DNA from: Hyaloraphidium curvatum SAG 235-1
Taxonomy: Eukaryota > Fungi > Monoblepharomycota
Direction: 5' to 3'
DNA: 64,000 nt
Assembly: GCA_025558095.1 (NCBI GenBank)
Contig: JAIVFI010000043.1
Span: 124,001-188,000 of the forward strand
Positions 1-64,000 of this stretch are shown one piece after another. Position 1 is the first letter of the stretch, and each line of letters begins with the position of its first letter. Under the pieces are notes generated by a model, which did not search any database, had not been told where the DNA came from, and was given only the letters and a program-made list of their open reading frames with translations. A program made the translations under genes and the position numbers.

Positions 1-6
1 CGGACT

Positions 7-1329
7 GTGCAGGAGCAGGTATTCTTGGGTCTGCACTACTCGGGGATGGGGCTTCTGTCATCGGAGAAGGTGGCCTCGGCGGCTTACCTGTCTTCACTCA
101 ACCTCACGGCGGGCCCCTTGGACGCCATGCTTGGTCTTCGAACCTCGGCCCGGGGTGTGGGCGTGGAGCACGTGCGGGAACTGGTTCCCGTCATCGAGGC
201 CCTCCGCCCCGCCTTTGAGCGTGTCGAGGATGACACGGCCGCAGCGTACGCCGAGGCTGCGCGTGCTGGGCAACCGGTGGGCGCCGCGCCCGCCCGCCGT
301 ACGCTCCCTGCGGACGCCAGTTTCTTCGCTCAGCCGGTCTGGCACGGCCTGCAGAGCGACCTTACGCGTCTCGAGGACCAGCGCCGCCTCGCGGCTCTGA
401 TTGCCTTGCAACCCGACACTTCCGCTGGTCTGGAGCGCCGCAAGCGGCTCGTCCAGGCGCAGGACGGCCTGTCGGCTTTCCTGACTGCCTCTCCCGCGCT
501 GCTTGCCAACCACATTCGCAACAACTTTTTCCGCTTACTTGTACGCTTCCGGCTTTGCCTCCCGCTCCTGCACGAGGCCGACTACCCTGGTCTTTCCTTG
601 CCCTGCCGGCGGGGCTGCAAGCGATCGGCCATGTCGCTGACGGGGGAGCACGCGTTCTCGGGCTGCTATGGCCGGGATCTCTTCAGTCCTGGTCACGACG
701 ACATTTGCGCGGCCATCCGCGCGGCGCTTCGCTCCATCCCGCTCCTCCGCGTGCACCCCATGCCGCCAAACCTCCTTGCGCATGGCTACGAGACTGTCAC
801 CCCGCCCACGCCTGCGGATGCTGGCCGCCTTGGCGACATTCTCATCACGCACCGCGAAACCCGGAAACGGTGGTTGCTCGAGATCAAGACCCTCACCTCT
901 ATGGCCCATTTGCACACGGGCCTGGTCTTCTCGGTCCCGGGCCACGCAGTCGAACGGCGGGTCGAGGCCGCCAGGAAGGACTACTCCCGTTTCGTCTTCA
1001 ACGCCAACTTCTACCCTCTGATCGTGCTTGCTTTTGATTCGTACAGCGCTGTCTCTGCCACTTTCTCGCGCTTCTCCTCGGAGATGGGGCGCATCCAGTA
1101 TCCCGGGATCGTCGGCCGCGATGGGCAGCCCGTGGACCTCGATGGCCTTTACTCTCGTTTTGTGCGGCGCTTCCGCGAACGGATCGCGGTGGCCTGGGCT
1201 CTTGGCGTCGCGGCCCAACTCCAACACTGGCTTCAGCTGTGCACCGAAGCCGCCGCTGTCAACGCTCCGGCCCCCGGGCCGGTCGCTTTTGGTTTGAATG
1301 TAGATGAGGAGCTGATTCTTGGGGCGTAG
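7..1329 (+). mobile_element. 3' part of an RLE-type non-LTR retrotransposon ORF (CRE-like clade): RT thumb, CCHC zinc knuckle, restriction-like endonuclease; RT core lies upstream of the window
   Basis: Intronless ORF running in from the window edge. LGLHYSGMGL (LPxxxGGLG thumb motif), CRRGC-x10-HAFSGC knuckle, GHDDI (RHD-like), GDILI...LLEIKT (PD-(D/E)xK), RKDY, LIVLAFDSY. Codon usage differs from host genes. Confidence 0.8.
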
Positions 1330-1471
1330 GGGGATTTCTAAGTGTACGGTGGCATTGCTAGCTCCTCATTACATATAGGCCGATTGCCAAGCTAGCCGGC
1401 GGTACTCACTTCACGTTCCAACGGCGTTTCTACGTGTAGTACGCGATCCAGCCCCTCCCTTCGAGGGCCCG

Positions 1472-3175
1472 ATGCAGGCCGCGGAGGCGGAGCCGGCGCC
1501 GCCCGGTGCCGGCAAGCCGCCCGCGCGCGCCGGGTTCTTTGCGCGCGCGGACGTCTCGGCGGCGTTCCCGCTGCCGCCGCCGCCGCCCGGGCCGTGGGAC
1601 CGCCGCGCCGCCGCGCCGCCGCCGGAGCCGTGCACGCCGGGCACCGTGCTGGCGGCCCTCGCGCCGCACCGCGCCCTGCGCATGCTCGCGGCGAGCCACC
1701 TGGCGCTGTGGCTGCTGCCGATCACGCTGCCCCTGCGCTATGCGGTCGCGGGCGTGGTGGCCGCCGCTTTCGGCGCGTCCATGCTGGCGTTCGGAGCGGA
1801 CGCGTTCGGACCGTCGCAACTCGTCGGCGGCTACGTGCTGGTGGCGGTTTACTGTGTCGCCTTCCCATTCGTGTGGTTCGTGGGCCAGGTCGCGCTGATA
1901 CGCCAGCGGCTGCGGCTGCGGCACCCGAAGAACTTTCCAACCTGGGTTGCAGCCGCGCGCGAAAGGCTGGCGGGGGTCTTTCACCCGTGGAGCCGGCGCA
2001 ACATCATCCAGAGCGTGATTCTAGAGCCGTACGCCATCGTGCCGGCCTGGGCGCGCTGCGTCCGGGACAGCGACCCCTCCGAAACCGCCTTAGGCCACGT
2101 TGAAGGCGACCCGGAATGCACGTGCGGCGCCCCGCGGTGCTCCGCCGCGCTTCTGGACGCCGTGGCCCTCAGCTGGACTTTCGATCTGGCCGCGCGGGGC
2201 ACCCTGAACGCGCTCACGTGGCTCTTTATCGGTTGGACGCCGCTTTTCTCGCTGCCGGAGGTCTGGACGCACGAGTGGAGCATCTTCCTGGGTTCCTCCT
2301 ACTGTGGGTGGAGTGAGGGGTCGGAACCGGACCCCGCCGGCGTCGGCTGACGCTTACTTCACTGACGCTTACTTCACCGGGGGCGACAGGTCTCGTGATA
2401 GCCCTTTTTGCCGTCGAGGCGTTCGCGTACCCGACGGTGGACCATATGCTGCTGAGGCTGGAGGGCCGCGTCCGCCGGAGGCTTGTGCGCCGCGCCCTCG
2501 CCGCCTTCCTGGACCGTGCCCGCCGCGCCGTCCTCGAAAGGGAGCCGTTCTCCGCCCCGCACGAGCTCTGGGGATCGACCGAGGAGCCCTATATGCAGCT
2601 CCACGCCGAGCTGCGGCCGCGGTGGCAGCAAGCCCTGCAGTCCAACATCCTTCCGTTCGTCTATCCCATCTTCCTCACGCTGGCGATGATCCTCATGGCC
2701 GCCAGCATCGTGGGTCAATCGGGTCACCCCCCTGGCGCTGCCCTCATCCTCCGCCCCCGCCCAGATCATCGGCGCCTGCATTCCGGCGTGGATCCTCGCC
2801 ATCCTCGCCCAGTTCGCCTACAACCTCCTCCGCGATCTCTGGCACGCCGCCCTCGCCAACGCCGAGATCGCCGCCATCGGCGAACTCTACTCCTCCGCGC
2901 TCACCGAAACCCGGGACCTCCTCGTTGCCGCGAGCCCCGCGTGGGACCCACCGCCGCCGCCCCTGCTGGGCACGCACCTCGTTGCCCACGCGGCCGCGCT
3001 GGAACGGTACGAAGGCGAGGCCCGCGCGCAGAGGCGCCGGTTCCTGGGCGTGGCCGTCGGGTTCGGATCGTTCAGGGGGCTGCTGGTGTCGCTCGCCACC
3101 GTCGCGTTCGCGGCGTGGGGGCTGCTGCGGGGCTTTGGCGTCCGGGCCGGGCTGGAGACCGTGTGCGCGGGCTGA
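1472..3175 (+). CDS. Multi-pass membrane protein, GRL/DUF3537(7TMIC)-like lineage family, copy 1 (3 exons; introns about 2304-2389 and 2713-2764)
   Basis: Spliced product has several TM segments, a DPECTCGAPRC motif, CIPAW...LLRDLWHAALANAEI and the C-terminus RFLGVAVGFGSFRGLLVSLATVAFAAWGLLRGFGVRAGLETVCAG*. Clearly homologous to the genes at 14214-15805 and 24745-25212. Confidence 0.7.
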
Positions 3176-3647
3176 TCGGGTGGGTCCCGTGGCACGCCCT
3201 GGAGCCCGTCGCCGCGAAGGTTTTTGGCAGGGAGGGAAACGGGATGCCCGGGGTATTTTGATCGGGCGGGGGCGGGGACGAAGGGGGAGCGGAATGCTGC
3301 TGGCGCACGGCGGTCGTGCGGCACGACGCGGCGCTGGCGGGCGTCGTGGATCGCCGCAGGCTGTTCCCAGCGAAGAACGTTCGGGCTTGGACGTTCCGTC
3401 CGATCGATTAGAGGGTCGAGGGCCGAGTTGTGGAGCTACAGACCGTCACGTGCTCCCGGAACCGAGAAGAAGCAGACTGTCCTCGCTTGCTGCTTGGGAC
3501 CGTTTCTGCAAGAAGCGATGCTATGTAGCTCATTTCACCTGCTTCCCCACGACATCCTTGCCTACATTTGATACATAGCTCTCTCCATCACCTCCCTCGA
3601 CATCCCTTGCCCATGGTCTTTGTCCATCCACGCTCCCAGCTTGAGGA

Positions 3648-4997
3648 TCACGCCGCCTCCTTGGCGGCCACGACGGCCGGTTCCACCGGTGCCACCTTGG
3701 CCTGGTTCATCTCCGTGTCCCCGTTGGCGGCCCCCGCGATCCGCTCGAGCCGCCTGCGGCCGTACTTGTCGCGGACGTACTTGTTCAGGAGCCAGAAGAG
3801 GCCCCAGCCGATGTTGAACATGACGAGGACGAGGATGTAGTAGGCTGCGTTGACGGGGTTGTTCCACGAGAGAAAGGAGTAGACCCTTCAGGTGGAGCGA
3901 TGAGATGGGAGCCCATCATCGGGCGCAGGTGACGGGCTTACCAGTAGCCCGAGCTGACGCTGCCGTCCGAGCCGGGCGGAGGCAGCGTGGCGTAGAACAC
4001 CCTGCGAAAGGAGGTGCGATCAGTACCCGACCATCGCTCCACGTCCCGCGAGACCCACCAAGCTAGGAACATGTACGACAACCCGATGGCGAGCAGCAGC
4101 ACCAGGTGCACCCACTGCAGCGAGCAGCGGTTGCAGAACCACCACTCGATCAGCGCGACCACGAACTCGAGCCCGTGCTCGGCAAACGAGAGGAACTGGA
4201 ACCCCTTGGCCAGGAGGGCCCAGTACACGACAGTGACGACGAAGTGGATCGGGGTCTGGATCGGGAGGAAGAGCTTCATGGTGATGGCGGCCCACGGGGG
4301 GAGGGTGCGGAAGTTGGGGTCCTTGGAGAGCACCTTGCGGAGGGAGAGGTAGGTCGCGACGAGGAGGAAGCCGGTCAGGGCGGTGTACTGCGTGCAGGGC
4401 GAGTCAGTGGGCGTCCTAGGCGAAAGCGGGGTAGACATCACAGTGATGTTCGCTGGAAGAGTTCCATGTCAGTGGGCATGGTAGAGCAGACCAGCGACGC
4501 AAAGGACCCACTGAAGTATGTCAAGAAGTAGGTCGGATTGGCCATGGTGACGCAGACGGCGATGAGGATGCCGACCTGCCCTGGAGGGGAATCGTGGAGC
4601 GTCAGCACGATGTCGGCAAGTCCCCACCCTTCCGTCCAGCCCCCCTCCCGTCCGAGGGCACCACCACCATGCCGCACAGCCCCATGGCCTTCATCTGGTC
4701 CCCTCTCAACCCCCAGAACCCCGACACGCACATGCCGTGATGAGGGTCCTCACAATCAGCACACCCTTGGGCCCCAACCACCAGCTGTTGACCAGCGGAT
4801 CCACGCCGTCTTCGTCCTGCACCACCTTGTCCCACCCGAGCCGGCGGGACACCTCGGCCTTCCACCCGTGGTGTTCGGCGGCCGGTTTCGCGTCTGAGGC
4901 GGGGAGCGCCGTCAGCTGCCGCGGCGGCGCGGAGGAGCGGGCAGAGCGTGCCTGCGGTGCCGTTGGCGGCGACGGCGACGGCGTCGGCGTCGGCCAT
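3648..4997 (-). CDS. Multi-exon integral membrane protein, rolling stone / FAR-17a-AIG1-like
   Basis: Exon pieces VNSWWLGPKGVLIVR, YFLTYF, HFVVTVVYWALL, FAEHG and WVYSFLSW, joined by GT-AG introns. Confidence 0.55.
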
Positions 4998-5469
4998 GGT
5001 GGGTTACGGAGCGGCGTACCGGTTGGGTTCGTGGGCGACACAGTTGACACAGTTGGATAGGGCAGGGACGTGCTGGACCCTGGGACGAGGGATTGCTGCG
5101 GCGTAACGGCGAGGTCATCATCTAGCGATCTCGGGGCGATTCCTGCAGACTACCTTCTTTGAAGGCCCCTATTGTTTGTTGAAGCAGTTGGAAAGGTGGG
5201 TCCGCTCCGAGGGGAGACAGCGGAACAGCGCCTTGGACAGATTGGATTCAAGGCAGGCACCACTTCCTGGAGCCCCAGAAAGGACACTCGGCCGTCAAAA
5301 CTGTCACGGTTTTGGCTCCGAGCCGATCAGCATTTCAGCTCAGGCCTCCGGATGCAAGCGCATTCCGATCTCAACTTGGGACCAGGACGCCCCCCCGGGG
5401 AGCGGACGGACATCGCCAGGCACTCGATCGGCTCAAGCTGGAGCACCGAGGCCAAGGATGGGACGCGGA

Positions 5470-7400
5470 CGAGGACGAGGACTCGGAGGCAAGCAGATGC
5501 TTTCATCGGGGTATAATCCAAATCAGACAGAGAATCAATGACAAAGATCTACGCGGCCGCCACCCTCTGCCGCCTCACTTTCCCGAACCACTTGGCCGGG
5601 TCGAACCTCCTCGCCCTGCGCTTCTCCTCGTGCACCGGTGCCGGCTCGGGCTCCGGCGCCGGAACGAGCACCGCGGCGACGGTCTCGACCGAAGCCATGC
5701 TCACGTCCGATCCCGCGCGCTCCACGCGGAGGGTGGCGTCGCTCTCGTCTCCCGACGACTCGGCGTCGGCAACGGCGTCCAGGGAGGCCAGGTAGGCCGG
5801 CAGGATGCGGGCGAGGTCAGCGTCGACGGCCTTGGCGGCGCGGCGGGCGTCGAACGCCGACGAGGGCAGCTTCGGGATCGCGGCGCCGGAGCGCACCGGT
5901 GCGCGCTCCACGGCCAGGTCCGCGAACCAGGGGTGCGCGAGCAGCGACTCGGCGGTGATCCTTCCCTCGTTGCGGGGGTCCAGCACCGCGGCGAGGAAGG
6001 CGTTGGCGGCCCCGCTGGCGCCCTCGACCGGCGCCGGCAGGCCCGAGGCGATCTCGGCCTGCAGCTCGAGCGGGTCCTCGTGGCGGAACGGGAAGTACCC
6101 CGTCAGCAGCCCGTGCGCGAGCACACCGACGGCGTGGAGGTCCGGGTGCCCGCCGCGGGGCGAGTACGGCCGGCGCTGGTTGACCAGGCGGAGCAGGCCG
6201 GGGCCGGCGTAGTTGATGCAGCCGACGGACTCGTCCAGCAGCGTGCGGTCGTCGAAGAAGGTGGCCAGGCCAAAGTCGATCAGGCTCAGGGTGCCCGTCG
6301 AGGCGTCCCAGAACACATTGTCCAGCTTCACGTCGCGGTGCAGCACGCCGTGGGCGTGGGAATGCCGCAGTGCCTCGAGCAGCTCGGCGACGATCACGCG
6401 GGCCTCGGCCTCGGGGAGCAGGCCGCCGGGCTGGTTGTTGACGTACGAAAACAGCTCCTCGCCGGGTGCGCGAGCCATCACGGCGTGCACGGCATCGCCG
6501 GAGCGGGCGACGTCCAGCAGCGGCGGGATGCTGCGGTGCGGCGGCAGGTGTGCGAGCACGCGGGCCTCGCGCAGGGCGAACAGCAGGTTGCGCGGGTTCG
6601 ACGTCGGCGTCGTCTTGGCCACCGCGGTGCCGCTCTTCCCCCTCGCCAGCCGCACCGCCGCGAACGCGCCCTCGCCGAGCACGCGGCCGGTCGCCCACTC
6701 GCCGGCGGCGCCGTGCAGGACGGGCCCGCTAAAATCCTCGGCGGGGGCGGCGGCCGGGGAGGGCGCGGGCAGCTTGGCCGCCGGCGCGCGCGCGTGGTCC
6801 TTCTCGTCGCAGAGCGTGCAGCTCGACGCGCGTTCCAAAATCACGGGCTTCATGGAGTCGATCATGTCGATGTTCGATGTACGGGTGGAGCGGACGAGCA
6901 ATGGCCGCGTTGTTATATCCGCTGCCGGATCAATGTCGAAACGACGGAACATCGTCGCAAGCGCTTACGCGGTTCCGGCCGGCCGGGGCTCTCACCAAAC
7001 ACCGAAACCAGCAAACCGATGCGACGACGCCGCCGCCTCCACGCCACGCCGGCACGCTCGTACTTGCCTCCAAAGATTATCCTGCGGTTCCGGGCGCGGA
7101 GCGTGCACGCGTTATGCAACCGGCGCTTCCGCTCGTGGTGGAGGCGACAGCGCTACTCGGGCGGATTTTCATTTTGCCGGGCGCATTCTCCCGCGGCTTC
7201 GAGGCTTCCGCCGCGGAAACCCAGGTTGTACCGCGGTGCGAACGACGGCCGCGGTGCCGTTCCGATGAGGAGTAAGAGGTGGGGGGCTCTCAAGGCGGAG
7301 GCGGGGCCGGACGGATTGGACCACGTGCTGGCGCGGAGGTGCTTCCCCACCGGGAGCGGACCGATCACTTGCGAACACTGATGAGTCAGCTCGAAGCGAA
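5470..7400 (-). repeat. Inverted segmental duplicate of 17900-19840 (kinase with UTRs and promoter)
   Basis: Near-identical kinase ORFs on opposite strands; 3' UTR (GCAAGCAGATGCTTTCATCGGG...) and promoter blocks also match. Ends approximate. Confidence 0.9.
5549..6865 (-). CDS. Ser/Thr protein kinase (CAMK-like), copy A
   Basis: GEGAFAAV, VAK, HRDVKLDN, DFG. Likely start MIDSMKP. Intronless. Confidence 0.85.
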   Translation of the reverse strand: MIDSMKPVILERASSCTLCDEKDHARAPAAKLPAPSPAAAPAEDFSGPVLHGAAGEWATGRVLGEGAFAAVRLARGKSGTAVAKTTPTSNPRNLLFALREARVLAHLPPHRSIPPLLDVARSGDAVHAVMARAPGEELFSYVNNQPGGLLPEAEARVIVAELLEALRHSHAHGVLHRDVKLDNVFWDASTGTLSLIDFGLATFFDDRTLLDESVGCINYAGPGLLRLVNQRRPYSPRGGHPDLHAVGVLAHGLLTGYFPFRHEDPLELQAEIASGLPAPVEGASGAANAFLAAVLDPRNEGRITAESLLAHPWFADLAVERAPVRSGAAIPKLPSSAFDARRAAKAVDADLARILPAYLASLDAVADAESSGDESDATLRVERAGSDVSMASVETVAAVLVPAPEPEPAPVHEEKRRARRFDPAKWFGKVRRQRVAAA

Positions 7401-7673
7401 GCCTGTGGATCCGAGCTCGTAGCCCGGTCCGTCCGCGGCCCTCGGGCGCTTTCATCGCATGCTGCGCCGGCCCCGCCATCCGCGTCCGCCGAAACCTCCT
7501 TCCGCAGGATGGAGCAAGCAAGGGGTGATCGGTCGGCGCAGTGGGGACAGGAGGTCGAAGCATGTCGGGACGGAGGCAATCAATCGCTAAATCGAATCGA
7601 CAAAGGTGTTCCCGCTCCCGGTCCTCCGTCCCCGATCGGACGTCCGTGATCCACCGGACCCACGCCGGCGAGA

Positions 7674-8905
7674 TCAGCACGTCTGCGACGGGGCGCGGGG
7701 GAAGGTGAAGGATGCGGCGGAGCGGCATGCCACCAGGAGGAGCTTGCCCTGGGCCTGTACGCCAACGTCCGATCAGCACCCAAGCAGGAAAAACAGGGCA
7801 GGATACCCACGTCGATCCCTATACAGCGCCCGTCCGAAGCCCGAAGGCGATACTGATTGGTGCTCGACGCGGAGGCGATCACCTGGAAGCGCTGCGTGGC
7901 CGGCCGGGTAGCCCTGTTTCGCGGCGCGATGGATCAGCCAGGGGCAGCGAAGGAGCCCGAATGGAGCTCACCAGTTCGGGGAGAGATCCCGAGCGGCGCG
8001 GTTGGCCTGGCACGTGGCAGCGTAGATGTAGGGGATCGCTGCGATCGGACCGTCAGCACCGCCCCCGCGGAACGCGGTGCGGGAAACCCACAGCCCTTGG
8101 TATCCACCGACAAGCACGTCTGCCCTCCCGACCTCGGACACCGCCGCAGGGTGATCGTGTCGCCCACGGCCACCCTGAGAGCCGGCGTGCCGTTGGTCCT
8201 GAAGGCCCGCCAGGTGGTGGCGCCCGAGGCGACGAGCGCGCACGCGCGGTCGCAGTCGTCGCGCCCAAAGCCTGCCGCGTGCGCGACGTCGTCCCGGCCT
8301 CGGTGGAGGTGGCCGGCGGCTCCGGGGCCGCCGTCGTCGGGATCGCCGCGGGGGAGGACGCCGTCTCGCTGGACGTCGACGGCGCCGGCGTCAGCGACGT
8401 GGAGGACGGGGTCTCTGCCTGCGAGGACGTGCTGGGCGTGGCCGTCGCGCTGGTGCTGGACGGGGTGAGGCTCGGCGTGGAGGTGCTGGGCGTTTCCGAG
8501 GTCTTCCGTCGAAAGGGATGGACGCCGCTAAGGAGGCCGCACGAAGGCGGCGCCGGATCGAAATCCCCACCGTGCTGGACGTCTGCGTCTTGCTGGTGGT
8601 CGATGACGTGAGGGTTTGCGAGGTGGTGGACGAGGTCCGGGTCTCGGAAGTCTGGAGGACAAGTTGGAACGGTCAGATCGGTGTACGGGTTCGTAGGCAG
8701 CGGATCGGGTTGGTCCCACCGTGCTGGGCGTCTGGGTCTCGCTGGTGGTCGATGATGTCAGCGTCAGCGTCGCGGTGGACGTGTCTGCGTCGCCGACGTC
8801 TGACGAGGAAAAAGTTGGATCAGTTCTTTTCGTGTATATTGTTCTGATCCTTCCCGGAACAGAGCTCCACCCACAGTGCTCGACGTGAGCGTTGCGCTGG
8901 TGGTG
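7674..8905 (-). pseudogene. 5'-truncated, frameshifted paralog of the S/T-stalk ricin-B-like lectin gene at 20395-24505
   Basis: Same C-terminal exons (RVAVGDTITLRRCPRSGGQTCLSVDTKG; YRLRASDGRCIGID). Only a few S/T exons, one of 80 nt (8720-8799, frame-breaking). No signal peptide or N-terminal domain seen. Confidence 0.7.
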
Positions 8906-9111
8906 GGGGGCGCGGGACATGCGGGGACCCGGTAGATGCCGGCACGGGAGCAAGACCGTAGCCTGTAGCGACCACGATGCAGCGGTTGCGGTCGCCATGC
9001 AGATCGCGTGCGTCCGCACCGGGCGGGGTCGGCATTGACCGGGTCCACGTGCAGCACGCCCGCCGCACTCGCGCCGCGCGCCATCGGCCAGCGAGAGTGA
9101 GAGTGCCCGCG

Positions 9112-10939
9112 ATGACGCCACCCGCCGACGGGCCGCCCGGCGAGGCGCACGATGCGCCGCGCGCGATCCTCGTCGTGTGCGCGAGCGTCGTCGCGGCGGT
9201 GCTGCTGTCGCACGCCGCCCACGCGCGCGGCGTGCGGTTCCTCGGCGAGGCGGCCGTCGCGGTGCTCGTCGGCGCGGCCGCCGGCTTCGGCGTCGTGCGC
9301 GCGGAGGGCGTCGGCGGCACCGTGGTGCTGCTCGACGCGGAGTTCTTCTCGGCAGCCATCCTGCCGCCAATCATCTTCGAGGCTGGCTTCTCCATAAACC
9401 GCGTGCTGTTCCGCCGCAACGCGCCCACCGTGCTCGTGCTGGCGTACCTGGGCCCCGCCGTGTCGTCGCTGCTTACCGCCGCGCTGGTCAGGCTGTTTGC
9501 CGGCCTCGCGGGCATGCACGTCTCCTTCGTCCAGGGTGGGCCAACTTGCTCCATTTATTGCGAGTCGCACCTGACGCCGCTTTTCAGCCCTCGTGTACGG
9601 CGCCGCCCTCTCGGCCACGGACCCCGTCTCGGTGCTCGCGGCCTTCAAGGACGCGCCCGTCTGGCCCGACCTCGACATGGTCATCTTTGGCGAGTCGGCG
9701 CTCAACGACGCCGTCGGCATCATCATGTTCCGCCTGTGCTCGCGCTTTGCCGAGCCCGACGCCGACGCGACCCCGGCCGGCGTGGCATGGGCCGTCGCCG
9801 ACAGCGCCGGGATCTTTGTCGCCGCCGCCGCCACGGGCATCGCGTATGCGTGGGCGGCCGCAGCCACCCTCAAGTACGTGCACCTGCGGGAACGGGGCCC
9901 GGGGACCGAGGCCCTGCTGGTCCTCACCCTGGCCTACATGTCCTACATCACCTCCGAGTTCTTTGGCCTCTCAGGCATCATCTCCATCCTCTTTTGCGGC
10001 GTTTCGGCCGACAAGTGGGTCCGCCCCAACCTCTCTTCCGGCGCCGCCGAGGGCACCGCCCTGGTCCTCCGCGTGCTCGCGCACTTCATGGAGACGGCGC
10101 TCTTCTGCTACCTCGGCCTCGCCCTGTTCGCCCTCCCCCCGGATTCCGCCACCCTCGACCCTGCCTTTTCCCTCGCCGTCTTCCTCGCCCTCCTCGCCTC
10201 CCGCCTGCACGTTTTCGCCCTCGTCCCGCTCTGCAACGCCCTGCTCCGCTCCCCGGGGAACCCGATCCGCCCCAACGAGGCCGCCTTCGCCTGGTTCGCC
10301 GGGCTGCGGGGCGGCATCGCGCTCGTGCTGTCGATGGCCATGGCCGCGGACGCGAACCTCGACGCGGGGTTCAGGCGGACGGCGATGGGCGCAACGCTGG
10401 TCGTCGTGGGGGGGTCGGTGCTGCTGCTGGGGGGGCTGTGCCCGTACGTGATGGATTGGCTGGGGGTGTGCGCGGATCCGGAGACGATTGATGTGGAGGG
10501 GAAGGGAGGTGAGGAGGAGCGGGGGACGGTGGGGTGGGCGGCGTGGCTAAACGGGAGGCTCGAGGCGATCGAGGAGAGGGTGCTGGTCCCTCTGCTCCTG
10601 CCGTCGGAGGGGGCCGGCGGGGACGGGGAACGGGAGGAGTTGGTCGCGGACGAGACGAGCCCCCTGCTCGGCGCCGCTTCGACGGACGGGATCGATGTGC
10701 CCAGGACGGAAGACACCGACGACGGCGGGCCGGCCTCCCCTGTGGTCGAGCGGCCGAGGCCGCCCCGGCGGGGCACGATCGACTACGAGATCGCGGGACT
10801 CTCGGCGAGCAGGCAGCAGTGGGAGGGGCAGGGGAGGAAGAAGGCAAAGAGGAGGAGGAAGAAGGCGCAGAGGGCTGCGGAGGCGCGGGGCGGGCAACCG
10901 CCAGACAGGGAGGCGGACGGTGGGGTGGAGGGCGTGTGA
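9112..10939 (+). CDS. Na+/H+ exchanger, CPA1 family (endosomal NHX/NHE-like); intron 9536-9587
   Basis: FFSAAILPPIIFEAGFS, LSATDPVSVLA, FGESALNDAVGI, WFAGLRGGIA. Confidence 0.9.
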
Positions 10940-12201
10940 CTTATAGCTTCCGAAAAAGACGCGGGTCGCAGTCCCGTCAGGGCCGATCCATGATGCAAGG
11001 AGGCTTCCACGCACGCGCCGCACCGCACTCCGCACGTCCGCGTGCGCCGGATCAGCGCTCCCCAAAGCGAACGTGGCCGCACACTTGAGACGGGCGCAGG
11101 CCGTGGGCGGATGCCCAAAAGTGGGAGGACCGCATAATCCCGACTCACTGTCGCCTTGGCAGACCCGGTCCGGTCTCGGTGGCGGCGGTCCGACGACTCC
11201 AACTGCACAAGCGCTAACAGTTATCCACTCCCGAGAATCATCGTCCAAATCCGCCACAGTTCCACCCGTCGAAAGGTCCAGGGAAGGGCACCGCCGAGGT
11301 ATCGGCGAGCGGCGGGGTAGGGAGGGAGCTCGTCAGAAGGGCAGTGGACAGACCGAGCTGGTGAAGTCGACGGAGGCCGCAGCTGCCGAGGGACCGGGTC
11401 AAGTGACGACTTGGCATTGGCAGATGCTGAACAGATGCGTGGTGGCAGAGTGGCATTGCGGCGTGACGTGATCGGAAGGGAGCGGGCGTCCATGCGGGAG
11501 CATTTTCTCCGAGCCTTTCCGGCCGATACGTCCTCAACCAAAGATCAAAGCAGCGGACCAGGCAGCAGGGCCATCACAGCTCAGCACCGAGCTCGATTGC
11601 CAGAGCTGTCGCCGTTCGCTTGCTTCGGCGATTACGTCTTGGAGGAAAGCGTACGCCATGGGACCGCAGCCCCTCGATCGGTGCACGCCTGTCAAGCCCA
11701 GAAGGCCGAGCACCAATCGTCGAGACTCTCGCATTCTGGCGGTGCGGCAAGGATGCCGCCCGGACGGAGGGCGCGCTCGGATGGTAATGATGCTGCATTG
11801 CCGCGATGCAGATCAGAGAAGGCGGCAGGGGGGACGACGGGTCGCGACGCGCGTCGCGGCAGGTTGTCTCACAGCGATCAAGGTGACGGATATGCGAATT
11901 CGAACGGTTAGGGCACGAAGCCAAGGAATGAGGAGTGCGCCGCCCCAAGAAGGAGTATTGTTGCTAGACACCCCCAAGGAGTGATGCCGTGCTGTAGGCC
12001 AGAGAGTCTGAAGCCGCACAATCTTTGCGCAGCCGCGCCCCCCGCCGGAGGCGGACTGACCGAGCCGGGCGGCCGGCAGGCCGCCCTGACGTCGCGGCGG
12101 CGCACCCCGAGGCCGGTGCCGTGGTTGGCGGTGCCCGGGAAGAAAATATAGGTTTGCCCGGGCGCAAGCCCGGGCTGCATCAACCAAAAGAGAGGCAGCA
12201 G

Positions 12202-12214
12202 GAGCAAAAGAAAA
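12202..12214 (-). terminator. Pol III oligo-T terminator of tRNA-Arg(ACG)
   Basis: TTTTCTTTTG on the minus strand directly after the tRNA 3' end. Confidence 0.6.
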
Positions 12215-12217
12215 TGG

Positions 12218-12344
12218 CGAGTCAGGTAGGGATCGAACCTACGACCTTCTGCTAGCCGCTCCGACACCAGATTCGAATCGCAGGATACGAGTCAAGATGA
12301 TCAGAAGCCGTAGGCAGACGCTCTATCCACTGAGCTACAAACCC
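12218..12344 (-). tRNA. tRNA-Arg(ACG) with a 54-nt intron (12254-12307)
   Basis: GGGTTTG-TA-GCTC AGTGGATA GAGC-G-TCTGC CT ACG G[intron]A GCAGA-AGGTC-GTAGG TTCGATC CCTAC-CTGACTC-G; 73 nt after splicing; followed by CCA and a T-tract. Confidence 0.9.
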
Positions 12345-13082
12345 TTCCTTCTTGAGAAAGGATGCTCTATCCAGCGAGCGGGGCCATTTGAAGCACTTTG
12401 TCTCCGTCCGCAGCCGTACCCTCCACGATGTGATGTCGTTGTGCTTCCACTTTTGGAGTGAGCTGGGGGTCGGATCCGCAGGCGGGATGGGAGTGCAATG
12501 GTGCCCGGGACAGAGAGCTGGCCGGCCCGGCAGCTCCGCCCGGGGGCGCCAGGGAGGAAGTCCCCGGCCTCTACCAAGCCAGACACGGCACCATCAGCTT
12601 CATCAAGACGCCTCAGGGCGGCCGATTCGGGCAGGATGGCGGGCCCGGCGCGTGTGCTTCGTGCGCCGCCCTCGCGGCCTCGACGCGGGCTCCCCATCGT
12701 CCCGGCGGCGTCCCGAATCGCGCTTCTTTGCCCCCGAAATGCGCTTCTGGCCAGTAGCGTCGAGTTGGGGCCGCGGTCGGGACCGGAAAAGGCCGAAACG
12801 TCGCGCTGGTGAGGCTGGCCACACCCGGACCCGCAATTCCCGTTCCCGGGGGACGCGGGGCGGCCAAAGAGAGCCCGGGCGCGAACTGCGGGATCGTTTG
12901 CGACGCGTTGCGGGCCGCCGCGAGGGGTGTTTCGCGGCGGGCCGGTCGGACGCGCGCAAGTGCAGCGCCATTCGGACTATTCGGGGGGGGGGCCGGCTCC
13001 GCGGGCCTTGGCGGTCACAATGCCCCTCCCCGCCCTAGCGGATGATCTAAAGCCCTGTAGCTCAGTGGATTAGAGCACTTGC
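12236..13082 (+). repeat. 847-bp direct repeat, copy 1 (tRNA-Arg pair block)
   Basis: Appears identical to 16361-17207 (offset 4125; the ORF-track entries repeat exactly). Confidence 0.95.
13051..13082 (+). pseudogene. Truncated 5' half of tRNA-Arg(CCT) (positions 1-31)
   Basis: AGCCCTGTAGCTCAGTGGATTAGAGCACTTGC, then divergence exactly before the anticodon loop. Confidence 0.85.
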
Positions 13083-14213
13083 TGGATCACGGCCGAAGGC
13101 GTAGAGCCTCGCCCTGCGTCAGTACAGGTGTGCGAGCCATCGGCAGGGTTCAAGGCCCAGGGTTCTCGGATCCCGGTCCACGCACTCCGTCCCTGCCCAA
13201 TCCGTTCGGCAAATCATTCTCACTGATTGGTGCGGTGCGTGGTTTCGGGCCCTGTCGTCCATGGTCGGCCTCACGTGGCACGGAAGCATGGTTCACCTCG
13301 GCCAGCCGGGAGCCGGCCGTCCCTGGATGGAACTGGAAATTGCGGCGCCCAAATTGCCACCCTTGGCGGAAGCTTCGATGTGTTTTCGAAGCGAGAAGAC
13401 CGGTAAGGGACCGAGGACGAGCGGTCACTGCCTCTGCGCTGGGCCCGCCGAGTGGCCCTCCTGGCGCGCAATTCCGGGTAGCGTCGTCGCTCAATGCCCG
13501 CTTCCCGGAAGAAAACTGCTTCCCACGAACATGCAAAAGGGCGAAACACCAGAGGACCGCCGGGTTCAGTCCAGAGCGCGATGCGGCGGGCGGCCGAACC
13601 GGTCGACCCAGCGTGCCCGGCCATGCCATCGCGGCCTCTGCGCCTTGCCCCAGCGGTGTGGGAACTCCGTCCCCGCGGGATCGTGCCGCAAATGGACCGC
13701 GTCATTCACCTCAGGGGGCTGTTGCGGGCCCATGCGTGCAGGGTCGGCCTCAAGTGGCACGGAAACCGCCCAGGGGCCGGCAAGCGCGGGGCGCTCCTAG
13801 ACGGCACTGGACGCGAGAGCTACCCCTTGATGGTGTCGGCTGACACATTGGCTTCCACAGAGTTCAGAAAGTGCGTTCTCTACCATTGCAAGCCCCTGCT
13901 TGCCGAGGTGCAAGCTCCCGCCATTCTCGCCGGCCTGCTCAATGTCTTCCTTGACTTCCTTGATGAAACTGGAAACGGCTGCATCCAACCCACGGGCCTC
14001 TGTCAGCGCATCTAAGTGTGTCGAGTGCGCAAGGAGCTGTAGCGGACCGCGGACGACGTGATCCGGCGTTACTCCAGTTCTGGGAGCACCTAGCTGGCAA
14101 AATCGCCAGCCCGAAGGTTGTCGCTTCCGTGTGGAGACTGGATACATGAAGGTCGTCCCCGCCGCGGCCGTCCGCACGTCCGGAAGCTTCACGCACGAGC
14201 ATCCGAGCTCCCG

Positions 14214-15805
14214 TCACGCCGCCACAACGCCCGGGCACACCGTCGACACCGGGAAGCTGATGTTAAGCCCCCTGAAGATAGTGTACAGGCCGACCCCCAG
14301 TGTGAAGAGGGTGACCCCTGCCGTCCTCACGGCCGAAAAGTCCACGAGAAAGCCCATCCACTTGCCCCGCACGTCCTCGCCGACGAACGCGGTGATCAGG
14401 TCCGCGTGTCGCCGCGCCGAGGGCGTGCCGATGCTCAGCAGCTCCACCACTGTCGATGCATACAGGAGCCGGATCTGCTCGATGCTCGAGTTCCACAGCG
14501 CGAGCAGAGCGAGGTCCCGCAGTAGGACCAGGGTGAACTCGGCAAAGATGATGGGGACCCAAATGGGCACGCACGCCTCGCCGATGAGGTAGATGATGCC
14601 GCTGCCGACAAAGAGGACGAGGATGGTGGCGTATAGGGTGCGGGGATGGGAGCTCCGTGCGAGGAAGCTGCGCCAGGTGCGCGAGAGCTCGCGGTGCAGG
14701 ATCGCGTACTGCTCGGCGGTCAGGGGATCAGTGGGGACCGCCTCCCTGTCCACCACGTTGCGCTCGCGGTGCAGGAGGTCGCGCAGGACGAGCATCACGG
14801 CGCGGCTCCGCAGCCGCTTCGCGAGGTCCATCGGAGGGTGCGAGGCAATGCTCGACGGGTAGGGGGTGGAGATCTCCTGGAAGAAGAGGTTCATGCAGAA
14901 CACGACGATGATGAAGATGGCCCAGGGCGTCGTGTAGGTGACGGGGGCAAACGTGACGATGACCGTCCAGTGAATCAAAACGTTCCCGCAGACCTCAAAA
15001 GAGAGGGCCACCGTGCCAGTGATTAGCGCCTCGCGGGCCGCAGCGTCGGCGGAATCGCCCGCGCACGATTTGAGCGGGCACGGGCAGAGGTGGTCTTGCG
15101 GGTCGTGTGCGGTGAGGGCAGAAGGACCTGATTCGAGAAGCTGGGTCCACCGGGCGACGCCGGCGTAGGGATGGCCCGAAAAGTCGCCGGCGGGGGAGGT
15201 GTTGAGCATTTCTGGACGGCACCGGTACCGCGGGTCAACAGCGGAGGCGCGGCGGCAGACGGCAACCCACCGTCCATGCCCTTCTCCGCCTTCTTGTCAC
15301 GCACGGCGGCTACCATGAGCCCAAGGAAGGTGAAGAGAAGCGCCGCGGTGGCAAAGCCGACCTGCTTGTCCGGATACGGGTGCTCCGCCCGCGGGTTCAG
15401 CAGCCACAGCGCGACGATCATTAGCACGCCGGCCACGTTCAGCAGGGAGTTGATGAGGCTGAAGAGTCGCGAAAGCCGCTGCACGCCTAGCGAGTAGGCG
15501 AGCGCGGCCGCGGCTGTTTTGTACGGCGCCACCCCTGCGCGAAAGGCCGCGTCGCTGAGCGGCTGGGCGGCGCGCAGGCCGGCGGCGCGGTCGACGGTCG
15601 CGGTCGCAGTGAGCAACGAGTACGGAATGCGGGGCTCGTTGGGGAACAGCACGACCCATTCGCGGTCGCTGAAGTCGGGCCCGCCGCGGGACGCAGGCAG
15701 CAGCGTGGCCGAGAACAACGTCGCCGTCTGCGCGCCCCCGAGGCTAGGCGCTTCGGACGACAGCGAGTCGCGCGGCTCCATGCAGATGTGCTCGTCCTCC
15801 TTCAT
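14214..15805 (-). CDS. Multi-pass membrane protein, GRL/DUF3537(7TMIC)-like family, copy 2 (intact; intron 15212-15270), cargo of the tRNA-flanked insert
   Basis: A GTGGGT...TTGAC...CAG intron joins ORFs 15023-15928 and 14214-15209 in frame. HDPQDHLCPCPLKSC, CVPIW...LLRDLALLALWNSSI and the C-terminus KWMGFLVDFSAVRTAGVTLFTLGVGLYTIFRG...STVCP. Confidence 0.75.
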
Positions 15806-16360
15806 CGTTGGCTTTGTTGGGTGGGGGACGGACGGCGTTCTCTTCAGAAGACTCGAGCTACAGCCAGCCATGACGTAATCGGGAAACCTGGGAAAACCCC
15901 TCATCCTCGCGGCATAATCGCGAAGCATTCGGATGTGGACTTAAACATTCCAAAACATTGCGAGTCCGCCGGTGCCAGCGCCTTTGACTTTGCATGTCCG
16001 GCGTCGACTCCGCTGCTTCATCCGACAGCTCACCCGCGGCCCGTGCTTCCCGACCAGGTCCGGGTCGACGAGGTGTTGCTGCGTCACGCGGTCGGTTGGA
16101 GAGCAGTCGACTAGCAACAGTGTCAGATTTAGGATATCTCTGTAACAATCTCGACCAGCCCGTGCCGCTCCGCGCCGCACCGCGGCCGGTTCTCTCTTTT
16201 ACCCCCGCGTTGCAAGCCTCGCATGGGGGTGACATAATCGGGCGCAGCATTTGCATCCGAAAAGCAGGGAAAATGCCTTGCACACCCATTGCGAAGACCC
16301 TGTCTCCTGCGTAGCAGACGCTCCCTAAAGGGACCTATCCTCAAGGGCATGCCATTCCGC

Positions 16361-16469
16361 AACCTACGACCTTCTGCTAGCCGCTCCGACACCAGATTCG
16401 AATCGCAGGATACGAGTCAAGATGATCAGAAGCCGTAGGCAGACGCTCTATCCACTGAGCTACAAACCC
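16361..16469 (-). pseudogene. 3'-truncated tRNA-Arg(ACG) (stops in the T-loop after GGTT)
   Basis: Identical to 12236-12344 but lacks CGATCCCTACCTGACTCG. Confidence 0.85.
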
Positions 16470-17207
16470 TTCCTTCTTGAGAAAGGATGCTCTATCCAGC
16501 GAGCGGGGCCATTTGAAGCACTTTGTCTCCGTCCGCAGCCGTACCCTCCACGATGTGATGTCGTTGTGCTTCCACTTTTGGAGTGAGCTGGGGGTCGGAT
16601 CCGCAGGCGGGATGGGAGTGCAATGGTGCCCGGGACAGAGAGCTGGCCGGCCCGGCAGCTCCGCCCGGGGGCGCCAGGGAGGAAGTCCCCGGCCTCTACC
16701 AAGCCAGACACGGCACCATCAGCTTCATCAAGACGCCTCAGGGCGGCCGATTCGGGCAGGATGGCGGGCCCGGCGCGTGTGCTTCGTGCGCCGCCCTCGC
16801 GGCCTCGACGCGGGCTCCCCATCGTCCCGGCGGCGTCCCGAATCGCGCTTCTTTGCCCCCGAAATGCGCTTCTGGCCAGTAGCGTCGAGTTGGGGCCGCG
16901 GTCGGGACCGGAAAAGGCCGAAACGTCGCGCTGGTGAGGCTGGCCACACCCGGACCCGCAATTCCCGTTCCCGGGGGACGCGGGGCGGCCAAAGAGAGCC
17001 CGGGCGCGAACTGCGGGATCGTTTGCGACGCGTTGCGGGCCGCCGCGAGGGGTGTTTCGCGGCGGGCCGGTCGGACGCGCGCAAGTGCAGCGCCATTCGG
17101 ACTATTCGGGGGGGGGGCCGGCTCCGCGGGCCTTGGCGGTCACAATGCCCCTCCCCGCCCTAGCGGATGATCTAAAGCCCTGTAGCTCAGTGGATTAGAG
17201 CACTTGC
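16361..17207 (+). repeat. 847-bp direct repeat, copy 2
   Basis: Matches 12236-13082. Confidence 0.95.
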
Positions 17208-17249
17208 CTCCTAAGCAAGGGGTCCGAGGTTCGAGCCCTCGCTGGGTCG
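17176..17249 (+). tRNA. tRNA-Arg(CCT), intronless
   Basis: AGCCCTG-TA-GCTC AGTGGATTA GAGC-A-CTTGC CT CCT AA GCAAG-GGGTC-CGAGG TTCGAGC CCTCG-CTGGGTC-G. A1:C72 and T6:T67 mismatches; TTTT about 30 nt downstream. Confidence 0.8.
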
Positions 17250-17515
17250 TTCGCCTGATGTCGCCTCGAGCGACGTCTTTTGCTCCCCGGCGGGTCTGCG
17301 GCCCGCCTGCCTCCGTTCTGACCCTCCCGGACATCGGCTCGGCCTCGCCGGGCCTCATTTCCCGCCGGAAGCCCGCTGCGCCGGGGTCCTTCGGTCCGAG
17401 CCCTCGCTGGGTCGATCGCCTGATGTCGCCTCGAGCGACGTCTTTTGCTCCCCGGCGGGCCTGCGGCCCGCCTGCCTCCGTTCTGACCCTCCCGGACATC
17501 GGCTCGGCCTCGCCG
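17232..17515 (+). repeat. Two about 119-bp direct repeats (17232-17350 and 17397-17515) made of the tRNA-Arg(CCT) 3' end plus trailer
   Basis: CGAGCCCTCGCTGGGTCG...CATCGGCTCGGCCTCGCCG occurs twice with few substitutions. Confidence 0.9.
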
Positions 17516-18436
17516 TTGGTTTTGCTCCCAGTGGGGGCTGCCCGGGGCTGCGCCCCGGCCAGCTGGGGCGTCCTGCCAAGCAGCAGAAGGACCGCTTCCC
17601 AGCCTTCTTTTGCGGGATCGACCTCGGGCAGCGGATCGGCGCCATCTACGGCGACTTCGACCATCTACACGCCTCGCGCTAGTGACGCAGCGCCCTCACC
17701 GGCAGGCAAACGCTTGAGTGCGCCAGGGGTCCGTCAATCCGAGCCCGTTGCTCGGTAAATGCTTTTGCTTCGAATTGCTGATCGCCCGGAGCTCAAGGAC
17801 AGGATGCCCGCTGCCGCGATAACAATCAACATCGTCCGGGACTAAGGGGCTCGTGGCCGCGGACTGTGGGCCGTAACCCCTCGGATTGGACTCGGACATC
17901 ATTTCGAGCTGATTCATATGCCGGCAAGTGATCGGCGCGTTCCGAGCGGAAGCGGTACAGCGGTGGCACAGCTCAGCGCGTCTTGCTCCAATCCGTCTTC
18001 GGCGCGCGCCGCCTCAATCCCCGGATAGGAGGTAGCTTCATCCGAAGCCACCGCGCTGCCGCCTTACCCGCGGCAGATCCCCGGTTCCCGCGCGGGAAGC
18101 CCGGAAGCCGCGGGAGAATCGCCCCGGCAGAACGTAAATCCGCCCGCGTAGCGCTGTCGACTTGCCCCCGGGCGGGAGCCCCTGTTGCATAACGCGTGCA
18201 CGCCCCGCGCCCGGAACCGCAGGATAATCTTTGGAGGTACGTACGAGCGTGCAGGCTTGGCGTGGAGGCGGCGGCGTCACCGCATCGGTTTGCTGGTTTC
18301 GGTGTTTGGTGAGAGCCCCGGCCGGCCGGAACCGCGTAAGCGCTTGCGACGATGTTCCGTCGTTTCGACATTGATCCGGCACGGATATAACAACCGACCA
18401 CTGCTCCTCCACTCCACCCGTACATCGAACATCGAC

Positions 18437-19762
18437 ATGACCGACGCCATGAAGCCCGTGATTTTGGAACGCGCGTCGAGCTGCACGCTTTGCGACGAGA
18501 AGGACCACGCGCGCGCGCCGGCGGCCAAGCTGCCCGCGCCCTCCCCGGCCGCCGCCCCCGCCGAGGATTTTAGCGGGCCCGTCGTGCACGGCGCCGCCGG
18601 CGAGTGGGCGACCGGCCGCGTGCTCGGCGAGGGCGCGTTCGCGGCGGTGCGGCTGGCGAGGGGGAAGAGCGGCACCGCGGTGGCCAAGACGACGCCGACG
18701 TCGAACCCGCGCAACCTGCTGTTCGCCCTGCGCGAGGCCCGCGTGCTCGCACACCTGCCGCCGCACCGCAGCATCCCGCCGCTGCTGGACGTCGCCCGCT
18801 CCGGCGATGCCGTGCACGCCGTGATGGCTCGCGCTCCCGGCGAGGAGCTGTTTTCGTACGTCAACAACCAGCCCGGCGGCCTGCTCCCCGAGGCCGAGGC
18901 CCGCGTGATCGTCGCCGAGCTGCTCGAGGCACTGCGGCATTCCCACGCCCACGGCGTGCTGCACCGCGACGTGAAGCTGGACAATGTGTTCTGGGACGCC
19001 TCGACGGGCACCCTGAGCCTGATCGACTTTGGCCTCGCCACCTTCTTCGACGACCGCACGCTGCTGGACGAGTCCGTCGGCTGCATCAACTACGCCGGCC
19101 CCGGCCTGCTCCGCCTGGTCAACCAGCGCCGGCCGTACTCGCCCCGCGGCGGGCACCCGGACCTCCACGCCGTCGGCGTGCTCGCGCACGGGCTGCTGAC
19201 GGGGTACTTCCCGTTCCGCCACGAGGACCCGCTCGAGCTGCAGGCCGAGATCGCCGCGGGCCTGCCGGCGCCGGTCGAGGGCGCCAGCGGGGCCGCCAAC
19301 GCCTTCCTCGCCGCAGTGCTGGACCCCCGCAACGAGGGCAGGATCACCGCCGAATCGCTGCTCGCGCACCCCTGGCTCGCGGACCTGGCTGTGGAGCGCG
19401 CACCGATGCGCTCCGGCGTCACGATCCCGAAGCTGCCCTCGTCGGCGTTCGACGCCCGCCGCGCCGCCAAGGCCGTCGACGCCGACCTCGCCCGCATCCT
19501 GCCGGCCTACCTGGCCTCCCTGGACGCCGTTGCCGACGCCGAGTCGTCGGGTGACGAGAGCGACGCCACCCTCCGCGTGGAGCGCGCGGGATCGGACGTG
19601 AGCATGGCTTCGGTCGAGACCGCCGCCGCGGCGCTCGTTCCGGCGCAGGAGCCCGAGCCGGCGCCGGTGCACGCGCACGAGGACAAGCCGCGGAAGACGA
19701 AGCGGTTCGACCCGGCCAAGTGGTTCGGGAAAGTGAGGCGGCAGAGGGTGGCGGCCGCGTAG
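18437..19762 (+). CDS. Ser/Thr protein kinase (CAMK-like), copy B
   Basis: Same motifs as 5549-6865 and near-identical protein. Likely start MTDAMKP. Confidence 0.85.
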   Translation: MTDAMKPVILERASSCTLCDEKDHARAPAAKLPAPSPAAAPAEDFSGPVVHGAAGEWATGRVLGEGAFAAVRLARGKSGTAVAKTTPTSNPRNLLFALREARVLAHLPPHRSIPPLLDVARSGDAVHAVMARAPGEELFSYVNNQPGGLLPEAEARVIVAELLEALRHSHAHGVLHRDVKLDNVFWDASTGTLSLIDFGLATFFDDRTLLDESVGCINYAGPGLLRLVNQRRPYSPRGGHPDLHAVGVLAHGLLTGYFPFRHEDPLELQAEIAAGLPAPVEGASGAANAFLAAVLDPRNEGRITAESLLAHPWLADLAVERAPMRSGVTIPKLPSSAFDARRAAKAVDADLARILPAYLASLDAVADAESSGDESDATLRVERAGSDVSMASVETAAAALVPAQEPEPAPVHAHEDKPRKTKRFDPAKWFGKVRRQRVAAA

Positions 19763-20394
19763 ATCTCTGTCGTTGATTCTCTTTGTCTGATTTGGATTAT
19801 ACCCGATGAAAGCATCTGCTTGCCTTCGAGTCCGAGTCCTCTTCCGAGTCCGATATCTGGCCAGCTGGAGCTCTCTGACGACTTGCCACGAGACTAGTGG
19901 GACGAGCGAGGGGCCTCGCTGCCGCGGACGCACGCCGGGGCTGCGGCCATGCCCGCTGCATTGTAGATTATGGGCCTGATGGACCTGCTTGATTGCCTCA
20001 AGACGTGGTCCGGACACCGATGGATGACGGCTGGAGCCGAGGGAAGGCCGGGGTACTGTTCGGCACGGAGCGCAGCGAGCCCCCCGCGGAGAGCTGGACG
20101 GGGAATGGGGGTCTTCCCTCTTGCGTGTCCCTGCCCCCGTCTCGCCCCCTCCTGCCTCTCCTACTCCCCTGGGGAAAATGGGGCCGGCGAGGGAAAGGGG
20201 CCGGCGCGCGCCGAACCCCGCCCGGGGGCTGGTGACGCTGATGGCGAAAGCGCTGGCGCGAACCCGCCCACACCCCGCCCGAGGGGGACCGCCGCCGCGC
20301 CCCGCACCGCCGCACTCAGCAGCGCGGTGTGTTTGCGGCGGGCAGTGCGTGCGCGGCGAGAGGGCGGCGGGCAGCGCGCGCCGACACCGCCGCG

Positions 20395-23300
20395 ATGACG
20401 CTGCGCCGGTCAGCACTCGCCGCCGCGGTGCTGTTCGCGCTGCTGTTTGCGGCGCCCGTTGAAGCGCAGTTCGGCGTGTACACCGCCAGCGCGACGTTCA
20501 CCTCGGGCAACGTCAGCTCGTTCCGCTTCACCGCCGGCGTCTTCTGGGACACCTCGCTCAACCAGTTCACGCAGTTCTCGGCGACGTCCATGTTCATCAC
20601 AGAGCGCGGCCAGGCGGAGGCAAACTGGCTCAGCCAGCTGGACGGCTTCCGCGTCGAGAACCTGAGCGGCAACGGCCGCTGGCGGGCGACCTTCTCCAAC
20701 GTGCAGATGCTGACCGTGGCCGGGACAACGAGCTTCGAGCTCTTCATCCGCTTCGTCAACTCGCCGTCGGGCATGACCACCGGCACCGACATGACCACGG
20801 CGCTCTTCACAATCTCCTCGCTCACCTACAGCGGGCGCTGGGACGGCGCCTTTGTCGCCACAATCACCACCACGTCGCGCACCCAGACCTCGAGCACCTC
20901 GCGGACGCCCAGCACTTCCCTCACGCGGACCTCCTCCGCGACCACCTCGCGCACGCTCACCACCGCCACCGGGACCGCGACCCGCACCTCGGTGGGCCGC
21001 CCGAACAGGGATCCTTCGCGAAGAAGCTGATCCGCGGACCTCTCCCTGGCCTGCCAGACCTCGCTGACCCGGATCCCCACGAGCACCTCGCGGACGGCAA
21101 CCCCGTCGACCACAAGCCGGTCGCAGACGAGGACGGAGGTGGGATCCCGCCCGCTGCCGGCCTTGCCTGGTCCGATCTCATCCCTCCGCCCGGTCCGCAG
21201 ACCCCGACGCCGTCGACCACGTCGGCGACGGCCACCCCGTCGACAACGAGCAGGACCGCGACGTCGAGCACGGTGGGCTGCGGTGTGGAGAAGCGGATCA
21301 GTGCCTTGATCTGACCGCCGGCCGCCCGACAGACTTCGGAGACCCCGACCTCGTCCACCGCCTCGGAGACGCTGACCTCGACGACCGCCACCCAGACCGC
21401 GACCTCGAGCACGGTGCGCGTCCCCTCCGCCGTGCCTGCCACCCCCATGTGACCGTTCCCCGCCCTGCCAGACTTCGGAGACCCAAACCTCCTCCACCGC
21501 CTCGGAGACGCGCACCTCGTCCACGGCCAGCGAGACGCTCACGTCGAGCACGGCGAGCGAGACGCTCACCTCGTCCACGGCGAGCGAGACGAGGACGTCG
21601 AGCACGGTGGGCCCTGGGCGGCACCGCATGATCGGAGCCCGGGATTGACCGTCCACCCGTCTGCAGGCCACAGAGACGCGGACGTCGTCGACTGCTTCGC
21701 AGACGCTCACGTCGTCGACGGCAACTCAAACCCTCACTTCTTCGACGGCAACTCAAACCCTCACTTCTTCGACGGCAACCGAAACCCTCACTTCTTCGAC
21801 GGCAACCGAAACCCTCACTTCTTCGACCGCCACCGAGACGCTCACGTCGACCACCGCCACCCAAACGCAGACGTCCTCCACGGTCCGTCCTTTGCGCTCG
21901 CCGCCCGCCTCCGATCTGACGCCGCCCCGTCTCGGCAGACCTCAGCGACGCAGACACCCTCCACGAGCTCCAAGACCGCGACGACCAGCGAGACGCTGAC
22001 GTCCAGCACGGTAAGCCCGGGTCAGGCCCTCGGATCAGCTCGGGCTGATCATTGGCACGTTTGCGCGGCCAGACCTCGCGGACACCCACGACGCTGACCG
22101 TGTCGCAGACGCTGACCTCGTCGTCCACGAGCAGGACGCAGACTTCGAGCACGGTGGGTCTCCTGCGTCCTGTGCGGAAGCGTGGGCCCGGGGCTGACGA
22201 GCGCCGCGGGTCGGCAGACCTCCGCGACGCAGACCCCGTCGACGAGCTCCGAGACGGCCACGTCGTCCACCGCCACGCAGACGCTCACGTCGTCCACGGC
22301 GAGCCGGACGCTGACTTCGAGCTCGGTGGGCTTGAGCTGGCGATCGGATCTGTTGGAGCTGACCCTTGCCTGCCTTGCCAGACCTCGCGGACGCCGACAA
22401 CGCTGACAGAGTCGCAGACGCTGACTTCCACGACGACGAGCAAAAGCCAGACGTCGAGCACGGTGGGTATCAAGGGCCGTTTGGGGATCCGAATGCGGAT
22501 CTGACAAGGCGGCCCGACAGACTTCCGAGTCGCAGACTCCGTCCTCCACGTCCCAGACGCTCACGTCGTCCACGGCCACCCAGACGGCCACGTCCTCCAC
22601 CGCCAGTCAGACGCAGACTTCCAGCACGGTACGCGCCCGTGCCGGGTGGCCGGATCCTGCCCGTTCTGATCATTTGCGCGCCCGCCCAGACCTCCCGGAC
22701 GGCGACGACGCTCACCGTATCGCAGACGCTCACCTCATCCACCACGAGCAGGACGCAGACGTCCAGCACGGTGGATGCTCGTGAATGTGCCCGGTTCCGG
22801 CCTCGGATCTGACCTCCTGCCTGCCTTGGCAGACGTCCGAGTCGCAGACGCCTTCGACGACCTCGAAGACGGCCACCTCGTCCACCGCCAGCGAGACTCT
22901 CACCTCGACGACCGACACCCGGACGGCGACTTCCAGCACGGTGGGCCCGATCCGGATGGCGCGATCCGCTCGGAACAAACGTGACTTCCCCGCCCGACCA
23001 GACCTCGCGCACGCCGACGACATTGACGGCGTCGCAGACGCTCACTTCGTCGACGACCAGCCAATCGCAGACGTCCAGCACGGTGGGTTGTCGGCGGCTC
23101 GAGTGGACGCAGGCCCGGGTCTGACGCGCCCGGCAGACCTCGGATACCCAGACACCGTCGACCACGTCGCGGACACCCACGACGTCCAGCGCCAGCCGGA
23201 CGCCGACTTCGAGCACGGTGCGTCCCGCGGATCCGGCCGGAGGAGCCGTCTGACTTGCGCGTTGGCGTTCAGGCCTCGGAGACCCAGACCTTGTCCAGCA

Positions 23301-24505
23301 CGTCGCAGACCCTCACGCCGTCCAGCACAAGCGTGACGGCAACATCCGCGACGGCGACCGCGACTCCGTCCAGCACGAGTGCGACGGCTACGCCCAGCAC
23401 GGTACGGTCGTGCAGCGGCGCCACCTGACCTCGTACTGATCTGCCGCAGACGTCGCAGAGCCAGACTCTTTCGCAGACGCTCACGCCGTCCAGCACCAGC
23501 GAAACGGCGACCTCCTCGACGGAAACTGCGACGCCCTCCAGCACCAGCGCGACGGCGACTCCGTCCAGCACCAGCGAAACGGCCACCCCGAGCACGGTAG
23601 GATCGCGCCCGCCGCGGACCTGCGCCGCCTGACCATCCCTTCCAGACCTCAAGCACCAGCGGCACGGCCACGCGGACGCCCACCCCGTCGACCACTTCCG
23701 CGACGCCGCAGCCGACCACCTCCACCGAGACCGCGACGGCGACGCAGACGCGCCAGGCGCTGGGCCTGACGACGACGAGGGCGCCGACGACCCGCCGGAC
23801 GACGCGGAAGATCGTCACGACCACGACCAAGAGGTGCGTCCTTCCAGCTGCGAGCGAACCACGATCTAACCGCCCTCCCCGATCGCAGCCCCGCCGCCAC
23901 CGGCGTCTTCCTCCTCTCCATCGCCCCCCGCTCCCGCTCCCGCGCCCTCACCTCGGGCCGCGTCTCGTGCCCCAAGGACGACCGCGCCTGCGCCCTGGCA
24001 CGATCGGGTGCGACCCCCTGGCGCGCCTTCAGGACCAACGGCACGCCGGCGTTGAGGGTTGCCGTGGGGGATACGATCACCCTGCGGCGGTGTCCGAGGT
24101 CGGGAGGGCAGACGTGCTTGTCGGTGGATACCAAGGGCTGTGGGTTTCCCGCACCGCGTTCTGCGGGGACGGTGCTGACGGTCCGATCGCAGCGATTCCC
24201 TACATCTACGCCGCCACGTGCCAGGCCAACCGCGCCGCCCGGGATTTGTCTCCGAACTGGGCGACCAGGCCGGCAATGCAGCGTTTCCAGGTGATCGCGT
24301 CCACGTCAAGCGCCAGCCAGTACCGCCTGCGCGCATCGGACGGGCGGTGCATAGGCATCGACGTGGGTATCCTGCCGAGTTCTTCCTGCCTCGGTGCTGA
24401 TCGGACGTTGGCGTGCAGGCGCGGGGCAAGCTTCTCCTCGTGGCGTGCCGCTCCGGCTCCGCGTCGTCCTTCACCTTCCCCCGCGCGCCGTCTCAAACAT
24501 GCTAA
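20395..24505 (+). CDS. Secreted mucin-like protein: signal peptide, N-terminal beta-rich domain, long Ser/Thr stalk encoded by about 16 phase-0 micro-exons, C-terminal ricin-B-like (beta-trefoil) lectin domain; about 20 introns
   Basis: MTLRRSALAAAVLFALLFAAPVEA signal; repeated AGCACG|GTGGG...CTGAC...CAG|ACC exon-intron units; C-terminal GQTCLSVD, QRFQV, GRCIGID, LLLVAC. Confidence 0.7.
21700..21850 (+). repeat. 27-bp coding tandem repeat (ATQ/ETLTSST)
   Basis: GACGGCAACTCAAACCCTCACTTCTTC-like units, about 5 copies. Confidence 0.85.
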
Positions 24506-24744
24506 CTCTTCCAGCGCAAGGGCGCCGGGATCACGGAGAGCGGATCGGGGACGGGAGGACCGGGAGCGGGAATACCTTTGTCGATACGACGATTAGATTA
24601 CCTCCGTCCCACCATGCTCTTAGCGTCCCTTCCGGGTCTCATCTTCCCGTGTGGCTCCCGCTCCCGCGTGCCCCGCTTTTCGGAAGGTCCGCGAGGATGC
24701 CCGGCGCGACTTCGGGCCCTGCACTGCGGTCCGGCACGGACCGA

Positions 24745-25212
24745 TCATCCGGGGCAGAAGCTCTCCAGCGTCAGCACGAGCCCCGCCGACCTGAGCAGCG
24801 TCCACATCCCCAGGAACAGCGTGGCCATCCCCACCACCAGGCTCCTCAGGAACCCCCACCCGACCGCGAACCCGAACATCTCGGCCCGCAGCCCGTCCAC
24901 GTCCGCGAAGGACTCCAGCACCCTCCTCGATCCCGTCACCTCCCCCGCGAGGAGGCAGAGACGACGAGGGACGTCCAGAGGAAGAAGATGCCGCCGCCCA
25001 CTTCGGTTGCCATGAGCATGAAGGCGTGGGAGGCGGAGTAGCGCCCGTCGTTGCGGAAGCGAGCAGCGGGAAGTAGAAGCCTATCCAGCCGAGGAAGTAG
25101 GTCGCGAAGAAAGCGCGGGTCCGGATGGCGAGAAGTTGGGCAGGACCGCGGCCCACTCCGCCGCGGTGAAGTTCGGAGGGCCCGCGTGGCCGGCCGGATC
25201 GGACCCCGCCAT
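24745..25212 (-). pseudogene. Internally deleted, frameshifted GRL/7TMIC-like family copy 3
   Basis: N-terminal GPPNFTAAEWAAVLPN matches GPDFSDREWVVLFPN of copy 2. C-terminal AEMFGFAVGWGFLRSLVVGMATLFLGMWTLLRSAGLVLTLESFCPG*. Pieces lie in different frames and the middle is missing. Confidence 0.7.
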
Positions 25213-25395
25213 GGACGAGAGACGTGAAAATGTGCTCGACGCCCCACGTGCGTTCCACGTGCGTCCCACGGAGGTTTCTGGTTCCGCAGAAGGTTCGCGA
25301 ACCCGAGTTTCCGTCGATCACGGAGTTTCGGGTGCGACTGCAAACACGGTTCCACACTCGCCGCCGGCCATCCATCCGGGTGCCGCGACACGCAG

Positions 25396-27491
25396 ATGGC
25401 GCCGAGCGGCGGTCCAAATGATGGCGAGGGGGGCGGAGCGCGCGATGCGGTCAATGGACGGGTGCCCGACGAGGACGAGCCGGACCACGACGAGCACGCG
25501 CCGGAGGGGCGCCATCCGGACGGGCAGCCCGGCGACGGCCACCGCGCGCGAAGAACGCAGCCCGTGCGGATCCAGACCGGCACCGCCGTGCCGCTGAGCC
25601 GCGCGGACTCGGCGACGTCGCTCGCGTCGTCGGCCTCGTCGCAGGTGTCGGGCATCTCGCCCTCGCCGATCGACAAGTGGCACCGCGCGCTGCTGTCGGC
25701 GCTGTCGCCCTCGGCGCACACAGACCCGTTCGAGGGGCTGCTGCGCGCCGGCCTGAGCGCCGAGACCTGCGTGCGCTACCAGTTCGACGCGCACACGGGC
25801 TCCTGGACGCGCAAGGAGGAAATGGCCATGGTGGAACCCGAGCCGTTCGCGCGGGGCTCGCTGCGAGAATGTTTCAGGGCGAAGAAGCTCTCCAACTGGG
25901 TCGGCGAGGGCGACTGGACGCGCGCCTCGAACCTGGTGCTGAAGCACTATCACTCGGTCGCCGAGGAGCCCGCCAACGCGGAGCTCGTCAGGGCCGACGT
26001 GCGCGTGCAGATGACCGCCAAGCTGCTGGCCCAGCACTTCAACAGGCTGCACCCGCCCAAGCAGATCGACATGCTGCAGACCTTCGTGCTCTCCTTCCCC
26101 GAGAGGCCGGGCGCGCCGCACTTTTGCGCGGAGCGGTTCATCGAGGGGCCCTACGCAAAGTACAACAGCAACGTCGGGTACGTCGGCGGGTCGCCGACGG
26201 ACGACCACGTGCGCTCGACGCCCCAGGCCTTTTCGCACTGGACCTTCGAGGGCACCTTTGGCCGGCAGATGTGTGCGTGCCCCGCCCCGCGTTCTCTGCT
26301 TGCTTCCCCGGCTAATCCCGTCCGTGGGCACCGCCAGGCGTCGACGTGCAGGGCGTCGACGACCTCTTCACCGACCCCCAGCTGCACACGTACCCCGACG
26401 ACCCCGAAACTAGCGGCGGCGAGGGCGACCTCGGCATCATGGGCTACGCGCTCTTTTTCCGCACGCACAGGTGCAACGCCGTGTGCCGCATGCTCGGCCT
26501 GCAGGAGTTCGAGCGGCCGCCTCCCTCGTTGCTTTCAAACGGAACCGGCGGCTCGTCCGCCTCGGAACCCGAGTTTGCGTTCCCCCCCATCACGCCCGAC
26601 TCGACCGTCCCCCGCGCAGCCGGCACCGTCACCCTAGCCGCCATCACCCCGCGCAAGCAGCGCTTCGAATCCCTGTACCGCCGGCCCTCCCTGCAGCCGC
26701 CCACCTCGCTCCCCCGCCGGCGCTCCCTGGACCCCGCCGCCGACGGCGTCCCGCGCCGCCGCTCTGCCGCACCCAGGCCGGAGGACGCCGCGCAGCTGGG
26801 CAGCATCACCGCGCTCGCCCACCGCACCCTGGCGCGGGCGCACCTCGTCCCGGGGAAGCTCCCCGCGTTCTCCTCCGAGCACGCGGCGGATCCCGACGGG
26901 GCGGCGCTGTTCCACTACGCCGCCGCGGCGAGGATGGGCGACGCCACGTCGGCGTGGATGCTCGCGGCCGCGCACCGCCCCGACGCCCCTTCGGCGCGTT
27001 CCGCCGAGCTGGACGGGCTGGACGGCGCGGATCCCTTGCGGCTGCCGCACGTCCCTCCCGCGCAGCGCTCGGACGGGGAGGCGCTCCGCTGGGCCCGGAC
27101 GGCGGGCGAGAACGGGTCCGTGCCGGGCTGTCTCGCCGCCGCCGACGCGCTCCCCTCGCCCCCGGACCGGCTGCCCTGGCTCGAGCGCGCGCTGGGCATC
27201 CTCGCGGACCGCCGCGCGCTCCTGTCGCTCCCGGAGGACGCGGCCGGGTTCCCCGGGTTCCACGGGCGCCGCCTGCTCGCCGACCTGGCCGAGGCCGAGT
27301 CGCGGTACCCCTACTCCCCGCGGTGCGCCGAGGGCGCGGAGGAGTGGGACCTGTGCGCGGCGATCGCGGGGTGCAAGGAGGGCGAGGAGGCGGCCGAGTG
27401 GTACGAGCGGGCGGCGGAGGGGTGCGTCGAGTGCGGGATGGGGAGGAGGGCGGAGGGGTATTACAGGAGGGCGGAAAAGGCGAGGGGGTGA
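25396..27491 (+). CDS. Alpha-kinase, eEF2 kinase-like, with C-terminal SEL1-like helical region; intron 26273-26337
   Basis: PFARGSLRECF, VLKHY, ERFIEGPYAKYNSNVG, TPQAFSHWTFE, CVDVQGVDDLFTDPQLH, GEGDLG...FFRTHRCNAVC. Confidence 0.85.
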
Positions 27492-27898
27492 TGCGTCGGC
27501 GCGGGGGAGGCTAGGACACGGATGGAGGGAGGTAATCTAATCGTCAGTTTCACAACGGAATTCCCGCGCCGGCGGGACACGAGGAGGACCTGTACATCCG
27601 CCCGCGGGGCACGGAATCTTTCGTGCATCTGTGACGGGCCTTGCTTCGCGGCTTGGGCTTCATGGCGGGGAGCGCAGAGGGGTCGGGACCGTCTCGTGAC
27701 TGGCTCGTTCAATCCGGACGTCTCCATTCTCTCGATGCCCCTAGGTACAGCTAGGTACAGCGTAGGGGGATCGCAACCATCTTGGCGGCCATCGGCCCAA
27801 TTTCCTGCCTGATCGGAGGAATTGGGTAACAGCATCGCCGGATCAGGTACGGGTGACGGCCCTCAAGAATGAGAGACGAATGGACTGCGGCCGAACTA

Positions 27899-29967
<2,069 letters not shown>

Positions 29968-30249
29968 TCATCCGCACCCTGATCAGCCTGATAGGAAGCT
30001 AGAGAGCACAGGCCGGCGGTCGGCAGAGGCGATTGGGCGGAATGCGGGCAGATGCAGCCGGCCGCCCCACTGTGCCTCCCCCGGCATCCGCCGACCAAGA
30101 GATCGCCGCCTGATCCGGGTCTGTCTGCACACCAATACTCTGATCTGGGTCTTTGCCAAGGATTCCGGTAGACGTTGCCGAACTGGGGACATCCGGACCC
30201 CATACCGGAAAGACAACAAGTCAACACTCCATGCCGGCCGCCGCTCCCG

Positions 30250-31896
30250 ATGAACGATGGCCTCGCCGCGCTACCCCGCGCCGCCAACGCCAACGCGGTC
30301 ACCACCGCGCTCCTCGCGCACCCGATCGAGCACCGCCTGCTGTCGGTCGCCCGCGACGCGCGCGAGTTCGTGCTCCCGCACGCGGAAGCGTTCCGCTGCC
30401 TGCCCGTCGCGCGGAACCTGCGGTGCGGCGCGTGGTACTTCCATGGCAAGCTGCTGGGAGATGACGAGCGGTGGCGGGTCATGGACTGCTGGTTCAAGAG
30501 CGTTGGTGGGCGCTGCCGGGGGTGGTCCCTCGACAACTGCTCACGCGTTGGCAGACGGGCACTTTGGCAAGTGGAACTTTAGCCTCAAGCGGATGAACAT
30601 GGAGCTCCTCAGGGCCATCGTGCGCCACGGCGGGTCCGTGTCCCCGAACTGGCCCCGGGAACGGCGGGAACTGACTTGAGTTCTGCAGCGCCCTGGTCGT
30701 CGACTCGACGCGCCACGGCAAGCCCCTCCCGGACTCGTTCTCCAAGACCATCCCCATCTGGTGCTGCGTCGTCAACCGCGCCGCGGGCCGGCTCCGCGGG
30801 ACGGACACCGAGCTCGACGGGGAGCTCCATGTTCCGCTCTTCATCCCCGAGACGGAACGGGCGCAGATCGAGGAGCTCCTCGATTCGTTCGTAGATCGCC
30901 TGCTGGTGGGATGCCCCGCCACGCTCCCCGCTCTGCCTTCCCTGACTCCATCGCAGTCAACGGGCCCCGAAACCGCCTCCCTCCTCCTCTCCCTCCCCAA
31001 ACCCCTCCGCCCCCTCTGGTCCACCCCCGCCGCCCCCCTCCTCTCCGTCCCCTGGTCATCCGACCCCTCCGTCCTCCCCTTCCTCCCCGTAAGTCCCCCC
31101 TCATTTGCTCCCCCTCCCGCTCTGACCTTCCCGTCGGCAGGTCATCCTCCTCCAGCCCTCGGAACCGCACCCCCGCCCCGCCACCTTGCTCGGCCGATCC
31201 TTCAGGTACTTGCCCGGCGCGGGGGACGACCACGAGCACTGGTCTCGGGGGTTGGACCCCGACGGGTTCTGGGCGGACGAGGAGGCGTGGCTTGCCGGGT
31301 CGATTTCGGCGGGCAGGGGCGCGGGGAGGGCGAGGGCGGCGGGGGTGGGCGGGTTCGCGTTCCTGGGGGGGACGGGGGTGGCGGTGGGGAGCTGGATGGG
31401 GGGGATGGAGTGGGGAGAGGTGAAGGAGGCGTTCGACGCGGCGGTCAACTGCACCGACCGTGTTGTGGAGGACGCGCCGGACCGGTGGCCGCTGCTGGAG
31501 CTCGGGGTGCCGGAGGGGAAGGGGGGGAGGTGGAAACTGCAGGCGTCTTTCGGCAGGGCGGTGGCGTTCTACGGGGAGCATGGGGCGAACAAGAAGGTGT
31601 TGGTGTTCAGCGAAAGAGGTGGGACATTCGTTCCTCGGTATCCGGACTTGTGTTGACGGGGTGCCCCAGGCGATGACAGGGCGCCGGCTATCGCGCTCGC
31701 GATCCTGCTGACCTACTTCTCCCCGGACCTTGATCCCCTCCCCGCCCCGATCCGCGGGAGCGACCTGACAAAGGGGGCCGTGGAGGTCGCCATCGCGAGG
31801 ATCCAGGGGTTCTGGCCGCGATCGGCGCCGAGCGGCGCCAGCGTGCGGGCGCTGCGGGGCTGGCTTTTCGGCAGGGAGACCGGGAAGGGCAGCTGA
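30250..31896 (+). CDS. RIT1: Initiator tRNA A64-2'-O-ribosylphosphate transferase (multi-exon)
   Basis: NLRCGAWY, FKS-DGHFGKWNFSLKRMN, VDSTRHGKPLPDSFSKTIPIWCCVVNRA, YLPGAGDDHEHWSRGL. Confidence 0.85.
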
Positions 31897-32012
31897 ACGG
31901 ACTGAACGGACATGGTGGGGAGTGAACGGCTCGGTTCTCGGTTGGCAGCGTTTTTTCGTTTGTGCTAGAGTACACGGCGGGATCTTGTCCGTGGAGTAGT
32001 CCCGCGCGGGGA

Positions 32013-33163
32013 TCAGCTCCCGTCCTTTGTTGACTCCTCGTCCTCCAGCGACCGCGCAGTCGACGCGGCCTCGTCGTCCCCGATCGTCGCCCTGGCGCTC
32101 ACCAGCGCCAGGCTGACGGCATCCGACGCCCCGTCCTCGTCCTCGTCGCCCGTCACGCTGACGGTTTCCACGCGGATGCGCTTCTCCGCGGGGGCGGGGT
32201 CGGCAAAGGGCGGGCGGAGGAGCTCGTCGCAGGACGAGACGGAGGGTATCTCGGTGCCGGAGATGAGGAGGGGGAGGGGGACGGGGTGGTTGCCGGGGCG
32301 GACGGCGAGGGCGACGTCAAAGGCGGCGGCGTGCGCGGCCTCGAGCTCTGCGGGAGGCGGGAAGGTCAGAACGGAGACCGAGCTTGCGGGAGAGAGGACG
32401 CACCTTTGACGTTGTCAGAGACGAAGAGGATCTTGCCGTCGATCCCGAGGTCAGCGCGGATCTTTTCGTAGCTCGCCTTCTCCAGCTTGGGCCCGATCGA
32501 CGTGTCGTAGTGGCCCTTGATGTAGGGCAGCAAATCGCCGTGGTTCGAGAAGCCGAAAATCAGCTTCTGGCCCAGGATCGAGCCCGACGAGTAGATGTAG
32601 ATGGGCACGAACCCCTTGAGTGCCTTAAACAGGCGGACCACGTCGTCGTAGATGCTGCGGCGACCGTCAACCATGCGTCTCCGCCCCAACCGCGGCAGAA
32701 GGACCCACAAGCCCTGGATGTCGCCAGCTTCGTACCCCTCCTTCCACATCTCGCCCTGGAGCGTCTTCAGCGCCCCGCCCTTCCGGTCCCACGACATCTG
32801 CCACCGGACGTTGGCCTCGAGCCCGTCCCTCGCGTCATCGCCGTCCCCGTCGGGGATCTGCGGCGCCTGCTTCAGCCGCTCGTCCGACGACGCGGCGTCG
32901 GCCCGTGCCAGGTCCCTCAGCGCGGTTTTGTGGTGTCCGAACGCCTCGTCCCCCCAGTGCGCGTCGATGTACGGGCGGAGGTTGCGCTCTACGTACGGGA
33001 ACAGGTTCTCGTGCACGAACGACAGCGGACACAGCGTGCCCTCGATGTCGAGCACGAGCGCCGAATACGTCGGGTCGGGCGGGCCGGCATCGCTCGACGC
33101 CGAGGGGGCCACGGCGGACGACGTCGAGGGCTTGCGCTTCGTGCCCTTCGGCGCCTGCGACAT
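32013..33163 (-). CDS. UTR4: Enolase-phosphatase E1 (HAD family, methionine salvage)
   Basis: LVLDIEGTLCPLSFVHENLFPY, DRKGGALKTLQGEMW, IYSSGS..GQKLIF, ILFVSDNVKELEAA. Confidence 0.9.
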
Positions 33164-33366
33164 CGTGGAGCGCGGATGGCCTCAGACGCGTCGCCGAGAC
33201 GCGGTAGACCCTGCGAGACGCGTGTCGTTGGGGGCAAGCCGAGGAGGGCGATTGGCAACGTTGCCAAGCCGTCAGCTCTTTCACATCCGCTACGGGAGAG
33301 ACCACATGATTCGCTACGGGAGGGAGAAGCTGAATGGCTCACCATCACGTTTCTCACTACTACAAT

Positions 33367-35063
33367 TCAAGCACCTTGCTTGGCGACCAGCGCCGCCTTC
33401 TTCGCCTTCGCCTCTCGCCAAAGCACGGCCGCCTCAACCCACGCGATCATCCCCGCAGCCAGCATCGTGAAGCCGCCGAAGAGCTGCATTGGCAGGTAGT
33501 TGGTCGTCCGCGCCCCGTCCGGGGCGAACACCGAGTTGGCATCAAAGAGCGCGCCGGAGATGACGGGTCCCGTGAGGCCGCCGAACGAGCACCAGGCAAA
33601 GACGAGGCCGAGCGCTGATGCGTACTGCTTTGGAAAAGCCTCCGCCACCACCACGGGGAAGTATCCAAGATATCCTCCTGCGGCCACGAGACCAAATGCC
33701 ACTGCAAAAGTCATAAGGGAGCCAAGATTTTTGGAAAACGGCCAGATCAGCAGCTGGCACAGGGCTCCGAGAGTAATTGCGGCTGCAAAGTTCGGTGACG
33801 CGCCGAACCAGCGGGCCAGCGGCGCTTGGATTGGACGGAAGAGCAGGGCTGCGCCGTTCATGACCCCGACGAGCAACGAGCCGATGTTGGTCGCGAGCCC
33901 GAGGTCCGAGGCGTACTGCGGCAAGTAGTACTGGACGAAAGGAAGATCAGATTGGTTGGAAGTCAGCTCCCGCAATGGAATCTCACCGTCGGAACGTAGT
34001 ATCCAAAAGTGACGACGAGCCCGACGCCACTCAAGAGCCAGTAGTGGATCGAGCGGAAGAAGCTGGTGTCGATGAACGGCCCCCGCTTCGCCTTCGGCAT
34101 CCCGGTGTCCTTGGGTTTCAGAACCCACGTGCACAGCGAAAGCACGACGAAACCCATAGCCGCAAGGATCCGGTAAGTCCAGCGGAAGTCGATTCCATCG
34201 AGGAGGGCCTGGATAACCTGCGGCCAGATAAATCCGCCCACCCCTGAGCCCATGCCTGCCAAGCTGATCGCCAGGGTGCGGCGCGTGGTCCACCAGGTCA
34301 CCAGGACGCCACTAGCCGGGATATACAAGCATGCGACTCCGAGACCGTACAGCACGCCTTGGGAGAGGTACAGCTGCCACAGGGCGGTCGTGAAAGACGA
34401 CAGGAGCATGCTTATGGTGAAGAGCAGGGTCCCTGCGGCCAGGACGCGTTGGTGGCCCCACAGATCCGAGACCCGACCGACGAGGACGCCGAGGACAGTA
34501 CAGGAAGCGTAGGCGATCGACCCGACCCACGCGAGCTCCTTCTGCGTGGCATCACCGAAAGTCCCGTGTGTGTAGAAGTATCTTTGCCATATGCCTCCAG
34601 CAAAGATCGTTCCCCAGCCGAAGAGCGAGGCGGTGAAACTCGCGGCGACGATCGCCCACGCCCACGGCGGTTCTTTTTCCGGCGGTGGAGCAGCGGGAGT
34701 CGCGGCACCGTCGATGTCCAGCTCGTCCGTGAGCTTCCCTTGCTCGTCCTTTGCCTGACCTCCGGCGACGTCGGCCGCATTGTAGTCCGTGGCCGACGCG
34801 TCCGCGCACTTCACCGCATCGTCCTTGGAGCCGCCCTCCTCGACGGTCGAAGAGCTATCGGTGCCGTTCCCCGCGTCCTCGGCATCGTGCGAGCCCGGGA
34901 GCGCCGGCTTTGACTTGCTCGAGTCGACCGGCGACGAGGGCGCGGTGGTGTCCCCCACGCCCCCGACGTCTGCCGCCGACCGCGTCGGGTCCGGCGCGAG
35001 TTCGGCGGACATAAGTCTGTCCGAAATGACCGGCTCTGCCTGTCCGTCGCCGCCGCCGTCCAT
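33367..35063 (-). CDS. MFS monocarboxylate-transporter-like (MCH family); one intron near 33933-33999
   Basis: WAWAIVAASF, VGRVSDLWG, LWQLYLSQGVLYGLG, RRTLAISLAGMGSGVGG; about 12 TM segments. Confidence 0.85.
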
Positions 35064-35211
35064 TGGGAACAAAAGTGCGTGCGCCCTTTCCACTTGCCAC
35101 CGCCCGCCCCCGACGCAGTTCTCACTCCCTCCTCGGGCTCCTCTGCAGTCATCCTGCACCGATCATTACATCAACGGGTCAGCGAAGTGAGGCCGATTCT
35201 TTTCCGAAGCG

Positions 35212-36974
35212 TCACCGCATTACAGTCTGGGCCGGCCAGGGATCGATGCCCACGGCGCGGAGGAAGCCGTTCAGACGATCCACCCTCTCCATCGTGCAGA
35301 GCGTGCCCGACAACTGCGGATCTGGGTTGCTCCACAATCGTTCCGCCACGGCGCCCGCACGGGGCCACAGGACCTTGTCGATCACGCCGCTGTGCGTTTC
35401 TTCGGTCCAGATGCAGCCTTCTCCGCCGGCAAAGTTGGCCGGAGCGCCCTTCGTTGCCGGAATGGGAGCGTTGTAGGCGGTCGTAAACGAGATCGATCCC
35501 GTCCCCGGGTTCACCCATTGACCGGCAGAGAAGTCTGGATGAAGGCCGTGAGCAAACTTGCGGACATCTGCGGCAGTGCAACACCTACACCAGAAGTCTG
35601 CCACGGAGAAAAGGGTTCGGTAGCCATGATCCATGAGCCAACGGTACGAATTCAGCGACTTCCAAGCCTGGAGCAGCATCTTGCCCGAGCTTTTGGTCGG
35701 TATCACCGAGCCGTCGTCCGCGAAACCGTTTGCCTCGTTGACTCCCGACCCGGTGAGCTCGACCGGGCACACCAAGTCTTCCCAAGCAATCAGAGTCCGG
35801 CCCATCCTCTTGACGACCTCGGCGGTGATGAAGCCTTGGAACTGGCCCATTGTCTTGAGGAAGTCGTAGTCCTCTAGGTTCCGGCTGTGGTTCCACACCC
35901 ATTTGTGGACTTCGTCCTGGCCGCAATGGAAGGCCGGACAGCGCTGGAACGGGCCCCGAAGACCCCAATCGATGAGATTCCCGATGACCTGGTACGTCTC
36001 GCCGGCGAGTGCCTGCATCTGGCCTGCAGGCATGGAGCGGGAAGGATTGCCGCACATGATTTCCGGATCTGGGGGGACAAAGGTTCAGGAAATCGACAAA
36101 CCAAAGGCGATGGAGAGCACTGACGAGCAAGGTGGAAGATGTCCGTGCTGGCGGCATAGCACATCAGCCACAGCATGCCACAGAGTACTCAAAAGGGCAC
36201 TCACTGGCCGGGCATTTCAAACTCCGGTACGACGACCACTCCGCGCTTCTCGGCGTAGTCTACAAGCTCGGAAAGCTCCACCTCGGAATAGACTTGGTGG
36301 TTTCCAGCTTCATCCTTGAAGCAACCCCGCTTCCAGAGCTCGCCGGCACCATCTAGGCCCGGCCATTGAAGGGGAAACGACTGCGAGTCGTAGAGGTGCA
36401 AGTGCAGCCGGTTGAGCTTGACGACCTCCATCCCGTCAATCATCCTCTTCAAGACCGGCACGGGCATGAAATGCCGTGCCGTATCAATCATCACTCCGCG
36501 GTAAGAAAAGGCCGGTCTGTCCCGCTGGACAGAGAATGGCCGCACGGCCCAGAGCTTCGGGTTCGAAGGGTCGTCCACGGTAACCATCTGCGCAAATGTC
36601 GCGAGGGCGCGGAGCACGCCGACGGCACTCTGCGCCGTGATCGCAATGTCGCCCTCCGCAGGGACGTTGAGGGAGTAGTCCTCGCTAGCGTCTTCCCACG
36701 CCGAACGCGACGTTTCCACCACGATGACCGACAGCCCGATGGCAACGACGCCCGTGGTGAACGAGGAACCCGGAATGGGGTAGGCCGCGAGCAGACGGCG
36801 CGACAGGCGCGCGATGGCCTCCGCGATGTACTCGGACGCGGCGCCTGCCAGTTGCGCCGTGACGAGAGGCCGCAACGCGATGGTGCTGAACTGCCGCGGC
36901 GCGCTCCTTGAATCGAACGAGAACGACGCTGCGGCCGGGTTCGGGATCGGGAAGAAGCCGTGCTGTGGCTCCAT
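35212..36974 (-). CDS. Beta-hexosaminidase, GH20 (multi-exon; start uncertain)
   Basis: DRPAFSYRGVMIDTARHF, KLNRLHLHLYDSQSFP, VVPEFEMPG, FHCGQDEV, GGEGCIWTE, LWPRAGAVAERLWS. Confidence 0.85.
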
Positions 36975-37199
36975 TTGAACGCGCTTTCGGAGCCGATGCG
37001 GAGGGAGGGGTGGACCCTTCGCGCGACGCGATCGGCCAGCGGGTCGTCGCCATCATCGGACCTCCGGCCTGTTCGCAGCCAAGAATCTTGCAGCCAACGG
37101 CCGATGACAGTAGAAAAGCAGCAACGATTGGCTCATGTCAATGAGCTTGTAGCTATGGCACGCCACATCTATCAGATCCAACGACTCTACACAACTCAA

Positions 37200-40100
37200 T
37201 CAGCACGTCAGTCCGGTGACCGCGATCAGCATCGCGTTGATCGTGGTGGAAGAGTTGCCGCACGCAGCCGCCGAGGGGAGGCAGCTGCAGAACGCATCCC
37301 CTTTCAGGTTCATCGCGAACGGGGCCGTCACGTTCTTGGTCCTGCACCAGTTGTTGCATCCCGCGACGGTGTATTTCCCGGCGATAGATTGCACGGCACC
37401 GGAGCCGCACTGCAGGTCCGTCGCCACGTAGGTGTAGGCAGAGCAGTTGCTCGCCGGGTTCTGGAAGAAGCAGTCCTTGCCAAAGCCGTACGCCGGGTCG
37501 CCGCCGAACTGCGTCCGCGTGCACGGGATCGAGGCGGTGGAGCCGTAGTAGAGGTACCTCCACGATGTGCCGTAGCCGAACCTGACCCAGCCGCCCGCGG
37601 TTTTCGGCCTGCAGCCCCCGTTCTCGCTGGCGCACCAGGTCCAGGGCTCGGGCGCCAAGGTCTGCGTCGCCGTCGTGGTTGCGCTCCTGCTGGTCGAGGA
37701 CATCCTCGATATGGTGGTCGTTCGGCTCTTGGTCGAGGACCAGCGGGTGCTCGTCATCTTGGCCGACAGGGTTGACGACGTCTGGGTGAACGACGCGCTC
37801 GTTTCCGAGGTCGAGGATGTGGTCTCGGTGAGAGAAGAGGTGGTTTCCGAAAGGGACGACGTTGTCTGCGTCTCGCTGCTCGTAGAAGGCGTTTCGCTGG
37901 TCGTCAAGGTCTGCGAGGTCTGGCAAACACAATTCAGTTCAAGAGAACGGCTAGCAACTGGCCCCTGAACTGCTCACCGTCGTCGACGTTTGCGTTTCGC
38001 TGGTCGTGGACGTCGTCTCGGTGGTCGTAGCAGTCTGGGAAGTCTGCATTGCAACCGTCAGTCGGAAGGGCCACCGGGGTCCAGGGGAGGGCATGCTTAC
38101 GGTGGTGGGTGTCTGAGTCTCGCTGGTTGTCAAGGACGTGGTCGTCAGCGTGGTCTTGGAGCAACTGTCAGACCGGAAAAATGCGCGCAAGCCCGGCAAT
38201 CCTACCGTCGGCGTGGCCGTGGTCGTCATCCGCCCGATGCTGACTGATCCGCGTCCTGTTGTCCGGCTGGTTCCTCGCGAACGAGACCGAATGCAGGGTG
38301 CCGTCGGCGAACAGCACGCTCAGCACGGATCGGTCGCCGTTCCAGGTGGTCGTCGGCAGCGGCGAGCCGTCCATGTACGGGAACAGGAGCACGGTGTAGT
38401 CCGGGGTGACAACGTTGTCGCGCTGGATGATGATCCGGTTCGTCTGCACGCGCACGTAGCCCCCGTTGGGGTTGTTGTTGTCGATCCCGTAGGTGAGGTA
38501 CGAGATGTTCTGCCCCGGCGGCCTCGAGTCGAGGAAGATGGCCGGCTGCGACGGGTCCGCCGCGTGCTGGCCCAGGTCCCGCACCATGAGCCTGGCCCGG
38601 CCGGCGGCGTCGTCGATGGGCGAGTGCCAGAAGTGCGCCTCGCTGCGCGTAGCGTTGGGCCGCATCCGAAGCGACGAGTAGACCCCGCGGCCGGCTGAAT
38701 CGACAAAGTAGCGCGAGAGGCCGGGCGCGAAGCCCTCGGCCGAATTGATGGACCAGCGCCAGCTCTGCGCGGTGTTGTCCTTGCGGACGTTGTCGTGCAC
38801 AATGACGTAGGGCTGAGCGCCGCGCACGAGCACCAGCGTGCGGATGGCAAAGTCGAGCGGGTTGAAGGTCAGGTTGCGCACCATGAGGGGTTGCTGCGCC
38901 GGGGGCGAGTCAGCCAGGAAGACGCACAGCAGGCGATTGCAAACCCACCGCAAAGGTCGCGTTGTAGGTCGCATCATACTTGTTCAGGTAGTCCATGACG
39001 CCGGGCCAGAGGAACGAGCTCCTCGGGATCCCCGTCGAAAACTGCGTCCCGGCGCTGTAGGTCGCCATCCCGTAGCGGTACGCCGCCGAAGCGTCCCCGG
39101 CCACCAGCGCCCACGAGCCCTGGTCCGTGAGCTCGAGGATCCGTCCGGGTGGGGTGGGGAAGTTCCCAGTGCGGTTGGGATTCTGGTAGTACGAAGAGGG
39201 CGACAGGCCGATGTAGCCTTCCTCCGAACCGGGATTCGGGAGCGCCGGGTCCTTGACGGTGATTGCTGATGGCGTCGGTAGTGTCAGCGGCCGCATGTGT
39301 TCGCGAAATCCCCCCATAAACCCGCATTTGTCGAGACCCTGTGGATCACCCGCCCTCCGACCCCCGCTCCCCCACCCTCCTCCACCGGCCGCACCGCGTC
39401 CGCCGGGCCCGGAGAAGCACCGTGCCGTGCAGATTCCCGGTCAGGTCGAGCAGCCATTCCGAATCGGGCGCGTCGAGGAAGGAAGTCTCTTTGATGAAGC
39501 CCGCATTGGCGATGACCACGTCGCAGCGGCCGCCGAACGCGTCCAGGGCGGAGGAGAACGCGCGGCGAACGGATTCGAGGTCGTTGATGTCCATCTTCTC
39601 GAACCGGAGGTCTGCCTCGGATACCCCGAACTTTTCCCTCAGCTCCGCCAGCACCGTCGCCGCCGTCTTTTCATTCCTGTTGGCGATGGTCAGCCTCGCG
39701 CCCTTAGAGAGCAACCGCTCGGCTATGGCGCGGCCGATGCCCTGCGAGATGCCGCGTTAGGGCGGCAGGCGCGCCCGGCGCGGGATCGGAGTCACCTCGG
39801 TGCCTCCGGTGAGGAACACGACTCGTCCTCGCACGTCGAACGGCATCGTGAGCAGGATCGCGACGGACGTGATGCGACGATCGGGCGATCACTTCCGGCG
39901 CACGCAATCCGCAGGACGGGCTCTACACCCTCACCGAACGCACGGGCGAGGATGCGCGCACGCGGCTGATTGCGGCAGTGGAGCGCGTGATCGTCGCGCC
40001 CCGCGATCCCGCCCGCGCAGCAGCCGCAAATCAGACGGATGCATCGAGAGTGTCCAGTTCGGCGCATGGGCGGTGGGACAGAAAGAGCCAGACGCGGTAT

Positions 40101-42276
40101 CTCGTCGATCCTGCAAATCAGGCTGGCCGCAAAAGTGCCTGCGCCTCCAAGCGGGTCCGGTATTGATAACCGCGCGCCATATTCACAATGCCCAGCTGTG
40201 AGACCCAGATCGCTCCACAGTGGCTTCACCCGTGATGCGATGATGCGATCGACGCCGACCACCCGACATTCCTCGGGTTCGGGTTGCCGCGTCGGAGGCC
40301 CGACAGCGGCAATCCGACACCGCCCGCAACACAGCAATCGCCGTTTCGCAGCTGTTTGCCGGCTCGCTCCGCACGTCTTCCGGAGTGGGTGGATCACCGA
40401 CTGATCACCAGTCCGTCCGACTACCCGGCCTGTGATTCGGCCTGCGATTCGCTCCGCTTGGCGCATCGCCAAAACCGATGCGGATCGATCCCCCAGAACG
40501 CGGCGTGCCACGGATCCCGGTTCATGGTGGGCAAGTACGCCCGCCAGACGTAGTCCACAAGCGGGTCGTCCGGGTACATGTACTTGAGCATGATGGGCAC
40601 CGTGCCGCGCTGCCCGAAGCCGCCCGAGTCGTGGTGGTCGTAGAAGCCTAGGGTGGTGTTGCCCAGGCCGGCCGAGGAGGTGATCAGGCCCTCGGAGGGG
40701 TGGATGGCCTGCAGCGCGTGCAGACAGGTCTGGTACATGTGCGTGGTGATGAACAGGTTCTCGCCCCGGCGGGCAAAGGCGAACATGGTCGGGAAAAGGT
40801 ACTTTCCGGTGAGGCCATAGTAAGCCAGGTGGGTCGCGACAAGCCCCCAGGGCGTCGTGAACCACTGCACGAGCCAGGCGATCTCGCGCTCGATGGCGTC
40901 GACCGAGGCCACCGTCGCGAGAGGCCAGGCAGCGGGGTCCGTGGAGTTGGCCATTGCCACCCAGCGCGCCTGCGCGGAGTTGTTGGCGGCGCGGCCAAAG
41001 AAGTTGGCGATGACGGGGTCCACGGCCGACTCTTCGCCTTCTATGGCGAGCGAGGGGAGGATCATCTGCTCGTTCATGTTGGTAAAGTCTGGAGCGAGTA
41101 CCAGTAGTCAGATCGCGAACTGCAGAACCAAGCAGAACACGAACCTCCGTTCATGTCGATCGCGCGCCTCGGCCGGCCCCGGTTGGGCGTGTTGCTCGTG
41201 ACGTAGCCGGCCGGTGCCTGGTGCCTGCCCCACGAGGCCGCGTACATCAGGTTCCGCACCGGCCTTCGCTGTTCGTCGGTCATGTAGTTATACAGCAGGT
41301 CGTAGGCGGTCGCGATCTCGCTGATGGCAGGCGAGGTCGTCTGCTCGCCGATCACGGCCAGGCCGGTTATGGCCAGCGGGTTCGTGGCGTTGGTGATGGG
41401 GTTGCGCTGGTTGATGACGACGCTGCCGTTCGAGGTGTCGAAGTTCTGGCTGATGTAGATCCTGGCGCCGGCCGACAGGAGCGTCGAAAGGTAGGCGCCG
41501 CGGGCGGCCGCTGCCGGGGTCGGCGCGATCCTGGGGTCGTTCTGCAGCCACAGGACGGAGGCGGCAGACAGCACCATGGAGAAGAAGCTTCCGCTGGCCT
41601 CGGAGACCAGGATGCCGTCGGCAGCAAGGGTCGTGGAGACGTTGGGCGGGGTACCGGTAAAGTTGCCCGCGGCCCAGGCTGTGAGTGCCGCCGCAGCCTG
41701 GCCGATTGCCGAGGTGTTCCGATCAATCGAGTTGGCGACCCAGCTGCTCATGGTGGTCGCGCCCCAGCGAGCAACCCTCCCCGAGGCAGCCCGCGAGCTG
41801 ATCTCGGGCCAGTCCTGCACGGTGAAGAACAGCCGCGGGTGCTCGAATGCCGGTGGGTTGCGCGAGAGCACGCGCACCGACGTCGGCGGGTTCACGGCGG
41901 GGCCCGTTCCGAGCGGCAGGCCGGCCGACATCGAGCCGCGCGCGTCCCAGACCTGCACCCACGCGTCGGCGGTGACATTCTCGGGGCCGTTCCGCACGGT
42001 GACGCGGAATTGGTACGTGCCCGGCGCGGGGAGGGTGGCGGTGATGGCGGGTCCGGCTAGCGGGGTCAAGGACGCGGCGGCGCGCACGCCCAGGGGGTTC
42101 AGCGGCGGAGCGCGGACCGGCTGGAGCCAGAAGGCGGCGGCGGGGTCGAGTCCGGCGGTGAAGTTGGCGAAGAGCGCGACCTGCGTGGACGGCCCGCCGA
42201 AGCTGACGATCGCCGGTTGCGCCCACGCGAGGACAGCCGCGCCCGCGACGGCGAGCTGCCGCGCAATTACGACCAT
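37200..42276 (-). pseudogene. Large secreted heparinase II/III-like (polysaccharide-lyase-type) protein with PKD-like N-terminal domain, S/T micro-exon stalk and Cys-rich C-terminal lectin-like module; interrupted at 39340-40481
   Basis: Signal MVVIARQLAVAGAAVLAWAQP, PGTYQFRVTV, EHPRLFFT, AYDLLYNYMTDEQR, KYMYPDDPLVDYVW, RTLVLVRGAQPYVIVHDNVRKD, WCASENGGC...CTRTQFGGDPAYGFGKDC. Confidence 0.55.
39413..40481 (-). pseudogene. Inserted partial copy (promoter, exon 1, intron and start of exon 2) of the SDR gene at 49442-50413
   Basis: Direct-orientation match to about 49983-50951. MPFDVRG...NLHGTVLL, then truncated before the YxxxK motif. Confidence 0.9.
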
Positions 42277-42776
42277 GGCGAATGCCGCGGCGCGAGCAGG
42301 GCGGATGAATGGCGGGATGGAAGGCTGGAAGTGGAATCGCGGGATCGCGGACAGCACCGCCCGACGAGCCCGACGGGGACGCAATTCGAGGATCGGTGCG
42401 GTAATGACGTTCCACACCAGAAGTCCGCCTGCTTTCGGGGCCCCGAAAATGCAATCAGCTTCTAGCCTGCCATTCAATGTTCTCGTCTGGCGGCAGCCGA
42501 GGCCCGTCGCGGCCGTCGCAGGCGAGGAATCGCACTCCTTCATAGCCTGGGCTGTGCCGTCGCCGGCGTCGGCGACGTAACGGCCCAGGCCCAAATCGCT
42601 GTCCGGCGGCACCGCCAACCGATTCGATTTCGCACCGCCAGCTTCAGCCTCAGGCAACACAGGATGACGAGTAAGCCGCGCCGCTACTGAACCAAGAAGT
42701 CGGATGACGACACGGAGAGCCAGCATTTGGCATCCCACTTCTCATCCCAACCTGGCATTGAGGACTGTACAGAGCT

Positions 42777-43897
42777 TCACCCATCAGTCGCCTGCCCGCT
42801 CTTCTGCGCGTCGCAGTTTTTCTTGTGGACCTTCCAATCGGCCACCTGGCACTCACGGCTGCAGTACCTTGCGCCTTTGCACCTCCCACACCGACTGAGT
42901 TTCGACCGTTCCAGTTCGCGGAAGCAATTGTTGCACATCATGGTGACTGCCAACTTCAGGCCCGAAATTGCGCCGAAAGCCTGCTTCAGGAGCTTCGGTA
43001 CCCGTACGGAGCAGTCCGGGGAATGGCAGCAGGGCGCTGTGAACACCCACACCTGCCCGTTCCTTTTGTCCACTGGGGGAGTGCTGTCCTCGGTCGAGTA
43101 CTGCCACACGGAGTGCACCTGCACCGTTCTCTTGCCGCAGGCCAAGCAGGGGTTCCGGACAGCCGACCCAGGCTTTCCGCCGGCCTCGGGCTTCACAGCG
43201 TCCGCGAGAGCGGGGCGCGCAAAGTCGGTTTCGGCGACAAACACCGTCGCAATCCTCATGGGTTGCAATTCCGATTCTTGGGGGGCGCGCAGCGACTCGG
43301 CCAACCAGGGCGCCGCGATTGTCGGCCGCATGCGACGCAGGGGCTTCGGAAGGGGGAGCCACCGCGAGGCTCCCCGCTTTCGGGCTTCACCACCTGGGCC
43401 AGCGATGGGCGGGCCAGGTCCTTTTCGAGGGCGAAAGTCTCGACCTGGACCGATGCGAAATCTTCGCTCTCGGTCCCGCGCAGCTCCGGGCCGAGGGTCG
43501 GCAACACGAAGAGCATGTGCGGCGCGGTTGTTCCGCGAAGGTGGGGCAATCCTGGAACCTCGCCCGTCTTGTCGGAACCAGTTCTCTCGTCCTCGCTCCG
43601 AAATATAACCGTGGATGCGCACAAGCTGAAGATCAATCCGAAATGCTCGTTCGGGAACCTCCGCAGAAAGCAATAGCGCAGGAACCCGCGACACACGGCC
43701 ATCGACGTCGGCGAAGTGGGTATTGACTCTGTTACCGTTTCCAGGGCCGCGATGTTTGCCTCCAGGGCCGGGTGGTTGGCCACGAGCGAGGTCACCAAAT
43801 CGAGAATCCCGGGAATGCCGTCCGAACCGTCCGGGAGCCGCTCGCAAATGGGGAAATCGATGCTGTTGATGAAGCGGCCATAGAGTGTGTCGTCCAT
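42777..43897 (-). pseudogene. zf-MYND protein locus, apparently an out-of-frame chimera of two paralogs
   Basis: CNNC...CGRCKGARYCSRECQVADWKVHKKNC MYND finger. A homologous segment (D[L/F]ARP.LA..VKPE.G...R.PC.ACG) occurs twice in different frames. Confidence 0.6.
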
Positions 43898-44200
43898 TGT
43901 GCTATACAGCCGCCGAAGCGGCGCTACGACGGGCAGAAGGAGAACACGAATGAAGGGGGATAGCGGGGGGGATTCCTTTCGGTCTTCGCCAACTTCTGCA
44001 AAGCAGGGCAGCACACAACTCTACGGATATCGTAATGTACAGCAATCAGCGAATGCAATTGAAACAAATGCTCTTCGACAACTCCGGCTCCCATTCGGTG
44101 AGCCGTGAGCCCGAGAGCACCAGGATGAACGGCAATCCCGGGTATCGCCGTCCTAAGACCCAATCAGGTATCGCAGTCCCAATCACGACCATGGCAGGGT

Positions 44201-45000
44201 CTACGCCTTCCACGAGCTCGTCGCCGGCTCCTCGTCCCTCCACTCCCTCTTGTCCTTCCGAGACGCGATCTCGCGCGACCAACGCGTGAGCTCGTCCAGC
44301 AGCGCGCTCCGAACCAGCGGCGGGAGAACGTAGGAAACGACTGGATTGGATGCCAGCAGACGAAGCCGAGGCACGTGCGGCTGCGGCATAACCGAGGCAT
44401 CAGCGCCGGCCGGCCAAGAGAAGAACTTCGAGCTGCCCACCTCGATGGCGTCCCATCCCACGGCGTTCCCACTCAGCTCCCCGAGCCTGACCAGCACGGC
44501 CATCAACAACACCCTCCACTCGACCCGGTGGTCGTCGCCCTCGTCCGCCGTGACGAAGCTGGCATCGTCGGGAGCGAGCGACACCGAAGAAACCGAGCGA
44601 GTCGACGACGGCGAGCCCGAAAAGGAGGCGCTCGCGGCGCTGGAATGAGCCGCGGCAAGCCGGCGCAGGGCCGATTTCGCGGAGGGCGACAGAGGCGCCA
44701 GGTGGTCGAGAACTCGCGAGGTCGCGCCGCTAACACCGGCGCAAGGTGGGGCCGAGGTGAGGCTCCCCAGTTCAGGGGGCCGCAAAACTCTGCGATTCAC
44801 CTGTATTCCTCCACGATGACCGTGAGGGTTTCGACCAGAGAGGTCCACAGCTCCGAGAGGGACGGCCGCCAGCTTTCCTGCGCAAGGACCGGCGCGGCTG
44901 CCGTCTTCGAGGGCGCCCGCGCCGGCGGCAGACCGTCGCGAGGAAGAGTATAAGAAGACGTCGTCAGCGTCGTTTGGGAGACGAGAGGCCGCGGCGCCAT
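44201..45000 (-). CDS. Hypothetical protein (at least 2 exons; 5' end uncertain)
   Basis: Protein-like ORF pieces (WRPSLSELWTSLVETL; VEWRVLLMAVLVRLGEL) with a plausible intron near 44740-44800. Confidence 0.4.
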
Positions 45001-46004
45001 GGTGCCGGGATGCGGTGAGAGAAAGCGGTTGGGACGGCGGGTGGACCGAGCTCCGCCGCACGCCCTTTCACATGTACCGTACCCGCGAGGAGCGCGGCTC
45101 CCATGCTCATCGTATATGTAGACAGCAAAAACAACCGGAAGCTGGGGCTGCTATCTATCTCCAACAAAATTGTGGATGCCAAGATCCCATGGATCCTTTG
45201 AGTCGTTCGTGGGTGCCAGCGAACCATAGACCGAGGGCCTTCGGGCCATGAAAACTCGCGACTCGCTCGAATAGCCAAGCGCATACACGAGTATAGATGC
45301 TGGGATACGACTCTTGTGCGAGTTCAACTGATGACGTGTGTGTTGTCGTGCAGCGTTTCATCTTTGCCCAGGCCGAATCATCGGGATACGCCAGTGATGA
45401 CCTTACGCTCGATTAGCACAAGATTGTTCTGATACATTATGGTTTGAGGGAGGAAGCCCAGGTCCCCTCTCGCAGGCTTCTGGATGGGAGACATCCTGGG
45501 GCTAAGATCACCAAGATCACATTAGGCACCTACGCGAAATTCGCCTCTTGTTGCATCAATTGGTCCTCCATCATTCCCGTCTTCTCACACGCTAACCCAA
45601 AGATGCAGATTCATGGCGCCATTTTTCGCCACGGGGGCATTGAGCGATTTTCGCCGGCCGCAGGTCGCCGCATTCGGGCCCGTGCTGTGCTGCGAGAAAC
45701 TCGCGGCCTCCGCAACAAATCTCGCGCCACTCCCAACCCGAGCTGCAGTCCAGTGCGCCCGTAAAAGAAGGTGGGGAAACCCGATGTCATTTTCCCGCCC
45801 TTATCTGACGCGTCGCGATGCCCGTCGCTCCCGCGCGCCGTCCATGACGCGGACACCGCCCGCTGTGGCCATCATCCCCGCCGGCCGCCCCCCAACGCGC
45901 TACATCGCCGCGACGCCCATCCATTCGCGCCGGCCGCTCGTGATGCGCGATACGCGACCGCCTTCTCCGCTCGCTGCCCTCGCGTTCTCGCCCTCGCCCG
46001 AAGG

Positions 46005-47292
46005 ATGCGTTTCGTCGCCGCGTCGTTCATCGCCCTCCTGGGGCTGGCCAACGCTGCCCAAGCCAAGATCGTCCTCTACGTGACGACGCTCTCGGGTGCC
46101 CAGGAAGTGCCTCCGGTGACGACCGATGCCGTGGGCGCCTGCTACCTGGCCTTGGACGAGGCCGCCAAGTTTCTCTCTTCGACTTGCTCGACGAACCTGC
46201 CGGCCATCACGCAATCGCACATCCACAAGGGCGGCATTGGAGCCAACGGGCCGGTCATCGTCCCGCTCACGACCGCGTGGGATGGTCGTGGCTCGAAATT
46301 GGCTGCTGCTGATAGCCACCGCCTCGGCAGCACCTCGGGCATTTTGACGCAGGTCAACGTGACGAACGTTACGTCCGATGTGATTCAGGGTGGGCTGCTC
46401 CTTTCTCTCTTTTGGCTGATCGCACCTCTCAACTGTTCTGTTTCTGTGACTCGCTGTTGTCTTCTTCGCGAACCCCACCTCCCCCTTATCATTCGGTGCG
46501 GGCCTTCAGCAATCTCGACGGGCGATGCCTACTACAATTTCCACACGACGGCCAACCCCAACGGCGAGATCCGCGGCCAGATTCTCCCTCAGAACTCGAT
46601 CGACACGACTTCTCCGGCATACGCTTACGCCTATGGCGGAGTTCTGACCGGTGCTGCCGAGATCCCACCGGTTAACACCACCGCCATAGGCTACGGGTTC
46701 GCTCAGGTACGTGGCCTCAAGTGCTCTGCTGTGCCCGACCATGTGACTGAAGGCTTCGCTAGATCAACCCCGTCACGAACAATCTCACCGTTCAGATCAT
46801 CACCACTCTTGACAACATCACCCAGTCGCACATCCATCTCGGCAATTCCACCACGAACGGACCGGTTCTCGTTGCGCTCTCTGGACCCGTTACCGACGGC
46901 GTGATCCAGGCTGTAAGATCGCCTCTTTGGTGCCGCAGCGGACTCGAGCTGATGGCTTGCCACAGGTCGTCCCCCTGAACGCGAATCTGACAGCTGCCAT
47001 CACTACCGGCAACGCTTACTTCAATGTCCACACGCCTGCTCACCCCGGTGGTATGTTTCAATGACTCTGCATCCCTGGTTGAGTCCTGACATGATTTGCA
47101 GGCGAGATCCGCAGCCAAATCGTCCCCCTCTCGTCCCTCACCGGCATTCCCGTCACCAACGGCACTGCCACCACCGTGACGGCCACGACCGCGGCTCCCA
47201 CCACCACTTCGAGGCCCGCCGCGGCCGGAAAGGCTGCCGTCGGTGCCTGGTCGGCCGGCGCCGCCGCGCTGATCGCCGCCGCCATGGCCTGA
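46005..47292 (+). CDS. Secreted, probably GPI-anchored protein with two CHRD domains (multi-exon)
   Basis: LSGAQEVPPVTT, SHIHKG...NGPV, YYNFHTTANPNGEIRGQI; second copy LTGAAEIPPV...YFNVHTPAHPGGEIRSQI; T-rich linker and hydrophobic C-terminal tail. Confidence 0.8.
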
Positions 47293-47526
47293 TTGCCGCT
47301 TGCTCCTCTTTGGTTCCCTTTGAGTTAAGTCGTAGTCTTTGAACGTAACATAAGGTGTATGTAAGCGGGATTGATGGAAGATTCGGAAGTCGATCGGCGG
47401 AAGCCGCAACAACGCCGCAACATCCGCTGGCTGTGCACCGGAAATCTGTCGAGCCATTGCGCGGCCAGCGGCGCGTCGGGTACCGCATCCACATCGAATC
47501 TCGCGTTACCACACGTCTAGAACGCG

Positions 47527-49377
47527 ATGGCGTGGCTCATTGCGAACACGGTGCTGCGTAGGTGCCATTCCTGGCGTCTCCCGCCGCGGAATCCCAACCG
47601 AACCCGGGACCGCTCCAGTCGGCGTGGACATTGCGACGACCATAGGCTACGTGATTAGCGAGCAGGTCAGCAGGAATGTCGAGTCTTCGTCAGAGTCCCA
47701 ATCGGATTCTTCCGAGTCGGAGGACGAACGGCGGAAGCGCAAGGCACAGAAGGCCCAGGCGGCCAAGGCTCCACGGCCTCCGGCCCCTGCGGGACCCTCC
47801 TCGGGCGGGCCGCCGTCAGCTCCACCGCCAGTCGCCTTTGCTCCTCAGCTGGAAAAGGGCCAGGCCCCCGGCGTCGTCAGAGGAGGCTCGGCCGACGTCG
47901 TGATCATCGGAGCCGGCATTTCCGGGCTCTCTGCCGCCGAGGCGCTCAGAAAGGCCGGCTTTCGGTGCCTGCTTGTTGAGGCTCGGGAGCGGCTGGGTGG
48001 ACGTATCTGGACGGACCGGAATCTGGGGATCCCTATCGATGTCGGCGCATCCTTCATCCACGGAGCGAGTAGCAAGAATCCCGTTTACGCGTTAGCGACG
48101 GCAAGCAAGCAACCGGTATCAGACAAAGTCGACTGGGACAATTTCGAGGCTTACGACGCCAACACGGGGAGCGAGGTTAAGGAGAAGCTCCTCGAAAAGG
48201 CGTACGACGAAACCGTCAAGGCCCTGAAGAAGGTGCATCTCGTTTCGCCCGACAGCGTGTTCAATAGGCTCCGTTTCGGGCTCCTAACTTCTCCGCTACC
48301 TTCTATCCCAGGCCCGAGAGGCGGCCAAGAAGCTGTCGTCCGACATTTCCATCGCCGACGCTCTCGGCCGCGCCGGCGTCAAACTCGACCCGCTGATGTC
48401 CTTCTATCTCGACATGGAGATCTCCTCCGACTACGCTGCCCCCCTGTCGGACCTCTCCATGCTCAACTTTGACCGCGACGACGAGTTTTCCGGCGGTGAC
48501 CGGATCCTCCCGGCTGGTTACGATCGAATCGCGGTGGAAGTCGCGAAATCCGCGCAGGCGGACATTCGGTACCTTCAGGAGGTCCGCACTGTGAGGCAGA
48601 CAGCGGCAGGTGTGGAGGTGATCACGGCTGGAGGGATAGTGTACTCGGGTGCTGCGGCCATCTGCACGGTGCCCCTGGGGGTTCTGAAGGCGGGAACGAT
48701 CGCGTTCGGTGCGTATCTCCCGCTACACTCCAGTAATCTCAAGGCTGACGGTGCCCATCCGCGCACAGAGCCACCGCTTCCTGCCGACAAGGTGCAGGCG
48801 CTGTCGATCATGAAGATGGGCGTCTTGGGCAAGATGGTGATGAGCTGGCCTGCTGGTAGCAAGCCGTTTTGGGACCCCAAGCTGGACTGCCTTTCCTTCG
48901 TCTCCGGCGCACCGAACGTGCCGAACCTCTGGTTCAACGCCTCCAAGGGAGGCAAGTTCAACCGGCCCGTGCTGATCGGTTTTGCCTACGGCAGCGCGGC
49001 AATCGCCATGGAAGACACAGCGCAAAAGGTTTGCGCACACGAACCGCACTAGGAGCACTCTGACGTCTTTCAACTCCCAGACCGCCCTCGTCGCCTCGAT
49101 CGTCGCCATGTTCCGCCGCGCGTACGGGTCCAAGATCGCCGATCCCGAGGCCGTTTTCTGCACGGCATGGCACGATGACCCCCTCTCCCGTGGTTCGTAC
49201 TCGATCCCCGCCGTTGGCTACACCAAGAGGGTCAACGACGCCCTGTCGGCGGCGCACGGGAGGGTGCTGTTTGCGGGCGAGCACACGTCGGACCAGTACC
49301 GTGCGACGGTGCATGGGGCGATCCTGGAGGGGAGGCGGGCGGCGGCGGAGGTGGCGAGGATACTGCCGAGGAAGTGA
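47527..49377 (+). CDS. Flavin-containing amine oxidase (polyamine oxidase/LSD-type amine oxidase domain), multi-exon
   Basis: VVIIGAGISGLSAA, EARERLGGRIWT, GASFIHG, TVPLGVLK, WHDDPLSRGSYS, LFAGEHT, TVHGAILEGRRAA. Confidence 0.9.
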
Positions 49378-49441
49378 GGCTCAGTTGCGAAGGCAGTCAC
49401 GAGGTGTATCGCTCTACTGTATTCCCTCTCTATGATCGTTC

Positions 49442-50413
49442 CTACTTGCTGACTGTAGCCGCCGCCCGGATGTCCGCGATCCTCTTGTGGGCTTCGTCGA
49501 AGAAGTTTGTCCCCGTGCTGACTCGCGAGATGAGCCCCTCGAAGTCATACGGGTCCAGGTACTTCCTCATCTGGCCGCCTTCACCCGAAACCACGATCCC
49601 CGCGCCCCTCAGGTCCTCGTCCTCGATGCACGCCACGAACGCGTCCACGACGGCCTGAATCGGCGTCCACCCGGCCTCCATGGTCAGCAGCTCCTCCGAG
49701 AACGGGTTGTCCGCCTCGAGCATCGGCGTGAGCACCCATCCCGGGCACACGCTGTTGCACCGGATCGGCGACTTTGCCAGTCCGGCCTCGGCGGCGCGCA
49801 CTTCGAGCAGCCCCTGAAGCCAGTTCGTGAACATGAGCACGCCCGCCTTGGCCAAAGCGTAGCCGACGTAGGGGCCCCCGTTGACCACGTGGAAGGCCCC
49901 GTGCAGGCCCGCGGTGGAGGAGGTGGCGACGAAGACGCCCTCGGTGCCGGCCGAGAGCCAGTGGTTGGCGGCGAGCTTGCCGAGGAGTATCGTGCCGTGC
50001 AGGTTCCCGGTCAGGTCGAGCAGCCATTCCGAATCGGGCGCGTCGAGGAAGGAGGTCTCCTTGATGAAGCCCGCATTGGCGATGACCACGTCGCAGCGGC
50101 CGAACGCGTCCAGGGCGGAGGAGAACGCGCGGCGGACCGATTCGAGGTCGTTGATGTCCATCTTCTCGAAGCGGAGGTCCGCCTCGGACACTCCGTACTT
50201 GTCCCTCATTTCCGGAAGCACCGCCGCCGCCGTCTTTTCATTCCTGTTGGCGATGGTCAACCTCGCGCCCTTCGAGAGCAGCCGCTCGGCGACGCCGCGG
50301 CCGATGCCCTGGGAGACGCCGCGTCAGGGCGGCAGGTGCGCCCGGCGCGGGATCGGAGCCACCTCGGTGCCTCCGGTGAGGAACACGACGCGTCCTCGCA
50401 CGTCGAACGGCAT
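49442..50413 (-). CDS. Short-chain dehydrogenase/reductase (15-PGDH-like); one intron
   Basis: TGGTEGIG (spliced), DVVIANAG, TSS, YALAK, NSVCPGWVLTPM. Confidence 0.9.
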
Positions 50414-51072
50414 CGCGAGCAGGATCGACGACGGATGTGGGCGACGATCGGGCGATCACTTCCGGCGCACCCGCGCAGCAGCCGCAATCAGCCGGACTGC
50501 GTGCTCGAGAGCGCCTAGTTCGGCGCATGGGCGGTGGGACAAAAAGAGCCGGGCGCGGTATCTCGTCGATCCTGCAACTCAGACTGGCCGCGAAATTGCC
50601 CTCCACTCCAAGCGGGTCTGGTGTTGATAACCGCGCGCCATACTCACAATGCCCAGCCGTGAGACCTAGATCGCTCCACGGTGGCTTCACCCGTGATGCG
50701 ATGATGCGATCCACACCGACCGTCCGACATTCCTCGGGTTTGGGTTGCCGTCGGCGGCGAGTCGGAGACCCGACAGCGGCAACCCGACACCGCCCGCAAC
50801 ACAGCAATCGCCGTTTCGCAGCTGATTGCCGGCTCGCTCCGCACGTCTTCCGGAGTGGGCGGATCACCCATTGATCGCCAGTCCGTCCGACTCCCCGGCC
50901 TGCGATTCGGCCTGCGATTCGCTCCGCTTGGCGCATCGCCAAAACCGATGCCGTAGTGGCAAGTGTCGCCGTTTGCCGCCGTCGCCCGATCGGGCCGAGC
51001 CCATCAGCCGGCCGTCCCGACCTGCCGCATCGCCCATCGCGCCTCGCCGCAAACTCGCCGCCCAACACCGCG

Positions 51073-51821
51073 ATGCGCCTGCCCGCAATCGTCTTCGCCT
51101 TCGGGCTGCTCGCCGCGCTGGCGCCCACCCGCGTCCTCCCCGGCGGCGCTCTCGCTGCGCCGCTCGAGATGGCGCCGGCCGAGCAGCCCGCACTGTTCGC
51201 GAGGAGGGAGGGGTCGTCGGGCGGCGGGAGCGAGTCGGGCGGAGGCGGCGGCGGAGGAGGAGGAGGAGGCGGTAGCGGCGGTGGCGGCAACGACGCCACG
51301 ACCGAAACGGTGCGTTTCTCCAGGTCGACGTCTCGTCATGGCCTGAACCCGCCCCGCCCTCCAGAAGTCTGAGGCCACCGAAACCAAGTCCGAGGCCACC
51401 GAGACCAAATCAGAAGCCACGGAGACCAAGTCCGCGGAGGCCACCGAGACCAGGGGCCGCGGGCCCGAGCCGACCGAGAGCGAGACGCACAGGTCGGGCA
51501 GCACGAGCAGGACCAGCAGGACGACCCGCACGAGCCGTTCCACGAGCCGCACGACCCGGACGACCCGCTCTTCGTCCAAGAAGAGCACGAAAAAGACGGT
51601 GCGTTGCTCTTGCGTAGGCAGCTCCTTCATGTGCTGACCCGCCCGTCCAGACCAGGACCTCGTCAAAGACCTCGTCCAAGTCCACGAGGAAGGCCGCCAC
51701 CTCCAAGACAAGCTCCAGGCGGAGCACGTCGAGGACCACAAGGACCTCGAGGACCTCGCGGACGTCTTCGAGGACGCGGACGGCCACCGGCACCCGCGTC
51801 GCGCGCTGGTGGTTCTTCTAA
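51073..51821 (+). CDS. Small secreted low-complexity protein (Gly tract, KSEATET repeats, Arg/Lys/Ser/Thr tail ending RWWFF); 3 exons
   Basis: Signal MRLPAIVFAFGLLAALA; ACG|GTGCGT introns restore the frame; stop at 51819-51821. Confidence 0.6.
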
Positions 51822-51969
51822 GCTCGGAAGCTGGACTTCCTCTCACATTCGACCTGTATTTGCTGGTGCACGTAGAATCAACTTGGTCGAAGCAAACTAT
51901 GATCGATTGCGGTCCAGCTGCGAGGCAGCCTAGCAAATACAACAACACCTTTGGCCCGCCACACCATGC

Positions 51970-53341
51970 CTATTTGCAGAAAATGTCCACGATCGGCTTC
52001 AGGAAGGCGAGATAGTCGATCTCGGTGATAGCGCAGAGGTTATAGGGGATCGCCGCATCGGGTGAGAGCGGGTACTTTACGTATGTTTTGAGCAGCAGCT
52101 CGGCGAGCTCCAGCGCCGGCACCTGCTTTGCCTTGGGCAGGATCCCTCTGGCGTCCATGTCGGCGCGCAGGATGCCCAGGACGTGCGAGACGTTCCACGC
52201 GTTCGCGGGCATCTGGTCCCGCTCGAACTGCTCGAAGTCCTCCCTCGACTTGAAGCAGCGGCACCGGTACACGGCCGAGAACCGGAGCTCGTCCTCGGGG
52301 TACGTCGCCATCACCTTGCCGTCGCTCTTGACGTCCCAGAAGTGCTCGCCGCCTTCGTTGCGGTACTCGAGGGTGTTGCGTGCCACGCGGGGGAGCACAG
52401 GGGGGAGGCGCCAGGGCATGTAGACGGCGGCGGCGTGGATGACCTTGCTGCCGTCTACCGAGTTGGCGCTGCGCGAGATGGGCAGCGAGATCTGGGGCTT
52501 GCGCGAGACGGGGTCGTTCCAGAAGAGGAACTTGCCGGCGCGCTCGTCGGTCCACTTGTGGTAGTAGGCCACGATCTGCACCTGGTCCACGAAATCCTCC
52601 TTGAAAAGGCCGGAAAAGTGCATCACCGCCAGTAACCACTGGGGCATGTGGAACCGCGATGCCTTGCGGAAATAGACAGCGTCCACGTGCGTCGCCACTG
52701 TCTGGCCGGGCACCTGCACCACGTAGTTGAACTGGAACGGATCCAGGTACGGCTTGCCCGGCGGACATATGTTTTCGGCGAACTTGACCATCTCGGGCGC
52801 CTCGAGCAGCCGCTTCGTGACGTCGACGTTCTTGTAGTCCAGGATGTAGTGCAGGAACGGCTGCACCCGCGACACCAGAACGTCCTTTTCCTCCTTCTTG
52901 GCCTCGGGGCCGCCCGTCACAAGGTAATGCCTGCCGACGTCGACGCGGCCGGGCAGGACGCATCTCGTTCCCGAGTTGTCGAGCGCCAGGAGTCCGTGCG
53001 GGCACGTCTTGGCGCCGGTCTCGGGATCAATCGTTGCCGGGACAGCTTCGCCGATGTTGTCCTCGACCGTGGCAAAGACCGCCGGCTCCTTGGTCGACGA
53101 GAAGATGGGCGAGGCCTGGCACGGAACGCGTCAACGCGGCCGTTTCCCGGGCATCGCGGCGAAAAGTCACCTTCCGCGTGTTCTCCAAAAGCTCCTCGAC
53201 GATTTCCGGCGACAGGAAGTTCTCCTTGTCCACGAGAGTATGGTTCATGAGATGGGCCGGGATCGGAGTTCGGTCGACGAATCTGCCGATGTTGGCTGCC
53301 GCGGCGGCCGCAAGCACGCCGAGGATCGCGAGCACCCTCAT
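51970..53341 (-). CDS. Secreted uncharacterised protein, possible 2OG-Fe(II) dioxygenase fold
   Basis: Signal MRVLAILGVLAAAAAA; PGQTVATHVDAVYF (HxD) ... VDGSKVIHAA (distal His). Confidence 0.55.
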
Positions 53342-53947
53342 CGTGCGCGCGTGGCGGACGTGATTGGCACCCCGGAAGGGTAGACAGGCGGCCAACGGAC
53401 GTGAAGAGACAGGGTCCAGCCGAGTTGTCAGGGCTCTGTGGCGACTTCGCACACTCAATCCAAGACAAATGCAGCTTTCCTTGATGCGAGCTAAGAATCA
53501 ACCGTATCGTACAAGCGTCGAGCGATCTGTGAGCAAGCGGAGGGTCGGTGGGCTTGATTGCCGCTATTCCTAAGGATCAGACGGTGCAGGTTCGATGTTG
53601 CCAACTTGCGAGCGGTGAAGCTTGGCAGTCGAATAATTTGGCTCTTCTCGGATGTAGTCCGTCGCATCATGGCTAGAGCTACAATCGGCCGCACCGTTCT
53701 CCTAGTGCGTATCTCATAAGCCTCCTGACTTCCGCGCTGTCACCTTCCAATCCTCAGTCTGTGAGGTCATTCACCTGGATTCGTGTTTTCTTCACTGTTT
53801 TCTCTTCGTGGGTTGGCACCGATGTGTGGGTATAGCCCGCGCCTGCGAGGCGAGGTCGGCGGCGGTGATCGCGACACAATCGCGACACGAGTCGACAAGG
53901 TCTCGGTCGTGTCTCCCGCCCATATCACTCCCGCGTTCCCATAAATC

Positions 53948-55332
53948 ATGGACGCCGCGAAGCGCTTCGCCACGGAGCACCCGTACCTGGCGGGCGCAGC
54001 CGCGTCGCTCGCCCTCCTCGCCGGATACCGCGTTTTAAATGCCCCGCGCCCGGTGGACGCCACCGGGAAGGTCGTTGCCGTTACGGGCTGCGACAGCGGT
54101 TTCGGCAGGCTCGTGATAGGCCGGCTTGCGGCCAAGGGATACAAGGTGGTGGCGGGGTTCCTGACGGAGGACGGGATGAAGCAGGCGCTCTCCGATCTGG
54201 GAGACAAGGTCGTCGGCGTCCGTCTGGACGTGACCAAGCAGGATCAAGTGAGTGGTTACCTGGTGTACAACCGTAGGGAGTCCAATTAATTGGTTCAGGT
54301 GGACGCGTTCAGGGCCAAGGCGGAGGAGGTGTCGGCCGGCAAGGGGGTATGGGCCGTTGTGAACAATGCAGGCGAGAATGCCGCCGTCAGTGCCTCGTTT
54401 TCGGTGCTGACCGGTCTAAGACAGGAATATTCAACAACTTCCTCGCTGAGGCCACCGACATCGAGCAGGACAAGCTCACTTTCGAGGTCAACGTGTTCGG
54501 CGTCCTCCGCGTCACACGGGCTTTCCTGCCGCTTCTCCGGGCGTACCGCAAAGCCGATCGCGCGGGACCAAAGCCCAGAGTCGTCATGATTTCGTCGGTG
54601 GCCGGCCTGGTCGCCGTTCCCAGGCACGGCGGTTACTGCGCTAGCAAGGTCAGTTGCCTGCGAAAATCTTTCCCGAGCGGTCTAGATTAACCAACGTCAT
54701 TCATCAGTGGGCGCTCGAGGCGTACACCTCCATCCTGCGCCAGGAGGTAGCTGTCTTCGGCATCGACATCGTGTCCATCAACGTGGGTCCATCGAAAGCT
54801 CGCCACGCAGCTGCTCGCAGAAGTCGCTGATCACCGACACCATGGCAGCCGACCTACGCGCGCACGCCCATCATCGACAGCATTCGTTCCGGGGGCACCG
54901 CGGCACCCGTGTTCGAAGCCAACCAGGTCGCCATGAAGAACGCGCAGAAGATGTACGACAACTCCAAGGATCTGCAGGCGGTGTACCCGCCCGAAATCGT
55001 CCAGAAGCACGCCGATCACTGGACGTTCCTGATGGAGAAGGGCTACGATCCCGCCACGGGCTGCCCGCTCTTGGCACCCGAGGAGATCGTGGACCGGATG
55101 ATGGACGCGGTGGAGCTGGATCGGCCGCCGCTGAGGTTCGTCCCTCGCTGTTGCGTGACCCAGCCTTTATGTTGACCGATTTGTCGGCCTTAGGTACGTG
55201 GTCACGCCTCTCCAGTTCCGCCCGGTGATCTTCCTGCTGCGGTCCCTGTCGGACCGGCTCCTGACGTTGGCCGGAATGACTACGGAGAAGCAGGCGGGGG
55301 TGTGGCCGCGGGAGGAGTGGGTCATGGCTTGA
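53948..55332 (+). CDS. SDR, retinol/17-beta-HSD/BDH1-like (multi-exon)
   Basis: [38 protein letters not shown]. Confidence 0.85.
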
Positions 55333-55607
55333 TCGGAAGTAGGAGAACCTCGAGGACGTCATGGGAACGGGGAGTCGCATGTTGGTTGCCAATTGTGTCG
55401 GCTGGATTAAGCCGTGAAACCGAGCTGGGATGTTCAGATGCAGCGTCCTCATCTTTCTCCATCGTCACGATTGCGGCAGCGTGGTGTATCGATGACTGTC
55501 TCACGCCGGAGAAGGCGGGATTGGAGGAGCCGACGCCCCCCGACGCTACTCCCGCCGCCCGCACCCAAAACAAATCTCCCCGGAACGACACGGCCCCCGC
55601 TCCCGCG

Positions 55608-57978
55608 ATGCGCGGCCGATTCCCCCTCCCGCGGCCCTCCGCAGCACGCCACGGGCGCCGCGGACTGGCCACGGCGGCCTCGCAGAACCTGGTGGAGAAG
55701 ATCGTGCAGCGGTACGCGGTCGGGCTCGCCCCGGGCGCGAGAGTCAAGCAGGGGGACTTTGTCTCGATCCGGCCCGAGAATGTGATGACGCACGACAATA
55801 CCGGCGCGGTGATGAAGAAGTGCGTCGTCTGGAATGTGCTCCGGGCGGGACGGGAGGCTGATTTCCGGGACGGCGGTGGCTACCGCGGCGGGGCTCGTTT
55901 CTGCGCGACTCTCCCTCCTGGTCGCCAGATTCAAGGACATCGGAGCTGCCAAGATGTTTAACCCGCGGCAACCGGTGTTCACTCTGGACCACGACGTGCA
56001 GAACAAGACGGAGCAGGTCCGTCGTTCTCGGTGCGCAAGGTCCTCCCTTCGGAACCTGACGCGGCCCGACAGAACCTGAAAAAGTACAAGTCGATCGAGG
56101 CCTTTGCCAAGTCCCACGGCGTTGACTTTTACCCGGCGGGCCGCGGGATTGGGCACCAGGTCATGGTCGAAGAGGGTGCGTTCCCAGCGTGCCCTCGCTC
56201 GACCTTTCCTCTGAACCCCTGCACCCCAGGCTACGCCTTCCCCGGTACGCTGACCGTCGCCTCCGACTCCCACTCCAATATGTACGGTGGCATCGCCTCC
56301 CTCGGCACCCCCATCGTCCGCACCGACGCCGCCGCCATCTGGGCCACGGGCCGCACGTGGTGGCAGCTCCCTCCCGTCGCCCTCGTGGAGCTCACGGGCC
56401 GGCTCCCGCCAGGCGCGACGGGCAAGGACGTGATCGTCACTCTGTGCGGCGTGTTCAACAAGGACGAGGTGCTGAACCACGCGATCGAGTTTGTCGGCGA
56501 GGGCGCGGCGTCGCTCTCGGTCGACGAGAGGCTGACGGTGGCCAACATGACGACCGAGTGGGGCGCGCTGGCGGGGGTGTTCCCGTTCGACGGGGTGCTG
56601 GCGGACTGGTACTTTGCCCGCGCCGAGCGGATGAAGGGGCACCCGCGGCTCACGCCGGGGCGGATCGAGGAGGCGTGGAAGGGCAGGCTGGAGCCGGACG
56701 CGGGGGCGCGGTACGCCAAGCACCTGACGCTGGATTTGTCGACCGTGTCGCCGTACCTGAGCGGGCCCAACTCGGTCAAGGTGGCGTCGCCGCTGGCCGA
56801 GCTCGAGAAGAAGGACATCAAGGTTCGTTCCTCGGCGGCGTGGCAGACACCGACGGCTAAGCTGCCCCGGATCTTCAGATCCAGAAGGCCTACCTCGTCT
56901 CGTGCGTCAACTCGCGCGCCTCGGACCTCCGCGCCGCCGCCGCCATCTTTGCCGGCGGCAAGAAGGTCCACCCCGACGTCGAATTCTACGTCGCCGCCGC
57001 CTCCTCCGAGGTCCAGGCCGACGTCGCCTCGACCGGCGAATGGCAGGCACTCCTCGACGCCGGCGCCCGCCCCCTCCCCGCGGGCTGCGGCCCCTGCATC
57101 GGCCTCGGTACGGGCCTGCTGAAGGACGGCGAGGTGGGCATCAGCGCCACCAACCGCAACTTCAAAGGGCGGATGGGGTCCCCGCTCGCGCAGGCGTACC
57201 TGGCCTCGCCGGCGGTGGTGGCGGCGTCGGCGATCGCGGGGAGGATCGCGGGGCCGGCGTCGCTCGAGGGGAAGAGCGTGCCGGTAAAGTACGGGATCGT
57301 GGATGACGGCGCGGCGGAGCCCGAGGCGGCGGCTGCGCCGCCGGCGGAGGAGGAGCCGGTGCCGGGCTTCGAGCCCGTCATCTCGGGCGAGATCCTGTTC
57401 TGCGACACGGACAACCTCAACACGGACGGCATCTACCCGGGCAAGTACACGTACCAGGACGACTTTCCCTACGAGCAGATGGGCAAGGTGGTTATGGAGA
57501 ACTACGACACCGAGTTTGTGGCCAAGATGAAGCCCGTGGGTGCTTCGCGGCCGGGCATGCGCATCCCACCGACCTGACGCTCCCTGTCGAGCAGTCCGAC
57601 ATCCTCATCAGCGGCACCAACTTCGGCACCGGCTCCTCGCGCGAGCAGGCCGCCACCGCCTTCCTCTCGGCGGGCTTGCGCCTCGTGATCGCGGGCTCCT
57701 TCTCAGAGACGTACAAGCGCAACGCCATCAACAACGGCCTCCTCGTCCTCGAGACCACCGGCATCCTGCGCGACCTCCGCGCGGCGTTCCCTCCGGGGGA
57801 GAAGACGCGGCGGACGGGGTGGAATGCGACGATCGACCTCGTGAAGGGAACCATGGACGTGCAGACCCCTGCAGGGGCGAAGAGCTACGCGCTGCCGCGC
57901 GTGGGCCGGGCGGCGCAGGAGCTGCTCGTGGACGGCGGGCTGGAGAACTGGGTCAAGAAGCGGATAGCGTCCGAGTAG
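55608..57978 (+). CDS. LYS4: Homoaconitase, mitochondrial (multi-exon)
   Basis: [93 protein letters not shown]. Confidence 0.95.
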
Positions 57979-58140
57979 GACGCGCCGTGAGTGGATGCAG
58001 GCCGGCGTTTGCATGTGGAGGCGTCGCGCGGCCGTGCGTTCGAGGTAGATAGAATGGATGTATTCCCGCGCCGTCGCGGCCCAGCGACCGGCGCGACCTA
58101 CACCGCGGATCCCGATGGCATGTTCCGGCGGCCGGCAGGT

Positions 58141-58883
58141 TTACTCCTGCCCGGGGGGCCAGATCTTGAAGCGGATGAGCTCGCCGTCTGGGTCACACGC
58201 GTCAGCGTCAGCGCGGGGCGTTCCGGGCGGCAAGGAAGGCAGGAGACCCACAGATGAACGGCACGGCGAAGAAGACCACGGGCACGCCGTAGATCCAGAC
58301 CTTCATCCAGCCCTTCTTGGCGGTGTTGAAGGGCATGGCTGCGGGCGGGGGTGGGTTAGCAAGGCGTTCCAAGGGTGTCCGGCGGGGTCCCCCGGGGTCC
58401 GGGCCGGCGGAGAGGGGTTCCCCCAGTGCGAGGGCGGGCAGCCGGGTTCGCATCCGCCCGGATGGCCCCCCGTGGGCCTGCCCCCGTCCGTTGTCGGGTC
58501 GCCCCCCGCATCCCGGCCCCCCCGCCCCCCTCCGCCGCATCCGCCCCGGATCCCCTCCGCCACTTCACGAGAGACGCACCGCCGTAGTGGTGGTTGTTGT
58601 CGAACACGTAGGGCGAGGAGTGGCCGTGGCCCGAGGCGAAGCGCCTGCCGGCGACGCGCTGCGCGGCGCGGACCGACTGCGAACCGTCAGCACCGACAGC
58701 GCGCGGGAGCAACGACAGAGACCCACGAGAGCGCTGCCGAGCACGCGCGAGGAGGCGGCGGCGAACTGCGGGCGGTGAGTAAGCGTGCGCCACGCGGGCA
58801 CGGCGGGCCGAGGGGGGGCGGGGGAGCCGCGCCCGCCCGGCCGGGGGCTGGCAGGCAGCGCGGCTGGCCCTGGAACGCACCAT
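58141..58883 (-). CDS. Cytochrome c oxidase subunit VIIc-like small mitochondrial protein (5 exons; first coding exon is ATG only)
   Basis: Spliced: M-FAAASSRVLGSAL-SVRAAQRVAGRRFASGHGHSSPYVFDNNHHYA-MPFNTAKKGWMKVWIYGVPVVFFAVPFIY-GELIRFKIWPPGQE. Presequence plus the PF..K...F..PF pattern. Confidence 0.65.
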
Positions 58884-59141
58884 CGTGGCCGGCTGCGGGG
58901 CGGGGCTGTGGGGACGGCCTTTGCCTGGTCAGCAGGAGCAGGCAGCGGGGCCAGGCGCGCCAAACTCAACTCCACCAGGACGATGCCCACCCGCTACCCA
59001 GCTCCCAGCCTGCTGCAGACGTGACGTACATTCCAAGAGAATTAGATTCCATTACACTGCTCGCTTTAACCCCCTCCCGCTCTCTCTATCCGCGAACCCC
59101 GGATGCGATCGCGGCCCCTCCAACGACCGCCTCCGCCCCCT

Positions 59142-60212
59142 TCAGTTCGCCTTGGCCAGATCCGCACTCTCCTTCTCCCCCTCGCCGGCCTTCTCCTTGC
59201 CCTTCCCGGGCTTGCCGCCCTCCTTGGGCCCGTCGAACCGCTTGGCGACGGAGCGCACCATGAGCACGAACCAGTACAGGTTGAGCGAGTTGAGCACCAG
59301 GTTCGCGGCCATGAAGATCGCGGGGAGGGCGCCGGAGAGCTGCGCGCGGCGGCGCCAGAGCTCGGCTGAAGGGGCGGCGGAGGGAGGGAAGGGGGTCAGC
59401 AAACGGGGCGGCGCGGGGCCGCGGAGGGACGCACTGAAAAAGTCGTGGGTGAGGTACCACCCCCACACGATCCGCGTCGAGAAGAAGGCCGAGAGGAGGA
59501 GGACGCCGTTGACGAGCTGGGCCTTGCTCCCCGTCAGGCCGAACTTGTCGAGCCAGTAGTTGATGTTGAGGAAGGGCGTCGAGGCCTCGAAGACTGGAGG
59601 CGGCGAATCAGTCAGCGGAGGCGAATCGATGCGCCGTCGAGACGTACCGAGGACGCGGGGGCCGTAGTACATCAGGAAGGGCTGCAGGCCGAACAGCATG
59701 ACGATGAGGCAGCCGATGCCTGCAAAGGGGTGAGCACACGACGGCCGGTTGAACCCGCGGAGTGCGACCCACCGTGGATGAGGAACGGGGCGCCGAACAG
59801 GTTCGCGTAGCGCAGGCACAGGATCGTGTCCCAGATGAAGTAGCCCGAGGCAAAGGCGGCCAGGCGGCCGCCGCCGGCGGTGTACCCGAATATCTGCGCG
59901 GACAGAGTGAGCCCCTTCCCATGCCGTCGGAAGCAACGCCCCGGGACGGACCTTGTCGGCCCTGAGCCCGTCGTAGTCGCCGCTGGCCATCAGCGCGACG
60001 CTCCCGGCCAGGATCCCGGTGGCGAACACGAACGACACGACCCTGCTGCGCCAGTCGATCTGGCGCGCCTTGGATAGCGCGGTGTAGTAGCGGCCGGCGA
60101 TGCGCTTGCTCAGCGGGTGGGCGAGGGCCATCAGGGCCTGGCACGAGGCGGCGGTGGCGACGATGGTCCAGACGTGGTCGGGGAGGCGGCCGAGGCGCAG
60201 GGGGGCGGCCAT
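59142..60212 (-). CDS. TLC-domain membrane protein (TMEM56/TLCD4-like), multi-exon
   Basis: DWRSRVVSFV, GYFIWDT, QPFLMYYG, FEASTPFLNINYWLDK, FFSTRIVWG, LNSLNLYWF. Confidence 0.85.
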   Translation of the reverse strand: MAAPLRLGRLPDHVWTIVATAASCQALMALAHPLSKRIAGRYYTALSKARQIDWRSRVVSFVFATGILAGSVALMASGDYDGLRADKVRPGALLPTAWEGAHSVRADIRVHRRRRPPGRLCLGLLHLGHDPVPALREPVRRPVPHPRWVALRGFNRPSCAHPFAGIGCLIVMLFGLQPFLMYYGPRVLGTSRRRIDSPPLTDSPPPVFEASTPFLNINYWLDKFGLTGSKAQLVNGVLLLSAFFSTRIVWGWYLTHDFFSASLRGPAPPRLLTPFPPSAAPSAELWRRRAQLSGALPAIFMAANLVLNSLNLYWFVLMVRSVAKRFDGPKEGGKPGKGKEKAGEGEKESADLAKAN

Positions 60213-60528
60213 TGTGGGTCGTGGAAGGTGGGTGAGGCGGGGCGGGCGGAGTGCGGGGGTTTGTGCGGGGCGGGGGGCGGCGGCGGCCCCTGGTTCCGGG
60301 GAGGCGGGGGCTGCGGCGGGGGCTGCGAGGCCTGCGGGCGCCCGACTGCCGGTGGGATGGGGGCGGAGAGAAAGGAAGAGCCGGTGCGCCGGGCGGCAGA
60401 CGCGGACGACGTCCACAGGCTGCGTTCCAGTTGTTGGGGTCGGCAATCCAGGCGCCGACCGTCGACGACGCCGCCGGGCCAAGGGATTTCTGAGAGGTTC
60501 GGGGGTCGCGCGTCGCTGAGGGCCGGCG

Positions 60529-62691
60529 ATGGCGGCGGCGGTCGAGGCCGTCCCCGCCTGGCGTGCGGCCATCGCAGCCGAGCTCGACGCGCGCGACCGG
60601 CGGGAGCGCGACCCGTTCGCCGCGGTGGTCGACGCGAACGCCGCGCTGTCGACGCGCCTCGGGACGGCGACCGCGCGCGTCCGCGAGCTCGAGGACGCGC
60701 TGCAGGCGCTGCAGCGGGAGTATGGCGAGGCGCAGAAGAGCCTGGCGTCGGTCAGGGAGACGGGGTGGGCCGCACGGGGGCAGCGACACGTCACCAGCTC
60801 ATCGTGTCGATCGCCTATCCGGTGTCCCACAGCTCGGAGGAGTCCGCCAAGCGCCTGGCGCGGCTGCAGGAGGAGGTCAGCCAGCTCAAGGACGAGCGCA
60901 ACGACCTGTACCGCCTGCAGGCGACAAACGCGCAGCGCGTCGTCGAGCTGACGGACGCCAAGCGAGCGCTCGAGGCGCAGCTCGCGGCAAAGACGGCAGA
61001 GTGGGGCACCGCGTGGCGCGTCGGTCGCTCCTCCGGCTGACCACGTTCTGGTCCACGATCCCCCCAGGTGCGACAAGCTCCAGGCCTCGCTGTCCGCCTC
61101 GGCCGTCAAGCTGCAGGACAAGGACCACCTCCTCCAGGAAAAGGACAACGCGATCCAGATCCTCCGCGACGAGCACCAGGCCATCGACCTCGAGCTCCGG
61201 CAGAAGGAATCCCGCCTCGCCGCCCTGGAAAAGGAGAACGCGGAGCTGCTCGAGCGCTACCTCAAGGAAAAGACCGAGCTCGCGGACAAGGTCAACGAGG
61301 CCAACCAGATCCTCGAGGACGCCAAGCGCGCGCGCGACTCGGCGCTCCGCCCGCCCACCTCTCCGGGAAGGCTGTCCCCCTCAGACGCCGCCGAGATGGT
61401 CCGCCGCAAGGGGTCCTTCTCCGTGCTCCCGACCCAGGCCGCGAGGAAGCTCACGGCGCACAGGGGCGACACCAACTGCCTCGCCGTGTCCGGGGACGGC
61501 AGGCTGTTTGCCACGGGGAGCGACGACAGGACGGTGGTGGTGTGGGACGCGGGGACGGGGGGGCAGAAGGGGATGCTGCAGGGGAGCGGGGCGGGGGTGG
61601 TGAGCGCCGCCTTCAGCTACGGGAACGAGATGCTGGTGGCGGGGGCGAACGACAACGTGGCAAAGGTGTGGACGCTGGCGACGGGGAGGCTCAAGGTGGG
61701 AAGCTGGAGGCGGGCCCGGGCCGACATGCTTACCTCGCTGGTCCGTGTTCAGCACACCCTCACGGGGCACGCGGGCAAGGTGTTCTCCTGCAAGTTCACC
61801 GTGGACTCCAAAGTGGTGGGTGCTCCTGCTACTACCGGCGGCTCGTCCGTTGATCGGAAGTGCCCGTCGAAGATCACGGGCTCGCACGATCGCACGCTTA
61901 AGGTCTGGGACTTGGCCCGCGGATACTGTGGGCATTCTCCCGCCGTCCACCTGCTCGGTCGCTTATCTCAATTATTCGACAGGCACAAAGAGCGTCCACA
62001 CGCTGTCGAGCTGCAACGACCTGTGCCTGCTGGACGACGGCGGGTTCGTACGCCCGCCTCCACACCTACTCCCGAACCAACCTTGATCTCACCCTTCCAA
62101 CCCGCAGGCACCTCGTCGCCTCGGGCCACCTCGACAACAACATCCGGATCTGGGACATGGCCACCGGCAAGCTCATCCGCGAGCTCACGGGCCTGCACTC
62201 GGAGCAGATCACCTCGGTCGAGGTGTCCGAAGGCAAGCCGCCCCCGACCGCCCTCCCTCCCCTTCCCAACCTTCCCTCCCGCCCCGGCAGACCGCACCCA
62301 GATCCTCACCACCTCCCGCGACAACACCCTCCGCCTCGTCGACGCGCGCACCTTCCTCCCCCTGGCGCAGATGTCCGCCCCCGCCTTCCGCGTCGCCGCC
62401 AACCACGCCAAGTCGGCGCTGTCCGCCGACGCGCGCTACGCGTGCTCGGGGTCGGCGGACGGGGGGGTGTACTTCTGGAACTGCGCGAGCGGGAACCCCG
62501 AGCCGACGCTGAGGGGGCATTCGTGGGTTGTGCTGCCGGTGCCGCGAGGGTGGTGGGGCTGACGCGAGGCGGTTTGCAGGGCGCCGGTGTGCTCCGTGTC
62601 GTGGTCGCCGCTGGGCGGCGCGAGGGTGTTCAGCATGGATACCAAGAAGGGGATCGTGATCTGGGGCGGGCAGGGGGACGCGTACGGCTGA
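60529..62691 (+). CDS. ATG16: Autophagy protein 16 with coiled coil and C-terminal WD40 propeller (ATG16L1-type), multi-exon
   Basis: N-terminal WRAAIAAELDARDRRE (Atg5-binding helix), coiled coil ...LEKENAELLERYL, WD repeats (ATGSDDRTVVVWD, HTLTGHAGKV, TGSHDRTLKVWDL, SGHLDNNIRIWD, TTSRDNTLRLVD). Confidence 0.85.
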
Positions 62692-63052
62692 GGGCGGATA
62701 GAAGGGCCGGACAGAAAGGCAAACGTGCCGAGGGCACGCTGCACGGAGCCATTGCTTCGCTGCTTGGGCGCGACGACGGCGTCGGCTCTTCGCCTCGCCT
62801 GAGGCGAGGCCGATTTGCGGCGCCAAAGGCAGACTAGCTGTCACGCCTCGGACGCCGACTGATCCGATCCAGTCACCCTGCGTTGTGCGGGATCGCAAGG
62901 ACGAGTTCCTTGCCGGATCAACTCGGAGCGAGATGGTTCGATCACTGCGATTCGAATCATTCACGTACACTGCGAACTCTCCGCCTCTAATATATCTTGA
63001 CCTTTGACCTGGGATCAGCACCTGCACCTTTTCTGTCCGATCGTCCGTCCGC

Positions 63053-63947
63053 TCAGAGCGCAATGGCTGCGGTGCCGGCGTGGTCCGCGACCACGATGGT
63101 CGGGATCGACGAGTGCTTCAGGACGTGCTCGGCGTTGGAGGGGTGCGAGAACATGCTGTCCAGGGCATCAGAACGCCATTCCCCGGCGGCTTGATCGCAA
63201 CCTACCCGTGCTTCTCATCGTAGCCGACGATCAGCGCCTCGACGCCAAGACCGGGAGCGGCCTCGGCGATGAACTCGCCGGGGTTGCCGTGGCTCGTCGT
63301 CTTGACCGTGATGTCGATCTTCTTCGGCGACTTCTCCTGCGCCGACTTGACCGTCTTTTTCAGCTTGCGGAGGGCGGCAGTCTGCATCTTGGTGTCCTCT
63401 TCCTCGACCGAGAACCCCACAAAGCCCTCAGCGGCGCCCTCGACCTCGGTGGGGTCGTTGGTGCAGATGAGGACAAAGAGAGAGTCTCCGTCGGCGAGGA
63501 TGAACTTCCAAGCGTTCAGGAGGCCGGCGTGCGCCGCCTTGCTGCCGTCGAAGCCGTAGCAGTCTGCGGAACAGGGAGTGTTAGCAAGGCATACATTGCT
63601 GGTGCTGGCTCGGCCAGCAGAGCTCTTTCTCGGTGGTCCCAGCGGGGCTCCGCCGTTGGCAAATGCTCGCGGCGCTGGCATGACTCGCCGGCACGGCCGC
63701 TGTCCGGACCGGCGCCGCCGGAGGCGACGGCGTCCGGGCGCCCCGCTAGGCGGGGAGGATACGCACACTTGACCATTCTGGCGTGCGGAGTAGTGAGGCG
63801 GCGGGAGGAAAGGCTCTTCAGACGAGGAAATGAAGTGGCGTCGGGCGATCCGTGACGTAAGGGACGCTCTTGTTGACCCAACCCCCAATCCCCTGATGCC
63901 GCCGCCGAACGCGGAAATAACATTTCGGCGCTCGCAAGCTCCTTCAT
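63053..63947 (-). CDS. Universal stress protein (USP) domain protein; 5' end uncertain
   Basis: YGFDGSKAA, GDSLFVL, HGNPGEFIAEAA, LIVG, SNAEHVLKHSSIPTIVV. Confidence 0.7.
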
Positions 63948-64000
63948 AACAGAAACCCGAAATCGCTACGTCTGCCTTGCACTGCTGATCAATTCGTTTT

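Follow-up and report, generated by a model that had tools for sequence, protein, structure and literature searches.

Two divergent tRNA-Arg genes of the pond fungus Hyaloraphidium curvatum SAG 235-1 are each present once whole and once broken, with a gene-bearing segment lying between the copies. This arrangement, found in a 64,000-nucleotide stretch of one contig (the window), raises the question of whether an integrase inserted cargo at tRNA genes or whether another kind of event left the same outline. The original prediction, which rightly took the DNA for fungal, had offered both Campbell-type integration of a circle and break-induced templated capture at Pol III genes.

The predicted structure, 847-bp direct repeats broken inside the two tRNA-Arg genes and flanking a 3.3-kb insert, was confirmed by exact identity, by the coordinates, and by agreement of Rfam and ARAGORN (Table 1). 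The two copies are 100% identical and spaced 4125 bp apart, and identity stops at both edges with zero extension on either side. Both repeat ends run outward into tRNA sequence. The left copy stops once the 5′ side of the anticodon stem of Arg(CCT) is complete (canonical 31/32), while the right copy opens with Arg(ACG) cut at 55/56, so that the breakpoints proposed at the anticodon stem/loop boundary and in the T-loop were both found. One intact copy of each tRNA gene is kept, also as proposed, and the 100% identity of the repeats bears out the view that the event was recent. In a search of the 31.9-Mb assembly, the 847-bp repeat occurred only twice and the insert once. Because tRNA genes make up only about 0.01 to 0.02% of the genome, the placement of the repeat ends in tRNA genes is not chance. 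Thus, the 847-bp stretch between the divergent genes was duplicated; its ends lie in those genes, and the joint holds 3278 bp of native DNA unrelated to it. The same Arg(CCT) gene also bears a separate, older scar, in which its 3′ part from nucleotide 44 plus the trailer (17219 to 17350) is found again at 17383 to 17515, 95% identical and 32 bp apart.

Table 1. Features of the tRNA-Arg locus, in positions of the window.
Feature	Position	Strand	Evidence
Intact tRNA-Arg(ACG) gene, ~54-nt intron	12218..12344	-	Rfam 49.7 bits; ARAGORN -i
Repeat copy 1, 847 bp, made up of nt 1-55 of the ACG gene, a 706-bp spacer, and the 5′ part of Arg(CCT)	12236..13082	+	Exact repeat
tRNA-Arg(CCT) 5′ half, cut at canonical 31/32; A box kept, B box missing	13051..13082	+	
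Insert, 3278 bp, single copy in assembly, no TIR or terminal repeat	13083..16360	.	
Decayed copy (about 68%) of tRNA-Ile(AAT) upstream flank from contig C1; non-coding; approximate ends	13150..13600	+	
Second partial copy, more decayed, of the same Ile-flank repeat; approximate ends	13650..13920	+	
Predicted 7TM ion-channel-like (GRL/7TMIC) gene, exon 2, through stop codon	14214..15211	-	
Intron, 59 nt, GT..AG, about the same place as in closest paralogue	15212..15270	-	RNA-type contig joint
Predicted 7TMIC gene, coding exon 1	15271..15805	-	tblastn of P0002
Repeat copy 2, 847 bp, 100% identical	16361..17207	+	Exact repeat
tRNA-Arg(ACG), 3′-truncated, 55/56 cut in T-loop, B box broken	16361..16469	-	
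Intact tRNA-Arg(CCT) gene	17176..17249	+	Rfam 55.8 bits
Separate, older scar at the same Arg(CCT) gene	17219..17515	+	Repeat comparison

We then considered what the insert contains. Its GC content is similar to that of its flanks, it has neither TIRs nor terminal direct repeats, and its ORFs gave no Pfam match, in line with the claim that it lacks an integrase or TIRs. The left arm holds debris of a tRNA-Ile(AAT) locus. Other copies of this flank, with 46 or 13 nucleotides of the gene, lie at C1:74.9k, at C1:174.6k, and beside a tRNA-Ser gene on C22, while the copy in the insert has no tRNA sequence. A coding reading of the left arm was rejected, as no frame is conserved among the copies. Beyond the left arm lies a gene whose splicing and transcription are documented by an RNA-type contig that covers 14077 to 15527 and skips the intron. 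We placed the start of exon 1 by alignment to the first residue of the paralogue, while the public record begins at a later Met. The insert therefore combines remains of a different tRNA locus with a native gene that is expressed.

Pfam and word searches with the cargo protein gave no family and no relative outside H. curvatum, and an Atlas search gave only weak leads (ciliate membrane proteins, TMEM39, and DUF3537). The fold was run on the paralogue P0002 (76 to 78% identical) in place of the insert gene, and the spliced gene was searched exon by exon. The top 8 of 48,161 chains for the P0002 model were all insect OR/GR (Z of 9.7 to 11.7, about 300 residues aligned, rmsd of 5 to 6), with the next-ranked chain at 7.5; a Z under 13 calls for caution with helical proteins, and support rests on this clean ranking. 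The model itself is weak (pLDDT of 61), and Foldseek gave no match at E<=0.001. Judged by the ranking of P0002, the cargo best matches a predicted OR/GR-type seven-helix fold (GRL/7TMIC-like), which favors the claim of an intact GRL-like gene in the insert. This predicted fit to insect OR/GR is shared with the GRL/7TMIC proteins of unicellular eukaryotes (PMC7746228). Of the TM7 motif (T/S)Yhhhhh(Q/K/E)(F/L/M), the cargo protein retains only the Tyr, and in Spizellomyces GRLs the motif is conserved to the same degree, at one position (PMC7746228). However, single GRLs were reported in two Spizellomyces species (PMC7746228), whereas the cargo gene family has over 100 members in the H. curvatum genome. 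A fungal GRL/7TMIC-like family of over 100 genes is thus a probable side result of this work.

To place the Arg locus in context, we surveyed 30 tRNA loci, with 1.5 kb on each side, in H. curvatum alone. A repeat ending inside the gene was found within 1.5 kb at 14 of the 30 loci, compared to 38/570 and 4/86 control intervals (5 to 7%). Twelve of these 14 loci had truncated copies and two had decayed whole paralogues (Fisher P of 1e-5); L046 and L039 were withdrawn as broken copies, being decayed whole paralogues. The search for other broken tRNA copies that had been suggested as a check thus succeeded, with truncated copies at 12/30 loci within 1.5 kb and at 14/30 when farther copies are included. 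Repeat ends were most frequent within the gene (14 loci), dropping to 4 and 5 loci in the neighboring gene-length bins, and no intact whole-gene local duplicate was found among the loci surveyed. The scars are both direct and inverted, with identities of 75 to 100%, although decay can strip the ends of old duplicates and so blurs the lower-identity cases. Break positions are spread over 22 to 63 and into introns, and gaps between copies range from 0 bp, by way of about 32 and 100 bp, up to 3278 bp at the Arg locus. When two loci without a local repeat were searched genome-wide, one had both halves copied, 16 and 86 kb off. Upstream of one intact Leu gene, at a distance of 5080 bp, there is a Leu 5′ motif. 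Neither RT genes nor other 7TM genes cluster at tRNA genes. Taken together, duplications with ends inside tRNA genes have arisen repeatedly in this genome, breakpoints are enriched at tRNA genes across it, and the Arg locus is one case of that pattern. Both this recurrence and the tiny genome share of tRNA genes uphold the idea that they are involved nonrandomly.

Prokaryotic tRNA-integrating islands and prophages are bounded by attL and attR and use a tyrosine integrase, and crossovers at the anticodon loop or the T-loop are known. The Arg locus resembles them in that its cargo is flanked by direct repeats containing a portion of a tRNA gene, with one gene left intact. However, the repeat is 847 bp and spans two genes, in contrast to a short core. 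The cargo is likewise not foreign or mobile DNA found at other sites but a single copy, native in composition and belonging to the family of over 100. A profile search for PF00589 gave no match genome-wide while detecting 14 of 14 controls, leaving no phage-type candidate for the trans-acting tyrosine recombinase that had been suggested. A Crypton (DUF3504) search was blank, yet its controls were silent too, and divergent tyrosine recombinases are outside its reach. Breaks at other tRNA loci are scattered and some copies are inverted; a fixed core is therefore lacking, and the two breaks at the Arg locus, in the anticodon loop and the T-loop, are draws from a broad distribution. An integrase-driven tRNA island is not supported, nor are a Campbell-type att/integrase system and the switchable, tRNA-targeted gene-shuffling system. 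Excision of a 4125-bp circle by homologous recombination between the repeats is geometrically possible; its junctions and those of the empty site are invisible to short reads because every one is already present in the chromosome.

We believe, with a probability of about 0.6, that the Arg locus is a recent repair scar, in which forks broke inside low-copy tRNA genes, the damage was repaired as a duplication with a captured fragment, and the intact genes were kept by selection. Under heavy Pol III load, forks would stall or break in the bodies of such genes; this dependence we infer from the yeast literature. Breaks in both neighboring Arg genes could arise, for example, at both forks of a small bubble, or a single break could be followed by a template switch back to the other Arg gene. 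The inter-tRNA stretch would then be copied twice, and a loose chromosomal fragment would enter at the joint, either joined in or copied. Survivors would be duplications in which every anticodon retains one complete gene, whereas deletions would be lost. With about one gene per anticodon, selection demands that one intact copy be kept, and the locus would look att-like without an integrase for the same reason. The outcome would be passive relocation of genes to tRNA loci rather than a programmed switch. The second option of the original prediction, break-induced capture at Pol III genes, is the one that our data support.

Precedents for this repair scar come mainly from budding yeast, where tRNA genes are overrepresented about threefold at breakpoints and at sites of gene gain (PMC2675101) and segmental duplications from broken forks have junctions at and inside tRNA genes (PMC2518615). 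As in yeast, duplication ends and gained genes occur at tRNA genes, there is no dedicated integrase, and replication-based repair (BIR/MMIR) fits (PMC2675101; PMC2518615). In contrast to yeast, the ends in H. curvatum fall within gene bodies at no fewer than 14 of 30 loci, in a genome that has roughly one gene for each anticodon and no Ty-like LTRs as a recombination substrate, and the Arg locus has both ends in tRNA genes plus a 3.3-kb gene-bearing insert. Broken re-replication bubbles yield tandem direct duplications (PMC3536649); these and the templated insertions of yeast (PMC11724301) share with the Arg locus a direct duplication and foreign chromosomal DNA at the joint, but the H. curvatum insert is larger, carries a gene that is intact and expressed, and lacks a surviving donor in the assembly. 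The last point counts against the repair scar. The donor locus was sought, but nothing near-identical to the insert was found, the closest paralogue being only 75% identical in nucleotides, so template copying lacks a surviving source. Either the fragment itself was relocated, or its donor has been lost or is absent from the assembly, and because the donor is missing, junction microhomology is unreadable. The scar frequency also seems far above the yeast expectation, and an extra cause may exist.

The missing donor would be explained if the cargo had been excised from its old site, as in a route by which an inter-tRNA fragment and a foreign fragment were ligated into a 4125-bp circle that re-entered by homologous recombination over the 847 bp, with no integrase. 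This route yields exactly the observed arrangement. However, the 847-bp sequence exists only at the Arg locus, so the circle would have been born there and more steps are needed, and the inverted scars at other tRNA loci are impossible by this route. We regard it as unlikely.

The very high share of affected tRNA genes and the movement of fragments between tRNA loci could instead point to a trans-acting enzyme (a nuclease, a divergent recombinase, or an RNA-guided Fanzor) that cuts tRNA genes into landing pads for cargo, with the island system of the original prediction as its strong form. Of 17 breaks, 15 fall in the interval from the A box to the B box, where 9.8 would be expected (P of about 0.007, post hoc). 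The same bias, however, would also follow if the DNA between TFIIIC-bound boxes were exposed, or if selection acted against halves with a whole promoter. There is no fixed cut site, many isotypes and both orientations are involved, and on inspection the junctions have no shared termini or motif. Besides the genome-wide absence of PF00589, no protein family is shared among the 1.5-kb tRNA flanks except for one ORF-like match between the two Lys loci. Such an enzyme is improbable. More doubtful again is an active, undescribed enzyme system in H. curvatum whose cuts fall between the A and B boxes of tRNA genes, turning these into landing pads through which native genes, such as those of the receptor-channel family, are moved and possibly re-excised.

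We also asked whether the locus could be an assembly or haplotype artefact, with two haplotypes or misplaced sequence joined via the tRNA pair. Perfect repeat identity would fit this, and diploidy is reported at the phylum level (PMC9457484). In low-depth short-read contigs, from a read run possibly of the same culture as the assembly, no piece spans the whole locus, and the junctions 16360/16361 and 17207/17208 have no coverage. However, the junction 13082/13083 is bridged by a contig (12925 to 13142) with 0 mismatches, and the crossing at 12235/12236 has only 29 nucleotides on the outer side. The insert occurs once and is expressed, and the sister scars, at 75 to 99% identity, are not a misassembly product. 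An artefact is therefore very improbable.

Least probable among these routes is capture by reverse transcription, in which partly spliced or read-through cDNA patched a break at the two tRNA genes and the 847 bp would be a target duplication of unusual size. In its favor, a 3′ intron of the closest paralogue is precisely absent from the insert gene, and reverse transcription has been suggested to explain how yeast gained genes next to tRNA genes (PMC2675101). The genome has about 150 RT matches, which lie within 2 kb of only 1 of 31 tRNA genes. Against this, the insert has kept the 5′ intron as well as roughly 550 bp of sequence upstream of the start and roughly 1 kb past the seen 3′ end of the transcript, with no poly(A) at either end. 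The gene is 25% diverged from the paralogue, so the intron difference may far predate insertion, and many family members are intronless.

Known mobile elements fared no better. An LTR element with 847-bp LTRs was rejected, since both ends continue into tRNA genes and there is no gag/pol; a target-specific non-LTR or LTR retroelement was dismissed for an insert with no RT/endonuclease or gag-pol, poly(A), TG..CA ends, or short outer target duplication. Starships (a DUF3435 captain first, tens of kilobases) do not match a 3.3-kb insert with no Pfam match. Dada DNA transposons (PMC3706591) are likewise eukaryotic insertions inside tRNA genes without long TIRs, but they have a DDE transposase, 6- to 7-bp target duplications, and a fixed site in high-copy targets, none of which the Arg locus shows.

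By itself, the Arg locus would be of modest note; what makes it interesting is the pattern across the genome. In a limited full-text literature search, we found no paper on such a pattern in any fungus. tRNA genes are known statistically from yeast as markers of breakpoints and gene gain (PMC2675101), but individual tRNA-linked events are rarely readable. In H. curvatum, nearly half of the examined tRNA genes have intragenic scar ends, of several ages and in direct as well as inverted orientation; the very recent one at the Arg locus encloses a gene that is intact and expressed. The way in which tRNA genes bring about gene gain thus becomes directly testable, at base resolution and in a cultured organism.

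Two exactly identical 847-bp direct repeats enclose a 3278-bp insert and break inside two divergent tRNA genes, Arg(ACG) and Arg(CCT). One intact copy of each gene is kept (Rfam and ARAGORN calls). As in the original prediction, Arg(CCT) is cut at canonical 31/32, at the inner end of the left repeat copy, and Arg(ACG) in the T-loop at 55/56, at the inner end of the right. The 31.9-Mb assembly contains the repeat only twice and the insert once. Arg(CCT) bears a second, older scar and has acceptor-stem mismatches A1:C72 and T6:T67; 5' tRNA editing is known for H. curvatum mitochondria. A tRNA-like 5' half directly upstream of Arg(ACG) may be another old scar of this type. An inverted duplication around the pair has altered gene order and ends outside tRNA genes.

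Features of the window and of other H. curvatum tRNA or paralogue stretches (L handles)
Feature	Location	Strand	Remarks
Repeat copies	12236-13082; 16361-17207
tRNA-Arg(ACG)	12218-12344	-	Intact, with intron; Rfam, ARAGORN
tRNA-Arg(CCT)	17176-17249	+	Intact; Rfam
Older Arg(CCT) scar	17219-17515
tRNA-like 5' half	12345-12385	-	D arm, 5-bp anticodon stem, TCA in loop; copy at ~16470-16510
Two-exon insert gene	14214-15805	-	Intron 15212-15270 removed in RNA-type contig
Paralogue 3' intron	L014:8416-8476		Precisely absent from insert gene (window 14354)
Partial GRL/7TMIC-like members	near 2690-3172; 24748-25080
Protein kinase gene, inverted duplication	5450-7268; 18038-19862		94.5%
Thr/Ser-rich mucin-like gene, same duplication	7559-8800; ~22500-24618
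Direct duplication	39412-40481; 49982-50951		~1 kb, 89-92%, spacing 10.5 kb
PF02816	25396-26637		Alpha-kinase domain (eEF2K-like)
tRNA-Lys loci (C26, C40)	L032:2310-3087; L036:332-1106		~780 bp common at 82%, partly ORF-like
tRNA-Ser(CGA) 3'-end array	L048:1575-3112		Long tandem array, unit ~148 bp
tRNA-Leu(CAG) 3'-end array	L049:254-1530		Long tandem array

Other tRNA-broken repeats, expected from the original prediction, were found in a survey of 30 tRNA loci (1.5 kb each side) of the H. curvatum genome alone. A repeat ended inside the tRNA gene at 14 of 30 loci, compared to 38/570 and 4/86 control intervals; two of the 14 are decayed whole paralogues and 12 are truncated copies (Fisher P 1e-5). 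In gene-length bins, repeat ends peaked at the tRNA gene (14 versus 4 and 5 alongside). No intact whole-gene local duplicate was found among these loci. In direct copies, the 5' part and upstream flank are repeated upstream, and the 3' part and trailer downstream. The 847-bp repeat fits this rule for both Arg genes simultaneously, since they are divergent and their upstream DNA is common. Inverted copies of gene parts occur as well, and identities of tRNA-anchored copies are 75-100%. Fourteen is a lower bound, because a C27 locus without local repeat (Gly-TCC by eye) has distant copies of both parts: the 5' part lies inverted at 16 kb, and the 3' part recurs at 86 kb. On C21, an intact Leu gene is preceded, 5080 bp upstream and in matching orientation, by a Leu 5' motif (by match position only); for Leu-TAA, no half was found elsewhere in the genome.

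The Glu(CTC) and Ile(TAT) loci have 135 bp in common. Short tRNA-anchored tandem units (L023, L025, L027, L028, L038, L048) group at 135-170 bp, about nucleosome or Okazaki-fragment size, and several have small indels in the tRNA-derived part with the flank nearly unaltered.

The locus looks like a prokaryotic tRNA island, as first proposed, but differs in integrase, fixed core, and cargo: a genome-wide profile search for the PF00589 integrase found no match, the breaks are scattered, and the cargo is not foreign. The feature is real, and the original interpretation is partly supported, its second option, break-induced capture at Pol III genes, being the favored one. Recurrence, intragenic ends, scattered positions, both orientations, and flank exchange among tRNA loci lead us to believe, with a probability of about 0.6, that the locus is a repair product of replication breakage at low-copy tRNA genes, with a fragment joined in. 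Such genes, under heavy Pol III load, would break in replication; break-induced or microhomology-mediated synthesis would repair the break, duplicating neighboring DNA; a loose fragment may sometimes be joined in; and selection would retain a product only if each anticodon still has one whole gene. Every step has precedent in yeast (PMC2675101, PMC2518615, PMC3536649), where tRNA-linked duplications and gene gains work alike, although the density in H. curvatum is apparently much higher and the ends lie inside tRNA genes. This reading is weakest on the donor of the insert, since the assembly holds no near-identical one.

A circle born locally and returned by homologous recombination is unlikely. 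If the insert excises, the resulting circle (4125 bp in the original prediction) and empty site would have no junction new to the chromosome and would thus be visible only in reads >847 bp. Breaks lie at positions 22, 22, 27, 32, 32, 40, 41, 44, 46, 47, 55, and 63 and in three introns. Of 17 breaks, 15 lie between the A and B boxes, where 9.8 would be expected (P about 0.007 in a post hoc test). This bias fits exposed DNA between TFIIIC contacts or selection that removes halves retaining a complete promoter; it fits a nuclease as well. A dedicated enzyme acting at tRNA genes seems improbable. An assembly or haplotype artefact is very improbable; public reads are thin: one contig crosses 13082/13083 with no mismatch, the second new junction has no coverage, and nothing spans the locus. 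Least probable is cDNA capture. Retroelement identity was rejected. So was Dada, whose elements encode a DDE transposase and make duplications of 6-7 bp (PMC3706591).

As predicted, the insert has no TIR or integrase; no inverted or direct termini and no Pfam domain were found in it. Its left third is non-coding and consists of one and a half decayed copies (~68%) of the tRNA-Ile(AAT) upstream flank from C1. Other copies of this flank run on into the Ile gene, taking in its first 46 nt at C1:74.9k and C1:174.6k and ~13 nt beside tRNA-Ser on C22. For all seven matches to the core motif of the flank, a tRNA gene or half is no more than ~2.3 kb away. The gene in the right two thirds matches 133 stretches of the genome, which gives it >100 relatives. 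Its closest paralogue lies on C39 and shares 75% DNA identity with it, so no assembled locus is a recent source of the insert gene; differences fall mostly at third codon positions (50/39/112), which implies constraint. The gene was searched exon by exon, and the predicted structure is that of a database paralogue (pLDDT 61). Among 48,161 chains, the eight best matches to this model are all insect odorant or gustatory receptors (Z 9.7-11.7, against 7.5 for the next chain), yet Foldseek gave no significant E-value. The gene can thus fairly be called GRL-like, on moderate support. Chytrid GRL/7TMIC examples in print are single genes (PMC7746228).

The significance comes mostly from the genome-wide pattern and less from the single locus. 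A GRL/7TMIC-like family of >100 genes in a fungus deserves separate study.
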